A DNA stretch of 64,000 nucleotides, from assembly GCA_965213925.1 (NCBI GenBank), contig CBDCAM010000001.1:63738-127737 (forward strand). The letters are read 5' to 3'. How positions within the stretch are numbered: position 1 is the stretch's first letter; each line of letters opens with the position of its first letter. This stretch comes from Trueperaceae bacterium. GTDB taxonomy: Bacteria; Deinococcota; Deinococci; Deinococcales; Trueperaceae. The notes under the pieces were generated by a model that was given only the letters and a program-made list of their open reading frames with translations, searched no databases and was not told where the DNA came from. This document shows, in pieces, positions 1-64,000 of the stretch. The translations under genes and the position numbers were made by a program.

Positions 1-138
1 CCTATACGAAAGCAGAAAGCGGTGGTAGAGGTAGACCGCATGCGAGATGACCGCTTTGGGGAAGCGGTAGCCCTTGGGTCGTTCGGCACTCTCGGTCATT
101 GGGGCAGCCTAACCCATCTCAAACAACTTGACGCAACC
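1..138 (-). mobile_element. IS6-family element, partial (cut by window edge); transposase N-terminus at 99..1
   Basis: The minus strand from ATG 99 reads MTESAERPKGYRFPKAVISHAVYLYHRFLLSYR, nearly identical to the IS6 transposase at 17626-18342. A terminal IR GGTTGCGTCAAGTT ends at 138. Confidence 0.85.
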
Positions 139-152
139 CATCATGCCTGTTT

Positions 153-1496
153 CTACTGCTGTGGCAGCTTAATTTGGGACATCACTTCAACGGCTTTTCC
201 TGTACTTAATGAGCGATTGGCGGCAACTCCCACCAAGACACTGATGATGCCATCCATATAACCAGCTGCGCGGCCTAGCGGATCCTGACTTACCCCTCTG
301 AACATGTCATCAAATATTCGAACGTCACCACCCTCATGGTTCCCTTTGGGCTGTTCAAAGGCAACTTCTTGGGCCCGCTCCCAGTGTTTCTGTATGACAA
401 TGCCAGGTCGTGATAGCTTTAGTTCTCCCGTGCCCCGTGCGGAGGGGTTGGTGGAGGCTATCCCTCCTTGCGGATGATTGAATTCGTTGTCTGAAAGATG
501 GGGTCGCATAACAGTTTCTATCTCCAACCTTCCTTTGCTGCCATTGATAGAGATTCGGTCGCCTTCCCAGGGGCAATGAGTATTGAGAGAGTAAGTTAGG
601 ACAGCACGGTTTTCATAGCGGACAACTACTGCTAACGTATCCTCGATCGTTATACCATCGCCGAATACATCCTGATTTCGGTCATAACCGTCCTCATCTT
701 TTGCAGAAAGGAACATCTCCCGCAGATTCGGACTCCGTTCCATGTCAAGGTAAAAACGTTTTCTCGTTTCAGAATGCAAGGAGGTTTTTGCTTCTGGGTC
801 TACGCCTGCGTATCGACGTATTAAGTTCTCGCGACCGTAATACTGAAGGCCACCAACCGCATAAGCCACTTCCGGGAAACAGTCAAGCCACCAATTAACC
901 AAATCAAAATGATGGGTAGCTTTATGTATCAGCAGCCCCCCTGACTTTTCTTTTTCACGATGCCAGCGACGGAAGAAATCCGCTCCATGATGTGTATCTA
1001 GCAGTTCCTCATAGTGGATTGAGAGTACTTCGCCTATCTCCCCTTTGCGTATAATCTCCTTCACTTTTGAATTTCGAGGCATGTAACGGGCGTTGAACGC
1101 AACTCTTATATTTTGGCCTGTTTCCTGAACCGTATCCACTATGCGTTGGCACCCATCTGCTGTTACCGTTACGGGCTTTTCGGCAATGACGTCACACCCT
1201 GCTTTCATGACCCTAGCAATATAGTCGTCATGTGTATGATCAGGCGAAGTGATGATCACCGTATCTGGTTTGGTTTCAAGTATAAGCCGTTCTAGATCAC
1301 CTGGATAGTAGCAGTTAAGTTCGGAGTAAGACTGAAACCGGTCCCTTCCTCTTCGATTGAAAAAGCCCATACGAGCCTGATTTGTGTCACACAGGGCGAC
1401 GAGTCGGGCTACATCCGGATAGGTGCTGACCAATGCCTCAAAGTACATAAGACCACGTTCGCCTGTGCCGATTAGGGCGTATCGCTTCCTGCTCAT
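153..1496 (-). CDS. Gfo/Idh/MocA family oxidoreductase
   Basis: N-terminal GTGERG Rossmann motif, AEKP motif, GGLLIHKATHHFD. Confidence 0.9.
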   Translation of the reverse strand: MSRKRYALIGTGERGLMYFEALVSTYPDVARLVALCDTNQARMGFFNRRGRDRFQSYSELNCYYPGDLERLILETKPDTVIITSPDHTHDDYIARVMKAGCDVIAEKPVTVTADGCQRIVDTVQETGQNIRVAFNARYMPRNSKVKEIIRKGEIGEVLSIHYEELLDTHHGADFFRRWHREKEKSGGLLIHKATHHFDLVNWWLDCFPEVAYAVGGLQYYGRENLIRRYAGVDPEAKTSLHSETRKRFYLDMERSPNLREMFLSAKDEDGYDRNQDVFGDGITIEDTLAVVVRYENRAVLTYSLNTHCPWEGDRISINGSKGRLEIETVMRPHLSDNEFNHPQGGIASTNPSARGTGELKLSRPGIVIQKHWERAQEVAFEQPKGNHEGGDVRIFDDMFRGVSQDPLGRAAGYMDGIISVLVGVAANRSLSTGKAVEVMSQIKLPQQ

Positions 1497-1692
1497 TACT
1501 TCCTTTCGCTGATCAATTTATCGTCGCTTGTCACCTTCGCCAAGCCATTAAACTTTGCTTGTTCAGGTTGTGTTAGAAAAACTTACAAATGATGTTTACA
1601 AAGTGGCTCGTCGAACTCACATTTTGTGCAACACCCCTCTCCTAAAGGTTATTCACGAACGCGTGGACCCCCTCATGAAACGATTGCATAGC

Positions 1693-1721
1693 TTGACACA
1701 TATATTTCATCACTATATACT
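1693..1721 (+). promoter_or_regulatory. Sigma70-type promoter of the hydrolase/ABC operon
   Basis: TTGACA (1693-1698), 17-bp spacer, TATACT (1716-1721). Confidence 0.75.
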
Positions 1722-1745
1722 TATTTTTGATTAGAGTGAAAAAAA
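1721..1745. promoter_or_regulatory. Putative ROK (NagC-like) operator
   Basis: TTATTTTTGATTAGAGTGAAAAAAA is 19/25 identical to the site upstream of the ROK gene (11516-11540) and overlaps the predicted transcription start. Confidence 0.55.
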
Positions 1746-1773
1746 CTAAGGTGTTAGAATTGGAAGCTCACAC

Positions 1774-2832
1774 TTGAGTACTAAAAATTCTTATCCGGAT
1801 CTATGGACATCGCTTTACGCCGAGGAGAAGCGAGAGTTGGCGTTTGATACAAAAAAGGGAATTAATACAAGAGAGTGGCAATGCGAACTTCGCAAGACAC
1901 TGTGGGAACTTCTTAGCCCATGGCCCTCGCGTGTACCTCTCGAGCCAAGCATTGTTCATGATGCGGACTGTCGATTCTATAGACGTTACCGAGTCACTTA
2001 CCGCACTACTCGATACCTTGAAGCATGTGCGTATCTGCTTATACCGAAAGCCGCCTCCGACGCCAACCCGATGCCTGCTATCTTATGCCTACACGGTCAT
2101 GCGATGAACCCCATAGAGCGGCGCGGAAAGGAAAATGTTGTAGGTGTAACCGATACGTCTAAGCCAAAGCAGCAAGAGGCAATTCGATTAATGAACTACG
2201 ACTATGCACATCAGCTCGCCAATCAAGGGTTCGTTACTTTAGCTGCTGATACGTTGGGCTGGGGAGATCGTGCTGCTGGATACGAGTTTTCAGGTCGAGA
2301 TCCTTGCAATATTCACTACCTCAAGGCACAACTATGGGGTTTGAATCTGATGAGTATTCATCTTCATGAAGACATGTGTGCCTTGGATTTCTTACAGGGA
2401 CTTCCAGAGGTGAATTCAGACCAGTTGGGTACAATCGGCCTATCAATGGGAGGGACACGCGCACTGTTTCTCGCCGCACTAGATGAACGAGTGAAGGCTG
2501 TTGATGTCTCATGTTTTTTAACTACATTTTCCCATTACGCCATCCGAGCGAGTGACATTTGTGGCGCGCAGCTGGTTCCCGGAATCCTTCGGTACGCGGA
2601 ACTTAGTGATGTAGCAGCGCTTATTGCCCCGCGCGCCGCGCTTTATGAGTCAGGTACAGGAGATCACATATTTCCTGTTGAAGTTGCTCAAGAAGTTTAT
2701 CAATCTGTAAAGCGAGTATACGAAGAGTATGGCGAAGCTGAACTTGTAGAGCATGAGATTTTTAAAGGAGGTCATAGATTTGCTGGAGGCCGAGCGTTCT
2801 CTTTTTTCGAAGAGCGACTAAAAAGTGGGTGA
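1774..2832 (+). CDS. Alpha/beta hydrolase (dienelactone hydrolase/acetyl-esterase-like)
   Basis: PAILCLHGH, nucleophile elbow GLSMGG, C-terminal GGHRF. Confidence 0.85.
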   Translation: MSTKNSYPDLWTSLYAEEKRELAFDTKKGINTREWQCELRKTLWELLSPWPSRVPLEPSIVHDADCRFYRRYRVTYRTTRYLEACAYLLIPKAASDANPMPAILCLHGHAMNPIERRGKENVVGVTDTSKPKQQEAIRLMNYDYAHQLANQGFVTLAADTLGWGDRAAGYEFSGRDPCNIHYLKAQLWGLNLMSIHLHEDMCALDFLQGLPEVNSDQLGTIGLSMGGTRALFLAALDERVKAVDVSCFLTTFSHYAIRASDICGAQLVPGILRYAELSDVAALIAPRAALYESGTGDHIFPVEVAQEVYQSVKRVYEEYGEAELVEHEIFKGGHRFAGGRAFSFFEERLKSG

Positions 2833-2899
2833 TACTCTTCAACCGTCTAGGCACACCAGTAAGGTATACAACAACTCAACAAAGGAATGAGGTAGAAAA

Positions 2900-4138
2900 A
2901 TGGCTGGCCGTTTTTTGGTGTTAGTGGTTCTCATAAGTTTTGTTTCTGTGACTCAGGCACAGGAAACACAGATCACCTACGGTTACTGGGACGCGAATCA
3001 AACAGAAACCATCGCAGAGCAGATAAAAGTTTTTGAGGAAATGCACCCTGATATAACCGTTGAACCTCAACTCTTCCCGTGGACGGAGTACTTTACGAGG
3101 CTTCAAACAGGTGTCGCGGGTGGCTCTGCATTTGATGTGTTCTGGATCAACGGACCGAACTTTCCGGTTTACGCTTCTCAAGGGGTATTAATGAGCTTAG
3201 AGGAGCTCGTAAGTAGCGGGCAGATCGAACCCAACTTGTATCCACAGGCGCTGATCGAAGCCTACAGCTACAACGGCGAGCTTTACGGCGTTCCGAAAGA
3301 ATTTGACACGATCGCACTTTACTATAACAAAGCCATGTTTGATGCGGCCGGAATCGAGTATCCCTCCGAAGATTGGACTTGGCAAGACCTGAGGGGGGCC
3401 GCGGAAAAGTTGACGATCAGGGACGGTAGTCGGGTTGCGCAATACGGAATGACGGCACACACTCTAGCTCAGCAAGGTTGGGCGAATTTCGTGTTTCAGA
3501 ACGGTGGGCGCGTACTCAGCGAGGACGGAAGCAGCGTGGTCTTGGATGAGCCAGCCGCTTGCGAAGCGCTTTTGTTCGTTTACGACTTTGTGGCAGATGG
3601 CCTAGCTCCTGATGGCGCGGTGCTGACGGCGGAAGGGTGGGAGCCAGCCGTCAATCAGTTTCCAGCCGGTAGGATAGCCATGACTCCTGGTGGCTCTTGG
3701 TTAGCGACATTCCTGCACGGAGCCAATCCGGATATTGGTATCGCCCCACTTCCCAGAGGTGAGCAACAGGCTTCCATTATCCATGGGGTAGCTAATGTTG
3801 TTTGGTCTGGAAGTCGCAGTAAAGAAGCAGCTACCACTTTCGTAGCTTTCTTGGCTTCTCGTTCAGCGCAAGAGATTGTTGCTGAATATGGTCAAGTTAT
3901 ACCTGCCATGGATGGTCTACAGGAAGCCTGGGTTCAAGCCATCCCAGAGTCGAACAGGCAGGTCTTCATCGATGCTGTAGACTACTCTGTACCGCTTCCT
4001 TCAATGACGACAGATAAGGGCACTGAGTGGGAAACTAGAGTGGATCAAACCTTACGCGACGCCTGGCTGGGAAATATACCACGTGACCAGATTTGTCAGC
4101 GAGTCACAGAAGAAGGTAATGCGGCGTTAGAGCGTTAA
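2900..4138 (+). CDS. Sugar ABC transporter substrate-binding protein
   Basis: Signal peptide, LYYNKAMFDAAGI..P..DWTW motif, adjacent permeases. Confidence 0.92.
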   Translation: MAGRFLVLVVLISFVSVTQAQETQITYGYWDANQTETIAEQIKVFEEMHPDITVEPQLFPWTEYFTRLQTGVAGGSAFDVFWINGPNFPVYASQGVLMSLEELVSSGQIEPNLYPQALIEAYSYNGELYGVPKEFDTIALYYNKAMFDAAGIEYPSEDWTWQDLRGAAEKLTIRDGSRVAQYGMTAHTLAQQGWANFVFQNGGRVLSEDGSSVVLDEPAACEALLFVYDFVADGLAPDGAVLTAEGWEPAVNQFPAGRIAMTPGGSWLATFLHGANPDIGIAPLPRGEQQASIIHGVANVVWSGSRSKEAATTFVAFLASRSAQEIVAEYGQVIPAMDGLQEAWVQAIPESNRQVFIDAVDYSVPLPSMTTDKGTEWETRVDQTLRDAWLGNIPRDQICQRVTEEGNAALER

Positions 4139-4144
4139 GCCTGA

Positions 4145-4190
4145 CGGCATCCTCTAAACCTTGTGAGTTTAGAGGATGCCGGTTTTTATT
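4145..4190 (+). terminator. Intercistronic stem-loop/partial terminator after the SBP gene
   Basis: Perfect 15-bp stem CGGCATCCTCTAAAC/GTTTAGAGGATGCCG followed by a T-run. Confidence 0.75.
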
Positions 4191-4200
4191 AGAGGGAAAA

Positions 4201-5142
4201 ATGCAGAAGCAAGCGCTTAGCAAAAAGAAAAAAGACTCCCTGAATACTCTTCAAGGGAAGCGTCACAAGCGCTTGAGCCAGCGCGAGTCGCTCTGGGGAT
4301 ACTTGTTAATTACACCCTTGATGGCCGGCTGGATAGTCTTTTTTCTCATTGGCTTGTTCGCTTCTCTCGGTATCAGTTTCACGCAGTGGAATCTTCTAAC
4401 TGCGCCAAGCTGGGTTGCACTTGACAATTATGCGCGTCTTCTAAAAGATCCATTATTTTTCGAAACCCTTAAGAACACGCTGTTTCTCGCCTTGCTTTAC
4501 GTTCCACTCAGTACAGTTGTCTCACTGTCTTTAGCCTTGGCTCTGAATAGAGAAATTCAATTCCGCGCCTTTTACCGTACCGTTTATTTTCTTCCTGTAC
4601 TCACGATGCCTGTTGCAAGTGCCACAATCTGGCAGTGGTTGTACAATCCGAGTTTCGGGCCGGTGAACTACTTCCTCTCAACGTTCGGATTACCTTCACC
4701 CGCCTGGCTCTCAGACCAGAATACCGCCATGATCGCGGTTGTTATAGTTTTAGTGTGGAACATTGCGGGGTATAATATGGTACTTTTCTTGTCAGGTCTG
4801 CAGAACATCCCAAAGGAGTACTATGAGGCAGCTGAGATTGATGGAGCTGGGGCGTGGCCCAGCTTTCGCTACGTCACTTTGCCCCTCGTCGCCCCCACCA
4901 CCTTCTTCGTCGTAACAACCACGCTAATTCTAGCGTTTCAGGTTTTCGATGTAATATATGTGATGACGCAGGGCGGTCCTGCTGACAGTACACGTACTTT
5001 GGTTTACTACATTTACGAGGAAGCATTTCAATTTTTAAGGATGGGGTATGCGTCGGCCATGTCGTGGATACTGTTTCTTATTATTTTAATCTTTACTTTA
5101 TTTCAGTTCCGATTGCAGCGGTACTGGGTGCATTACCAATGA
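4201..5142 (+). CDS. Carbohydrate ABC permease (MalF/UgpA-like)
   Basis: TM segments, EAA loop YYEAAEIDGA. Confidence 0.92.
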   Translation: MQKQALSKKKKDSLNTLQGKRHKRLSQRESLWGYLLITPLMAGWIVFFLIGLFASLGISFTQWNLLTAPSWVALDNYARLLKDPLFFETLKNTLFLALLYVPLSTVVSLSLALALNREIQFRAFYRTVYFLPVLTMPVASATIWQWLYNPSFGPVNYFLSTFGLPSPAWLSDQNTAMIAVVIVLVWNIAGYNMVLFLSGLQNIPKEYYEAAEIDGAGAWPSFRYVTLPLVAPTTFFVVTTTLILAFQVFDVIYVMTQGGPADSTRTLVYYIYEEAFQFLRMGYASAMSWILFLIILIFTLFQFRLQRYWVHYQ

Positions 5143-5963
5143 GAAGCACACAGGTTCTATCAAGGCTCTTTCTCCATACATTTCTTCTAGTAACTGGCGT
5201 GCTCTTTTTACTACCTTTCGTCTGGATGATCGCCACGTCCCTAAAGCCAACCCGTGACCTATTCACGTTAGTGCCAAACCTAATTCCAAGTGAGATACGT
5301 TGGCAAAACTACCTGGACGTTTTAGACTCAATTCCGTTTGTGCGCTTTTACCTAAATACAATCTTGATGACTTCTGGAAGGGTTGCTGGACAAGTTATAC
5401 TTTGCTCACTCGCCGCGTTCGCGTTTGCTCGGCTGCGCTTTCCTGGGAAGAATATACTTTTCGTGTTACTTCTTGCAGCACTCATGATACCATCACAAAT
5501 GCTGTTCATTCCGAACTTCATCATTCTCAAGTACTTTGGTTGGTTAGATACCTTCACAGGTTTGATTATTCCATCAATTTTCAGTGCCTATGGAACCTTT
5601 CTTCTGCGCCAATTCTTTATGACCATCCCAAGCGAATTCCAAGAAGCCGCGGTTCTTGAGGGAGCCAATCCATTGCAGATTTATTGGTATATATTCCTTC
5701 CGCTTGCGAAACCAGCACTGTCCGCTTTCGCCCTACTTGTGACGCTATGGTCTTGGAACGACTTCCTGTGGCCTCTCATTATTACTAACAGTATCGACAT
5801 GCAGGTTCTTTCGGTAGGAGTCGCATACTTTCAGGGGCAGCATACTGTGGATACAGCCGCCATGATGGCCGCGGCAACTATGGCAACAATCCCTATGCTT
5901 CTAGTCTTTCTGGTTGCGCAGCGGCAGCTCATCCACGGCATTTCCCTCGGAGGGCTGAAATGA
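5139..5963 (+). CDS. Carbohydrate ABC permease (MalG/UgpE-like)
   Basis: EAAVLEGA, WNDFLWP. The likely start ATG 5139 overlaps the upstream stop (ATGA). Confidence 0.92.
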   Translation: MRSTQVLSRLFLHTFLLVTGVLFLLPFVWMIATSLKPTRDLFTLVPNLIPSEIRWQNYLDVLDSIPFVRFYLNTILMTSGRVAGQVILCSLAAFAFARLRFPGKNILFVLLLAALMIPSQMLFIPNFIILKYFGWLDTFTGLIIPSIFSAYGTFLLRQFFMTIPSEFQEAAVLEGANPLQIYWYIFLPLAKPALSAFALLVTLWSWNDFLWPLIITNSIDMQVLSVGVAYFQGQHTVDTAAMMAAATMATIPMLLVFLVAQRQLIHGISLGGLK

Positions 5964-6090
5964 GCATACATTAGTCAATCTCGAGTGAGGTAGTCCAACA
6001 ACTTCTGATGTGAGCCGCACTCGCTCGGTTGTAACATGACCTAGGGGGTCTCTGGTTGCTTAGAATTTGATTGAACCGTCTACACTTGAG

Positions 6091-6213
6091 CTAGGGTCTG
6101 TCTGACTAAAGCTAAATTTAGCGTTCCTGACGGACCTAAAGGGTGTTCAGCCTAAAAGGATGATTTGTGCGTGCAGTACAGCATTCAGACCCGATCAGTC
6201 AGACAGACCCTAG
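6091..6213. mobile_element. MITE-like miniature element (probably IS5-family derived)
   Basis: Perfect 17-bp terminal IR CTAGGGTCTGTCTGACT...AGTCAGACAGACCCTAG around a ~90-bp non-coding core. Confidence 0.7.
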
Positions 6214-6362
6214 TCGGCTTCATAACTCAGCCTCAACGACCTCGCTGCCCTACCGATCTTTCACCGCTTGCGCGTGCGCGAGATACCAAGGGAAGCGTCC
6301 CTCTGCTCTCGTATGGTTGAAACAGAGAACGCCCTGCTTGGTTTCGACCAACCACGCCAACT

Positions 6363-8360
6363 CTAAGCTGCTCCAGCTGTGACGTCGGGAATGCCTGGTC
6401 CTGCGTTCTCATCCTCCCGCGCGTATGTGTAAAGCCACTCTTGCCACATAGCGCAGTCACAGACAGTGTGCAGCGTGTCCTCATGTTGCATGAGGTAATC
6501 TCCCGCTTTCTTGTACGCAGTGCCTAGTCCCGAAGATTTCCCGCCTGCTAAATCTACCAAGCCTTTGAGAATGATACCAATAAAATCTAAGCCATAGCGA
6601 AGATATACAAATGAGGTTCTCTGCGCTAAAGGTAAATCGCTAGCATGTTTGACTCTCTCTTGACAGAGCTCCAAAAGTTGTCCTAACACTAATTCTGCTT
6701 CCCGGAGGTTATTTTGGTAAGTTGGAGACGGTGTTTCCTCGAGACCAAAAATGATATCGGAATCCATAAGCGCGCTTATGATCCGCATTTTCTCCAGCAC
6801 CTGCATACCATCAGGGCCGAAAGCGGAAGAAAAGTAGTCATCCTGGATCTTTTTAACCGGTAAACTCGGGTCCCAGAGCGTCCGGCCACTCACCTCCATG
6901 GCTATGCCGGTTGGGAAAAAGTACCGTTGAACCTGACAGTTAATTAGCCCTTGAAGGTCAAGGTCATCAATCTGCTGAATATCTCTGTGAAGGATCGCCG
7001 AGATAAACAGCCCAGTCGGCTCGACGATCGAGTGCTTCCAGAGCAGGTGATAATCGTACACGAACCCGTCGCCCGAAAAGCCGCGCTTCCAGTCCCGGAG
7101 GTAGTGGACGTTCACAGTCGTGGATTTAGGGAAAATGTTTTTATTACGGCTGTAAGGAACGGGCGTTTCCGGCACGGCCGGTGCCTCGAGCAAAGCGTTG
7201 CGCCACATACGTGTCAGCGGGGCAAACATTATGACGAACCGCTCGGGACTTTCGATACGTGACTCCTGTGGTGCCCATAACAGGTCGGCGTATGCGAGAA
7301 ACACGATCCTGGTGGAGATCTCGCGCTCCCGTAGCTTCCGATCAACTGCGTTTAGCACGTCGACGTAATAGTCGGACGGGAGCTTAGTGCTGCACGCCTC
7401 GCACTCACATCTGTTGTTCCACCCGTCCGACATCCACAGGTGTAGCAGGTCGATCTCGGGGCGCTTCTCAGCGTACCCGACAACATGATCGACCAGCAAA
7501 TCAAACGCTCTAGAGTTGGAAAGGCACAGCTCTGTGTTGATGGGAACCCCTCCCCACCACTCCCGCTTTCCATCAACTTCCGCTAAAAGTTGGCGGGTAT
7601 CTTCAGGTGGCGCGCTGTCCGTTCTGATCCAGCCAGTGCCGGGCACCCCCAATGCCTCACAGGTCCAGCCGTGGCCAACCATCTGGAGCGTCAAACCTCG
7701 CTGCTTGATCTCGGTGACTAATTGGTTGGTGAACGCTTCTGCTTGTTCCGGTGTGAGATTTCGCCGCTGAACTTCCCTGGGCACGTCGGGATCGCGCAAG
7801 TGACGATCGTACCAGCGACTCCAGAACATATACGCATTCTTGAACTGAATGAAGTAAGTGTTGAAGCGCTTTTTGGCGAGATAGTCGACGAGTGCTACGG
7901 CGTGCTCGATAGAGACGCCCCCCTCTATGCACACGCCGCGGTATCGGTATCCCGGGCGCTCAAATACGTCATAGCCATCGAGTCGAACGTCCACACTGTG
8001 GGGGAGTACCTCACCGTCCTCGCCCATGCGGATCCACCTGCACCCCAAGGTTTCGAGATAGGCGTAAGCAGCGAAAAGAACACTCCTAGGGTTCGCGCCC
8101 GCCAAGATCAGCTGAAACTCTCCAACGGATCTCAGGTAGATTGCGTCGTCAAGGTCGTCGCGAAGGTCGCCAGTGTTATCCAGGCCCGCGAACGCGTCGC
8201 TGGTCCCCAGCCAAACGCCAGGTAGGCCGGGGTCATACTTCGTGCGGGCATCGAAGTAAACGTCTTTATTGCTTATCCGCCCAAGATATTCACGCAGCTG
8301 GGTGGCGGCAAATGAAACCACTGGGTGGTCAGAAAGCTGATAAATGACTACCTTACTCAA
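6363..8360 (-). CDS. DUF4838-like putative glycoside hydrolase
   Basis: GH20/GH67-like N-domain (FAATQLREYL, GANPRSVLFAAYAYLE.LGCRW), ELCLSN, DGWNNRCECEAC. TTG start after a GGAGG RBS. Confidence 0.75.
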   Translation of the reverse strand: MSKVVIYQLSDHPVVSFAATQLREYLGRISNKDVYFDARTKYDPGLPGVWLGTSDAFAGLDNTGDLRDDLDDAIYLRSVGEFQLILAGANPRSVLFAAYAYLETLGCRWIRMGEDGEVLPHSVDVRLDGYDVFERPGYRYRGVCIEGGVSIEHAVALVDYLAKKRFNTYFIQFKNAYMFWSRWYDRHLRDPDVPREVQRRNLTPEQAEAFTNQLVTEIKQRGLTLQMVGHGWTCEALGVPGTGWIRTDSAPPEDTRQLLAEVDGKREWWGGVPINTELCLSNSRAFDLLVDHVVGYAEKRPEIDLLHLWMSDGWNNRCECEACSTKLPSDYYVDVLNAVDRKLREREISTRIVFLAYADLLWAPQESRIESPERFVIMFAPLTRMWRNALLEAPAVPETPVPYSRNKNIFPKSTTVNVHYLRDWKRGFSGDGFVYDYHLLWKHSIVEPTGLFISAILHRDIQQIDDLDLQGLINCQVQRYFFPTGIAMEVSGRTLWDPSLPVKKIQDDYFSSAFGPDGMQVLEKMRIISALMDSDIIFGLEETPSPTYQNNLREAELVLGQLLELCQERVKHASDLPLAQRTSFVYLRYGLDFIGIILKGLVDLAGGKSSGLGTAYKKAGDYLMQHEDTLHTVCDCAMWQEWLYTYAREDENAGPGIPDVTAGAA

Positions 8361-8602
8361 AACGAATGCCTCCAATACACTGGCTCTTAACCGCACCCGC
8401 CTTCAGATTTGCTTATAGATGCCGGTGCGCAAGAGAAAAAAGAGCAAAGACGGGAGCGTAAACAGTGTAGACGCGGCCATCAGCTCGTTCCACTAACGGA
8501 TTTGTTCGCGCCGCGGATACGGCAACGATGGAAAAGACAACAAGAGCGATGATCCGTTTTATGTTTCATCTCTACATCTTTGAAACGGAGAGGTGTCCCG
8601 CT

Positions 8603-9307
8603 TTAGGGCAGGAGTCGTTCGGTGGATACGCCCGGCCACCTCCTTTCACGCGAGAAGGCTTCAGCGTAGCGAACACCCGTTTGCAAGCCGCGATACTCAG
8701 CGACGATGCGCATCCAGTTAGCAAAATCGATGCCGCTGTGGTCTCTCATCCACTGAAGCTGGCTCTCGTGCTGAGACAACGCCTCTACTTTGGTACCATA
8801 CTCCGTGGTTACGTCAACGTACCAGTCTGGGTCAGTTCCGAAGCCCCCTAAGGTGTCCATCAGGAACACTTCTGGGACTTTTTTCAGGGCTGGGTGCCCA
8901 CTGTTTAGGTGCGGGATGGTCGCTAGGAAGGTCGCGGCAAACACCAGATGGTAAGTCGCACGGTGATCAGGGTGGTAGTCGCCGGGCGCGTGAGTTATTA
9001 CGAGGTCGGGCTGGCGTTTTCGGACGACCTCCACGACCTTTTGCCGCGCCTCTTTACTTTCGGAAAATAACCATTCATCGGGGAAGTCGAGCCACTCGAA
9101 GTCGGCACCGATTACCTCGGACGCGCGGGCTGCCTCAGCTCTTCGCACGTTCCTCAGCTCTGCGGGCAGGATACTCACATGGCCCATGTTGCCGTTCGTA
9201 AGACACACCATGGTCACGGCGTCACCCCGGAGAACGCACTTATGAAGCGTCCCACCTGCCATAAGCTCGAGGTCATCGGGGTGAGCACCTAAAGCGAGGA
9301 TTCGCAT
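8603..9307 (-). CDS. PIG-L family N-acetyl deacetylase
   Basis: AHPDD, HPDH and HESQ motifs. Confidence 0.92.
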   Translation of the reverse strand: MRILALGAHPDDLELMAGGTLHKCVLRGDAVTMVCLTNGNMGHVSILPAELRNVRRAEAARASEVIGADFEWLDFPDEWLFSESKEARQKVVEVVRKRQPDLVITHAPGDYHPDHRATYHLVFAATFLATIPHLNSGHPALKKVPEVFLMDTLGGFGTDPDWYVDVTTEYGTKVEALSQHESQLQWMRDHSGIDFANWMRIVAEYRGLQTGVRYAEAFSRERRWPGVSTERLLP

Positions 9308-9343
9308 CTGCGCCTCTCCGAAGTCATTGCGCTTCCCACTCCT

Positions 9344-10261
9344 TCACGCCATCTGAACGTCCACGTTCGCCGCGACGCCTCCCAGGAGCGTGACCGTTGT
9401 TGGTGCTAGTTGAAGGATCGAACCTGGCACGAGGGTGTTGACCGGGCCGTGAAGCGCGAGCCTGGCAATAAAGCGCTGCCAAGAGATGCCCCCACCCAGG
9501 TAACCGTCCAGCCAAAACGAGCGCTCTTTGGCGCTCATGATTTCCGCGGGGCCGATAGTGTTCGCTTTGGGGGGAACCATAGACCAGTCGCCGCTGAATG
9601 AGTGTAGGGCGTTTTGCATGATAGTCATAGGGTGAAGTTCGACTAACCGAGCTCCCGCTTTTTTATAAGCTTCAAGGTCGTTCCCGAATTCAAGGCCAAG
9701 TTGGGGCTCCCAGAAGGCGATGTGCCCACCCCAGCCGACGCCTCCGTAGCAGACGTCGGCACCGCCAAGGTCGGTGATCATCTGGCTATAGTCGTCAATG
9801 ACCTCTGCGGTCGGGAAATGGATCTGATCGGACGGGGGTTGGAGTTCGGGTTTGATCTTACCAAAGAATGAGCTGCGCATCGCGCGCTGAAAGGAGCCTG
9901 GCCACGAAACTGGTGCCGTATTGCCGTCCTCGTCAGCGTATTCGTCCATATTAAAGGAGACGAGGTGCTTGCAGTCGATCTGAAGCCGGTTGATCACTTC
10001 TGCCGCGAACTTATATTGCGGCATCGGACCTACGGGAAAGATCGCTACGAGCTTTTCTCCTCGCTCCCTAGACGCCTGTAACCGCTGGACGATGTCCATT
10101 GCGAACTGGAAGTAAAAGTCGGTAGGCTCCTCAACGATCCGTATGTTGAGGTCAGGGTTTGGATGGTCGGAGATCCTCTCCTTCGAGATGCTCCGAACGT
10201 CATCACACACCTGTTTGTCACGGTAGGTGATGAAATCGGCGAGCTTGTAGTCAAAAGCCAT
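9344..10261 (-). CDS. Glucosamine-6-phosphate deaminase/isomerase-like (NagB family)
   Basis: PVGPMPQY, FNMDEY, GGVGWGGHIAFWEP, VPGSILQ. Confidence 0.8.
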   Translation of the reverse strand: MAFDYKLADFITYRDKQVCDDVRSISKERISDHPNPDLNIRIVEEPTDFYFQFAMDIVQRLQASRERGEKLVAIFPVGPMPQYKFAAEVINRLQIDCKHLVSFNMDEYADEDGNTAPVSWPGSFQRAMRSSFFGKIKPELQPPSDQIHFPTAEVIDDYSQMITDLGGADVCYGGVGWGGHIAFWEPQLGLEFGNDLEAYKKAGARLVELHPMTIMQNALHSFSGDWSMVPPKANTIGPAEIMSAKERSFWLDGYLGGGISWQRFIARLALHGPVNTLVPGSILQLAPTTVTLLGGVAANVDVQMA

Positions 10262-10282
10262 AAAAACCTCCAGGCGGCGGGA

Positions 10283-11497
10283 TCAGGGGACGCGGCCCTG
10301 GGTTGAAACTGCATCATTCATCCGGCGTTGGGCCTCACCGAGCGCCACCGAGACCGCCCCTTGCAGAACCGCGTCCTGCCCAAGCGAAGAGATGTCGATA
10401 ATTGGCAAGCGTGGTGCCAACCTCCCCACGACCTCTGTGATAACCGAACGCGACAACTCTGGCAGGAGGGTGGCGTCCCCGCCAATGACGATCAGCTCCG
10501 GGTCAAGCATGCTCACGATGTTCGCTGTCGCAACTCCACACAATGTAAGCGCCTCTTCGATGACCTCTAACGCCTTCTCGTTACCGCCCTTCGCAGAAAG
10601 GTAGAGGTCCTCGAGAGAGGGCTCTTCCTCGCCTGCATTTCTTGCCGTGAAAGCTCCTCCTTCACAGGCTTTGCTCAGCAAACTTTTGCCACCAGCGAGA
10701 ACTTCTAAATGTCCGAGCCCGCCAGCTTCTCGATGCGAAAAGGCATGAGTAAAGGCCATGAAGCCAACCTCACCGGAGATCCCGGTGTGGCCGGTAAATA
10801 GGTCCCCGTTGATAATCAGCCCGGCACCGATGCCTTTACGAAAGCTCAAAAAGACGAAGTTTTTGTAGCCCTGCCCTACGCCCAGGGTGTGTTCACCTAT
10901 CGCGGCGAGGTTGATATCGTTCTCTATCAAAATGCTCACGTCGATAAAAGTCTCGGCGAGACGCTGTTTGAGCGGGAAGTTCTGCCAGCCAGTGATGTTA
11001 GGGGCGTCTTGCACAATGCCCTTTTTTTTATCGATTGTTCCGGCTACCCCAACGGCAATGGCTGAGAGTTGTTGCGAGGGAACTTTAGCCTCGCCCAGTG
11101 TTTTAGCAATCGCCTTCACCAGCTGCGCGACCGCGCGCTCTCTTCCTTGACGACTTTGCGTTGGCACCCGGGACGTGGCTAAAATTTGTCCTCGTAAGTT
11201 AGCTAGGGCAGTGCGGATGTACTCCTCGCCGACGTCCACACCAACCACGTAAGCGCTGCCCGGGTTGAACTTGAGGAGACTTGCGGGTCGACCGGGCCCC
11301 ACGGGGCTTTGGCGTGAGCTAACCAATAGCCCCTCATGGACGAGCTGATTTACCAAGCGATTGACCGTTGGGACTGAAAGACCCGTGATGCGAGAGATTG
11401 CAGAGCGAGTGACTTGCCCTTCATCCCATATAATCGAGAGGATCTTTGTCGCATTTCGCTCACGTAGGCTTTCGACTGTCCCGGATCCCACAGCCAA
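10283..11497 (-). CDS. ROK family transcriptional repressor
   Basis: N-terminal wHTH with GRP motif, ENDINLAAIGE, GIGAGLIING, GEVG. Confidence 0.92.
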   Translation of the reverse strand: MAVGSGTVESLRERNATKILSIIWDEGQVTRSAISRITGLSVPTVNRLVNQLVHEGLLVSSRQSPVGPGRPASLLKFNPGSAYVVGVDVGEEYIRTALANLRGQILATSRVPTQSRQGRERAVAQLVKAIAKTLGEAKVPSQQLSAIAVGVAGTIDKKKGIVQDAPNITGWQNFPLKQRLAETFIDVSILIENDINLAAIGEHTLGVGQGYKNFVFLSFRKGIGAGLIINGDLFTGHTGISGEVGFMAFTHAFSHREAGGLGHLEVLAGGKSLLSKACEGGAFTARNAGEEEPSLEDLYLSAKGGNEKALEVIEEALTLCGVATANIVSMLDPELIVIGGDATLLPELSRSVITEVVGRLAPRLPIIDISSLGQDAVLQGAVSVALGEAQRRMNDAVSTQGRVP

Positions 11498-11515
11498 GTC
11501 CCTTCATAAATCGCG

Positions 11516-11540
11516 TTATTTTCGCTTAGACCGAAAATTA
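11516..11540. promoter_or_regulatory. Putative ROK autoregulatory operator
   Basis: Imperfect palindrome TTATTTTCGCTTAGACCGAAAATTA 19 bp upstream of the ROK start. Confidence 0.55.
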
Positions 11541-11590
11541 TCAACATAGATTCTACTACTCTTCGGAGTGGGACGCAATGCCTTTATCTC

Positions 11591-11880
11591 CTAAGTACAC
11601 GACAAAAGCCGAAAGCAGTGGTCCAGGTCAGGCTTTTTGGTTGCCGAGTTGGTGAGTAGATGCCTGAGGTGATCTAAGCCCGCGCGGAACAAAGACTTCT
11701 GCCTACGCCCGTGCGACTTTAGCCGCACAGGTTTGAGTTGTTGATGAACGAACTCGCCGACTTTCAAGGCCCATAAGAAAGCCAGAGTGACAACGACCAG
11801 CAGGGTGCTGATGCGCTCTAGGTACTTGAGATGCGTTGCTTCAAAATCGAAGCCGCTGCTTTTTAAGGCTTTAAACAGAT
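11591..11880 (-). mobile_element. IS4-family transposase C-terminal fragment
   Basis: LFKALKSSGFDFEATHL...KSHGRRQKSLFRAGLD...LSCT. The 5' part is missing and the fragment is fused to the end of the Avs-like gene. Confidence 0.8.
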
Positions 11881-14830
11881 GGGTAGAGCGTCGATGAGCT
11901 CGCCAGCCACGCACTGCATCGCGTGAAACTCGAGGTAGTGCTGCAGGTTCTCCAGCACGGGGATGTGACCGTGTCGGGTCGACGCCAGCATGGCGTTGCG
12001 CTCGTCACGAAGCTCGCGGGGGTCGTCCCACCAAGCTTTGTCGGTTCGCCCCCAGCTGTCTACCACCCAGCGCTCGGCACGCCAGGCCACCTCCTGCGCG
12101 GTTTGATGAAAGACCCGCCCGAGTGGGGCGAACCAGTAGGGCATGGTGTCCATCGAGTCGAAGGTGTACCGGCGCCCCTCACGGCTGAAATCCCACTCGT
12201 CGCCCCCGCGCCAATAAGGAGACTCGTAGGGGTAGCGGCAGGCGAGGGGTGTGTTGCTTTGCCTCAGCTGTCCCACCTCCTCGGCCGACAGTCGGCTAGG
12301 GTCTTCCTGCGCCAAGCGGAGGACTGCCCGCTTAGCTAGTTCCCGCACTTGAGCATGCGGAAAGCTAGTTGACAGCGCATGTTATTTTAATGTACCGACG
12401 TGCCGGAGCATCAAAGCGGGTTGTTCGTCGGCAAGGCGTTGTAGGAGAAGGAACAACCATACGCGCGCCGACATCCAGTAGAACTCCAAGTGTGAAGAGC
12501 GGAACGCTCCGGCAGACTGGGTGTCGGCCAACCGAACTAGCTCGTCCAGCAAGGACCCGTTAGGAAGGTTGATGAGGTAGCGCGCAGCGTGAAGTGCCCG
12601 CCAGCGGACGCGTCTATCGTAGTGGCCAAAGAGGGAGAACAAAAACGTCGCCAAGATTTCAGGAACCTCGTCAGGGAGTGCCGTGTTTGGTGGTATCCAA
12701 GCACTAAGGTCCAGCTGCGCTTCCGTGCGCGCGAACGACCAGGCCAGAGCCCGCTGCAATTCCGGTCCGGCGGTTGACCGGCCGAGAGCTTTAGCAAGAA
12801 CGTAAAGGGCCTCGGGGCTGAGCGAGTCGAGGTGCTCTACGACCGCAGGTAGCAGCAGACGGGCGCGAGATCCGGCCGCTGCATGCGGCAGTGTGAGCAC
12901 CGCTTCGAGCTGCGCTTCGGCGTTATACCCATATGCCATAACGGCAGGAAGATGGCGCTTGAGGAAGGTGCCGATGCCGTCCAGCGCCCATTCCCGGATG
13001 GATGGACTATTGCGCCACGACCTTAGCGCTGAATCGAGTGCAGTGAGCACAGCGGGCATGCGGATTCGGTTCTCGATCTCATCCTCGGTCATGTCCGTAA
13101 GCAAGCTAAGAAAATCGATGCGCCGCGACGGGGCTAGGGAGCGCGCCAGCATGGTTAAATATCGGTCCACCGTCGAGTCGTAGGTGAGGTGCCGAAGCTG
13201 TCGTACGGCTTCGTCAAGGTCCGCGAGGTCGCCCCGGCGAGCACTGTCTAGAAACTTTTGGACTGTCGCCTCAGCTTCCTGGTCCTGCTTTTGAAGGCTT
13301 AGCCGTTCAGCGCGTTCCGGGTCAGGAGGAAAGTTCTCGACGAAAGATGACAGGTCGCGCAGTTCTTGTACACCCTCTAGCGAGCCCTGTCGGTTCGCTT
13401 CGGTCCAGGCAAGAACTCGGTCGGCCGCGGCTTTGCGTTGGCGTAGGGGCACATCGCGGCGGATCCAGCGGCTTACCGTCTGCATGGCGCTGTTGAGCCG
13501 TGGACGGTCGCGTGAACGGCTGGCGAGCAGGGAACCTAGAACAACAACCGCATCCGTGGAAACGTCGAAATGTTCGCCAGCAAGCCGAAGGAGCCCGAGG
13601 TGCTCGAGCGGGCTCACGATTCCCCTTTCTGCCGAAGTGCGCACCACCGGCAGGACGCCGTCAGCCAGATTGATCTTGTCCTCGTCGTCCCAGCGGCTAC
13701 ACAGCGCGAAGCCGGCCGCGGGGTCCAGCCGCGTCGCCGCGCCGAGCGCCTCTTCCCAGGGAAGCACCGACTTCGCCGACACGAAACGCTCGTGGGCCTC
13801 GACGACCCGCGCGAGCCGGGCGGCAAGCTCGCGCCCCCGGCCCCTCGGCAGGTCGGGGGACAGCGTCGAGGCGAAGTGGGCTTGGACGCTGAGGAGCAAG
13901 GCGCTGTCGTCGTCAATCCCCTCCGCGGCGGTGAGGCTGCGGCGGTAAAAGTCCCTGGACAGCCCTTCGTCGTACGGCTGCGTAACCCTAGCACAATCAA
14001 GGAGCGCCTCCCACCGGTCGCGGCCGGGGTACGGCCGCTCCTCCAAACACTGGGCGGAGCGTTCTGTCAGGGAAAAGCCGACTAGTCGGTACGCAGCGTG
14101 AGGCAAAAGCTTCTCACCGAGCTTGATCCAGAGCCACGGTGCCCCATCCCGTCGTATGCGGCTCGCAGCGTCCGCGATCTCCTCGAGGAGGGGTTCGGCA
14201 TCCCCTTCGCAGCGGACGAGAACGTCGCATACGCGCTCCGCCCAGAGCGAGAAGGAGCCGTCGAACTTGAACCAGCGATGGTCACTCCTGTCCGTGCGCC
14301 GCTCCAGATCTCGCCGGATCGGCCCCTCAACGTCCTCCAACTTGTACGACTTCACAAAGCTCTGAGCACGTAAGATGTAGACCTGCAGAAGTTCACCGAC
14401 GTGGTCCCGGAAGCGCCGACGCTCGGATTCGTAACGGTCGTACCCCCCCGGCTCCTCTCTCTTGCGGTACTTTTCGGGTATCAAATCGTCTAAAATGGGG
14501 GTGGCGTCCTCTAGAGCCGCCTTTAGGCACACCGCGCGGAGGGGCAAGTCGTAATACCCCGACTCCATGCCGGTGCCAGGGACAAAATCGGGCATAGCCG
14601 GGCAGAGGGTGCCAACGAGATACGCGACGCTCGAGTGCGCGACGCCGCTCAAGGTGGCAAGCTCGCAGAACGCCGGTGCCCAGCCGAGCGCCTCCTCCGC
14701 GGGTCGCTCCTTATTCCGCTGTACGTACTGCTCCAAGCGCAAAGCGATGCTTTGAACGAGGGCCGGAGTCAGTGTCCAACCAGCCTTCCAGAGCGCGGTG
14801 ATAAATGCCGCTCTGAAGTGGACCCCTTTG

Positions 14831-15769
14831 TCAAGACACGGTTCGGGCTTGTTCTAAGCTACACTCCCTCCCTTCGGTGAGTGCTTGGTGAGCGTCGGTA
14901 GTCGTGTCGGTGGTGGTCGTGTCGGTCTGCTGGGCTGATCCAAAGTACACCTCCGCCGGGGTCTGGTAGCCGAGCGACTGATGCAGGCGCTCGTGGTTGT
15001 AGAAGTCTAAGTAGCGGCTGATGCCTGTTCTTGCTTCCTTGGGGGTTTGGTAGTCGTGCAGGTAGACCTCCTCATATTTGAGACTGCGCCACAGCCTCTC
15101 GGTAAAGACGTTGTCGCTCGCCCTTCCCTTACCGTCCATGCTGACCCGCACTTCGGCACTACGGAGGAGCTCGAGATAAGCAGGGCTGGTGAACTGGCTC
15201 CCCTGGTCGCTGTTGGGAATGTCGGGTTTGGCCTTGGTGAACGCCTTGGCTACAGCGGTCAGGACGAAAGCCAGCTCTAAACTGTCATCAAGTTCCCAGG
15301 CGACGACGTACCTGGAGAACCAGTCGAGCACCGCCACCAGATACAGCCAACCGCGGGCAAGGCGGATGTAGGTGATGTCAATACCCCAGACCCTATTCGG
15401 CTCGTTAATCGCTAGACCTCTTAACAGGTAAGGATAGACCTGGTGCTCAGCACGGCGTTTGCTCAGGTTCGGCCCCGGTGTAATGCCAGCAATGCCCATC
15501 TCCCGCATGTGCCGCTGGACGGCTTTGCGGTTCAGCCGCCAGCCCTCCCTTCGTAGGGTGGCGGTGATGCGGCGCGAGCCGTAGAAAGGGCGCAGCGTAT
15601 AGAGTTCGTCGATGCGATGTTTTAGCGCGACTTCCTCGGGTGAGGGAGCAAGCGGCTGGTAGTACAGACCTGAGCGGTTCAGGCCCAACAACTCCGCTTG
15701 GCTTCTAACGGGCATCGTCTGGTCGTCCCAATCAACGAGCGTGAGGCGTTCGGGTCTAGTCAACATCAA
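14831..15769 (-). CDS. IS3 transposase OrfB (DDE/rve)
   Basis: WGIDITY, NSDQGSQFTS, ERLWRSLKYE, YNHERLHQSLGY. Confidence 0.92.
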   Translation of the reverse strand: MMLTRPERLTLVDWDDQTMPVRSQAELLGLNRSGLYYQPLAPSPEEVALKHRIDELYTLRPFYGSRRITATLRREGWRLNRKAVQRHMREMGIAGITPGPNLSKRRAEHQVYPYLLRGLAINEPNRVWGIDITYIRLARGWLYLVAVLDWFSRYVVAWELDDSLELAFVLTAVAKAFTKAKPDIPNSDQGSQFTSPAYLELLRSAEVRVSMDGKGRASDNVFTERLWRSLKYEEVYLHDYQTPKEARTGISRYLDFYNHERLHQSLGYQTPAEVYFGSAQQTDTTTTDTTTDAHQALTEGRECSLEQARTVS

Positions 15770-16043
15770 AACTTTTTTTTTTGAGCCACGCCAGCTGCGT
15801 GCTCAAGCGCCCGATCTCGGTGTAGAGTTCTTCAATCTTCTGCTCCGCGGCTTCTTGAGCGGCTTTAGCGTCTCTGTCCCTCTCGAACACCCCCGGCAAG
15901 CCCGCCACCACCTGTTTCTTCCAGCGGTGCAGCATGGTGGGGTGTACCCCGTAAGTAGAGGCGAGTTCGGATACGGTCTTTTCCTCTTTGAGCATTTCCA
16001 GCACCAGTTGCGCCTTGAAGCTGCTTGAACGGTTCTTTCTCAT
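15756..16043 (-). CDS. IS3 transposase OrfA (HTH) with A10G slippery site at 15772-15782
   Basis: FKAQLVLE...ELASTYGVHP...WKK, WLKKK overlapping the poly-A run. Confidence 0.9.
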   Translation of the reverse strand: MRKNRSSSFKAQLVLEMLKEEKTVSELASTYGVHPTMLHRWKKQVVAGLPGVFERDRDAKAAQEAAEQKIEELYTEIGRLSTQLAWLKKKSFDVD

Positions 16044-16823
16044 CTTCTAGGTGTAGCTTAGCCCCTGCCCTTTTTGTGTCCGGTTTCTTGGGTCCACTAT
16101 ACTCCTCCCCAAGGAAGCTCTTGATCTAGCGATAGCCGGTCCTCTAACTCTGCGAGGTCGCGTTGCGAAGCCAGCGCGGTTGCAACGTGCGGTAAGACCT
16201 CAAAAACGAAGCTTCGGGGACGCCAACGCTTAAGCAGCTTCTTAGCTTCTTCTGGGCCTTTAAGATAAAAGGTCGCAATGACGCTGCTGGCGGCGTCCTC
16301 GGCATCTAATCGCCAGTTGTGCGTCTCATTTTCGGGAAGCGTTTCACGCCGCCTCACCCACGCCCAAGCCATCCGCAGCTGCTCGTCCGCACGGTCGTGC
16401 TGCTCCGGGTCGCGGGCGTAGAGCGCTGCCGTACGGAAGTGAACGGACCCGTGCCAGGGTTCTTCTTGCGCGTAAAGACGTGCCACCGTCCGAGGGTCGC
16501 CGTAGCGGAACGCCAGCTCGGGGCGTTATCATCGCCATGGTCTAAGGGATCAACACCTTCCATGAGGACTTTGGTGAGGCCGCTATGGGGCTTTAGCAGG
16601 TCGAGCGCGCGGCGCGCGGCCCAGAGGATGTGAAAGTCGTCCCCGGCGTTGGACTCGCGAACGCCCGGGTCGGTGCGGAGCCGATGGCGGGTCATCACCG
16701 CGGGCACGCCTCCTCACTGCCTGAAATAAGGTATCTCTCCCTAGCTGAGCAGGCTAGACCCTTGCCGACAAAAGTCGCTGCCGCCTTCTCACGTGGGCTA
16801 GAGACCGGAAGAGGCACAGAACT

Positions 16824-17470
16824 CTACCGAAACTGCTTGCCTCGGTCGTACGTGTTCAGAAGCTCGCGCGCGAACTCGTACTCGGATGCGAGGTGAGTTG
16901 CTGCGTCCTCTGACCAGCCTTCCTCGATCAAGAACCGGCGCAGCAAGTCCGCACCAAAATCCGACTGGTCCTTATGGGCAACAACCAGAAACTGCATCCA
17001 CCGCTCCTGGTCCGACGGGTGACTACCCCATGTTGACTTGTTGGCCGACGCCGAGAACGTTCTCAGAAGGCGCGCGGCCTCGGCCGAGAGTACGTCTTCA
17101 GGTTCCACCTGCGGTTTGGTAAGCTCCACCGATATGCCGAGCTCATCCGCAACAGGTCGAACGAGCCGATGGCAGAACTCGTTCAGGATGCCGTTGTACT
17201 CGTCGTAGGCAAGTTCACTGGACTCTGTAGGGACGACGTTCGTCACGTGCCATCGCCCCACCTCAGCTTCTGCGACAGCGACAAGAGCTCCCGGAAGCGC
17301 AGCGTCGGCTTGCCGAACGAAAAGGTACATGCTCTCGCCGAACTGCTGTGAGTCCTGTTCCCTAACTTGGTCGCGTGACCAGGTTGCTACAGTCGCTCTG
17401 CGAGCTCAGCAAAGAATATATCAGGAGAATTGGCACCTAAGTTGATGTAAAGGTCTTGGTGGATCTTCAT
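16824..17470 (-). pseudogene. Conserved hypothetical protein upstream of the Avs-like gene, frameshifted near 17390
   Basis: RBS and ATG 17470 give MKIHQDLYINLG..., which continues in another frame as TWSRDQVREQ...MYLF...SANKSTWGSHPSDQERW...GW...LASEYEF. Confidence 0.6.
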
Positions 17471-17549
17471 GCTTTTCTCCCTCACGGGCTGCCCTTAAGT
17501 CGCCTAGCTAGTTGTCTGTACGTCTTGATGTCTTTGAACACTTTGTAGG

Positions 17550-18381
17550 GGCTCCGTCAAGTTATTCTGGGTGGGGTACGGAAAGCTTACGACAGCCCGC
17601 CGTGGCAGCCGCGTTCACAGGATTTCTAAGGGACAGAAAGCGACAGCTCCGCCCATATGCCGAAGCCACGGGTCAGGTGATGGCGCCGCGTACCAGCAGA
17701 GACGCCTGCACGGGTCGGGCGGAACAGGTTGCCGACTTCGGCATGGGTGAAAAGAAAGCGTTGAGCGCAGCGCAAGCTCCTGAAGCCTCGCTGCTGCCGC
17801 TCCTGCTCGCGGGTAGGCCGGTGCGACTGCTCAACGAGGTTGTTCTGGCGCTTCTGCGCCGAAACGGTGAGGTGGTCAGCCGCGCCCAGCTCGGGCAGCT
17901 CTTCGAGCGCCGCGCCGTAGCTCCTAAGGCCGTCGGTGATAACGCGCTCCGGAAGCCCTTGGTCCTCGATCAACCGCCGGAAGAAGCGCTTGGCCGCACC
18001 CGTATCACGATGCTCTTGGAGCAGCACGTCCAGCACCTCGTCATGCTCATTCACGGCCCGCCACAGCCAGTGAACCGTTCCCCCTACGACCACCCGCATC
18101 TCGTCCAGATGCCAGCTCCGACCCCGCCGCAGCTTACGGTGGTGTAAGGCTTCGGCTAAGTCGGGGCCAAAGCGACCACACCAGGCCCGCACCGTCTCGT
18201 GGCTGACGTCGATGCCGCGCTCGAACAGCAGTTCCTGCACGTCGCGGTAGGAAAGCAAGAAGCGGTGATAGAGATAGACCGCGTAGGAGATGACCGCCTT
18301 GGGGAAACGATAGCCTTTGGGATATTCGGACGCGTCAGACACCCCGGTAGCCTACCTTAGTGGGAGTAACTTGACGGAGCC
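17550..18381 (-). mobile_element. Complete IS6-family element (832 bp)
   Basis: Perfect 15-bp IR GGCTCCGTCAAGTTA at both ends; no matching flanking TSD. Confidence 0.92.
17626..18342 (-). CDS. IS6-family transposase
   Basis: GYRFP, ERGIDVSHETVR.W, WHLDE, TDGLRSY, NNLVEQSHRP.R. Confidence 0.93.
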   Translation of the reverse strand: MSDASEYPKGYRFPKAVISYAVYLYHRFLLSYRDVQELLFERGIDVSHETVRAWCGRFGPDLAEALHHRKLRRGRSWHLDEMRVVVGGTVHWLWRAVNEHDEVLDVLLQEHRDTGAAKRFFRRLIEDQGLPERVITDGLRSYGAALEELPELGAADHLTVSAQKRQNNLVEQSHRPTREQERQQRGFRSLRCAQRFLFTHAEVGNLFRPTRAGVSAGTRRHHLTRGFGIWAELSLSVP

Positions 18382-19100
18382 GGTAGAGACCCGTCTCCTC
18401 GCGGAGTTCGAAGTCGAACTCGACGGGAAAGGCGTTGGAGTAACGCCGGTAGCCGAGGGGTTGTTTCGGCAGCAGCACCTCGCTCGGGAAGCCGTTCCCG
18501 ACCGTGGACACTTCATAGCTGACCGTCTCAAGCTCGATGTTCGGGAAAACGACGACGCGGTACGCTCCGTAGCCGACCTCTCCCCTGGAGAGCGAGAGCG
18601 GGACGTACACCTCGCGGGTCACCTCGCCGAAGTCGACGGGGAGCGACGCGGTCACCCCGATGTCGTCGCCATTTAACGACAGCGCCCGCAGCACTTCGGT
18701 TTTCCAAGAAAACGAGCCGCTCCCGAGCGGCTTCTGGGTGTCCATCCGGTAGTAGACGCGGTAGACGTTGCTTCCGCCCGCAGGTTGAGGGGCGGGTTTT
18801 CCAGACCAGCCAGAGCAGGCACGGCGTCAATGTCGTCGGTGCTCCAAGAGAGGCGGAGGTCGCCTCCCTCCTCGTCACCGAAATCGTACTGCCGGGTGAA
18901 CGAAGTCAACGTGGCGACATAGCCGGATACTTCCTTCACATAGAGGCCCTCGCAACGCCGCCCCTCTTCCCTATCTCGATAGCGATTCCCGTCTTCCCTC
19001 CTCAACGACGAGATTAGGCTCACAGAAAGACTCGGGGTTCTGGGAGAGGGCTGCGGACGCTGTCAAGAAAACGGTTACCACAAGAAGACGTACCAACCTC
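18382..19100 (-). pseudogene. Secreted hypothetical protein, multiply frameshifted and truncated by IS6
   Basis: Signal-like LVRLLVVTVFLTASAALSQ, then RYRDR..RCEGLY and downstream segments in different frames. Start is approximate. Confidence 0.45.
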
Positions 19101-19396
19101 TTTTCCTCCTTCCCTTTCCCGCCACGCGTGTCCTGACTCAATAGTACCGGTGAACCGCACCGTTGTCATCCTGGCGCGTCTCACCGCCACGAGTTCTCAG
19201 CCTAGCGAAACGCCCAAAGAGGCCAATACGGGCGTGAGGCTCCCGCGATCTCCGGCGGCGGAATGTGGCGCCGAAACAGGCACAACAACTCGAGGACGTG
19301 CCGTGGCTGCCGCACGGGGCGACCCCTTCGGCTGACAGGCTCGAGCGCCCTCATCTGCTATCCTATCGGACACTTATGGCTGACAAAGAGGCAAGT

Positions 19397-19759
19397 ATGA
19401 CTGACGAAGAGATAAGGGAGTTGGAAAGTCTCACGGAACCAGGACGCGCGAACTTAGCCGGATTCGCGACCGCGAGGGCCGCGCCCCTGCCGCGCCGGGA
19501 CGCGGCTATCCTTCACGCCTTGCAAGCGCTCGGCGTCACGGCCCATCACACCGCCACCCTCGACACGTTGAGGGAATTCGCGCGCGCCAGGGAGGCCGTC
19601 GGCGTCCTTTATGACGAGTTCGGCGACGCGCTCGGCGCCTTCCTCAACCAGCCGCTGGCCGACTACAGCGGCAAAAGCGTAGCCGACCTTGTGGCCGAAC
19701 ACGGGGTGCGCGCCCTCGAAGCAGTGAGGTCGGACATCGAATACCCCGTGCCCGCCTAA
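19397..19759 (+). CDS. Putative Xre/MbcA/ParS-type antitoxin
   Basis: C-terminal FLNQPLADYSGKSVADLV..G..A resembles the toxin-binding domain; directly upstream of a RES gene. Confidence 0.65.
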   Translation: MTDEEIRELESLTEPGRANLAGFATARAAPLPRRDAAILHALQALGVTAHHTATLDTLREFARAREAVGVLYDEFGDALGAFLNQPLADYSGKSVADLVAEHGVRALEAVRSDIEYPVPA

Positions 19760-19768
19760 GCCAGGGGA

Positions 19769-20379
19769 GTGCGCGACCTTGCTGACGCCGAGATCGTCGA
19801 GCGCTGCCACCCCAGGGTCAGCCAACTCGCCTGGCGCTACGTCGCCTACCGGTACCTCTTCCAGCCGGAGCCGGAGGCGAAAAGGCCGCTGTCGGTGCTG
19901 GGCAGCTTAAGAGGCGGCGGGCGTTACAACATCGGCCTCAACCTGCCGGGGCTCGACCCTTCAGGGCGATCTACACCAGCCTCGAGGCGACGACGGCCGC
20001 CCAGGAAATGCGTTTCCCGACGGCCCCGGAAACACCCTACCTGCTCTTTCCCGTCCGGGCTACCCTGGCACGCGTCCTAGACCTGCGCGACGAGGAAGTT
20101 GTCCGGGCGCTCGAGCTCGACGAGGCCAGACTTTACGGCCCCTGGCGTGAAACGAGCAAGGTGCTGGGCCGGGCGGCGTATCCGCAACTTGTCGGGCGGA
20201 GGCTCTTTAGCGCCGGTGTCGAGGCGCTACTCACCCACAGTGTGGTTGACAAAGGCGGCACCAACCTCACGATCTACCCCGCCAACTTAACGGGCGACAG
20301 TCGCGTGAGCGTCAGCGCGGACGTGGATGACCCGAAGGTGGTCGATGTGCTGCTGCCCGAAGGTAGCTCGGGAACGTAA
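19769..20379 (+). pseudogene. RES-domain toxin, 1-bp frameshift at ~19958
   Basis: GS.RGGGRYN, then after the shift AIYTSLE..TA.QE, VLDL, PQ.VGR, S......NL.IY. One C is missing in GACCCTTC. Confidence 0.8.
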
Positions 20380-20700
20380 GGAGACCCTCAAATAACGCCA
20401 GCTAACATGTTTCGGCTCTTAAACTGTACCCATCTAAACTGGGTGTATTAAAAAAAGGGTAATACCCCCCAACATCTTACCCAAACTCCCCAAACGGTAA
20501 ACCCGATAGGTCCACCGCAAGGCCCGCGCCGTCATGACGGCGAGGCTGCACTGGGCTCGAGCCCTCTTTATTCCTACTTCGTTTTGGAGCAAAGATGGGT
20601 AGACCCCATTGCTTCATCGTGAAGTACAAAAGGGATAGAAAGTACGTGCAGGAGCGAGAAAACCCTTGTTTGCTAGGGGTGAAACTGCTATACTCGAGCC

Positions 20701-21078
20701 ATGAATCAAGGTCCCAAACTCTCGCTCGACGCGCTGCGGGTGTTGAGCCTATTTCACGCCTCGCCCGAGCGGGCGTTTTATGGGCGCGAGCTCTCGAGAC
20801 GCGCCGACGTCTCCTCGGCCACGGTGGTGCGGCTGTTGCTTAAGCTCGAGGACGACGGCTGGTTATGGAGCGAGTTTCAGCGGGGGCCAAGGCAGACGCA
20901 CCGGCCCGAGCGGTATTACACCCTGACGCCTAGAGGTTATGAACTTTCTCGACGTGCTCTGAAGCGGGTGGCGCACCTCGACACGGTGAAAGAGAAGGAG
21001 CCGAGGTTACTCGAGGCCCCGGAGGTCGAGCGGCCGCGGCGGGCAGGCAGGGTGAACGAGCAGCCGTCGCTTTTTTAA
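20701..21078 (+). CDS. PadR-like winged-helix regulator
   Basis: YGRELSRRADVSSATV..LL.KLE..GWL.S...RP.RYYTLT..G. Confidence 0.8.
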   Translation: MNQGPKLSLDALRVLSLFHASPERAFYGRELSRRADVSSATVVRLLLKLEDDGWLWSEFQRGPRQTHRPERYYTLTPRGYELSRRALKRVAHLDTVKEKEPRLLEAPEVERPRRAGRVNEQPSLF

Positions 21079-21143
21079 GGATGAGGGCTGCTTTGAGCTC
21101 TTTTGCAGGGCGGCACGAGCCGACGCTTCGTAAATGTTCTGGC

Positions 21144-22772
21144 TCAGCCCTTCTCTTTTAACTGCATCCTGAGCTTTCCCGCCTTGGTCACTTCCACGCT
21201 GAAGCTGTCTACCCCGCCCAGCAGGTGCTGGACGTCTACATCGTTAGGGAACTCGAGCACTAACTTCTGCCCTTCTAGGCTGGCCGTGGCCGAGGTGTTG
21301 AAGCGCACGAGCTTCGTTCTCCTCTTGTCGCCGCTCGCTGGTTCGGCCTCCCGCTTCTGCTCGAGCTTTTCATAATGCGTGGGCGCGCTCAGGTCGAGCT
21401 CCTCGCCGTTGGGCGGCCAGTCTACGTGTGCGCTCTTCTTTAAGAGGCTGCCAAGCGCGTGCCTCGAGCCCCCGTCCCCGTGCACCAAGATGACGCGCTT
21501 AGGGCTGTAGCGCTTGATTAAGGACACCAGCCCGCCCGCGTCGGCGTGGCCGCTGAAGGAGAAGGCACCGAGGCGGCAGTGAACCGGCACGGCCTCGAAG
21601 CTCCCGCCGGGGCCGGTGGGTAAGCTCACCTCTCCCCCGCTCTCGGTGAGTTCCAAGAAGCGTTTGCCTGGCGCACCCTCGTCCTGGTAGCCCACAAAGG
21701 CCAGGAGGTTCTTCTCACTCTGGACGAGGGGCTTGGCGTACATAGGCGACACCCCGGCGGTCAACATACCTGAGGAGGCGATGACGACCATCGGCTCCTC
21801 GCTGTGGATGAGCCCTTGCCGTTCGCGGTTGGTCTTGACCGACAGGAGTGTGTCCGGGTAGAGCGGGTTGTTGCCGCTGTTCTTAGCACGGTTCTGTAAG
21901 GCACTGGGTAAGACCCCGAACAGCTCGGTCGCCAGCGCCTCGTGGACCTTTCGCACGAGGCCGTCCAAGACGATGGGCACTTTGGGAATGAGGCCACCCT
22001 GCATGTGGTCGGCCAGCGTGAGGGCCACTTCGGTACTCCTGCCCAACGCGAAGGCGGGTACGAGTACCCGGCCTCCTCCTTCAAGCGTCTTCCCTACCGT
22101 CTCGGCGAAGCGGCGCACCTCGCTCTTGCGGCTCGTGTGCGACACAGTGTCGCCGTAGGTGCTCTCGCATACCACCACGTCGTAGGTCGCGGGGGGGTCG
22201 GGCACATAAGCTGCCTCGGTGGTGTAGCCAGAAACGTTGCTCACGTCGCCCGTATGGAACACGCGGCCTTCTTTGGCCTCGAGCCCGTACGAGACCGCGC
22301 CGACCAAGTGGCCCGCTGGGTAGGGAGTGACCACCACCTCACCAACAACGAGGGTCTCGCCGGGAGTAACCGTACGGACACGCGACAAGGCAAAGGTCAC
22401 GTCCTCTAGCTCATAAAGCGACGCACCCTGACTTTTTTGCACCTTGACCGCGTCCTTGAGCATCTCGAGCGCGATGCGGGCGGTGGCGGGGGTGGCATAG
22501 ACGGGGGCGTGGGGAAAGCGCCTTACAACCAGTGGCAGCGCGCCGATGTGGTCGCTGTGGGCGTGGGTCAGCAGGACGGCGGCGGGCGGATGAGCAAGTA
22601 GCCCCAGCTCGGGCAGCGAGGCCTCGCCCAAGGCGTTGGGTCTAACCCCCGCGTCGACGAGCAGGCGCGTCTTGCCAAAGGTGTAGAGGTAGCACGAGGC
22701 ACCGACGAGGTAGCACGAGGCACCGACTTCGCTGGTGCCGCCCAGGCCTAAGAAGGTGAACTCAGGTGCCAG
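21144..22772 (-). CDS. MBL-fold beta-CASP nuclease (CPSF73/TTHA0252-like); start apparently non-canonical CTG
   Basis: LGG.SEVGASC, LLVDAG, THAHSDH, GHLVGA, TGD, ESTYG, PAFALGR, SGHAD, VHGD. Confidence 0.88.
   Translation of the reverse strand: MAPEFTFLGLGGTSEVGASCYLVGASCYLYTFGKTRLLVDAGVRPNALGEASLPELGLLAHPPAAVLLTHAHSDHIGALPLVVRRFPHAPVYATPATARIALEMLKDAVKVQKSQGASLYELEDVTFALSRVRTVTPGETLVVGEVVVTPYPAGHLVGAVSYGLEAKEGRVFHTGDVSNVSGYTTEAAYVPDPPATYDVVVCESTYGDTVSHTSRKSEVRRFAETVGKTLEGGGRVLVPAFALGRSTEVALTLADHMQGGLIPKVPIVLDGLVRKVHEALATELFGVLPSALQNRAKNSGNNPLYPDTLLSVKTNRERQGLIHSEEPMVVIASSGMLTAGVSPMYAKPLVQSEKNLLAFVGYQDEGAPGKRFLELTESGGEVSLPTGPGGSFEAVPVHCRLGAFSFSGHADAGGLVSLIKRYSPKRVILVHGDGGSRHALGSLLKKSAHVDWPPNGEELDLSAPTHYEKLEQKREAEPASGDKRRTKLVRFNTSATASLEGQKLVLEFPNDVDVQHLLGGVDSFSVEVTKAGKLRMQLKEKG
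22686..22727. repeat. Perfect 21-bp tandem duplication (VGASCYL x2)
   Basis: GAGGTAGCACGAGGCACCGAC at 22686-22706 and 22707-22727. Confidence 0.95.
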
Positions 22773-22908
22773 ATTTATCCCTTCTCTTCCTTATTTTCTC
22801 AGACTTCTTCTAAGTCCTAAATTGCTCAAGTGAAATCTTACTGGTCGCTGTTAGAAAACAGTTTTTATCGTCTCAAGCTCCTATGGTGGCAGGGCTACGG
22901 TACCTTAG

Positions 22909-23844
22909 CTAGACCGGCTCCTCACTAAAGAGCACCTCGAGCTCCGAAAGGAGTTTCTCCGCCCGCTTTTTGGACTTACCCTCTAGCCGCTCGAGCTTCC
23001 TTGGTGTGAGACTTCGCCTTAGCCGCGCTAGCCTCTCCGTCATCGGGTTGGCCGTCACCGCCCCATGTACCTTCACCTCCTGCTTCAGCTCAGCGAGACT
23101 CAGGTTTTCGGATAGCGCTCGCGCCAACAGGGCATTCCGCGCCTCATCGTCCCTCACCTTGGCGAGTTCGCGCGCCTTGGTGTGGTGGAGCCGTCCCAAG
23201 CGGACCGCCTCGAGCACATCCCCCGGCAGTTTCAGAAGAGGCAGGCGGTGGGTGTAAAAAGAGCCCGGAGTGAGGCGTCCCAGGAGCGCGAAAAGTACCT
23301 CAACCTCCTCCCGCTCCTCCCTGGAAACAGCGCTGTTTCCAGCGTCGTCGAGGGTGCCGCTCCTCCCTCGCCCCTCGTCGTAGAGCTGGCGAATGATGGT
23401 AATCACATCCTCAGTGGGCTTCCCCAGCCGCGCGCCGAGGAGGCGCAACACCGCGTCAGTCTCCTCTACCGGGTTCAGGTCCTCGCGCTGGAGGTTTTCT
23501 AGCAAGGCGAGTTCGAGCGCCTCCTCACCAGTCAACTCGCGGACCACAGCGGGCACCTCCTCGAGCCCTGCTAAGGTTGCCGCGCGGTAGCGCCGCTCCC
23601 CGGCCACGAGTTCGAAGGTTCCGCCAGGCAGCGGGCGCACGAGCAGAGGCTGCAGCACTCCGCGCTCCCTTATGGAGGCGGCGAGACTCTGGAGCTCCGT
23701 CTCGCCGAAGTAGCTGCGGGGCTGGTCCGGATTGGCCCGTATCTGCGAAAGCGGCACCATTTCCCCTGCGGCAGCTGGGGCCTCACCGAAGAGGGTGTCG
23801 AGCGCCTTGAGCTGACCGCCGTAAGGCTTCTCCCCTTTTTTCAT
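22909..23844 (-). CDS. parB: ParB/Spo0J partition protein
   Basis: NPDQPR, GVLQPLLVRP, AGERRYRA, ENLQREDLNPVEE. Confidence 0.95.
   Translation of the reverse strand: MKKGEKPYGGQLKALDTLFGEAPAAAGEMVPLSQIRANPDQPRSYFGETELQSLAASIRERGVLQPLLVRPLPGGTFELVAGERRYRAATLAGLEEVPAVVRELTGEEALELALLENLQREDLNPVEETDAVLRLLGARLGKPTEDVITIIRQLYDEGRGRSGTLDDAGNSAVSREEREEVEVLFALLGRLTPGSFYTHRLPLLKLPGDVLEAVRLGRLHHTKARELAKVRDDEARNALLARALSENLSLAELKQEVKVHGAVTANPMTERLARLRRSLTPRKLERLEGKSKKRAEKLLSELEVLFSEEPV
23321..23342. promoter_or_regulatory. Candidate parS inside parB
   Basis: Perfect 22-bp palindrome CTGGAAACAGCGCTGTTTCCAG. Confidence 0.55.
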
Positions 23845-24602
23845 ATGGGAACGCCTACAAGCCCCCCCGCGATACGGTCGAGAACTCCAACCGCCGGGTG
23901 TCTGGGATCGTAAATAGCCAGCGGTAGCCGCGCCTCGGCTGCGTCGGCGAGCGCGGTAGACCGCGGGATCGGAGGGAACACGGTGGCGACGGAAGAAAGT
24001 TGTTCTGTGATGGCGGTGAGGGTGCGCTCGTCTTGTGAGTTACGCCCGTCGAACATTGTCGGTACGAAGCCCGCAACAGCGAGCGTGCGGTTAGGCCGTG
24101 CCCGCACTCGTGAGACGGTTCGCAGGAGCAGATCAGTTCCCTGGAATGCCTTGAACTGTGTCTGGATGGGGACAAGCACCGCCTGGGCAGCGACGAGTGA
24201 GATGTAGGTGAGAATGCCTAAACTCGGCGGGCAATCCACCAGCACCACGTCGAAATCCGCCGTAAGGGGCGCGAGCGCGTCCTTAAGGCGGAGGTCACGC
24301 ATGTCAGCCACAACCAGCTCGAGCTCAGCGGCGCTCAGGTTGATGTTCGAGGGCGCGAGTGACAGGCCGTGCAGGTCGTGCTGGAGCGGTAAGGGCGAGC
24401 CGTCCACCACCGCGTCATAAACTGTACGCTCCAGCTCGACAGGGTCGAGTCCCATGAAGAGCGTGAGCGAGGCCTGCGGGTCCATGTCGACGAGGAGCAC
24501 CCGCAGGCCTCGCTCGGCCAAGGCGTGGCCTAAGTTCATCACCAGCGTGGTCTTACCTACACCGCCCGCCTGATTGAACACCGTCACCACACGGGCGCCC
24601 AC
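23841..24602 (-). CDS. parA: ParA/Soj partition ATPase
   Basis: NQAGGVGKTT, VDMDPQAS, DCPPSLG; stop overlaps the parB start. Confidence 0.95.
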   Translation of the reverse strand: MGARVVTVFNQAGGVGKTTLVMNLGHALAERGLRVLLVDMDPQASLTLFMGLDPVELERTVYDAVVDGSPLPLQHDLHGLSLAPSNINLSAAELELVVADMRDLRLKDALAPLTADFDVVLVDCPPSLGILTYISLVAAQAVLVPIQTQFKAFQGTDLLLRTVSRVRARPNRTLAVAGFVPTMFDGRNSQDERTLTAITEQLSSVATVFPPIPRSTALADAAEARLPLAIYDPRHPAVGVLDRIAGGLVGVPI

Positions 24603-24869
24603 TACCGCACCGCCGCTTCGATACCTGAGTTAAGGGCAGAGATCCAACTGAAGGGCTTGAGGCGCGTCGAAAAACTCGCAAAAGTTTCCTGGTATGCGGC
24701 AGACACGCGCCCTAAACCATAGAGCGCCGCTGAGGTAGTGTGTTGCATGAGCTAGTGTAGCATTTAGCGGCAAAGACGTAGGGGAGAGTTGATGAAGTTT
24801 TTGCACCTGGATCTCAAATTCTCTCCCACATCGAAAAATCCTTCCGGTCGCTTACATCCTTTATGAGCA

Positions 24870-25443
24870 GGGGAGATATGTCGGTCTGACACCTCGTAAA
24901 GTTAAAAGGGGAGAAATGTCGGTCTTCCTAATTGTGACTTAAGGATTTTTTATGGAGATGAAAAAACGCGTGAGGCACGCTCTGTATCCTTTGGCAACTG
25001 AGCTACAGCGGCAACAGCCCTAAATGAAAAGGGGGTAAAACCCGGTCAACGGCGGCATCATTTTTATTTTGTGCGTCGGTTCATGGGGTCTCCGGAACGC
25101 GATTAACACCTAAGGCCGGGAATTCTCCCTTTTTCAAGGTGGCTCTGCGTGTTCACTACCTCCTTGATATGTAACGACCTAATTGCAGGTGTTGAAGGAA
25201 TCTTAAAAATCCAGCACCATAGAAGAGTCTTTGATGATGTTTTACATACTTTAAATCTTTGTTCTTTTCTCGATGTCAGAAGGATCGTCCCACACGCATT
25301 TCCCACGCACTACTAAGGGAGAAAACCCGGTGACTACAGGGAGGCTTCCCGGCCTTGATGGGGAGCAATCTCGGCTTTGCCGGAGGAAAATGACGGGTTC
25401 GAGCGCGTAAGATTCCGGTCTAAAAGGGGGTAAATGTCGGTCT
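24870..25443 (+). repeat. Iteron origin of replication (oriV)
   Basis: An 18-mer like GGGGAGAAATGTCGGTCT occurs at 24870, 24908 and 25031, inverted at 25113, and as six copies at an exact 22-bp period (25316, 25338, 25360, 25382, 25404, 25426) beside an AT-rich tract, directly upstream of rep. Confidence 0.85.
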
Positions 25444-25540
25444 GCTTAGCAACCGAAGTGGGGATATGGCGAGTTTGAGTCCTTAATTACAAACGGTGAA
25501 GAGGAAAATGCTTGAACCGACTCCCGCTTTAGGTTAAACT

Positions 25541-26956
25541 TTGTTTACCGTCGGAGGAAAAGCCGTGGCTAGTTCCCAGGTTGGTACTAAACTCGAGCGA
25601 ATCACACAGAGTAATGACCTCGCGCGCGCCGCCCAGGATCTTGACTTAAATGAAAAACGCCTGATTTTATATACCATCGCCCAGATTAAGCGGGGTGATA
25701 AAGAGCTGTTGCGTCACCGCTTCTATCTCAGCGACCTCGCGCGTATCTACGGCACCAACCGCCATGACATCTATAAGCTCGCCAACGACATCACAACCAG
25801 CCTTTTAAGACGCGTCATCTACATCGAAACCGGTCAAGGCTGGAAAAAGTTTCAGTGGACCACCCTTGCAGAGTATGTAGACGGTGCTAGCAGCAAAAAT
25901 GGTGCTTACGTCGACGTCAGGCTCAACCAGGAACTCGAGCCCTACCTCATCGAGCTCAGCGAGCGATTTAACAGCATTCCGCTTGACGAAGCCCTCGACA
26001 TACCCAGCTTCAATAGCTTGAGGCTTTTTGAACTCTTGTGGCACGACTCGCACGCGGGCCACAATACGGTGGTCGAGTACCTACTCGACGACCTTAAGGT
26101 CCGCCTCGGTTTGAGAGAGATCCGCGGCAAATGGGAAAAATACAAGTCTTTCAAAGATTTCCGCACTGTGCTGGATAAAGCTCGAGAAGACATGGCCGAG
26201 TTCACCTCCCTCCGCATGTCTTATAAACCCGTTCGGAGCGGTCGCAAGTACACCCGCCTGCGCTTCATCATCGAACGCTCCGCCCCCGCCACCAGCAAGC
26301 CAAAAAGCCCCCCCACCTTAGAGCCTACGCAGCTCGCCGAGCACCAGCTCCTCGCCCGAGAGCTCGAGGCAGCGGGCTTCACCCAAAACCCCTTCGATAC
26401 CATCGAGCGCTACGGCCCGGACGTGGTGGCGCGAGTGCTCAAGAAAGCCAGAGCGGCCGAACGCCGCGCGAACTTCACCAAAAGCCCCATCCAAAACCTC
26501 GGCGGGCTGATCACCTGGATGCTGCGGAGCGGGGTAGGGGAGGGCGCGGACGAGGAGGCCGAAGCGAAAGTTGGCGACGGCACGCTTAGTGAGAGCGACG
26601 TCAACACCTACGCCGAAACCCTGCGCGACGCCTACGCCGCGGCTCGCGCCGAGCACCTCGAGGCGTACTGGCAAGCTCTAAACGATGAAGAGCAGACCGA
26701 GCTGCATGACATCATGAAGGTCGTGCTCGACCGCCACACGCTGTCGCTTCTTGGCAAAGCCGACTGGCGCGGTCTTGTCTACGAAACCGCGCGTAACCGG
26801 GCGCTCATCATCCAGGGCCTTGTCGAACTACCGGAGGACCTTAACTCTATCGCGGGCTACCTCGAGAAGCACTTTACTTTCGACGTGAGCGAGCGCGAGC
26901 GTGAGCGCATCATTAGCGCCACTATCGCACTCGAGGGTGGGGAAAGCACTTACTGA
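25541..26956 (+). CDS. Plasmid replication initiator, Rep_3/RepB family
   Basis: QSNDLARA..DL...EKRLI, L.PYLIEL..RF, SLRLFELL, Y..F..F...LDKA..D, GRK...L.F; iterons upstream. Confidence 0.88.
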   Translation: MFTVGGKAVASSQVGTKLERITQSNDLARAAQDLDLNEKRLILYTIAQIKRGDKELLRHRFYLSDLARIYGTNRHDIYKLANDITTSLLRRVIYIETGQGWKKFQWTTLAEYVDGASSKNGAYVDVRLNQELEPYLIELSERFNSIPLDEALDIPSFNSLRLFELLWHDSHAGHNTVVEYLLDDLKVRLGLREIRGKWEKYKSFKDFRTVLDKAREDMAEFTSLRMSYKPVRSGRKYTRLRFIIERSAPATSKPKSPPTLEPTQLAEHQLLARELEAAGFTQNPFDTIERYGPDVVARVLKKARAAERRANFTKSPIQNLGGLITWMLRSGVGEGADEEAEAKVGDGTLSESDVNTYAETLRDAYAAARAEHLEAYWQALNDEEQTELHDIMKVVLDRHTLSLLGKADWRGLVYETARNRALIIQGLVELPEDLNSIAGYLEKHFTFDVSERERERIISATIALEGGESTY

Positions 26957-28040
26957 CGCTCATTCCCTATTTCCCTGCTACATACTCCACCTACTAAAAC
27001 AGGAATCCTTAACCCCCCTCCTACAAAACAATTAGCTTCAGAGCTCCCACCCTTTTCCCCTCACTCCTCTGGTTTAACCTTTTGGCTTACCAAACAGACA
27101 ATCAGAGACCCCTCGAGCTTGCACACAAAAAGTGGACGACCTGGTGAAGCTCGAGCTCCTCGCAATGCTCGGGAACTTTGGAATTTTCGTCAAAAAACTA
27201 TAGCGGGTGGCAAGAAGCGGTGATCATCTTTGTTTCAGGACTCGAGCTTCCACTTCCAAGCTCCAACCCTCGAGCCTCCCTCCTCAAAGGCCAACCTCAT
27301 GGTTTAACCTTTAGGAAACCGTAGGGTTAGGGGAGAATGGGGCTGTACAGGAACTTTTCTGAGAAGTAAGGGTTAAGGGAGCTTTAGAAGTGTACTTGAA
27401 TAAGGCTCGAGCCCTTAATGAGTAGGGGAGAGGGCTCGAGCCCCTGGAGGAGCGGGCAAAGGCTGTGTTCGCCTGTCAATGCCGCACCAGCAGCCGTGCC
27501 TGCCCGTTGAACTCAAGCCTTAGCACTTCGGCCAGACATTTGAGGTGGCTTAAGCTCGCCGTCTCGTAGCGGCTCGCCTCTTACCGCTTCTACTGTTGGC
27601 GCACTGTTCGTGATACGGGTGGAGGACGCGGGGAGGATTGGAGCTAAGCGTTGAGTGAAGGGTACTCGAAGGGGCGGAACCCGAGTCGTCCGGGCTTCGT
27701 GAATCGGGGGCGGGATAGGGGGGAGGTAACTCTGGTTTCAGGTCCTCGAGCCCGAGCGATCAGCGGATGCTCAATTATCGAGCGAAACGCCGCTAAGTCC
27801 GGAACGCGTTCCAGTTGTTGCTGCGTTGATCTTCTAATGGACTCGAGCCCTAGTCCCTCCCCTTGGTAGGTTCACCTTTTGGTTTTCCGGTTGGAGAAAC
27901 CTATGGGAGAGGCTAAGGTCTTCAGGCTGGTGTCTCTAGGGGGCTCGAGGGGGTGCTGGGGAGTGTTGAAGGTTTCCTATTTTTATATACGGGTATTATC
28001 TAGGGTAATGATATGCTCGAGCCTTTGGAAACATAAGGGG

Positions 28041-28289
28041 TTACGGCGGCGTTACCTCCCATACCGCCTGTAGCGCTGTGAGTAGGGCCTGCGCGAGGTC
28101 GTGACGTTCTCGCCACAGGCCGCTGGGCACGAGGATGTGGATGAGGTCTTGCGTGGCGGTGGAGAGGGTGCTGTGTTCCTCGAGAATGGTGGCGACGTAG
28201 GAGAGGTTCGTCTGGTTGTCGCGCTTGGGGTCGGGGTCGCCTATCCAGAGGAGCCTCTCTAAAGCGTCGGCGAGTTCAGTGTCACTCAT
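28041..28289 (-). CDS. Hypothetical protein
   Basis: 82-aa ATG ORF co-oriented with its neighbours. Confidence 0.5.
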   Translation of the reverse strand: MSDTELADALERLLWIGDPDPKRDNQTNLSYVATILEEHSTLSTATQDLIHILVPSGLWRERHDLAQALLTALQAVWEVTPP

Positions 28290-28340
28290 GGTGTGTTGTG
28301 AGAAGGGCTCGAGGGTGCGGTGTCCGCGGAGAGAGGCGTT

Positions 28341-28646
28341 TCATGGTTTGTCTGCGGTCGCACTCGGAGACTCGGGCAAAGGTGTCGGCCGCTTGAAGGT
28401 GAGTTCCTGCTGGTCTTGCAGCGTGTGGAGGCCCCACAGGAGCGCCTTGTTGAGCCAGAGCTCTTGTTCGGTCCAGCAGGTGCTGGTGAGCAGCGCCTCG
28501 CTGAGGTCTTTGAGCGCCCGCAGGTACAGGTCGCGTTCTTCGAGCAAGCTTTTGAGCCTTTTGACAGTTTCCTGGGGAGTGGGGTCTGTTTCCACTTCGC
28601 CCCAGATGAGGCGGGTGGTGATGACGGTGAACTCGAGGTCGTTCAT
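28341..28646 (-). CDS. Hypothetical protein
   Basis: 101-aa ORF with GAGG RBS; its start overlaps the stop of a 25-aa upstream ORF. Confidence 0.55.
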   Translation of the reverse strand: MNDLEFTVITTRLIWGEVETDPTPQETVKRLKSLLEERDLYLRALKDLSEALLTSTCWTEQELWLNKALLWGLHTLQDQQELTFKRPTPLPESPSATADKP

Positions 28647-28720
28647 TGAGCCGCCTCGACGATGTACTTTACATCTTTAGCCTTCGTAGCCGCGGTGCAA
28701 AAGACGGCTTCTGGTAACAT
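28643..28720 (-). CDS. Small 25-aa ORF MLPEAVFCTAATKAKDVKYIVEAAQ
   Basis: AAGGAG RBS, ATGA coupling to the next gene. Confidence 0.4.
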   Translation of the reverse strand: MLPEAVFCTAATKAKDVKYIVEAAQ

Positions 28721-28817
28721 AGAGTGCTCCTTGCGAGGAGTGAATTTCAGCGTGGGTGGTCGATCTGCCACGATTCAGCCCATCCACGCTGATACACCAC
28801 TATAAGCTACCTTTGAC

Positions 28818-28838
28818 ATGTATGTAAATGACATACAT
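28818..28838. promoter_or_regulatory. Putative operator in the divergent promoter region
   Basis: ATGTATGT-N5-ACATACAT inverted repeat between the HTH gene and the divergent small ORFs. Confidence 0.45.
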
Positions 28839-28901
28839 TGACGTGACACGTTCAAAGCTGACTTCTACCAGTGTGGCAGGTTATGTTGATAGGTTAGAGC
28901 C

Positions 28902-29156
28902 ATGTCTCACCCCGAGGTCGACTGGAAATTCAAAGCGTTGCTTGACCGCGAAGGTGTCACAGTTTACGCCTTGGCTAAAAAGTTAGCAGCAACTATGGAC
29001 GAGCCGCTGAGTATCCGAACGCTTTACCGTTGGGCTAACACAGTACCGAACAATCCGAGTCTAGAAGGGATCGTTTGGGTTCTCTGGGGGCTAGAGGAGC
29101 TTACTGGCAAAAGCTATGACATTGGCGATGTGCTCGAGTACCACAGGAAAGAGTAA
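28902..29156 (+). CDS. Cro/XRE-type HTH regulator
   Basis: WKFKALLDREGVTVYALAKKL...TLYRW...P.L......L..LTG....IGDVLEY. Confidence 0.8.
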   Translation: MSHPEVDWKFKALLDREGVTVYALAKKLAATMDEPLSIRTLYRWANTVPNNPSLEGIVWVLWGLEELTGKSYDIGDVLEYHRKE

Positions 29157-29257
29157 CAGAGGCTCTAGCCATGTGGAGCTGTAAGGCAAGCCGGTTCTGT
29201 AGCGCGTTTTGCCTTACAAAGGGGCAAAAGCGCCCGTTCCTACTGTCTTCGTTCCAC

Positions 29258-29725
29258 TCACTGGTGAGACGTTGATGCCTCGATAAGCTCGAGCGCCTCT
29301 TCCAGAACTTCGTCTCGACCCTCACGCACACCCTCGAGGGTGTGCTCAACCGGCACCGTGGGCCGAATACCGATGAGGTGGTGCTGCGAGCCGTCATGCT
29401 TGATGACGCGCATCCCCGTCCACCGGACCGTGTAGTCGCCGGGGAGGGTAAAGGGGTTCACGTTGCCGTTGGCCCCCGCCGTCGGTCCTCCGACGATGTC
29501 TCCAAGCTTGTAATATTCCACGATGCCCATGGCGCTCTCGGCGTAGGAGATGGCGCGCGCGTCGGTGAGGAAAACAATCTTGCCGGTGAAATATGGGGCC
29601 TTGGGAGGAAGCGTCCAGCGACCCGAGGTGTCGTAGCCAGCTAGGTTCAGCCCGTCCGGGTAGATGATCTCCGGCACCTCCCAGTGCGCCGAGCGTAAGG
29701 GCTTTTGCGTGAGGTAGCGCAGCAC
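29258..29725 (-). pseudogene. S41 peptidase C-terminal fragment
   Basis: AISYAE, VGGPTAGANGN, GIRPTVPV, GRDEVLE.A; N-terminal domains absent. Confidence 0.75.
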
Positions 29726-30821
29726 CTCATGGTTTTAGAGGCACATAGAAGGATAGGATCCGCTAACGGCCGATGTTTCTCCAAGCCGCACCGACTCCGC
29801 ACCGCCTATGAAGTTATGTGAAGTTATGCCTTGGAGCAGTTTTTCAGGTGCCGCCTGCACGAGAGCTTGGAGGCTTAGGGCTGACGCTTTGACCACCATG
29901 CCCGGCCCGACCATAAACCCGACCCCCTGCCTGTTTATGCTTGTGGAGAAAAGCTGCTTATCTCGGGCGTTACTCGAGGGGTCGCACTGGCTGTGAGGGT
30001 CGTCGGCAAAAGAACCGGGGGGAAGGACTTAGGGGTCCGGCGAGGCTCGCGCGCCCGCCTCGAGACCTTCAAAGCCGTGGCGCGGGGCCTGGCGGGACGA
30101 AAATGGCCCAAGCGAGAAGCGCAAAAAGCCGCCGATAAAGGCAGAAGAAGCGGGACCAAAAGACGCGTGAAGAGGCGGGTAAAGGATCGGGTTTTCCCTC
30201 TTTTGCTAAGAAAACGCGCGCGAAAAGCGATATTTGAGTTGCATTTTGAGCTCCGCGAAGAGCAGCTCGGGCGTGGATCGAGGGGTGTGTTGGAAGTGAT
30301 AAGAGGGTAAAAAAGTAGCCAAAAAGAGGACGCAATGACTAACTATTGACATAGTCTTGACCGAAGAAAAGTCCGAAACCTGTGGCACTCGGCGAGCGAA
30401 AGGGGCGTGAATCGAGGTGTCCCGATGTACTAAAATTCGGAGTGTATGTCATAGAAAGAGCTGCCCTAAGGAGGTCTATATACACCATGAGAAGAGATGA
30501 AAGGCGCAGATCTAAGCTTGCGCGGCGGAGGTAAAGGTGAGAGAACGCACGAGCCGGGAGGCGCGCGGCCGCAGCCCTCTCAAGCCGCGTTAAACTCCCC
30601 TGCCGGTCTTCAGGCCGGGACTTTGCGCGCCGGGCTTCAGGTTCGCCTCCGAAGTCACACCTTCGTCGAAACTAGGGGTTAGCCGTCCGGGGTGACCGGA
30701 TCTCCCTTACCGCCTCTGGTGGTGCGCCGGAGGACAAAGGGTCAAGAACCCCTAATCACCCCCGGCCGGTTTGGGAACCCCAAGCTGCCTGGACCCGAAA
30801 GGCAGAACCCGGTGAGCGTAG

Positions 30822-31334
30822 GCTCGAGCAGTAAACGCCGCGGCTTGAAGCCAACTCGGCTAGCCTTGCCCATGGAGCAAAAGTCCTGCCAGGCCGACGC
30901 ACGTGGAATGGCAAGGCCGACTCTTAAGGAGCGGAGAAAAGCCTTTATTAAGCCAAAATGAAGACCACGGCGGCCTACAGCGAAGAGGGTTTTAGGCCGG
31001 AAGGGTCCGGGCCGTGGGGTTTTGAACTCCCTTTTCCTTACCATTTAGGGTTGGGCGGTGTTTTCTCTCATAATTGAAATTTGTGCGTCTAGCAAACAAC
31101 CATTTAGGGTTTTAGGAAACCGTTTCTCATTCACCTTTAATAATCTTACCATTTGGGGTTCTCGCGTCTGAGACAGTGATACCCCAAATGGTGTGCGAAT
31201 AGTGTACGTAAGTTCTTTTCTACCATTTGGGGTTGGGGCGGGCTCAGCGGGCGCCCTCTTCAAGCCCACTCCCACCGATTCCATACAACAAAAACGCCGG
31301 GTTGCTTTATGAAAAAACTGAGAGAGATTTGAGC
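30822..31334. repeat. Duplicated non-coding module, copy 1 (five ACCATTTRKGGT boxes)
   Basis: Aligns with 31888-32402 at offset 1066-1068. Boxes at 31040, 31099, 31148, 31181 (inverted) and 31222. Confidence 0.88.
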
Positions 31335-31887
31335 ATGGCGAGTATTTCTTGCGCCTCCACCATCCGGGGGTAGATAGGTACGACGAGGCGGGGGTAGCGC
31401 GTTATTTCGGGGTAGTGTGACGTCGAGACTCGTAAGACGCGTCTTCGAACTGTCACGCCCCACTGCCTTGCCTTACACTGCTTCTATGCCCGTAGAACGC
31501 GCCGCCATGACGTCACCCTTTCCCGAGGGCTTCCAGGGGACCTGGGACGCGTTTCCCGGTCTAGCGGATAAGCCCCGGCTCCTCCTGGGCTACCGCCTGA
31601 CCTGGAAGGATGCACAAGCAACGCGTAAGGGGAGCCCGCTTTTTTATCCTGTAAAGTCTTGAGCTTGTGCGTCCTCTAGTAGCTGGCGACAAACGTCGTG
31701 ATGGGTTCTGAAACGGACACCGAAAGTTTCTGCTGCCTCATACTACAGAGCACACCACGGATTCGGAGCCGCCTTCCGGGGTTCTCCCGAGTTCCGTTGC
31801 GCCTGTGCGGGAGCCGGGGCCGCGAGGAAAGACGCCCCAAAGGTCCGCGATAGGGAGTGCGGGCGCGGCCGTTAAGGCCGAGGTGGT

Positions 31888-32402
31888 GCTCGAGCCGTAG
31901 ACGCTAGGGCCTAAAGTCGGCTTGGCCAACCTCGTTCACGGGGCACAAGCCTTGGAACCGGACCACCACGCTAACGACATCAAATCCTGTTCGTATATGG
32001 CGGGGAAAGCATTTATTAAGCCTAGATGAAGAGTCTTGTGGCCCACTATGAAAAGAGTTCCAAAGCCGTAAAGGCCTAAATCTGAGCTTTTCGGCTCTCT
32101 TTTCCTTACCATTTGGGGTTGGGCGGTGTTTCCTCTCATAATCAGAGTTTGCGCGTCCAGCAAACAACCATTTGTGGTTTTAGGAAACTCCCTTTCATCT
32201 CTTTTTAATAATCTTACCATTTGTGGTTCTAGCGTCTGGGACGGTGATACCACAAATGGTCTGGGCATAGTGTACATAAGTTCTTTTCTACCATTTGGGG
32301 TTGAGGGGGTCCTCGGGGTCCGGCCGAGCCTCGAGGGAAGGCCGAGCCCTCAGGAGAAAAAACGCCGGGTTGTTTTATGAGTTTTCTGAGGGGGGCTCGA
32401 GC
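31888..32402. repeat. Duplicated non-coding module, copy 2
   Basis: Boxes at 32108, 32167, 32216, 32249 (inverted) and 32290, with the same spacing as copy 1. Confidence 0.88.
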
Positions 32403-32557
32403 TTCTCGGGGGCAGGGAAGGAGGGGTCAAGGCGGGCTGAAACGAACCCGGGGTGCTGGTGGCGGGGGCCTATAAAAGATTGGGTGGCCAGGGAGCTCGG
32501 GGCGAGGCGAAGGCGAAAGCGCCCGTGCGGGCGCAGGGGCTAGGGAAAGGAGATCTT

Positions 32558-32827
32558 ATGTACGCCAAAAGATGGAAGCTCGGGGAACGTCGGCCATTCG
32601 TCCACCTCGCCGCGGCCTCGGGGAGGGAAGAGCGTTACTGCGTTCAGCTGGTCTGGTCGCCGGGCTTAGGGCTGAGGCTCAAGGACGCGCCCTGGGGCAA
32701 GGAGGAGCTGGAGGAGCTCGCGGGCGAGATAGAGAGGGCCGGGATCATCAATATAGAGCGCTGGGAAAAGTTCTTCTTGGGGAACCCGCGCGACAAAAAG
32801 CGGTTCAGCGTGACCTTCTCGGACTAG
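32558..32827 (+). CDS. Hypothetical protein (89 aa)
   Basis: AAAGGAG RBS 6 nt before the ATG; backbone-like codon usage; stop lies 7 bp before the octamer array. Confidence 0.6.
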   Translation: MYAKRWKLGERRPFVHLAAASGREERYCVQLVWSPGLGLRLKDAPWGKEELEELAGEIERAGIINIERWEKFFLGNPRDKKRFSVTFSD

Positions 32828-32834
32828 GCAAGGA

Positions 32835-33346
32835 TGTACTGATGCGGGGGTGTGAGAGTGCGCTTTTGTGAAAGTGCGTCCTTGCGCCCCTGTGGAACCG
32901 CATTGTTGTAAGGATGCGTTGATGCGCTGCTGTTTAGGTGTGACGTTGCGCGAGTGCGTTGATGCGTGAGTGCATTGATGCGCGAGTGCGTTGATGCGTT
33001 GTTGTGCGAGCATGACATTGTACGAATGCGTTGTTGCGCAAGTGCGTTGATGCGTTGCTGTATGAGCGTGACACTGTGCGAATGCGTTGTTGTGCCGATG
33101 CGATGATGCGCTTCTGTGACACTGAGGTGTTGGGCTGCTGTGGCGCTGGGGTGCGGAGTTGTTGCGCAGATGCGTTAGTGCGGGGTTGCGTTAGTGTGTT
33201 GCTGCAGCACTGTGGTGCTGTGGATTTTTATCGCTGCGGCGCTGTGGTGCTGTAGAGATGTGCTACTGCAAAGTTGTGGTCCTGTACTTATGTGGGACTA
33301 TGGTGGCGCGGTGATGTGCTGATGTAGAGCTGTGTTCATGTGCGGA
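32835..33346 (+). repeat. Phased array of 64 degenerate octamers (TGYR-NNNN), centromere-like
   Basis: Read in 8-bp register, 57 of 64 units begin with TG and there is no indel over 512 bp. The array ends 25 bp before a parA-like start. Confidence 0.92.
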
Positions 33347-33371
33347 GGGCCGGGAAGAGAGGTCGAGCGAA

Positions 33372-33880
33372 GTGAAGATCATCGCGGTGGTGAGCGGCAA
33401 GGGCGGCGTCGGGAAGACAACCCTGAGCGTTACGCTGGCGGACTACTTCGCGCGTTTCGAGGGAGAGAAGACTGTGCTCGTCAATACCGACCCCCAGAAA
33501 TTGACGGACGCCTGGGTCGCGGGCGGCGAGGGCGGCGAGTTCGGCTTCGAGCTCGACACGACCGCGGACAGCTGTAAACCGGCTCGTCAAGTGCTTGCCG
33601 GAACTCGCCGCGAACGGCTACCAGACCATCATCGTCGACACCAGCCCGCGGCGGGAGTCAAACCTTTTCGCCGCGGTCACCAACGTGGCCGACTTCATTG
33701 TGGTCCCCTCGGGCCAGGGGGAGCTCGACCTCGACTCGGTGATAGCCACCATCGGCGAGGTGGTCCGGCCCTCGGGGCAACCCTTCGGGGTGGTTTTGAC
33801 CAACGTGAGGCTCGAGCAGAAGTGGTAGGAAGACGCGAAGAACATCCCATCGAGACTCCTTGAGAATCACGCCTTCTAGG
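33372..33880 (+). pseudogene. Second ParA-family ATPase (short ParF/type Ib-like), frameshifted and truncated
   Basis: SGKGGVGKTT and TDPQ; frameshift at ~33571 into YQTIIVDTSP...ADFIVVP...DL; TAG at 33826-33828. Confidence 0.85.
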
Positions 33881-34229
33881 GCAAATTTCCCTTCGACGCC
33901 GACGACAGCCCTTCCAACGCCTCCTTTGGCAGCTCGAGCATCTCGCTCACGCTCATCCCTAAGGCGTCGGCTATCTTGAGCAGCGTCGCCAGCGTGGGGT
34001 CGCTCTTGCCCTGCTCGACGAAGCCCAGGTGCGCCCGGTGCAGGTGCGCCCTGGCCGCCAGCTCGTCCTGGTTCAAGCCCCGCTCTTTACGCAAACGTTT
34101 AAGGCGCTCGGCCACCAGCGCCCGGTAGGCCGCCTCCCTCATCTTGAGCCTCTCCCTGACCGGGTCCGCACGCTTCTCGGACCCCCCGGCTTCCCCCCGC
34201 TCTCCTTTCGTCTCGTCACGCTCCGCCAT
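33876..34229 (-). CDS. XRE family HTH regulator
   Basis: LKRLRKERGLNQDELA...VEQG..DPTL.TLLKIADAL. Confidence 0.9.
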   Translation of the reverse strand: MAERDETKGERGEAGGSEKRADPVRERLKMREAAYRALVAERLKRLRKERGLNQDELAARAHLHRAHLGFVEQGKSDPTLATLLKIADALGMSVSEMLELPKEALEGLSSASKGNLP

Positions 34230-34258
34230 CTCTTCATCATGGCGTTGTGCTATAAAGA

Positions 34259-35113
34259 GTGCGACTAGTAAAAACTAGTTTCGTTTTGGCGAATCGAGAT
34301 GAGATGAGAAAGATGAGAAAGAAAGGGCAGGGTCGGCCGGATGACCCGCGTGGGCTGAGGGATGTGATGAGGGGGCTCGAGGGCGCCGGGGCGGACGGGG
34401 GAGAGGAACGCGGCAGGGGAGAGGGCGCCGTGCTCGCGCGGGCGCTGGCGGAGCTCGCGCGGGCGGGCGAGGGCGAAGGCTGGCGCTCGGCGGGCGAGGC
34501 GCGGGTCCCCTGGCGCGAGCGGCTGCGCGAGCTTCTGGGCGAGGCGGGCGTGGGGCTCGAGCCCGAGCGGGAGGCGGCGGGACTGCGCGAGGCGCTGGTC
34601 GCGCGCTGGGGAAGCCTCGAGGGGGAGGACCAAAGGGCGGCGGCCAGGCTCTGGTGGTACGCGCTGCTCAGGCTAAGGGCGGGGGCGTACGCGGATAAGA
34701 CCCCCCTGCCCGAGCGGGTGCGGGAGGAGGCGCTGGGGCTGGCGTTGGGCTCAGGAACTTTAAGGGACGCTTCCGGACCCGAGGTGCTGGGCGACCCCGG
34801 CCGCGGCCCCTTCTGTCACGGCTGGGTAAAGCTGGGCGAGCGGCTCGAGGAGGCGTACTTAGAGCTCAGCCTCATCAAACTCGACCCCGCTTTCAAGACC
34901 TTCCGCCATCCCTTGGACGAGCCCGCGCTGGGCTGGGCCGGACGGGGGCTGCTTGCTTACCTCGAGCGCCGAGAGGTCCCCGTGGCCGCGCGCGAGCTCG
35001 TCGCCGCGGGTGCGGAAGACGGAGGCACGCTGCGGCTGCTGCGGCGGCTTTACGCCGAAGGTTGGCTGCGCGCGCGTGCGCAGGGCATGGCGGCGCCTGG
35101 GCTCGAGGTCTAG
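34259..35113 (+). CDS. Uncharacterised RLWWY-motif protein, paralogue 1 (true start may be ATG ~34303-34312)
   Basis: Shares ALVARWG...RAAARLWWY and a wHTH-like C-terminus with two downstream ORFs. Confidence 0.75.
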   Translation: MRLVKTSFVLANRDEMRKMRKKGQGRPDDPRGLRDVMRGLEGAGADGGEERGRGEGAVLARALAELARAGEGEGWRSAGEARVPWRERLRELLGEAGVGLEPEREAAGLREALVARWGSLEGEDQRAAARLWWYALLRLRAGAYADKTPLPERVREEALGLALGSGTLRDASGPEVLGDPGRGPFCHGWVKLGERLEEAYLELSLIKLDPAFKTFRHPLDEPALGWAGRGLLAYLERREVPVAARELVAAGAEDGGTLRLLRRLYAEGWLRARAQGMAAPGLEV

Positions 35114-35118
35114 CGGAC

Positions 35119-35907
35119 ATGTTCCGGCGGGTGCTGGGTAGGCGAAAAAAGAGGGTAGAGCGCGAGGCGAGCGAGCGGGACATAGGAGACAGAGGAGAGG
35201 TGGCTGTGGGTGAGGCGGAGGAGAGCGTGACGGAGGAAAAGGTAAACGAACTGGGGGCGGCTGTGGGCGAGCGACCTCTCGAGGAGGGTCGGGTAGGCGA
35301 GGCGCGGGTCCTGCCCGACGAGGCGGCGGAGGCTCTTTCGGTGAGTCCTTCGGGCCTGCGGCGCTACGCGGCGGACTACGAGGCGGCGTTCGACGAGCTG
35401 CCGCGGTATGAGGGGCGGCGGGTGTTCAGCACAGAAGCGCTCGAGCGCTTGAGAGCCGCCCAGGCGCTGCTGCGCGCCAAGCAAGCACCAAGCCTCAAGC
35501 AGGCCTTGCTCAGGGTGAAAGACGAGCCGGGGCTGGTGACGGCGGCGGGCACGGCGGAAGCGGAGGGCGAGGCGAGCGCGCCGGAGGACGCGGACATGGC
35601 CGGTGCTATAAGCGAGACGGAAGGCCCGAGCATGGCGGACGCTTATGGCGGAGCGGAAGCCCCGGCCCAGCAGGTCGGCCCCTCGTCCGAGACGCGACTC
35701 GAGCCAGACGACACGGGAGCGAAGGAGGTGCCAGCAGGGAGCCTGCAGGTCACGCTGCACCTCACTAAGGGCGGCTGGCGGCTCGTGGCCGAGGGCGGAG
35801 CGGGCGAGGGCGAGAGGCTCCTGGCGCTCCTCGAGCCACTCGTGCGCGCGGCGGGCGTGGCCCGGAGCGACGGAAGCGAAGGTGGCTGTGAGGGGGAGGT
35901 CTTATGA
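35119..35907 (+). CDS. Protein with MerR-like HTH
   Basis: EAAEALSVSPSGLRRYA..YE..F..LP...GRRVFS.EALERL; acidic linker. Confidence 0.7.
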   Translation: MFRRVLGRRKKRVEREASERDIGDRGEVAVGEAEESVTEEKVNELGAAVGERPLEEGRVGEARVLPDEAAEALSVSPSGLRRYAADYEAAFDELPRYEGRRVFSTEALERLRAAQALLRAKQAPSLKQALLRVKDEPGLVTAAGTAEAEGEASAPEDADMAGAISETEGPSMADAYGGAEAPAQQVGPSSETRLEPDDTGAKEVPAGSLQVTLHLTKGGWRLVAEGGAGEGERLLALLEPLVRAAGVARSDGSEGGCEGEVL

Positions 35908-36527
35908 GCCGCGACCCGGAAACGGCCCGCGCGCCGAGGCGAACGTGAGGCTCGAGGACGGGCTGGTCCGGCTTAGCACCGAGGAAAAGGAGAAATTTGC
36001 GCTCATGTGCGCGCTCCTGGGCCGCGGGACTCGCGAGGTCGAGCTCAGCGTGCAGAATTTGGAGGAGGCACTCGTGGCGCGTTACGGAGCCGCGCGAAGC
36101 GGATGCGCCCAGGAGCGTGCTGAGGCTCTGGTGGTACGGGCTGGTGCGCGCCAGCGGACCTCTGCGCGCCGCGCCTCATGACGATGCGGCGCGGGCCGCG
36201 TCGCTCCTCTTCCTGGGACACCTCAACGCCCACGCGGGCGCGGGGGGCTGGCGGGTCTTGAGCAAAGGTCTCGAGTTCGCGGGCGTCGAACTCAGTCACG
36301 CGCGGCTCACCGAGGCGGGCAAGCGGGCGCTCGTGAAGTCCGACCTCGCGCCGCGGGAGCGGGCGCTGCTGGACGTCCTGGGGCACAAGCGACGGGTGCC
36401 GGTGCTCGAGTTCATAGACGGGGAGGACGACCCTATCGCGACGCTGCTCACGCTGCGGCGGCGCGAGGCTCAAGGCCATATAGAGCTCTCCGGCGACGCC
36501 TTCGTGGCGCTCGGCCTGGCGCTTTAG
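35904..36527 (+). pseudogene. RLWWY-motif protein, paralogue 2, frameshifted at ~36086 (and probably near the 5' end)
   Basis: LEEALVARY lies in one frame and EPREADAPRSVLRLWWY...GDAFVALGLAL in the next. Confidence 0.72.
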
Positions 36528-36545
36528 GGGCGCCCGCCTGTGCGG

Positions 36546-36845
36546 CTACTCCTTTGTGGACCTGAACACCCGCCTCTGGTCCCGCTCGAGCGAATCCTCC
36601 AGCTCCTCCTCGCTCGGCTCGCGGGTCAGCTCTTCAAGATGTGCCCCCAACGCCTCCGCGAGCTTTAGCAGGGTGTCGAGCGTCGGGTTGAACGCGCCGC
36701 GCCCCCCCTCGAACTCCTGGTAGCGCCGCAGCGATAACCCAGAACGTTCTGCCACGTCGTCCTGCCGCAGGTTCCGCTCGAGCCGCAGCCTCCGCAGCCG
36801 CCAGCGGACTACGCGCTTGTAGGCGGCGTGAGCTTCATTGGGCAC
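36546..36845 (-). CDS. XRE family HTH regulator
   Basis: LRRLRLERNLRQDDVAERSGLS.R.YQ.FE.G...NPTL.TLLKLAEALG. Confidence 0.9.
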   Translation of the reverse strand: MPNEAHAAYKRVVRWRLRRLRLERNLRQDDVAERSGLSLRRYQEFEGGRGAFNPTLDTLLKLAEALGAHLEELTREPSEEELEDSLERDQRRVFRSTKE

Positions 36846-37219
36846 CCGCCCATCATGGCGAGCCCCCCTTCAACTTTGTACGCCCATATAGTGCGTGTTA
36901 GTATAGAGACAGGTCTGAACTTCGTGGAGGTGAGATGGGACATGGTGTGAAGGCGTTGAGAAAACGGGCTATGGAGTCTGAAGCGTGAGCCGGAAAGTTG
37001 AGGGCGGCGAGAGAGCAAGCCCCGCAAGGGGCGCTCGCAAGAGATTGGCGGTCAACGAAAGGATGAAGGCGTGGGTCGAGCGTGAGCCGTGCCCGGACCG
37101 GCTGCGTTTTCTTTTGGGTCCGGGCGAGGTGGGAGGTGCGGACGGGGCGTTCGACGCCGAGGGGGAGATGCAGGCGGAGCGGCCCGCCAAGGTGGCGGAG
37201 GAACGGACGGGGGCAGGGG

Positions 37220-37963
37220 GTGAGTAGGCGCTTGGGGCGAAACGAGGAGCTTGACACCGGCGCGTCCCGCGGCAGGCGGGTCGGCCAGCTCGGGTGGCGC
37301 TCGCTCTTGCTTACGCTGCTTTTCCCTCTGGCGGCTTACGGCCAGCCCGTCGACTTCGCCGCCGCCTTTAGCCCCTGGCCCCCGCCCGGCTGGCCCGGAG
37401 GGGCGTCCGCCGAGGTGCGCGTGACCGCCCTCGGTGAGGGGGAGGAGCTGGTCGAGTTCGCCCGCTTCCCCGTCACGGAGGGCCGGGTGCATTTCGTGCT
37501 CGAGCCTGCTACGCCCCGCGCGCTGGAAGGCCTGCTCGCGCCGTTCGACCCGGCGGCTTACGCTCTGTGCGACGCCGCGCTGCCCGTGGTCAGCCCGGGA
37601 GACGCCCGCGTCGCTTACGCGCTGCCCCTGCTCTACGCCGACGGCGAGCCCTGGGGCATCGTCACCAGCGAAGGCGAGAGGAGCACCGGCTTTCTCTCCT
37701 TCGAGCTGACGAGCTTCGGGGGCATCCTCTACGCCGAGCGCGAGGCGCGCGTGGCCGGGGGCGGGAGCTGCCCGGCGGAAGGGGGCTCGGAGGAGGTGCG
37801 CTACGCGCTCGAGCTCCGGGGGGGACCCAACTTGACCGTCGCCACGGCCAGCGCGGGCCTGTCAGGCGTGACGACAATCGTCACGACCGAGCCGCTCCTC
37901 GAAGGACCCCTGGGGGTCCTACCAGGAACGCGGGAGCAGCTTGTCGAGGCCCTCGGGTTCTGA
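37220..37963 (+). CDS. Secreted hypothetical protein
   Basis: Signal-like WRSLLLTLLFPLAAYG followed by a beta-rich body; start uncertain. Confidence 0.6.
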   Translation: MSRRLGRNEELDTGASRGRRVGQLGWRSLLLTLLFPLAAYGQPVDFAAAFSPWPPPGWPGGASAEVRVTALGEGEELVEFARFPVTEGRVHFVLEPATPRALEGLLAPFDPAAYALCDAALPVVSPGDARVAYALPLLYADGEPWGIVTSEGERSTGFLSFELTSFGGILYAEREARVAGGGSCPAEGGSEEVRYALELRGGPNLTVATASAGLSGVTTIVTTEPLLEGPLGVLPGTREQLVEALGF

Positions 37964-38366
37964 GCCGTGGGCGGCGCTCGTGTGAAGGGGGACGGCTATG
38001 GGGACAGCTAGAGTGGGCCGGGGCCGGGGCGGTCGGGGAGCATTTCTCACCCGCGCTCCCTGGGCTCGCCTTCTGGGGAAAGGGGCGCGAGCGTGCTCGA
38101 GCTGAGCGGGACGCCCGACCGGGCGCGGGTGCTGGGCGGCACCCTCGACGAGGCGGAGCGGCGCGTGTTGCGGCTCTTTCTGGGGGCCGCGCTCGCCGGG
38201 CTGAGCGAAAGCTTGCGGGAGGGGCTGGAGGACGCCCTGCGGCGGGGGGCGCTGTGAGTCACGGCCCCTGCGCCCGTGGCGCCGTCGTCTTGCCGGCGCG
38301 CCGCCCTTCTCGGGTTGACGCCCCACAGGTTCACAGGTTGCCGGAAAAGAGAAGAAAGGAAGGAGC

Positions 38367-39460
38367 ATGATGCAGAAGTCGAGCAAGAGAGTGGTCGTCG
38401 GGGAGCATACCCGTCCCCCCGAGGTAGCGGGTAACGAAGCCTATGCCAGGAGGGCATTCGCTATGTCCGCCCTCCTCGCGCTCTGCTTCTTGTTGAGCGC
38501 GTCCCGAGCGCCGCACCCGTCACCCCAGACGCCGACACCGGCTCCCTGCAGGTGACGGTCCTGGGGCTGCCGGAGGACGCCGAGGCCAACGTCACCGTCA
38601 CCGGCCCTGACGACTACCAAGAAGAGGTGGAGAGGAGCAGGACGCTCACCGGCCTCCCCACAGGGCGCTACACCGTCACCGTCGGCAGCGTGGTGTTTGC
38701 AGGCGAGACCTTCCCCGGCTCTCTACCCGGCAGCCGCGCGATGCGAGAGTTAGACGTGACCCGGCAGGCGGTGAGCGAGGTGGCGGTGTCTTATGCCTCG
38801 GTGGGCGTCGTCGGGGCGGGCGAGATCGCCCCCGGCGTGACCCGCAGCGGCACGCTCTCGGTGGGCGCTTTTCACGAGTACACCTTCGGGGGCGTAGAGG
38901 GCGTGCCCTTAGCCTTTGACTTTGAAGGAACAAGAGAAGGCGCCGCCGCCACCTACCTGGTAAGCATCTACGCTGGCGACCCACAGACGCCCTTGTACAG
39001 CCAACGCTTCGGCACCCTCAACGCCGACCCCATCGTCGGCTTTACCCCGCCCTCGAGTGGTGGCTACGTCTTGCGCATTAGCACCGAGCGGGGCGAGCTC
39101 AACTACACCGTCACCGCGAGCTACTTGAGCGGCACGCCCGAGGAGCGAGGGACGCTTACGCGCTTGGAAGCGGGCGAGCTCGTCCGGGGGGCGGTGACGG
39201 CGGACTCAATCGACTCCTATCTCTTTAGCGCAGCGGCGAACGAAATGGTGACTTTCGTGTTCGACTACGAGGAAGGCGGCGGCATCTACGACGTGGAGAT
39301 TCTTAGCGCCGCGGGGGGTGAGGCGCTCTACAGCGAGCGCTACGGCACCGCCCTCCTTCCGCCCGAGATCGCCTTCACCCCGCCCGAGACGGGTGACTAC
39401 CTCCTGCGGGTGAGGGGCGTGGACAAGGTTATCCGCTACAGCTTAGTGCTGCGGAAGTAG
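38367..39460 (+). pseudogene. Surface/lipoprotein with PPC-like beta-sandwich repeats; signal peptide out of frame (~38500)
   Basis: GSLQVTVLGLP..A.V.VTGP and two FTPP..G.Y.LR repeats. The signal LLALCFLLSA is in another frame. Confidence 0.6.
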
Positions 39461-39523
39461 GGGTATGGGTAATTCGTATCAGACCCTTCCGCCGCATCAA
39501 CAAGGTTACTGGAGGCGCCACAC

Positions 39524-40183
39524 ATGACCCCACCCAACTCTTCCGGTTTAACAAAAGGCATGGCGGAGGTAGATGAAAAGCAGCTGGCGCTAATGAACGC
39601 GCTGCTCACCCTGCTGGCCCCAAGGACCAACGTCTCGCTCGAGGCGGAGATAAAAGGAATGGAGGAAATGCTCTTGACGCGTTATGGGGCACTCGAGGCG
39701 GATGATTACAGCGACGTTCACCGCTACCGCGCCGCCGTGCGCCTCTGGTGGTACGCCTTTAGCGGCGCGGGCGGCGCGCCGGGCGCTGTACCCGAGTCCG
39801 AGGTGGTCAGGGCCGAGGCCGTAAAGTTTTTAGACGGTGTCGGCGACTACCTGGGCCAACACGACGCGGGAAGCTGGACGGGCTTGAGCCGGGCGCTCCG
39901 GCTCGCCTGGATCGAACGCGGTCAAGCGAAGTTCAACGCTGGCAACCCCGGTGCGCAGTGGCAGTCGTATCTGGAGGACCCCGAGCTCGACTGGGGGGAG
40001 CGGGGGCTGCTGGCCTTTTTGGAGTACCACAAGGGGCGAATGGTGGCGGCGCGCGAACTCGTAGACCGGAACCGGGAAGGTAAGTTCAAGATCCTCACGC
40101 TGCGGGCGCTCAAGGGACTCAACGAAAGAGGTTACGTGGGTCTTTTCGGCGACGCGTCCTTTGCTTTGGGCTTAAAGCTCTAG
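39524..40183 (+). CDS. RLWWY-motif protein, paralogue 3 (intact)
   Basis: GGAGG RBS; LLTRYG...RAAVRLWWY...ERGLLAFLE...VAARELV...GDASFALGLKL. Confidence 0.8.
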   Translation: MTPPNSSGLTKGMAEVDEKQLALMNALLTLLAPRTNVSLEAEIKGMEEMLLTRYGALEADDYSDVHRYRAAVRLWWYAFSGAGGAPGAVPESEVVRAEAVKFLDGVGDYLGQHDAGSWTGLSRALRLAWIERGQAKFNAGNPGAQWQSYLEDPELDWGERGLLAFLEYHKGRMVAARELVDRNREGKFKILTLRALKGLNERGYVGLFGDASFALGLKL

Positions 40184-40225
40184 CCGGGGGTCGAGAGGCT
40201 GCTGAGGCCAGCAGAGGGGAAGCGA

Positions 40226-40564
40226 GTGAAAAACGTTTTCTTTAACGGCGAGTCGGATGACCTTGTCCACGTCGAGGGCTTTGGCGGCCTCTACCATGAG
40301 GTCGACTGCTACGGCAGCGGGGTCCACTTAGCCACCTTCAACGTCCGCGCGGGAGATGAGGGCGTCGCGGTTCACGCCCTCTACGACGGCAGTTGGGGCT
40401 TCGCGCTCACGAGTCTGAACGAAGCCGACGACTTCCGCTCGCTCCCCGCCTGGCCTTTTAAACGCAGCTTCGGGGACAGGTGCGCTTATTCTGAGACGCT
40501 CAAGCTGGTGGTGCCGGACGATGCGACGATTGAGAGAGTGGTCCAGCAGGGTGAGCTGCATTAG
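40226..40564 (+). CDS. Hypothetical protein (phage/plasmid-type)
   Basis: 112 aa with RBS; G.SDDLV.VEG start motif. Confidence 0.6.
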   Translation: MKNVFFNGESDDLVHVEGFGGLYHEVDCYGSGVHLATFNVRAGDEGVAVHALYDGSWGFALTSLNEADDFRSLPAWPFKRSFGDRCAYSETLKLVVPDDATIERVVQQGELH

Positions 40565-40751
40565 CGTTATGAACAGGGCAAAAGCGTGAGCCCGAAGACC
40601 GTCGGGCTGCTCGCCGTGCTCGCCCAACTTTGCGGAGAACGCTGCTCGAGGCGCGGGTGCATTCTTTATAAATGGTCGTGCCGAGGTGACGTTCACCCGC
40701 CGCCATTCGCCAAACAAAGATACCTGCCGGGGCGGGCATTCTGTACCAAGA

Positions 40752-41040
40752 TCAGCCCTTGACGCCCTCTCGCAAGCTCTTGCCCGCCTTGAAAGCGGGT
40801 GCCTTGGAGGCGGCGATGTCTATCTTCTCGCCCGTGCTCGGGTTGACGCCCTGGCGCGCCGCACGCTCGCGCACTTCGAAAGAGCCGAAGCCGGTGATCT
40901 GCACCTTGTCGCCCCTTGTTAAGTGCTCGGTGATGTGGTCGAACACGCCGTCAACGACCGCTTTGACGTCATTTCTTGCTCAAGCCGGTTGCCTCTACCA
41001 TCTTGTCGACCAGGTGCCCTTTGTTTACCGCGTCGGCCAT
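40752..41040 (-). pseudogene. hup: HU family DNA-binding protein with a 1-bp frameshift after codon 23
   Basis: [23 protein letters not shown] then, in the +1 frame, [10 protein letters not shown]...[43 protein letters not shown]. Confidence 0.9.
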
Positions 41041-41080
41041 GTCTTTCTCCTTCGGTGCCCAACTTAACACAAGAAGGGCG

Positions 41081-41686
41081 TCAGGGGCGCGAGAAACACG
41101 CTTTGTCCCCTCTCCCGGAGTAAGGGTTAGCGGCCTCGAGCCGAGCACCGTGACCGAGCCACACGAGAAGGAGTAGCGTCATGTCCCTGATTTGCACGGG
41201 GAAACCCTTGCTGATGGCGAAGGCTTTAGCTTGCCGGAATGCTTCTTGGATGCCTTCGGAGTCATCCTCGAGCCTCTCCGGGCGGGGGAGTTCGGGCAAG
41301 GGCTCGCCGTCGGTCTGGGCGATGTCGAAGACGCGGGCGGTGCGGAAACCCACAACCTTTCTTTCGTCGTCACCTCCTTCGCCCTCTACCTTTTTCAGGA
41401 TGGGAGCCAAGATGGCGAGGCTCGTCTCCCCTTTGCGGACCTGGCGGCCCAGTTCTTGCCAGCGCCTGTAGCCAGCGACTAAGGTGGCGGTGGGGCACTG
41501 GAGGTAGATGAGGTAGGCGTTCCTGAAAGAGTAGGAATGGAACTTGCTCCTGAACTTGAGCGCCTCTTTCCAGCTCTCGGAGTCGAGCAGGTTCGTGACG
41601 CCGTCGTAGAGGAGCTCGAGGGCTTTATTGGGCTTGTCTTGGGGAGCGGGTGAAGAGTGGTCTACAGCCTGAGGCGTGTGGTGCAT
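41081..41686 (-). pseudogene. ArdC-like ssDNA-binding N-terminal domain, C-terminally truncated
   Basis: FHSYSFRNAYLIYLQCP.AT.VAGYRRWQELGRQVRKGE...VFDIAQTDG; no HExxH metallopeptidase part. Confidence 0.85.
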
Positions 41687-41863
41687 GAGGCACCTCCAGA
41701 AAGAAGTCAGGAGCTTCTGGCCCCTGCTCCTTCTCCGCCCGCACGCGTCAGCGTGCTACTTGGTCGTTTTATGTACCACCCTGTGCTGAGGCTTGCGCTT
41801 TAAGGCGGTACAAAAACGCAACAGCGGAGATACAAAATAGTTCCAAGAGGTGTATAGTGAGCT

Positions 41864-42232
41864 ATGGTCAACCTCCTCGAGCACACCCTGGTGAGCGCCC
41901 ACAACCCGCGGACGGGGCGTCTCGACGCGCTTAAGCTCGCCCACACCCTCGCCGTGAGCGCCCCGCAGATGGCGCGGATGGTGGGCTACACCCCGGCGGG
42001 CCTGCGCAAGAACCCCGACTCGGAGCGGCTGCAGGCGAGGCTCCACGAGCTCGTCGGGCTCACCGGGCGTCTCAGGGCGCTCTTCGACGGCAACCTCTCC
42101 CACGCCCTCATCTGGCTCAAGGCGCCCCACCCGGACTTAGCTGGCAAGACTCCGTTGAGTTGCTTGGAAGAAGGGCACGCCGACGCGGTCGAGCTGCTCG
42201 TCTACGCGATGGAGACCGGGCAGCCGCTCTAG
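41864..42232 (+). CDS. Xre/MbcA/ParS-type antitoxin
   Basis: A.IWLKAPHPDLAGKTPL. Confidence 0.88.
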   Translation: MVNLLEHTLVSAHNPRTGRLDALKLAHTLAVSAPQMARMVGYTPAGLRKNPDSERLQARLHELVGLTGRLRALFDGNLSHALIWLKAPHPDLAGKTPLSCLEEGHADAVELLVYAMETGQPL

Positions 42233-42804
42233 TGCTCGAGGGGGATGCGCTATTGGGTGCGCTCGCCCGGGTGCCGGTCCGTCCCGCTCGGGGGGTGAGC
42301 TACCGGGTCATCCCCGCCCGCTTTCACCTCACCGCCCTCTCCGCCATCGGGGCTTACCAACGCGGCGGGCGCTACAACCCGCGCGGAAGGCTCGAAGCGC
42401 TCTACCTCTCGGAGAGCCCCATCGTGGCGCTCCAGGAGGTCGAGGCGGTGCGGGGGACGGCAACCCAGCTTGTGGGGCTCACCTTCAGCCCCAAAACGCT
42501 CCTCAGCGTCGAGTATGACCTCGTCCGGCTTTTAGACCTTACCGACGAGGGGGTGCAGCGGGCGCTCGAGGCGAACCTTGAGGAATTGACCGCGCCCTGG
42601 GTGCTCGAGCAGTCGCGCTTGGGCAGCGCCCCCACCCAGCGGCTCGGGCGGGCAGTCGCCGAGGCGGGCATCGAGGCGCTGCGCGCGCCTTCGGCGAAGA
42701 ATCCGAAGGCCGCTAACCTGGTCATCTATCCCACCGTTCTTCAGCCCGGCTCGTCCCTGCGGGTGTTCGACGACTCGGGCTTCATCGACGCGAGGCTTCC
42801 TTAG
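42232..42804 (+). CDS. RES-domain toxin (intact)
   Basis: YR, GGRYNP, ALYLSE...AL.E, LLDLT, TQ.LG, PSA...NLVIY. The GTG start overlaps the antitoxin stop. Confidence 0.9.
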   Translation: MLEGDALLGALARVPVRPARGVSYRVIPARFHLTALSAIGAYQRGGRYNPRGRLEALYLSESPIVALQEVEAVRGTATQLVGLTFSPKTLLSVEYDLVRLLDLTDEGVQRALEANLEELTAPWVLEQSRLGSAPTQRLGRAVAEAGIEALRAPSAKNPKAANLVIYPTVLQPGSSLRVFDDSGFIDARLP

Positions 42805-42892
42805 CGTGTCTTAAGTGGGCAAGGTTTAGCAGCCACCCTGTCAGCACGGGCTTCCCCGCGCCTTTGCGGTAATCTTGATGACCCCAAGGGGC

Positions 42893-42920
42893 AAAGAGAA
42901 ACACCCGCCAAGGCGGGTGC
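42893..42920 (-). terminator. Intrinsic terminator on the minus strand
   Basis: CACCCGCC/GGCGGGTG stem followed by TTTCTCTTT on the minus strand, just after the mini-HU ORF. Confidence 0.6.
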
Positions 42921-42926
42921 CGTCGC

Positions 42927-42998
42927 TCAGTTCTTGCTCAGGCCGGTGCTCTCGACCTCCTTCTCAACCAGGTGCTCCTGGTTGACCGCGTCCGCCAC
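42927..42998 (-). CDS. 23-aa HU N-terminal fragment ORF
   Basis: GGAGG RBS and GTG start; (M)ADAVNQEHLVEKEVESTGLSKN* is 17/23 identical to the first 23 codons of the HU pseudogene. Confidence 0.6.
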   Translation of the reverse strand: MADAVNQEHLVEKEVESTGLSKN

Positions 42999-43349
42999 GC
43001 TGTGCCTCCGCGCTACGAGATGACAGAGCACTCTTCCTGACGCACCTCCCAGGGAGCGGCTCGAGCGGTGGCCCTAAAATACACGGCGGCGCGTGAAAGC
43101 GGTTGTTCCATTCTTCAGGCAACTCCGTCCTTATGCGTGAGACGGCCCGAACTATTACCTAAAACTATTTGAAAGGCTGAATGAGCATTACACCCTTTTG
43201 TCGCGGCGTCTCGAGAGGCTGCAGTGTGCCTGGATTAGTTTTGTAAAAGCAGGTCACAAGCAGGTATAGGCATATCACCAAGCATGCGGAACCCTGAACG
43301 GCTCCACGCAGCGACGTGACCTCCTTTGCATCAGATCTCCTACTCAGCC

Positions 43350-44534
43350 TCAAGTAGCCAGTGCAGATAAGAATCCGCCAACAAATGCGTCACCAAGCCC
43401 AATCGTGGTCGCGTTTGGCAGATCAACATGGGCGACAGGGAAACAACATACTCTGTTGCCTAGCAGTCTGTTTACCTCGTTGCTAAATGCAGCCCCTCCT
43501 TCGTTAGCACGAAGACCCTCGATCTCGCTGTAATTGTCCGGGGTGAATTCATCCCCGTAATAAAAACGCGTTGTCGCCATGGTGACACCACCTTTAAGGG
43601 CTTTCGAAAGCTTGAACGCCTCGTCGCCATAAGCGAGCGCCCAATAGCGGGTATGTACAACGATAACGGGTTTGGGAATGAGTCTTCGTAAATCCTCGAG
43701 CGCCTCTTTGATTTGGAAGGCGTTTAGAGAATCTAGCTTTCGCCCGACGTACTCTTGGAGCTCATCTTCATTCAGGCTGATGATATGCTTTCTCTCCTCC
43801 AAGATCTGGAGAATCATTCGGCGAAATTTCGGCTCGTAGTACCCTGCGTCCTCATACAATATCAGCGCGTCTTTGGGGAGAGCTTCCATGATTCTTGTGA
43901 GCGATTCGAGCCTCTTTAAGAGGAGCGCTTCGTCCTGCATGGCGTTAAAGCCTGAGAGCAGGAGCACTTTCACGCCTGTGATCAAGTCAGAGAAGCCCTT
44001 GTTAAGGCTCATGGCGATATTGTCGTCATCCCTGTGGTAGATGATGCGGTTTGCCTGGTTGGCGCGGATGTCGATATCGCCAGCCCTGACGCCGCTGCCC
44101 TTCCCAAACTGCACGATCACGTGGGGGTACAGGCTGTCGTGGGTATTGCTACAGACGTACGGGCTATCGTGGGGGATAAGTCTGCGTACGTGATCATTAA
44201 CGGTGACAAGATGAAGGGCCGAGGTATAGCCGAGCTTACGCATGGCAATAGCCGCGCGTACGCCGGTCCCGCCGAGCGTGATTCGTTTCTCGAAATTCCG
44301 CGAAAACTGCTCGAGGATCTCCGACGAGGAAACGGTGCGTTCGCCTCCAACTCCAGCATTTAAAAAGCTGACGATCGAAATGACCAGGTCGCGCTCGTTC
44401 GTGACAACCCGGCTGATATCCAGCTCTTCATTACGGATGCCGTACCGGATGACCATGTTTTCGATAACCCTGGAGTCCCAGATGATTTCGTAGTCAACAT
44501 TATTGCCGAACCCCAAAGCGATTCTTTCTTTCAT
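43350..44534 (-). CDS. ADP-dependent glucokinase/phosphofructokinase family protein
   Basis: G..NNVD, LGGTG, SLNEDE, VVHTRYW, TTIGLGDAFVGG. Confidence 0.88.
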   Translation of the reverse strand: MKERIALGFGNNVDYEIIWDSRVIENMVIRYGIRNEELDISRVVTNERDLVISIVSFLNAGVGGERTVSSSEILEQFSRNFEKRITLGGTGVRAAIAMRKLGYTSALHLVTVNDHVRRLIPHDSPYVCSNTHDSLYPHVIVQFGKGSGVRAGDIDIRANQANRIIYHRDDDNIAMSLNKGFSDLITGVKVLLLSGFNAMQDEALLLKRLESLTRIMEALPKDALILYEDAGYYEPKFRRMILQILEERKHIISLNEDELQEYVGRKLDSLNAFQIKEALEDLRRLIPKPVIVVHTRYWALAYGDEAFKLSKALKGGVTMATTRFYYGDEFTPDNYSEIEGLRANEGGAAFSNEVNRLLGNRVCCFPVAHVDLPNATTIGLGDAFVGGFLSALAT

Positions 44535-44599
44535 ATATCCTTCTCGGTCGAATACACCAGATGACGCGGACGTTCTCGCCCCGCCTTCGCCTCAGGAGC

Positions 44600-45463
44600 C
44601 TATGGGTACAGTTTGGCCTTGCCTGCGGCGTCAAAGAGCCTAAACTTGTAGTGGGCAACTTCTTTCATCGCTGCGATACAGGAGGGATAGATCGAGCTCG
44701 GCTCCCTTAGCGCGGGATTTGACAGCACTTTGCGGCACTGCTGGTAGAAAGCGTCCTTGATGTCACTGGAAATGTTGATCTTGTTGATGCCCATCTTTAC
44801 GGCCCTGGCGATCTCATCATCGGGGTTGGCGGAGCCGCCGTGTAGAACCAACGGGATGTCCACTCTTGACGTGATCTCCTGCAACAGGCCAAGCCTCAAC
44901 TCAGGCTTTCTGTCTTTTGGGTAGATGCCGTGAGCGGTACCAACCGCGACCGCCAGCGTATCCACGCCCGTAGCTTCGACGAACGTCTCGACGTCGTCTG
45001 GGTTGACATAGATGATCTCTTCCGCGCCCGCCTCTGCCTCGGGACCGGTGGTGCCGATGGTGCCTAGCTCGCCCTCCACAGAAACCTCTACCGAGTGAGC
45101 AAGTTCTACGACCCTCTTGCAAATCGCAATGTTCTCCTCGAGCGGCAGCATAGAGGCGTCCATCATCACTGACGTAAACCCGCACCGGATGGCTTCCATG
45201 ATTTGAGCCATCGACGAGCCGTGATCGAGATGGATGCACACCGGGACGGTGGCGTTCACCGCCTCCTCGATAGCCGTCTTAACGAAAGAAGGTCGGAGAA
45301 ACGCCAGCTCATCCGGGTGAATCGCCAGGATGACCGGCGCTACAGCCTCTTCGGAAGCTTCCATCACGCCTCTAAGCAGCATGTTACTGCTGATGTTAAA
45401 GGCCGGTACGGCAAAGGCGTTTGCGTGCGCTACAGCCAACAGATCTTTCATATTGAGCAACAT
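44600..45463 (-). CDS. Class II ketose-bisphosphate aldolase
   Basis: HLDH, VEGELG, GTAHG.Y, LVLHGGS, KINI. Confidence 0.93.
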   Translation of the reverse strand: MLLNMKDLLAVAHANAFAVPAFNISSNMLLRGVMEASEEAVAPVILAIHPDELAFLRPSFVKTAIEEAVNATVPVCIHLDHGSSMAQIMEAIRCGFTSVMMDASMLPLEENIAICKRVVELAHSVEVSVEGELGTIGTTGPEAEAGAEEIIYVNPDDVETFVEATGVDTLAVAVGTAHGIYPKDRKPELRLGLLQEITSRVDIPLVLHGGSANPDDEIARAVKMGINKINISSDIKDAFYQQCRKVLSNPALREPSSIYPSCIAAMKEVAHYKFRLFDAAGKAKLYP

Positions 45464-45538
45464 AGATGTGCCTCCGTTATTTGTACTAGGTTAAATCCTT
45501 AGCCGATATATACAGATAACCTGGCGGTTCAGGCATTC

Positions 45539-46378
45539 TCACCCCTTAACGGACCCTGCGGACATTCCAGTGATGAAGTAACGCTGAAAGACAAGGAAAA
45601 GGAGCAACACCGGGAGAGATCCGAGTACGCTCATCGCCATCATCTGATTCCACTCGAAGGAGTGTTGACCCATGAGCAGTTGGATGCCGACAGGAACAGT
45701 GCGCATCTCGTTCGTTCTGGTGAGGGTGAGGGCGAACAAAAACTCGTTCCAGGCCAACATGAAGGTATAAACGCCCACGGAGACAATCCCGGGCAACGAA
45801 ATGGGGACGAGAATCCGCCACAGGACAACAGAGCTGCCCCCGCCGTCGATGACGACGGCCTCGTCCAAATCTCGGGGGAGGGTGTTGAAGTAGCCCGTCA
45901 TCATGATGATGGCGTAGGGGAGGGTGAACACCATGTAGGTCAGGATGAGCGCCCAGTAGGTGTTGTAGAGCCGCAGCCAGACGATGAGGCCGAAGTAGGG
46001 AATCATCAGCGTGATTGGCGGCACCGACTGAACGCCAATAATCAGCAGATTCAAAGCGTGCTTGAACCGAAAGTTATACCTACTGAAGCTGTAGCCCGCC
46101 AGAATCCCGACGAGCGACGTGAAAACGGTGACCAGTGTAGAGATGAGGTAGCTATTGAAAAAGAAACGTCGTTGCTGCGGATCGGTGAGAACGGCCCGGT
46201 AGGCTGCGAGGGAGAACGACTCGCCGATCAAGCGGGGAGGATAGGCGAAGATTTCGGTATTTGATTTGAATGAAGACGCGAGCATCCACAACACCGGTAG
46301 TCCGGCGAAGAGGGCCCCGAACACGAGTCCGGCGATGACGAAGACCTTGGATGGACTGATCCTGGCTATGCTCGCCAT
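45539..46378 (-). CDS. Carbohydrate ABC permease
   Basis: LDEAVVIDG, WNEFLFA. Confidence 0.92.
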   Translation of the reverse strand: MASIARISPSKVFVIAGLVFGALFAGLPVLWMLASSFKSNTEIFAYPPRLIGESFSLAAYRAVLTDPQQRRFFFNSYLISTLVTVFTSLVGILAGYSFSRYNFRFKHALNLLIIGVQSVPPITLMIPYFGLIVWLRLYNTYWALILTYMVFTLPYAIIMMTGYFNTLPRDLDEAVVIDGGGSSVVLWRILVPISLPGIVSVGVYTFMLAWNEFLFALTLTRTNEMRTVPVGIQLLMGQHSFEWNQMMAMSVLGSLPVLLLFLVFQRYFITGMSAGSVKG

Positions 46379-46379
46379 G

Positions 46380-47306
46380 TCAGCCGTTCGCCAGTCGCTG
46401 ATTCCGGACATAGAACACGCCCACGATGGTCGAAAGGGCCAGGATGATCACGGCGATGGTCGAGGCGAGAGAGAATTGGTAGGAGCTGAACGCCGTTTTA
46501 TAGGTAAAGGTGCTTAGCACCTCGGAGGCCCGTATCGGACCGCCCCCCGTGGTCATCCAGATCAAGGTGAATTGGTGGGTTGTCCAGATAAAATCGAGCA
46601 TGGCTAGGCTAATAATAATGGGCTTAAGCTGGGGCAGCGTGATAAACCGAAAGAGCTGAAGCGCGTTGGCACCGTCGATCTTGGCCGCCTCGTATAGGCT
46701 GGCGGAGATACCCTGAAGGCCGGCAAGGAAGCTGACCATGTAGAAGGGGTAGCCCGCCCAGATGTTAATAAAGATAATCGAGGGCAAGGCTAACTGCCTT
46801 GACCCCAGCCACTCGACGGGTCCGCCCGCGAGGCCCAGCCCCATCAACATATAGTTGACGACGCCATTGGGGTTGAGTAGAAGCCGCCACAGAACGGCTA
46901 TGATCGACGCTGTAAACACCCAGGGTAAGATATAGACAACCCGGAAAAGCGCTTTCGTCATCGGGCTGACCAGATCGGTGTTCAGGAGCATGGCAAAAGA
47001 CAGGCCGAGGATAAAGTGGGCGATAACGCTCCCTATCGCCAGAATAAGCGTGTTACCAAGCGCCGTGAGGAAGTCGCCGCTCGCGAGGATCTCTATATAG
47101 TTGCTTAAACCCACGAATGACGGCGTGTCCCCCGTGATGATGACGTTATCCATCAAGGAATAGTAGAAGACGGTCGCGATGGGAATTAACGACAGCACGG
47201 TCAGCAAAAGAAGGGTCGGCGACAGATAAATAAAAGGGGTGAGCCGCTTCCCCAGGCGTCGCCGTGCAGGCGGCGCTGACGGCGCTGGGACGCTCATGTT
47301 CGCCAT
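46380..47306 (-). CDS. Carbohydrate ABC permease
   Basis: LYEAAKIDGA, TGGGP. Confidence 0.92.
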   Translation of the reverse strand: MANMSVPAPSAPPARRRLGKRLTPFIYLSPTLLLLTVLSLIPIATVFYYSLMDNVIITGDTPSFVGLSNYIEILASGDFLTALGNTLILAIGSVIAHFILGLSFAMLLNTDLVSPMTKALFRVVYILPWVFTASIIAVLWRLLLNPNGVVNYMLMGLGLAGGPVEWLGSRQLALPSIIFINIWAGYPFYMVSFLAGLQGISASLYEAAKIDGANALQLFRFITLPQLKPIIISLAMLDFIWTTHQFTLIWMTTGGGPIRASEVLSTFTYKTAFSSYQFSLASTIAVIILALSTIVGVFYVRNQRLANG

Positions 47307-47321
47307 AATGAAGCCCTTTCT

Positions 47322-47349
47322 GTCTGGCGGGCGCTAGCGCCTGCCAGAC
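47322..47349 (-). terminator. Intercistronic stem-loop after the SBP gene
   Basis: GTCTGGCGGGCGC-TA-GCGCCTGCCAGAC. Confidence 0.6.
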
Positions 47350-47389
47350 TCAGCGCCACGGGAATAGCCTTTTAGCTACGCCCAATGTC

Positions 47390-48646
47390 CTACTGGAAGC
47401 TTTCCGTCCAGGACGCCTGGGCGTTGGCGAGAAACTCATCAAGCGTCAGGTCGCCGTCTAAGTAGAGCTGGAACTGCTCGTCAAACTCGCGCATGAGAGT
47501 CTCGGCCACCGGCAGGCCGACAAACTCGTTCGCCAACGAACCGCTCTGGAAAATTTCGAAGGCGTCAGCAAATAGCTCATCGGTCGCGACGAAGTCGGGC
47601 GTGGCGTTCACATTGCCGGGGAAGGCGTTGGCAATGGACGACAGTTCCGAGTTGGCCTCTGCGCTCATGAGGAACTCGATCAACCGCCACGCTTCGGCCT
47701 TGTACTCACTGCTCTCGGCGATACCGATGCCCCAGGACGCATAGGGAAGACCGCGCAGGCCGGTATACCCCTCGACCGCTGGCAGCGCGGTGATGGCGAA
47801 CCTCAGGTCCGGGTTTCTTTCGCGGATCAGGTTGATATGCGCCAGGCTGTCGACCATCATGCCGACCCGGCCGTTGGTAAACTCTTCGACCTTGTCCTGT
47901 TCTCGCATAGAGAAGGCACCGGGAGCGACGACACCCGCGTCGTAAAGGCCTTTTATGAATTCCATAGCGCTGCGCACGTCCTCGTTGCCCACCAAGTTGG
48001 GTTGGCCATCTTCCAGCATGCTCCCACCGCTCGCCCAGACCCACGACATCACGTCATTCTGGATACCGTTGGGCTGCTCCATCGACAAGGGCAGTACCCA
48101 ACCAGAGACGTTGTTATCAGCGTCCGTCAGCGCCCTGGCGGCGTCGGCAAACTCGCCACGCGTGGAGGGGGGGCTGGCGATCCCCGCCTGCTCCATCAGG
48201 TCTAGGTTGATAAATACAGGGTAAACAAAGTTGACGACCGGGATCATGTAGGTCGAACCGTCCAGCCGGATCTGTGCTGCCAGTTCGCTGTCGTCGTACC
48301 CCGCCTCGCTCATCAGGTTAGAAAGGCTGGCTAGCGCACCCTGTTTCACCAGGTCGTTAACCCAGGCACCGTCAAGCCCCACAACATCCGCCATCGTTCC
48401 TGTGGCGGCGCCGGCAACGATCTGATCTCTGGTGGACGAGTAGGGGCCGCTGATCAACTCGACCTCGATGCCGGGGTTCTGCGCCTCGAATTCGTCCATC
48501 AGCGCTCTGAACTCCCCGGCGGGGAGCTCCGGCTCCCACCACTGGGCGAACTCGAGCGTGACCACCTCGCTCGACTGGGCGAATACACTGCCGGTCAAAG
48601 CTAAAACAACCGCTGTCAGGACTAACCCCATCAATCTTGCCTTCAT
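47390..48646 (-). CDS. Sugar ABC transporter substrate-binding protein
   Basis: Signal peptide, FEAQNPGIEVE, F.NGRVGM. Confidence 0.92.
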   Translation of the reverse strand: MKARLMGLVLTAVVLALTGSVFAQSSEVVTLEFAQWWEPELPAGEFRALMDEFEAQNPGIEVELISGPYSSTRDQIVAGAATGTMADVVGLDGAWVNDLVKQGALASLSNLMSEAGYDDSELAAQIRLDGSTYMIPVVNFVYPVFINLDLMEQAGIASPPSTRGEFADAARALTDADNNVSGWVLPLSMEQPNGIQNDVMSWVWASGGSMLEDGQPNLVGNEDVRSAMEFIKGLYDAGVVAPGAFSMREQDKVEEFTNGRVGMMVDSLAHINLIRERNPDLRFAITALPAVEGYTGLRGLPYASWGIGIAESSEYKAEAWRLIEFLMSAEANSELSSIANAFPGNVNATPDFVATDELFADAFEIFQSGSLANEFVGLPVAETLMREFDEQFQLYLDGDLTLDEFLANAQASWTESFQ

Positions 48647-48744
48647 ACTTTCGTCTCCTTTAACCTTGTTGAGAAAGTGCCTAGGGCCTAAGACGTCGGA
48701 TCTGGTGTAGTTCTACATACGGCCTCGCTTCCTGTTCATAGAAC

Positions 48745-49614
48745 CTAGTACTTTCGATGCTCGGTCGCCCTGAGCGTTCGCGAAACTGCCTGCTCGGTAG
48801 CGTCGGCCCGTTCGGTGCAGATACCGACGAAAAGCGCCTCGGTGAGCGCAAGCATCGCAAGATTGGAGTCTAAGCGCTCCTCACGAAAGTGACTGACGCG
48901 TGTGGCGGTAAACAAGCGGAGATTCCCGTAGCGGGTCAGCGGGGAGTCGGAGTGATTGGTGATGCAAATCGTCCGCGCCCCGCGCTGTCTGGCCACTGCT
49001 AAGGCGTGAACGGTATCTTTTGAACTCCCCGTGTGCGATATGCCCACGGCGACGTCCTCGGCGGTAGTGAGTGCGGCGTGCATCTCTTGCAAGGTCGGAT
49101 CCGTCGAGAACTGGCTATGAAGCCCGATCTTCGTCAGGCGGAAGTTGAGGTCCATAGCTATGGGGCTCGAGTTGCCTGAGGCGAGTAAAACGATGCGGCG
49201 AGCACTGCTCAAAGCCCGAACTGTGGCTTCCAGCGTTGACATATCGAGGATGTGAATCGTGTCTTCCAGGGAGCGTAGACCTACCGTCATCGATTTCTGC
49301 ACGGCCGCGACGGACTTGTCATCTGGGGCTAAGTCCTCATGCATGATGGACATGGGTGAGACGATGTCTTCGGCGAGGCGGATCTTGAGCGCATGAAAGC
49401 CGGAATAGCCCAGCGCTTGAGCGAAACGGACGATGCTTGCCTCGCTCACGCCCACACGCGACCCCAGCTCCGTGATGGTCAGATCGATCGTCTCATTCGG
49501 AGCGTTGAGGATATACTTCGCAACCCTTTGTTGCGCCCCGCGCAGCTTCGGCAGCGCATCCGAGATGACCGCTAACGAACCACGGTTGTGAATGGTTTGA
49601 TTCCTCATGCCCAT
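48745..49614 (-). CDS. RpiR/MurR family regulator
   Basis: HTH (VSEASIVRF...LGYSGF..LK) plus SIS domain (ISHTG, ITN..SPL). Confidence 0.92.
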   Translation of the reverse strand: MGMRNQTIHNRGSLAVISDALPKLRGAQQRVAKYILNAPNETIDLTITELGSRVGVSEASIVRFAQALGYSGFHALKIRLAEDIVSPMSIMHEDLAPDDKSVAAVQKSMTVGLRSLEDTIHILDMSTLEATVRALSSARRIVLLASGNSSPIAMDLNFRLTKIGLHSQFSTDPTLQEMHAALTTAEDVAVGISHTGSSKDTVHALAVARQRGARTICITNHSDSPLTRYGNLRLFTATRVSHFREERLDSNLAMLALTEALFVGICTERADATEQAVSRTLRATEHRKY

Positions 49615-49624
49615 GGCGGATCCT

Positions 49625-49649
49625 AACTGTGAAAACTACTTTCACAGTT
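49625..49649. promoter_or_regulatory. Putative RpiR operator
   Basis: Perfect 10-bp IR AACTGTGAAA-N5-TTTCACAGTT, 10 bp upstream of the RpiR start. Confidence 0.65.
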
Positions 49650-49899
49650 TAATGGAGCATGAAAACCATTGTCAATCCCCCTTTAGGTGTTTACCTGACC
49701 CATTCGATTTTTCCGGGATTCCTTTGTGAGTTCTTCAAGCGGTGTCGGAGCAGCGCGCGCCGGAGCGCTGCCTGACGCTCACTGATGCCGTAGGTGCCGC
49801 GAGATGAGCGGCGTTGCAAGTTACCGGCGTGTTTCAGAGCGTCCCGCTGCAGGGTGGCTTGGGGCCGCGCATCAGGTTGACGGCAGGTACTAGCGGGCG

Positions 49900-50712
49900 G
49901 ACCCGCATGGCGTTTACTATGGACCTAGCGACAAGAAAGGAGCGACATGACCAGCGTGAAAGAGCGGGCGCTCGAGCCGTTAAAGGCAGCAGGCGTCGTC
50001 CTTACAAGGAAGTTGGCGAGACGGAAATTGCCGACCTCGGCCTCGGATGCTGTGACGGTCAGCTTCAGTATCCTCGAGCGTTATGCACCGACGTTAGCGG
50101 GGACCACACCGACCATTCTCAGGGTGGATGGGGGCATCAGCTTGTACCAGCGCGACTGGTTAGGCTACAGCGAATGGCGCCTCATGTACAGCGTGGGAGA
50201 TGCACTGAATCTCGGCGTGAGTGGGTGATCGTTATGACATTCGTCGGGTCCGAGGCGGAACTTGAAACGCTGGAGATTACGGCGCGCGTGTCGGCCGAAG
50301 CGATGACAACCGGTCTTCCGGTCTTATCCGAAGCCATACTTTGTACTTATGAGCGCATCCCAGTCGGATGAACCATGAGGTCATGGCGAGCGCCGCGCGT
50401 CTAGCCTTTGAGCATGGGGCGGATGCCATCAAGAATTGTCACACCGGCAGCGTCGAATCCTCCAGGTACGTTACCGAAAGCTGCCCGATTCCCATGATGA
50501 TCGCGGAGGGTGCGCAAATGACTTCCACACGCGCAGTCTTTCAGACCGTCAAAGATGCCATGACGGCAGGCGCGAGGGGTGCCGTGACCGGCCGAAACAT
50601 CTGGCAGCACGAGAATTTTGTCGGCGTGACGCGCGCACTGTCGCGCTTCATCCACGAAGATATCAGCGTCGATAAAGCCCTTCAGGAACTCCAGGAAGGG
50701 GTTCGTGTCTGA
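49900..50712 (+). pseudogene. Class I aldolase (DhnA/LsrF-like), several frameshifts
   Basis: Fragments SVGDALNLG, GLPVLSE, AARLAFEHGADAIK and AGARGAVTGRNIWQ in different frames; 5' boundary approximate. Confidence 0.8.
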
Positions 50713-52251
50713 ACGGGGCGCGGTGCTGCTTGGCGTTGATGTAGGCACCACCAACGTCAAGGCGAGTGCGTTCTTCCTTAATGGAGCGCTGGCCGCGAGC
50801 GCCAGCCACCGTCTACCTGTACTCCGCACCCAACCGGGCTGGGCGGAGTACGATCCTGATCAGCTCGTCACCACCACGGCAGCTACCATCCACTCGGTGG
50901 TTGAGCAACTCGACAATATTCATATCTTAGGTATAGCGGTTGCCAGCATGGCGGAGACCGCCGTTCCCGTCGACAAGCAGGGAAATTCGCTTCACAACGC
51001 GATAGCCTGGCACGATGAACGCACGGACAGGCGGCCTGGTGGCACCAAGAAGTGGGAGAGGAGCGCGTCTACAGCATCACAGGCCTACCGATCCTGCCCA
51101 TTTTCGGGATTCAGAAGCTACTATGGCTCCGGAGCAACAAGCCGGATATCTTTGGACGAATTCACCGTTGGTTGAACGCGGCGGACTACATCAACTTCAA
51201 ATTGTGTAACGTTGAAGCAACGGATGAGTCTCTTGCTTCACGCCTGATGTTACTGGATCTTCGTACCCGTACGTGGTCCGGAGAGCTGCTCGCGGCCTGT
51301 GATCTTCCCGTAAGCTTACTGGCAGACGTCGTGACGAGCGGTAGTTTTCTTGGGAATGTGACAGTCAAGGCTCAGGACCTGCTCGGCATACCTAAAGGCA
51401 CCCCCGTCATCGCTGGAGGACATGACCATCCTTGTGGGGCGTTTGCCTTAGGTATTAACGACCCTGGCGATATTCTCGACTCTATGGGTACGAGTGAATC
51501 GGTGTTTACAGTGCTTGAAGAACCCTGCTTGAGTGGTGATTTGGCACGAACAGGTTATCAGCAGGGTGTTCACGTCACCCCAGGAAGGTACTATGCTAAT
51601 GGAGGCCTCTTTACCTGTGGTGCCGCGGTTGAATGGTTCAGAGAGACGATATCCGTCGAAAGCAACTCGTACGATGAGTTGGTAAATTCTGCGCGCAAGG
51701 CGCCCGCGGGAAGTCGAGGCGTGACATTTCTTCCTCACCTCCGCCTTTCGAGCCCGCCCAATAATGACGACCGCGCGAAAGGTGCCTTTGTTGGCCTCAG
51801 CATCGCAACGCAACCTCAAGATCTTGCACGAGCTTTGCTTGAAGGACTCGCGCTTGACGCGTATCACTCGCTGCAAGGACTGAGGAAGCACTTCTCTTTG
51901 TCTCCTCAGCGCATCTGTACCATCGGAGGGGGAGCCCGTAACTCGCTGCTGATGACTGTCAAGGCCACCCTGGCCAGGCAGGACCTGCTCGTGCCGCAGG
52001 TTGATGAGGTGACCACCCTGGGTGCCACCATGCTTGCGGGGCTCGGCTCAGGAACCTTTTCTACCTTTCAGGAGGCTCAGAATTTGATGAGCGCAACGTA
52101 TGTTCGTGTCAAACCGACTAAAGAGCTTGAGGGGTTCTATCAGACGCTGTATCAGCAGGTTTTTTGCCACCTTTACGATGCCCTCGCCCCACTTCACCAT
52201 TCCCTTCACGACCTTACTGCCAATGCAGACCTCCAGGAGCACACAGGGTGA
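50705..52251 (+). pseudogene. FGGY carbohydrate kinase (xylulokinase-like), frameshift at ~51025
   Basis: GVDVGTT and AWHDER in one frame; KLLWL, GGHDH, FLPHL and GGGARN in the next. Confidence 0.85.
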
Positions 52252-52260
52252 GGTGCTGGA

Positions 52261-53089
52261 GGCGTTGTCAACTTATCTTTAGCGAGCCTCAATATAAGCG
52301 GTAGAAGGTGACTACTGCAGTTGTTGTGTTCGTTGGGCAGCCACATGGAGGCCAGTAACCTCCCGCCAACTCGCGAACCGCTGCTTCAGCTCCTGACGGT
52401 AGTCGGTGGCGGTAAACAGGTGGCGTCTAGGGTGGAATGTGAAGAGATAAAGCTGTAGGCCGCCAGGGACTTTTGGCCGTGTCCAGAATATTGAAGCGCT
52501 GCATGCGCCTCTCTCTTTCTCTGGTCGGTTGGTGCGAGTTCTCGGCGCGGTTGTTAAGCCCCGCTAAGCTGGCGATGCTCCACGCTTGGGGGTATCTCTT
52601 CTTTAGCAGCCCCCTTGCTTTGTGACTCGTCTGCGATAATCACGCGAGGCACGTACTGCAAACCCTTGAGAATCTTTTCGAAAAAATTTTTAGCCGCTTT
52701 CTTGTCGCGCTTACTCTGCACCAGAACGTCAAGCACATGCCCACCCTGATCCACCGCCTGCCACAGGCACGAGCGCCGACCGTTGATGGTCAAAAACACT
52801 TCATACAGATACTATTTGTCTCCCGGCTGTGGGCGACGGCGCTTTAAGCTGTTAGCGGAAGTCCGACCGAACTTGCCGCACCAATGCCGCACTGTCTCAG
52901 AGCTTAAAATCACACCCCGCTCAGCCATCATCTCCTTAACGTCCCTGTACGACAGAGAGAAACGGAAGTACAACCAGACACAGTGGCTGATGATTTCAGC
53001 AGGAAAGCGGTGGCGTTTGTACAGATTGGCAGCAGCATTCGTGGCCGGAAAACCTAACACGTCGCTGCTGAAGTTTACTTGACAACGCC
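52261..53089 (-). mobile_element. Degenerate IS6-family element (829 bp)
   Basis: IR GGCGTTGTCAAST at both ends; broken transposase (HRFPAEIISHCVWLY, LWQAVDQ.G.VLD). The LacI gene's last codons and stop lie within the IS end. Confidence 0.88.
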
Positions 53090-54130
53090 AACTTTTACGC
53101 GAAGGCTATAGGGAGGAGCGCAGCTTTGTCTTTTGATGAGTCTGGCCGGGAACCGTTGACGAACGACCGAATGCGATGGACGCTCGACTTCATCCAGAAC
53201 AAGCTTGGCGGCAGCCTGACCCATAAGCTCCGTAGGCTGCTCAAGTACACAGAGTGGTGGACTGACAAACCGTGTCAGAGGGTCATTATCAAACGTTAGG
53301 AGCGACACATCCTCAGGTATTTGCAGATGCAGGTCTCTCAGAGCCTCGACGGCCCCCATCGCGATAGTACTGGTCATAGTAAAAAGAGCGGTGGGAGGAG
53401 TTGCCAGCTGCATCAACTTTAGCGTGAGGTCGTAAGCATCTTTATCGTCGACCTGCTTTGGACGTTGGTGGAGAGTGGGGTTGTACGCGTCAGGCAAATC
53501 GAGCCCTAGATTTTTCATCGCGCTCACAAAGCCTTGTGTTCGCTCGTCAAAGCCTCCTGCAGCTTTTTGAAGACCGAGCCCAGCGATTCGACGATGACCC
53601 AAACCGCGAAGATAATGAACCCCCTCTGTTGCAGCGGCAACGTTTTCGAGCATGACATGGTGGAAGGGGCTGCTTTCGTGAATGTAGTCGATCTCGACTA
53701 TAACTGCACCTTGCTCCTGCATCCGCTCTAAGTAGCTGTAGTTGTGCTTTCCAAAGGAAGAGCGGATAATAATCCCGCTCACCCGGTGACCCGAGAACAT
53801 CTTGAGGTTGAGCAATTCGATGTCTGCATCGTACTCGTTTTCTGCAACGAGCAAGGTGTAACCTCGAAAGCGCACCTCTCTACTGATCACGCGCGTTAGT
53901 GTTGAGAAAAAGGGTGCCGTGATGTCACCGACCATCCAGCCGATTGCAAGGTTGCGACCGCGCCTGAGCGCCCCCGCTGCTTGGTTGGGTTCGTACTCTA
54001 AGTCGGCAACTGCTTTGAGAACCCGTTCGAGCGTTTCTGGAGCAAGAAGATGGGGCTCGTTGATGGCGCGTCTGGCAGTCGAAGGGGACACTCCCGCCCG
54101 TTTAGCGACATCTAAAATACTGACCACCAA
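53075..54130 (-). CDS. LacI family regulator
   Basis: ILDVAKRAGVSPSTA.R, Y.PN..A..L, IPEDVSL..FDN, LIKRQS. Confidence 0.93.
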   Translation of the reverse strand: MVVSILDVAKRAGVSPSTARRAINEPHLLAPETLERVLKAVADLEYEPNQAAGALRRGRNLAIGWMVGDITAPFFSTLTRVISREVRFRGYTLLVAENEYDADIELLNLKMFSGHRVSGIIIRSSFGKHNYSYLERMQEQGAVIVEIDYIHESSPFHHVMLENVAAATEGVHYLRGLGHRRIAGLGLQKAAGGFDERTQGFVSAMKNLGLDLPDAYNPTLHQRPKQVDDKDAYDLTLKLMQLATPPTALFTMTSTIAMGAVEALRDLHLQIPEDVSLLTFDNDPLTRFVSPPLCVLEQPTELMGQAAAKLVLDEVERPSHSVVRQRFPARLIKRQSCAPPYSLRVKVGVVK

Positions 54131-54512
54131 GCCATTGTATCAGGTGTCGTCAGACGGCAGAGGTTCCTCCTCAGTCTTTTATAAAGCCAATTGAGAGCAT
54201 ACAAATACCACCGCGACCGGGGGTTTTTCCAAAGATGCCGATTCCCCTAGACAGAGGCCGAAGGATCGGTTATGCTAATGAACACGAAACCATATGTGAG
54301 AAATACCATTGAGCATCGAACACTCGTTTTTAGAGAGGTTGATGTTCCAGAGCAAAAGCTCCACCACGCTACCCGTTGGGAGCAGTCCGGAAGTGGTTGT
54401 AGTGCTCGAGAGGGGGGGACAGCAATGGCGACATAAATGTAGGTGAGAGCGGTACGCGGCCACAGATCTTTAGCCTTTTAGCCTTATCGGAAACTTTAGG
54501 AGGGGTCTACCC

Positions 54513-55766
54513 ATGCGGAAACTGATGCTTTGTGTTGCAGCTCTGTTGATAGGCGTGACCAGCGCCCAAGAGGTCGTCGAGGTTTTGTCTCAGCCGAGGC
54601 TGGAGTGGGAGCAGATGGAAGCCTACATTCCCGAATTCGAAGAGCAGACGGGGATCACCGTCAACATCACCTACCTCGCCGAGTTAGAACGTCGGGCCAG
54701 GTCCAGGCTCGACGCTTCGACGGGTGCCGGCCAGTTCGATGTCTACTACATTGACGAGGCCAACGTTACCGAATTCGCTTCGAACGGTTGGATTGTGCCG
54801 ATCCGGGACTATTTTCCCGAGGAGCTCGACTTTAGCGGCTTTTCTCCTGCACTCGTCGAGATGCTCAGTTATGAGGGCGTTCCTTATGCCGCCCCAATGA
54901 TCACCGAAGGCGACCTCATGTTCTACCGCAAAGACCTCCTCGAGGAGCATGGGCTTAATGTTCCGACAAACTTGGACGAATATCTGGAAGTGGTCAAGGC
55001 ACTTCATGACCCCCCCAGGGTTTACGGAACCGCTACCCGCGGGCTCCGCGGTTCGGGTATGAACGTTTGGCGCTTTAGCCATTACCTTTCTGCTTTTGGC
55101 GGGAGCTACCTGGATGAGGAAGGAAACGTCGTTATCAACTCGCCCGAAGCGGTAGAAGCCGTAGAGTATTACCTCGAGCTCATCAAGCATAGCCCCAGCC
55201 CCACCATGTCCTGGTCGGATGCGTTGGACGCCTTTGCGGCGGGGCGCGTGGGTATTGTGACCTTTGCAAACCTCAAAATGGATACCTTGCAAGACCCCGA
55301 GCGGTCGGTGGTCGCCGACAACATGGGTTATAGTGTCGCGCCGGCAGGTCCCATCGGGACGCCGGTATCGAACACCAGCGTCCACGGTCTTGCCATCTCC
55401 GCGCCCGGCGCGGCGACAGAGGCCGAGCGCGAGGCGGCGGGCGAGTTTATCGCTTGGTTCACCAGTCAAGAGAACGAGCTCCGGAAAGTTGCGGAAGGCA
55501 GCGGTCTGACCAACGCCCGCACCGCGACCTTCGAAAGCGAGGTTTTTGCTGAGGCGTATCCGCCAGAATTTTCGAGCGCGATGGGGGACATGTTGAATGC
55601 CCAGCGGCAAACAATTCCTCAGATTCCCGAGTGGGGTGAGATCGGTGATTACCTGGGGATAAAGCTTGAAGAGCTCTTTACTGCGGCGTACAACGATCAA
55701 CCCTATGATGTTCAGGCTGCTTTGGACGATGCAGCAGCCTATGCCGAGGGCGTTCTCGGACGATAG
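54513..55766 (+). CDS. Sugar/polyol ABC transporter substrate-binding protein
   Basis: Signal peptide, FEEQTGITV, FYRKDLL. Confidence 0.92.
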   Translation: MRKLMLCVAALLIGVTSAQEVVEVLSQPRLEWEQMEAYIPEFEEQTGITVNITYLAELERRARSRLDASTGAGQFDVYYIDEANVTEFASNGWIVPIRDYFPEELDFSGFSPALVEMLSYEGVPYAAPMITEGDLMFYRKDLLEEHGLNVPTNLDEYLEVVKALHDPPRVYGTATRGLRGSGMNVWRFSHYLSAFGGSYLDEEGNVVINSPEAVEAVEYYLELIKHSPSPTMSWSDALDAFAAGRVGIVTFANLKMDTLQDPERSVVADNMGYSVAPAGPIGTPVSNTSVHGLAISAPGAATEAEREAAGEFIAWFTSQENELRKVAEGSGLTNARTATFESEVFAEAYPPEFSSAMGDMLNAQRQTIPQIPEWGEIGDYLGIKLEELFTAAYNDQPYDVQAALDDAAAYAEGVLGR

Positions 55767-55772
55767 ACCTCC

Positions 55773-55804
55773 GCCTCCTGTGGACGGTACCGTCCACAGG
55801 AGGC
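55773..55804 (+). terminator. Intercistronic stem-loop after the SBP gene
   Basis: Perfect 32-bp palindrome GCCTCCTGTGGACGGTACCGTCCACAGGAGGC. Confidence 0.7.
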
Positions 55805-55856
55805 TCTTCCGGGACCAAACGGCTCATACGGTAGCTATTCCTCAGGGCGGCAGAAC

Positions 55857-56729
55857 ATGACAAAACGCCAATTTTTTTATCTCTTCATGATTCCTACGTT
55901 TGCTGCCCTTTTTATTTTTGCCTTTTATCCACTTTTCACAGCTCTATACTTTTCTCTCTATGACTGGGACTTAAGAAGCAATCAGCCTATGAACTTTATC
56001 GGGTTCGGCAACTACACCGCCATGTTTAAGGACGAGAGATTCCTCAATTCGTTACGTATTTCGGCAACCTTTCTCGTCACCACGGTCGGCGGGTCGATGC
56101 TTCTGGCGTTCGTCCTGGCACCGTTTGTCCACGAAGTCGCCAAGGGCTGGCTGCGTACCATGAGCCTCTTTGTCTTTATCATGCCTGCGGTGCTGCCCCG
56201 CGTCGGCGCCGCCTACATGTGGCGGCTCATGTATGACCCGTCCATCGGGATTTTCAACTACCTCTTCAGCCTCGTCAACTTAGGACCTTTTGCGCTTCTC
56301 CAGAATCCACGTACTGCCCTCGCCGCTATCGTCGTGATCGACGTTTGGCAGTGGGGTTTTCTCCTCACGGCGCTGGTCATGATCTTGCTGCAACAGGTCC
56401 CCTCGGAGCTTATCGAGGCTGCCCGTTTAGACGGCGCGAATACGGCGCGCCTCTACATAAACATTATGTATCCGATTATTTTACCCCTCTCCTTGCCCTT
56501 GGTTTTCGTCAAGATGATGGAGTCACTGCGGAGCTTCGACTTCATCTTCGTCCTTACGGGAGGTGGGCCGGGGGTGGCGACCGAGACGCTCGACATGTAC
56601 GCCTACTGGCAAGGGATGGGGACGGCGGGCCGTGTCTCCTACGCCTCGGCTATGTCTCTCTTTATGGTTGTCCTCTCGATCATTCTCATCACCATCATCT
56701 GGAAGTCACTGAGGCGGTGGCACGAATGA
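55857..56729 (+). CDS. Carbohydrate ABC permease
   Basis: DVWQW, EAARLDGA, LTGGGPG.ATE. Confidence 0.92.
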   Translation: MTKRQFFYLFMIPTFAALFIFAFYPLFTALYFSLYDWDLRSNQPMNFIGFGNYTAMFKDERFLNSLRISATFLVTTVGGSMLLAFVLAPFVHEVAKGWLRTMSLFVFIMPAVLPRVGAAYMWRLMYDPSIGIFNYLFSLVNLGPFALLQNPRTALAAIVVIDVWQWGFLLTALVMILLQQVPSELIEAARLDGANTARLYINIMYPIILPLSLPLVFVKMMESLRSFDFIFVLTGGGPGVATETLDMYAYWQGMGTAGRVSYASAMSLFMVVLSIILITIIWKSLRRWHE

Positions 56730-57532
56730 AGCTCGGGCGCATCCTCAGCTTGCTTGTTCTGGCGGTAATTCTCTTTATCGCCGTCGCGCCTATTCTCTGG
56801 ATCGTCCTAAACGCGTTTAAAACGCGCGTCGACATCATCTCTTGGCCGCCCAAAATCTTCTTCACGCCCACCCTGGACAACTTCCAAAGGGTGTTGCAGA
56901 TAGGCACCATCGTCAACGGCGTAAGAAACAGCCTCATCGTCGTGCCCCTGTCTCTACTTATCGGGTTTGTGATGGGCGTGCCTACGGCGTATATCTTTGC
57001 GCGCTACCGTTTTCGAGCCAAAAGCGACCTTCGCTTCTTCGTGTTGTCGCTGCGCTTCATGCCGCCTGTGGCTGTCTTTATTCCCTTTTTTCTGGTCTGG
57101 TTGCAACTGGGCTTGCTCGATACCAAGGGGGCGCTCATCGCGACCTACTTGAGCATCACGGTGAGTACCATGATCTGGCTCTCTATCGAGACGTTCAAGC
57201 ATCTGCCCATCGAGTATGAAGAGGCGGCCGAACTCGACGGTTTGGGTCCATTCGGCGTTTTTTATAGAATTGCTCTGCCCTTGGCGCTGCCCAGTCTGCT
57301 CGGCATGGCGATTTTCGTTTTCATTCTGGTTTGGAACGAATTCTTTCTGGCTTTTATCCTCACTTCGCGGCAGGCGGTGACGATGCCTGTTGCATCGGCG
57401 ACCTTTGCGGTCATGGGCATGGAGGTGCCGTGGAATCAGCTGAGCGCCTCGGTGACCCTGCTGATGATACCTCCGCTCATTTTCTCTTACTTTTTTATGC
57501 GGTATCTGCCCAACTTTTTTGGCGTGGAGTAA
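56726..57532 (+). CDS. Carbohydrate ABC permease
   Basis: EEAAELDG, WNEFFLA; ATG 56726 overlaps the upstream stop. Confidence 0.92.
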   Translation: MKLGRILSLLVLAVILFIAVAPILWIVLNAFKTRVDIISWPPKIFFTPTLDNFQRVLQIGTIVNGVRNSLIVVPLSLLIGFVMGVPTAYIFARYRFRAKSDLRFFVLSLRFMPPVAVFIPFFLVWLQLGLLDTKGALIATYLSITVSTMIWLSIETFKHLPIEYEEAAELDGLGPFGVFYRIALPLALPSLLGMAIFVFILVWNEFFLAFILTSRQAVTMPVASATFAVMGMEVPWNQLSASVTLLMIPPLIFSYFFMRYLPNFFGVE

Positions 57533-57548
57533 CGCGAAGGAGACACGT

Positions 57549-58346
57549 ATGGCGAGTGCAAGGTACCGTTTTCAGGAGAAGACCGTCCTCATCACTGGGG
57601 GCGGGGGAGATATCGGACGAGCGAGCGCGCACCGGTTCGCGATGGATGGTGCAAGCGTCGTCATCTTAGATATCGACGAAAAAAAGGGGCTCGAGACGGC
57701 CGCAGAACTGGAGGGGTATGGGGGGCGGGTAAGCTCATACGCCTGTGACGTGACCAGGGCCGCCGAGGTCGGGGCGACCATAGAGAGAGCCGTTGCGGAG
57801 CACGGGCGCATCGACTGTCTGTTCAACAACGCCGGGTATCAGGGTGCCTTTGCCAAAACCGACGAGTACCCCGATGACGATTTTCAAAGGGTTGTGGACG
57901 TCAATATTGTCGGCGTCTACAATATGCTCAAGGCGGGAGCGCAGCACATGCGTCAGCAGGGTGGCGGGGTTATTGTCAACACCGCAAGCATGGCCGGGGT
58001 GGAGGGCCCACCCAACATGTTGGCTTATTCGGCCTCTAAATTTGCAGTCGTCGGCCTTACCAAAACGGCCTCCAAAGATCTCGCCCCCTATGGAATCCGG
58101 GTCAACGCCATTTCGCCCGCGCTGATAGGTCCCGGCTATATGTGGACACGTCAAACGGAACTTCAGGCCAAAGCAAATTCTCAATACTTCGATGCCGACC
58201 CGAAAACTGTCGAGGAGCAGATGCTGCGTTCGGTACCGATGCGGAGGCTGGGAACTTTGGAGGAGGTCGCCAACGGGGTGGCCTTTCTGATGAGTGATGA
58301 AGCCAGTTATATTACCGGGGTCAATCTCGAGGTGGCTGGGGGTTGA
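57549..58346 (+). CDS. SDR family xylitol/polyol dehydrogenase-like
   Basis: TGGGGDIG, FNNAGYQGAF, ASMAGV.GPPNM.AY..SK, MW.RQ.ELQAK..SQYF..DPK; recalled close similarity to Gluconobacter xylitol dehydrogenase. Confidence 0.8.
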   Translation: MASARYRFQEKTVLITGGGGDIGRASAHRFAMDGASVVILDIDEKKGLETAAELEGYGGRVSSYACDVTRAAEVGATIERAVAEHGRIDCLFNNAGYQGAFAKTDEYPDDDFQRVVDVNIVGVYNMLKAGAQHMRQQGGGVIVNTASMAGVEGPPNMLAYSASKFAVVGLTKTASKDLAPYGIRVNAISPALIGPGYMWTRQTELQAKANSQYFDADPKTVEEQMLRSVPMRRLGTLEEVANGVAFLMSDEASYITGVNLEVAGG

Positions 58347-58368
58347 ATCAAGATGCAGTCGCGCCAGC

Positions 58369-59298
58369 GGTTCTGTCGGGACTGGTTTCTGAGGGCCATG
58401 CTAGCCTCGCCGGACGACTTGCCCCCACTGCAGCTGCGACCACACAATGAAGCTCGATTAGCCCACCAAGCTCGGCTACAAGCGCCACCGTTACAACGGC
58501 TGCGGCAAGATGTTCAACGAGAGGACAGAGACGCCCTGAAATGTCCTCGAATACCCGACCGACATCGTGCTGCTCGTGGTGTTATGGCGGCTACGCTACA
58601 ACCTCTCAGAGACCTGGCAGAAACATTTCTGGAGCGGGAGTTCGCCTTCACGCACGAGGCGGTACGCGAGTGGGAGGCGAGGTTTGCTCCTCTTGTGGCC
58701 GGGGTGTTGAGAAGGCGGCGCAGCGGTAAGAGAGGCGGAAAGTGGCATGTGGACGAGGCCTACCTCAAGGTCGAGGGGAAACGGTGCTACCTGTACCGAG
58801 CCGTAGACAAACCCGCAGGCTAATTGACGTTCGGCTGAGCGAGACGCGGGTTATGAAAGCGGCCAAAGCGTTTTTTAAAAAGGTGCTTACCACAGCTGAT
58901 GCCCCTCCTGAGAAGGTGACGACTGACGGTCATGACGCTTATCCTCGCGCCGTTAAAGAAGAGCTGGGCGAGGAGGTTCAGCACCGCACCAGCCGCTACT
59001 TGAACAACAAACTCGAAAGATCACAGAGGTATCAGAGGCCGGTACAAAGGGATGCGAGGCTTCAAGAGCTTTGGTTCAGCGCAACGGTTCTGCGACGTTT
59101 TCGACGGACTGAGGGATTGCCTGCGCCCACGGAGCCGTCCTTATGAAGTGCTTTCCCTTACCAAGCAGCGCAACCTCTACCTTGAGCGGACGAGCTCGTT
59201 GCTGACCGCCCTGGGTGGGGTGTAGCAGAACGCTTCACAACAAACAGTGCTAGCGGACGGCCGCACCGACCCTGCTATGAACCAATCCTGACAGAACA
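58369..59298 (+). mobile_element. Degenerate IS6-family element
   Basis: IRs GGTTCTGTCGGGACTGGTT / TGTTCTGTCAGGATTGGTT; frameshifted transposase (THEAVREWE, WHVDE.Y, YLYRAVD, TTDGH..Y, YLNN.LE). Confidence 0.85.
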
Positions 59299-59390
59299 GA
59301 CAGAAGGGCGTGCCCCGCCTTACCCCAGCACATCTTTGCAGTCTCCTCGAGCATCATCCAGTTAAGGTTAGTCAAACGCATGATGAACTC

Positions 59391-60179
59391 CTACAAACAG
59401 GTGACCGCGCCGCCGTCGACGAACAGGGTGGCGCCGGTCATGTAGCTCGCCGCATCTGAGAGGAGAAAGGCGGCCACGCGCCCGAACTCGTCGGGCTCGC
59501 CCAAGCGGCCCAGCGGAATGCTGCCGACGGACGCGGCCCGCACCTCGCCGAACGACCTCCCCTGTTTTTCGGCCAGCGCCTCGTCCAGCTCGTTCACGCG
59601 CTCGGTCTCGATGCGCCCCGGCGCGAGGCAGTTTACCCGCACGTTGTCGGCTGCCAATTCGATCGACAGCGACTTGCATAGGCCCTGCACGGCCGGGCGG
59701 TAGACGTTCGAGAGGAGCAGGTTGGGCAGCGGCCGTTTGACGCTCGAGGAGACGATCGTCAGGATGCGCCCGCCCCCCCGCCGCCGCATGTGAGGCAGCG
59801 CCAGCCGGACGCTGCGCACCACGCTCTGCAAGGTGAGCTGGTAGGCGAGGTCCCACGCGCTCTCGTCCAGCGCATCGAACCCGCCCGAGGGCGGCCCCCC
59901 GGCGTTCGACACGAGGATGTCGAGCCCGCCCAGTTCCGACCCGACTCTCTCGAACAGCCTCTCTAAGTCAGCGGCCCGGCTCACGTCGGCCTCGAACCCC
60001 AGAACCCTGCTCCCGGTCTCGTCCGCGATGCGGGCGGCGGCGTTCTCGGCCCTCCTCTCGTCGCGGCCGCAGATGGCGACCTGCGCGCCCTCGGCGGCGA
60101 GCGCCTGGGCCGTGGCGAAGCCCAGCCCACCGGTGGCGGCGGTCACGAGGGCGAGTTTTCCGTCCAAGCCGAACCTCAC
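59391..60179 (-). CDS. SDR family oxidoreductase
   Basis: TAATGGLG, NAGGP, SN..R, PGRI.T.R, IPLGRLG. Confidence 0.9.
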   Translation of the reverse strand: MRFGLDGKLALVTAATGGLGFATAQALAAEGAQVAICGRDERRAENAAARIADETGSRVLGFEADVSRAADLERLFERVGSELGGLDILVSNAGGPPSGGFDALDESAWDLAYQLTLQSVVRSVRLALPHMRRRGGGRILTIVSSSVKRPLPNLLLSNVYRPAVQGLCKSLSIELAADNVRVNCLAPGRIETERVNELDEALAEKQGRSFGEVRAASVGSIPLGRLGEPDEFGRVAAFLLSDAASYMTGATLFVDGGAVTCL

Positions 60180-61090
60180 GCGCTAACCCCCTTTTGCTCG
60201 GCGCTGAGCCCGCTCGCCTCGAGCGCGCCCGCCAGCTCCGACCTGAGCCGGTCGTCTATCTGCGCGCCGGGGTGCCTTACAAAGGCGCTTTTGATAGCGC
60301 CCCGCTGCCGGTACACCTCTTTGCGCAGGGCGAGCCCGATGCCTGGCTGGAACTCGTAGCGCAGCACGGGGCAGGCGCCGTAAAAAAGCCCTCGCGCCTT
60401 CTCCTTATTGGCCTTGTCGCCCGAGATATAGGCCTTGTAGATGGCGACCAAGACCTCGGGAAACGAGAAGCCCGTCATCATGCCGTCCGAGCCCCGCTCG
60501 AGCTCTTCCAAAAAGAACATGCCGCCCAACCCCCCCACGATGCTGACGTCGCTGCCCAGCGCCCGCAAGGCGCTCACCTTGGGCGCGCTCGGCGTCTCCT
60601 CGAGCTTGATAACCCCGACGCGCCCGAGTTGGGCGTGCAGTTTGGCAACGAGCGTCGGGCTCAGCCGGACGCCGGTCGTGGCCGGGTAGTCGTGCAAGAT
60701 AACGAGCCCGTCCACCGCCGCGTCGATGCGCCGGTAATATTCGAAGATCACCCCGTCGTTCTGCACGAGGGGCGGCGCGACCAGCAGGCCGGAGGCCCCC
60801 AGCGAGAGCGCGTTCAGGCTCTTTTCAACGGCGAGGTCGGTGCCCTCCGCGCCGCTGCCCGCGAACACCGGCGCTCGGCCCCCCGCCGCCGCGACCGTCG
60901 TGGTGATGACCTCGTCCTGCTCTTTCTGCGAAAGTTTGGGCGCTTCGCCCATCACCCCCAGCACCACGAGCCCGTCGACGCCGAGGTTGATCAGAAAGTC
61001 CGTCAAGGTCTCCAAACTCTCCAAGTCGAGCGCGCCGTCGTCCCTAAAGGGTGTCGGCATGATGGTGTAAACGCCTGAAAATCTCGTCAT
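60176..61090 (-). CDS. Dihydrodipicolinate synthase family aldolase/dehydratase
   Basis: PTPF, LGVMGE, DYP, IKLE. Confidence 0.9.
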   Translation of the reverse strand: MTRFSGVYTIMPTPFRDDGALDLESLETLTDFLINLGVDGLVVLGVMGEAPKLSQKEQDEVITTTVAAAGGRAPVFAGSGAEGTDLAVEKSLNALSLGASGLLVAPPLVQNDGVIFEYYRRIDAAVDGLVILHDYPATTGVRLSPTLVAKLHAQLGRVGVIKLEETPSAPKVSALRALGSDVSIVGGLGGMFFLEELERGSDGMMTGFSFPEVLVAIYKAYISGDKANKEKARGLFYGACPVLRYEFQPGIGLALRKEVYRQRGAIKSAFVRHPGAQIDDRLRSELAGALEASGLSAEQKGVSA

Positions 61091-62490
61091 GACAGAACCT
61101 CTTCCTTGGTGGGTCGGGAGGGACGCACGAAGCCGCCGTCACCCGCCCGGCCGACGATCTCGCCGTTTTGGTACACGAGCTTGCCGCCCACCAGCGTGGC
61201 CTCAATACTGGCGTTAAAGGTCATCCCGTCGTAAAGGCGGTCACAAAGGCGCGCCTGGGTCTGAAGCTTTTCCTTATGGATGGTCGTAGTCTTGGCGAGA
61301 TCGACCAGCACCAGGTTGGCGTCGGCGCCGGGCAGAACCGCGCCCTTGCGGGGGTAAAGACCAAAGCGCTTCGCGCCGTTCGAGCTCGTCAGGGCGACCG
61401 CCCCCTCGAGCGTGACGCGACCGCGTTCGACCGCGTCCAGCATCCCCAGCAGCAGCTCTTCGACCCCCGGCGCGCCCGGCGGGGCGGCCCAGATGTCGGT
61501 CTTGGCCCTTTCTTTTTCCTCAACGGTGAAGGGGCTGTGGTCGGTCGTGACCGCCAGCAGCGTGCCGTCTCGCAGCGCCTCCCACAGGGCCGCCTGGTCG
61601 TCTTTGGTGCGCAGGGGCGGGTTGATCTTGGCGTAAGACCCGACTCGAGCCAGGTCGTCCTCGGTAAAAAGCAGGTACTGGGGGCAGGTCTCGCCGGTGA
61701 CGTCCATGCCGGTCGTTCGGAACAGTCGCAGGGTCTCGGCCGCCGCGCGGCTGGACACGTGCGCGATGTGTAGAGGCGCGCCGATGGCGCGGTTCATGGT
61801 GAGCAGTTTGGCGATGGCCACGGCCTCGACCACCGGCGGCCGCGACTCCCCGTGTGTTCGGGTGTCGTTGCGCCCGGTCGCTCGCAGCTTTTGGGAGAAA
61901 TGTTTAAGCAGTTCGTTGCTTTCGGCGTGTACCACCAAGGCCTTGCGCGTTTCCGCCACGAGCTTGAGCGCTTCGTACTGCTCCCCCTCGCTCGGCAAGC
62001 AGAGGCCGACGAACTCGTCGTCTCGCCCCTCGGGCGCTTTCGTCATAAAGATTTTAAAACCGATCACGCCCTCCTCGACCATGCCCCGCACGTCGCGCGG
62101 CTTTAAGGTGCCGGGCGCGCCGTAGAGGGCGAAATTCACGAAGGCGCCTTTTTCAAACAGCTCGCGCCTCTGGCGCACCACCTCGGGCGTGGCGCAGCAG
62201 GGCTTGGATATAGGCATCTCGAACACCGTGGTCACACCCCCGGCGGCGGCGGCCCGCGTTTCCGTCTCGACGGTGCCGCGCGCGGGGTAGGCGGGCGCGC
62301 GCACGTGAAAGTGGATGTCGATGGCGCCGGGCAAGAGGTGTTTGCCCGTCCCGTCGATGACCATTGAGGCCTCGGCGGGGGTGTTGGGCTCGAGCAGGGC
62401 CGCGACGCGCCCACGGGCAAGCGCGACGTCGAGGCGTTGCTGACCTCCGGGGGTCACCACGGTTGCGCCGCGGATCAGAGTATCGAACAT
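61087..62490 (-). CDS. Dihydroorotase/allantoinase-like amidohydrolase
   Basis: PGAIDIHFH, AAAGGVTT, VHAE, HIAHVS, KINPPLR, TDHSP. Confidence 0.9.
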   Translation of the reverse strand: MFDTLIRGATVVTPGGQQRLDVALARGRVAALLEPNTPAEASMVIDGTGKHLLPGAIDIHFHVRAPAYPARGTVETETRAAAAGGVTTVFEMPISKPCCATPEVVRQRRELFEKGAFVNFALYGAPGTLKPRDVRGMVEEGVIGFKIFMTKAPEGRDDEFVGLCLPSEGEQYEALKLVAETRKALVVHAESNELLKHFSQKLRATGRNDTRTHGESRPPVVEAVAIAKLLTMNRAIGAPLHIAHVSSRAAAETLRLFRTTGMDVTGETCPQYLLFTEDDLARVGSYAKINPPLRTKDDQAALWEALRDGTLLAVTTDHSPFTVEEKERAKTDIWAAPPGAPGVEELLLGMLDAVERGRVTLEGAVALTSSNGAKRFGLYPRKGAVLPGADANLVLVDLAKTTTIHKEKLQTQARLCDRLYDGMTFNASIEATLVGGKLVYQNGEIVGRAGDGGFVRPSRPTKEEVLS

Positions 62491-62670
62491 GCAGCCTCCT
62501 ATGCTGCCGGTTGCGTCGAATTACTTTGAACGACATCAAGCTACGACAGCTCATTTCAACCGTAGCTCTTACCGACTTTTCAAAAGTTGCTTTATCCTTT
62601 ATCACAGATATGAAAAGATAATAAAAACATTCATTTGGGTGCTCATAAGCATACCTGCACCTCATCCAGG

Positions 62671-63831
62671 TCAACCTCTTTCTAGCATAGTGCGGCGAAG
62701 AAAGCCGGTGATAATCGCTTCGCATCGATCAAGAGCGGCCAATTCGACATACTCATCAGCGGCGTGTGCAACTTCATAGCTGCCCGGACCAAACACAACC
62801 ATGTCGCCACGTGCCAGCTTCATAAGATGCTTGGCATCACTTCCCGGAAGGTAGCCGATCGGTTGCGTATTACTATCCGTTACAGACCGAACGGTAATGA
62901 GAAACGCGCGCCCAAGGTCGGTCTCAAGACTAGATTCGAACCAACTCGAAAATAGGAAGTCGTCGACGCTCACGTCGGCGGGCGCGATATCCACATTTCC
63001 GACAACATGTTTAAGTTCGTCTTGAACCGCTTCAGGATCTTCCCCTGGGATCATCCGTCGGTCAATCCTGATTACGCAACTGTCAGGAACTGCGTTGGCG
63101 GTATTCCCCCCTTTGATGGTTCCCACGTTGCAAGTCGGGTGACCGACCAGCGGGTGCTGGCGCGAGGCGAGTTTTTTGTGGTAAGTGTTGAGCGCGAGCA
63201 CAATTTTGGACATAGCAGCAATAGCATTTATTCCGCGGTCCGGATTGGTGGCGTGGACTGAGCGTCCCCTGGTGGTGATGGTCGCCCGCATTACCCCCTT
63301 GTGAGCTAAAGCCACATGATTGTGAGTCTGCTCCCCAACAATGATAAAGTCTGATGAATAAAGATGACCTGCATCGACTAACCACTTTGTGCCCAGCTGT
63401 CCTCCAGTTTCCTCCTCGGCGGCGGCGGCGAGCACCAAAGTACCGCGGAATATACTAGCCGCAGCGATCTTGCTAAACGCGATCATCATCGCAGCCAGAG
63501 GAGCCTTGTCATCAACGCTGCCCTTGCCATACATGCGGCCGTCCATCACAGTTGGGGTGTACGGAGCCCGTGACCACTCCTTCGCTTCAGCCTCGCCAAC
63601 GGGCACGGTGTCTATATGAGCGTGCAGCGTGATTACAGGCGGCTCTCCACTCCCGAGGACTGCCACCACGCTGTGCGCCTCCGTCTTCTCGGAGGGGTAG
63701 ACCGTATGGACTGCGGCGTCAGTACTGCGCAGCCACCTATCGATAAAGCTTGCAATCCTGCGAGCGTCTCCTGGCGGATTTGGAGAAGGTATGCGAATGA
63801 GATCCGCTAAAAGTTGATGTAGCTCGGTCAT
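62671..63831 (-). CDS. M20 family metallopeptidase (ArgE/DapE-like)
   Basis: HIDTVP, GKGSVDDK, EETGG, G.SVH, DRR, AH..DE. Confidence 0.92.
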   Translation of the reverse strand: MTELHQLLADLIRIPSPNPPGDARRIASFIDRWLRSTDAAVHTVYPSEKTEAHSVVAVLGSGEPPVITLHAHIDTVPVGEAEAKEWSRAPYTPTVMDGRMYGKGSVDDKAPLAAMMIAFSKIAAASIFRGTLVLAAAAEEETGGQLGTKWLVDAGHLYSSDFIIVGEQTHNHVALAHKGVMRATITTRGRSVHATNPDRGINAIAAMSKIVLALNTYHKKLASRQHPLVGHPTCNVGTIKGGNTANAVPDSCVIRIDRRMIPGEDPEAVQDELKHVVGNVDIAPADVSVDDFLFSSWFESSLETDLGRAFLITVRSVTDSNTQPIGYLPGSDAKHLMKLARGDMVVFGPGSYEVAHAADEYVELAALDRCEAIITGFLRRTMLERG

Positions 63832-64000
63832 CTAGCGAGCGCGCCTAACACTTCCGCAGCGAAGCGGCACACGCCACCATTCGCAGGTCATAAGGTGGAT
63901 GATGGAAAGGTGTCCCGTTGCTAGGGATAGCTACCTTCGACCCCGCTTTATCATGAGGGGAACAAAAGAGGACAGGTAAAGTCATCAGATGCCCCTCACG

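Follow-up and report, generated by a model that had tools for sequence, protein, structure and literature searches.

A 512-bp array of 64 octamers, located directly upstream of a small parA pseudogene in a plasmid-like sequence, is probably a centromere/operator lattice of the parH type that belongs to a type Ib (ParF/ParG-class) locus for plasmid partition. The array is now orphaned, and its binding by protein is proposed here. It keeps one unbroken 8-bp register over its full length, and nine of 14 plasmid loci that encode related small ParA proteins have phased arrays of the same pitch next to their par operon. Below, we describe the array and its surroundings, compare it with these related loci, and weigh the proposed role against other explanations.

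Genetic context of the array

As stated in the original prediction, the array fills the gap between an 89-aa ORF, with its stop codon at 32825-32827, and a small parA that starts with GTG at 33372. The last array unit lies 26 bp before this start. All features are located in the window, i.e., the whole 64-kb stretch of DNA that was analysed, and are the following.

22909-24602, - strand: type Ia parA-parB pair, next to the Rep3 replicon
24865-25448: 21-28-bp repeats belonging to the Rep3 gene, 5′ of this gene
25541-26956: Rep3-family initiator gene (Pfam), about 6 kb from the array
32558-32827, + strand: 89-aa gene of a small conserved family, function and fold without match, stop 8 bp before the array
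32835-33346, + strand: phased octamer array (n = 64) with consensus TGYR-NNRN (octamer counts, shuffles, motif scan), proposed centromere/operator lattice
from about 32947-32955 to 33122, + strand: array core with 16-bp (TGCGTTGA/TGCGCGAG type) and 56-bp higher-order repeats (TRF periods 16 and 56)
33202-33232, + strand: terminator-like hairpin with a T-run after it, located within the array where its non-TG unit 50 lies (consensus scan)
33372-33865, + strand: small (ParF-size) Walker-type ParA pseudogene (three-frame translation, tblastn, Pfam, PDB sequence matches)
33876-34229, - strand: convergent XRE-family HTH gene (Pfam HTH_3, E 3.7e-15), the end of which abuts the truncated parA

The window is plasmid-like. 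Besides the Rep3-family initiator and the type Ia parA-parB pair, it contains IS transposases, RES-domain genes and sugar-utilisation operons. No sigma-70-like promoter was found in 32300-34400, and no canonical chromosomal-type parS was found within 3 mismatches. The consensus scan detected three terminator-like sites in the region compared to 1.7 expected, which is weak evidence for the site at 33202-33232. A coding function of the array was considered and rejected, as no reading frame survives a period of 8 bp, and the frames that cross the tract are all short and Cys-rich.

The 89-aa gene has a GGAG-type ribosome site 5-6 nt 5′ of its ATG. A word-based search retrieved only the 89-aa protein itself, whereas an exhaustive search yielded four remote homologues with 38-46% identity and a profile search resulted in a family of 19 members. 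An AF2 model built from 17 sequences predicts a beta-sheet plus helix with a pLDDT of 83, compared to a poor fold with a pLDDT of 44 from the single sequence. The protein has no match in Pfam or PHROGs. Its AF2 model gave no significant Foldseek match in the PDB (best E 0.69) and no usable match in the Atlas, and tblastn against 72,556 plasmids revealed no homologue.

Register and composition of the octamers

The 512 bases at 32835-33346 consist of 64 octamers in 8-bp steps from 32835. A recount agreed with the original prediction: 57 of the 64 octamers start with TG, and most of these (53/64) with TGYR. TGCG is the most frequent box (24 times), followed by TGTG (19), TGTA (7) and TGCA (3), with 11 others. 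Per position, T is present in 59, G in 61, Y in 60 and R in 63 of the 64 units, the latter being G in 51. This corresponds to 1.55, 1.68, 0.66 and 1.19 bits of information at positions 1-4, compared to 0.03-0.52 bits at positions 5-8. The array thus displays what characterizes a parH-type centromere, namely 4-bp boxes alternating with 4-bp spacers at a regular 8-bp pitch.

The periodicity strongly exceeds that of shuffled controls. The lag-8 autocorrelation that had been suggested as a check gave an identity of 0.486, compared to 0.290 +/- 0.022 in 1000 dinucleotide shuffles (z 8.9), and the identity at lag 16 is even higher (0.552). In the best phase TG is counted 57 times, while the same number of shuffles gave a mean of 17.9 and a maximum of 25. 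Four successive TGYR-NNNN units gave 28 matches in the window, all 28 of them inside the array, on the + strand and in a single register, and no match in 100 shuffles. No second tract of the TGYR-NNNN type was detected elsewhere in the 64-kb window, either by the lag-8 score or by the motif scan. The claim that the phase never slips therefore holds, also across the seven units that lack TG (9, 23, 30, 41, 50, 59 and 60), as the register resumes unchanged after each of them. All octamers have the same orientation, except perhaps unit 9 (CGCA...), which could be one inverted box.

The last four bases of each unit had been described as freely variable, which is nearly right. The pairwise identity of the spacer tetramers is 31%, close to the 25.7% of random sequence, but purines occupy position 7 in 56 of the 64 units, and T is found at position 6 in 31; the remaining spacer positions are near random. 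Spacer composition is C.21, T.27, G.31 and A.21, i.e., about 52% G+C, and the + strand of the array as a whole contains 38% G and 31% T. Boxes are 72% identical and 56 of the 64 octamers are distinct, with duplicates accounting for 8/64 only, which shows that conservation acts on the boxes and the register and not on whole units. The same diversity argues against an assembly artefact in the form of a collapsed or expanded simple repeat. Positions 1 and 2 are changed in 5 and 3 of the 64 units, respectively, far fewer than position 3 or 4, and this speaks for a constraint on TG. As TGCG, TGTG, TGCA and TGTA interconvert by transitions, part of the Y/R degeneracy could be mutational. The boxes are unevenly distributed: the parA-proximal third of the array is TGTG-rich and the middle is TGCG-rich, which recalls, without proving it, a division into operator and centromere.

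The 56-bp higher-order repeat that had been reported within the array is real. The copies at 33011-33066 and 33067-33122 are identical at 42 of 56 positions, and TRF finds a period of 56 with 2.5 copies and 83% matches, besides a 16-bp period. Compared in pairs, the 56-bp copies show 14 and 17 differences. These repeats show that the array has partly grown by recent duplication in multiples of 8 bp. Such duplication keeps the phase without any selection, so that selection on the spacing is plausible, although not proven.

The parA pseudogene and its missing partner

When the ParA proteins of five relatives were aligned to the window by tblastn, the match began in one frame (33372-33572) and continued in the +1 frame (33580-33864). 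This confirms the previous observation that parA is broken: a +1 frameshift lies between 33572 and 33580, an in-frame TAG is present at 33826-33828, with the alignment continuing across it, and the 3′ end is missing, as homology is lost near 33865, which corresponds to about residue 155-159 of 211-228. The product starts with the P-loop KGGVGKT, and Pfam assigns CbiA/AAA_31 to the N-terminal piece. The best PDB sequence matches are ParA proteins of 206-214 aa; 3cwq (209 aa) matches both pieces and ParF 4dzz (206 aa) the N-terminal piece only (E 1.3e-4). The gene is collinear with relatives of 194-228 aa up to about residue 155-159.

The ParA of type Ib loci is of the Walker type, small (about 200-230 aa) and devoid of a DNA-binding domain at its N-terminus; such a protein is encoded here, but by a pseudogene. 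Type Ib loci also have a cluster of short repeats beside the operon that acts as centromere/operator, a place taken, as judged from sequence, by the 64 octamers. A small gene for a centromere-binding protein, usually of the RHH type, directly 3′ of parA is not found; instead, the convergent XRE gene is located there. This gene is the start of a block with 66-70% G+C that stands in place of the 3′ part of the par operon, and the G+C content rises from 0.58 to 0.70. As noted before, no ParG-like gene was found in the window, whether searched by Pfam, tblastn or profile. Among 122 frames of at least 40 aa across 29885-37960, Pfam did not detect ParG or another RHH protein; only the ParA pieces and two XRE proteins were recognized. 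The partner family described below has no match in the window by tblastn, nor by a profile search against 1287 window frames, and homology to the ParA C-terminus is found nowhere else in the 64 kb. The idea that a high-G+C insertion merely splits the operon was rejected, as neither the C-terminal part of ParA nor the partner has a homologous sequence elsewhere in the window.

Phased arrays at related ParA loci

The C-terminal ParA piece retrieved 31 plasmid records, from Thermus (11), Corynebacterium (7), cyanobacteria (7) and other actinobacteria (6), with 34-48% identity among the 30 listed; the N-terminal piece had no tblastn match to plasmids at 1e-5. The comparison set consisted of 14 distinct plasmid loci with related small ParAs, and arrays were identified by means of the lag-8 score. 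The suggested check of the DNA upstream of ParA homologues was positive for nine of these loci, where arrays in 8-bp phase lie alongside the par operon:

Thermus brockianus pTbrSNM4-1c: about 14 units
Thermus sp. pTCCB09: about 15 units
T. thermophilus pTthSNM1-7d: about 20 units, with one gene between array and operon
Corynebacterium jeikeium pCJ84: about 11 units, and two short arrays past the partner gene
Nostoc pNe_2 and pNPUN03: about 10-12 units each
Oscillatoria pOSCIL6304.01: 5-7 units, and 6 downstream
Acaryochloris pREB8: 33 + 6 units (lag-8 score), in clusters over about 750 bp
Geminocystis pGM01: 48 units (lag-8 score), in clusters of about seven units over about 400 bp

It was negative for the other five, i.e., an unannotated pTT27 remnant, Protofrankia (the upstream region of which was scored across the origin of the record), Brachybacterium, Microbacterium and Kitasatospora, where the lag-8 score detected no array. 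The two closest ParA relatives, Protofrankia (47.6% identity) and Brachybacterium (41.1%), are among these negative loci. The predicted parH-like centromere/operator is partly supported: geometry, position upstream of a small parA and the comparison of related loci agree with it, whereas the absence of an array in the two closest relatives does not. In Brachybacterium, five TCG-ending units can be seen by eye only; by the lag-8 score this locus is negative.

The arrays in the Thermus, Corynebacterium, Nostoc and Oscillatoria plasmids stop about 10 to 50 bp short of the operon's first gene, a position like that of the array described here with its 26 bp. In 12 scored loci, all other lag-8 segments fall within the partner gene, where it codes for repeats, or immediately behind this gene. 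Alignment of two orthologous Thermus arrays revealed exactly one indel, of 8 bp, in addition to several flipped units, indicating that in this lineage the register is preserved while units come and go. The units of the relatives (ACTCTGTA, its flipped form ACTTACAG, and ACGYT...) differ from TGYR-NNNN. The ACTCTGTA/ACTTACAG units of Thermus and cyanobacteria contain the ACTC box of TP228 as well as TGTA, which fits TGYR; this co-occurrence may be regarded as a lead only.

In eight loci, from Thermus, cyanobacteria and Brachybacterium, the gene after parA encodes a member of one protein family of 116-297 aa. These partner proteins start with a conserved basic tail, which a linker of variable, low-complexity sequence connects to a conserved module of about 60 residues at the C-terminus. 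From a reading of the alignment only, this module appears to be strand-helix-helix, a ribbon-helix-helix pattern. The family has no significant sequence match in Pfam or the PDB. The Corynebacterium partner (79 aa) only shows a weak match to RH3_dom (E 0.02). Moreover, the Thermus operons begin with a gene of the HTH_17 type, encoding 67-70 aa, between the array and parA.

Beyond these loci, similar arrays were not encountered. A blastn search of plasmids (PLSDB) with the region or with the array alone gave no match and no similar array, and blastn against phages produced a single match, of 43 bp, that lies in the P-loop region and is noise. A genome scan for seven consecutive TGYRNNVN units yielded at least 122 stretches, of which the top-scoring ones are simple 4- or 8-bp tandem repeats; a ParA was within reach in 0 of the 121 loci among the matches listed. 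These tandem repeats consist of 2-9 distinct units among 16-70, the near-identical units typical of a simple tandem repeat or VNTR, unlike the array, where 56 of 64 differ. The literature retrieved, available in part, contains parABS-type work and reviews and no description of the phased arrays of Thermus and cyanobacterial plasmids.

Proposed mechanism

From the geometry of the array, its position and its relatives, we infer a mechanism in which one small RHH-type dimer per TGYR box would contact the major groove with its beta-ribbon. Neighbouring dimers would touch, so that the weak boxes (about 5 bits each) would be bound only cooperatively, in a coat of up to 64 dimers. With about 5 bits per unit a single box is not specific, and specificity would therefore come from the register and from contacts between neighbours, which would account for the register being the property most strongly conserved. 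An 8-bp pitch would turn successive dimers by about 274 degrees, and four dimers (32 bp) would make about three helical turns, in line with the stronger signals at lags 16 and 32. The coat would then recruit and stimulate the small ParA via the N-terminal tail of the partner. It may also repress the operon, as the array overlaps the upstream region of parA and the operon starts 26 bp past the last unit.

The downstream partner gene was probably removed when the high-G+C segment replaced the 3′ end of the operon. As the operon is dead, its 3′ part is replaced and the plasmid carries a second par system (the type Ia parAB), a recently orphaned centromere, presumably inactive at present, is the economical and most likely reading of the array. 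Several observations count against the proposed lattice: no candidate binder was found in the window, five of the 14 related loci are without a lag-8 array, the units of the relatives differ from TGYR-NNNN, the RHH-like reading of the partner family has no match in Pfam or the PDB behind it, the spacers are not AT-rich, duplication in 8-bp multiples could account for part of the kept phase, and the + strand folds better as RNA than the controls do.

Alternative explanations

The array could still be a working centromere or titration site, with a binder supplied in trans by the other 63.7 kb of the 127.7-kb contig or by a co-resident replicon; the plasmid would then hitchhike on another type Ib system, or compete with it (centromere incompatibility). 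This fits with TG being kept in 57 of 64 units without indels over 512 bp despite near-random spacers, with the window representing 64 kb of a 127,737-bp contig, and with parH of TP228 working together with ParFG expressed from a foreign promoter, according to the available part of that report (PMC3130281). Nevertheless, such a role is unlikely. As parA has acquired only three lesions, the orphaning may be too recent for decay, so that conservation says little and the good state of the array says nothing on its current use; besides, the plasmid has its own type Ia parAB, and secondary TGYR sites are not found elsewhere in the window. Another improbable view is that the lattice is no relic but a selected free-standing centromere without par genes of its own, which captures the coat protein of another replicon, for hitchhiking or incompatibility warfare, or is coated by a new binder such as the 89-aa protein. 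That the 89-aa protein itself is a new kind of centromere-binding protein coating the array is very doubtful: its gene ends 8 bp short of the array, it is one of a conserved 19-member family of small proteins with a confidently predicted fold without solved match, and Thermus relatives have a small DNA-binding gene (HTH_17) between array and parA, but the protein lacks a DNA-binding motif, is without match in Pfam, PHROGs or the PDB and shares no feature with known centromere-binding proteins. The lack of a homologue in 72,556 plasmids means that it is not a regular companion of ParA.

It is very unlikely that the array is a functionless minisatellite, grown by slippage or unequal exchange of 8-, 16- and 56-bp blocks with the phase kept by unit multiples. 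The 16- and 56-bp higher-order repeats would be expected from such growth, and the genome scan illustrates that simple 8-bp tandem repeats are common in bacteria. However, 56 of the 64 units are distinct, with spacers at 0.31 identity against 0.257 for random sequence and TG 92-95% conserved, unlike the near-identical units from the scan, and the position of the array is the same as in the ParA relatives. A role at the RNA level is highly improbable, even though the + strand folds better than the controls. The tract would then be a G/U-rich, highly structured leader of parA, or the trailer of the 89-aa gene, and would control expression or be bound every 8 nt by an RNA-binding protein. The folding energy of the + strand is -220.7 kcal/mol (z -5.5 compared to dinucleotide shuffles, with z -0.6 for the - strand), it beats 100/100 permutations of octamer order (z -3.1) and 100/100 spacer permutations (z -2.8), and the terminator-like hairpin at 33202-33232 points in the same direction. 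Much of this folding effect is explained by the self-complementarity of units such as UGCG and UUGA through G-U pairs and by the greater likeness of neighbouring than of distant units, which alone favours hairpins. Furthermore, folding needs no strict 8-nt register, while boxes in the relatives and, as far as the available part of the TP228 report goes, in TP228 occur in both orientations, which points to recognition of double-stranded DNA. Rfam gave no match at gathering thresholds over the whole window and none at E up to 1 over 29700-33400, and no tRNA was found. Lastly, it is extremely improbable that the units are iterons of a replication origin or serve in copy-number control (handcuffing), which a plasmid-like window with a Rep3-family initiator might lead one to expect. 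Iteron origins have repeats of about 17-22 bp next to a rep gene, and Rep3-type iterons are much longer than 8 bp. Here, units recur every 8 bp, the Rep3 gene lies 6 kb off and has separate 21-28-bp repeats of its own at 24865-25448, and no second rep gene adjoins the array.

Significance

If the array is a centromere lattice, it represents the known parH design stretched threefold. Its boxes, TG plus a pyrimidine-purine step, would be so degenerate that recognition rests almost wholly on register and cooperativity, which would make it a natural test case for how specificity arises from weak phased sites. It would also imply that partition genes can be lost while their centromere persists, a point relevant to plasmid incompatibility and to the exchange of par loci. 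Should the lattice be a free-standing centromere, no longer track of short repeats that carries protein without interruption would be known from plasmid segregation; it would comprise about 170 nm of DNA and 64 dimers. A by-product of the analysis is that 8-bp-phased arrays are common to the small-ParA loci of Thermus, cyanobacterial and Corynebacterium plasmids, many of which have the conserved partner family. The Thermus loci offer an experimentally tractable, thermophilic relative of the TP228 system.

Comparison with known systems

The principle of RHH dimers arranged on short repeats is found in several other systems. MetJ binds tandem 8-bp met boxes as RHH dimers that are 8 bp apart and contact each other, but it is a chromosomal repressor with 2-5 boxes and has no partition role. 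The omega protein of pSM19035 is an RHH protein that binds cooperatively to the heptads of a type Ib locus, i.e., unspaced short direct repeats with a 7-bp pitch and fewer than a dozen per site. In the type Ib system of pCXC100, dimers of the RHH protein ParB bind cooperatively to nine direct repeats of 9 bp without spacers in parS, as described in the accessible part of the study (PMC3074162). This system differs from the octamer array in its 9-bp pitch and fewer than a dozen repeats per site.

The arrays of the Thermus, cyanobacterial and Corynebacterium plasmids share with the 64-octamer array the 8-bp phase, the position just upstream of a par operon and evolution by whole-unit indels. Their units are conserved at all eight positions and occur in both orientations, whereas the 64 octamers have degenerate spacers and, except perhaps for one unit, a single orientation. 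Contiguous runs in the relatives comprise about 5-20 units by eye. Length as such does not set the array apart, as cyanobacterial arrays reach about 40-50 octamers, but these are present only as broken clusters. Moreover, the operons of the relatives are intact and have the conserved partner gene, and their ParA proteins are 34-39% identical to the C-terminal piece found here.

The closest precedent is parH of TP228, to which the original prediction had referred. It correctly described 4-bp boxes with 4-bp spacers bound by ParG, but not the number of boxes, which is 20 instead of about a dozen. As far as the available part of the report extends, these are degenerate ACTC boxes with regular 4-bp AT-rich spacers upstream of parFG, 12 of them in parH (11 direct, one inverted) and eight in the operator OF. 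They bind one ParG dimer each, resulting in cooperative coating, and fewer boxes lead to weaker binding and weaker partition (PMC3130281). Judged from the same source, the array resembles parH/OF in its degenerate 4-bp boxes, its 8-bp pitch, its location directly upstream of a gene for a small Walker ParA, its mostly direct boxes with an occasional inverted one, and the expected binding mode, in which one dimer per box would join a cooperative coat. It does not have the ACTC boxes and AT-rich spacers of TP228; the box is TGYR and the spacers contain about 52% G+C. TP228 has ParG, while here a ParG-like gene is lacking, parA is a pseudogene and the match to ParF is limited to the N-terminal piece. 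The 64 boxes are contiguous and the array is about three times longer than the 20 boxes of TP228, where a gap of about 5 bp separates the groups of 12 and eight. Altogether, what is new in this array is a different box, three times the known number of boxes in one unbroken register, and its orphaned state.

Mosaic Structure of the Plasmid

The plasmid carrying the octamer array is a mosaic. Its main features are listed below by window position; the transposase genes are of the rve integrase core and IS240-type DDE kinds, and the two RES-domain genes are toxin-like by family name.

Features of the plasmid
14831-15769, transposase gene
17626-18342, transposase gene
20008-20379, RES-domain gene
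22909-24602, minus strand, intact type Ia parA-parB pair
24865-25448, four to five repeats of 21-28 bp, AAAAGGGG..AAATGTCGGTC type
25541-26956, Rep3-family initiator gene
30938-31334, 300-400-bp element, copy 1
32006-32402, 300-400-bp element, copy 2
33900-40700, block of 66-70% G+C (flanking DNA, 55-60%)
42160-42804, RES-domain gene
58353-58823, transposase gene, fragment only

The repeats upstream of the initiator gene are probably iterons of the plasmid origin. The type Ia pair adjoins this replicon, and its ParB shares at most 50% identity with ParBs of Thermus and cyanobacterial plasmids among the 12 records listed. A canonical chromosomal-type parS was found nowhere in the window, even with up to three mismatches allowed. 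The second RES-domain gene has an opposite-strand ORF of 124 aa ahead of it and an ArdC-N-like gene (41081-41686) as a neighbour.

The genes of the G+C-rich block downstream of the truncated parA specify a pair of XRE regulators, one protein with a weak likeness to MerR and several that match nothing in Pfam. The block has the look of acquired DNA, apparently put in place of the par operon's 3′ end. Both copies of the 300-400-bp element lie within an ORF-poor stretch (29800-32450), i.e., 2.6 kb without an ORF above 120 aa. Aligned over 309 bp, the two show 79% identity, and 1068 bp separate them. Rfam gave no match here, and no third copy was found within the 64-kb window.

The Octamer Array and Its Counterparts in Other Plasmids

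Read as RNA, the G/U-rich plus strand of the array (32835-33346) folds better than all controls tried, whether dinucleotide shuffles or permutations of the octamer order or of the spacers. The minus strand, for which dinucleotide shuffles were the sole control, showed no difference from them.

Arrays phased at 8 bp also adjoin small parA genes in plasmids of Thermus, cyanobacteria and Corynebacterium; the literature searched yielded no description of them.

Arrays beside small parA genes in related plasmid loci (each in its own coordinates)
L001, 2432-2543
L126, 2150-2262
L127, 912-990
L128, 1425-1540
L129, 760-918
L130, 1743-1787
L131, 960-1720
L132, 1371-1754
L136, 1690-1789

A Brachybacterium locus has the conserved partner family but no scored array. 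This family, encoded downstream and bearing a basic N-terminal tail, is common to the Thermus and cyanobacterial plasmids as well. The array units read ACTCTGTA/ACTTACAG in Thermus and cyanobacterial plasmids and ACGYT in those of Corynebacterium.
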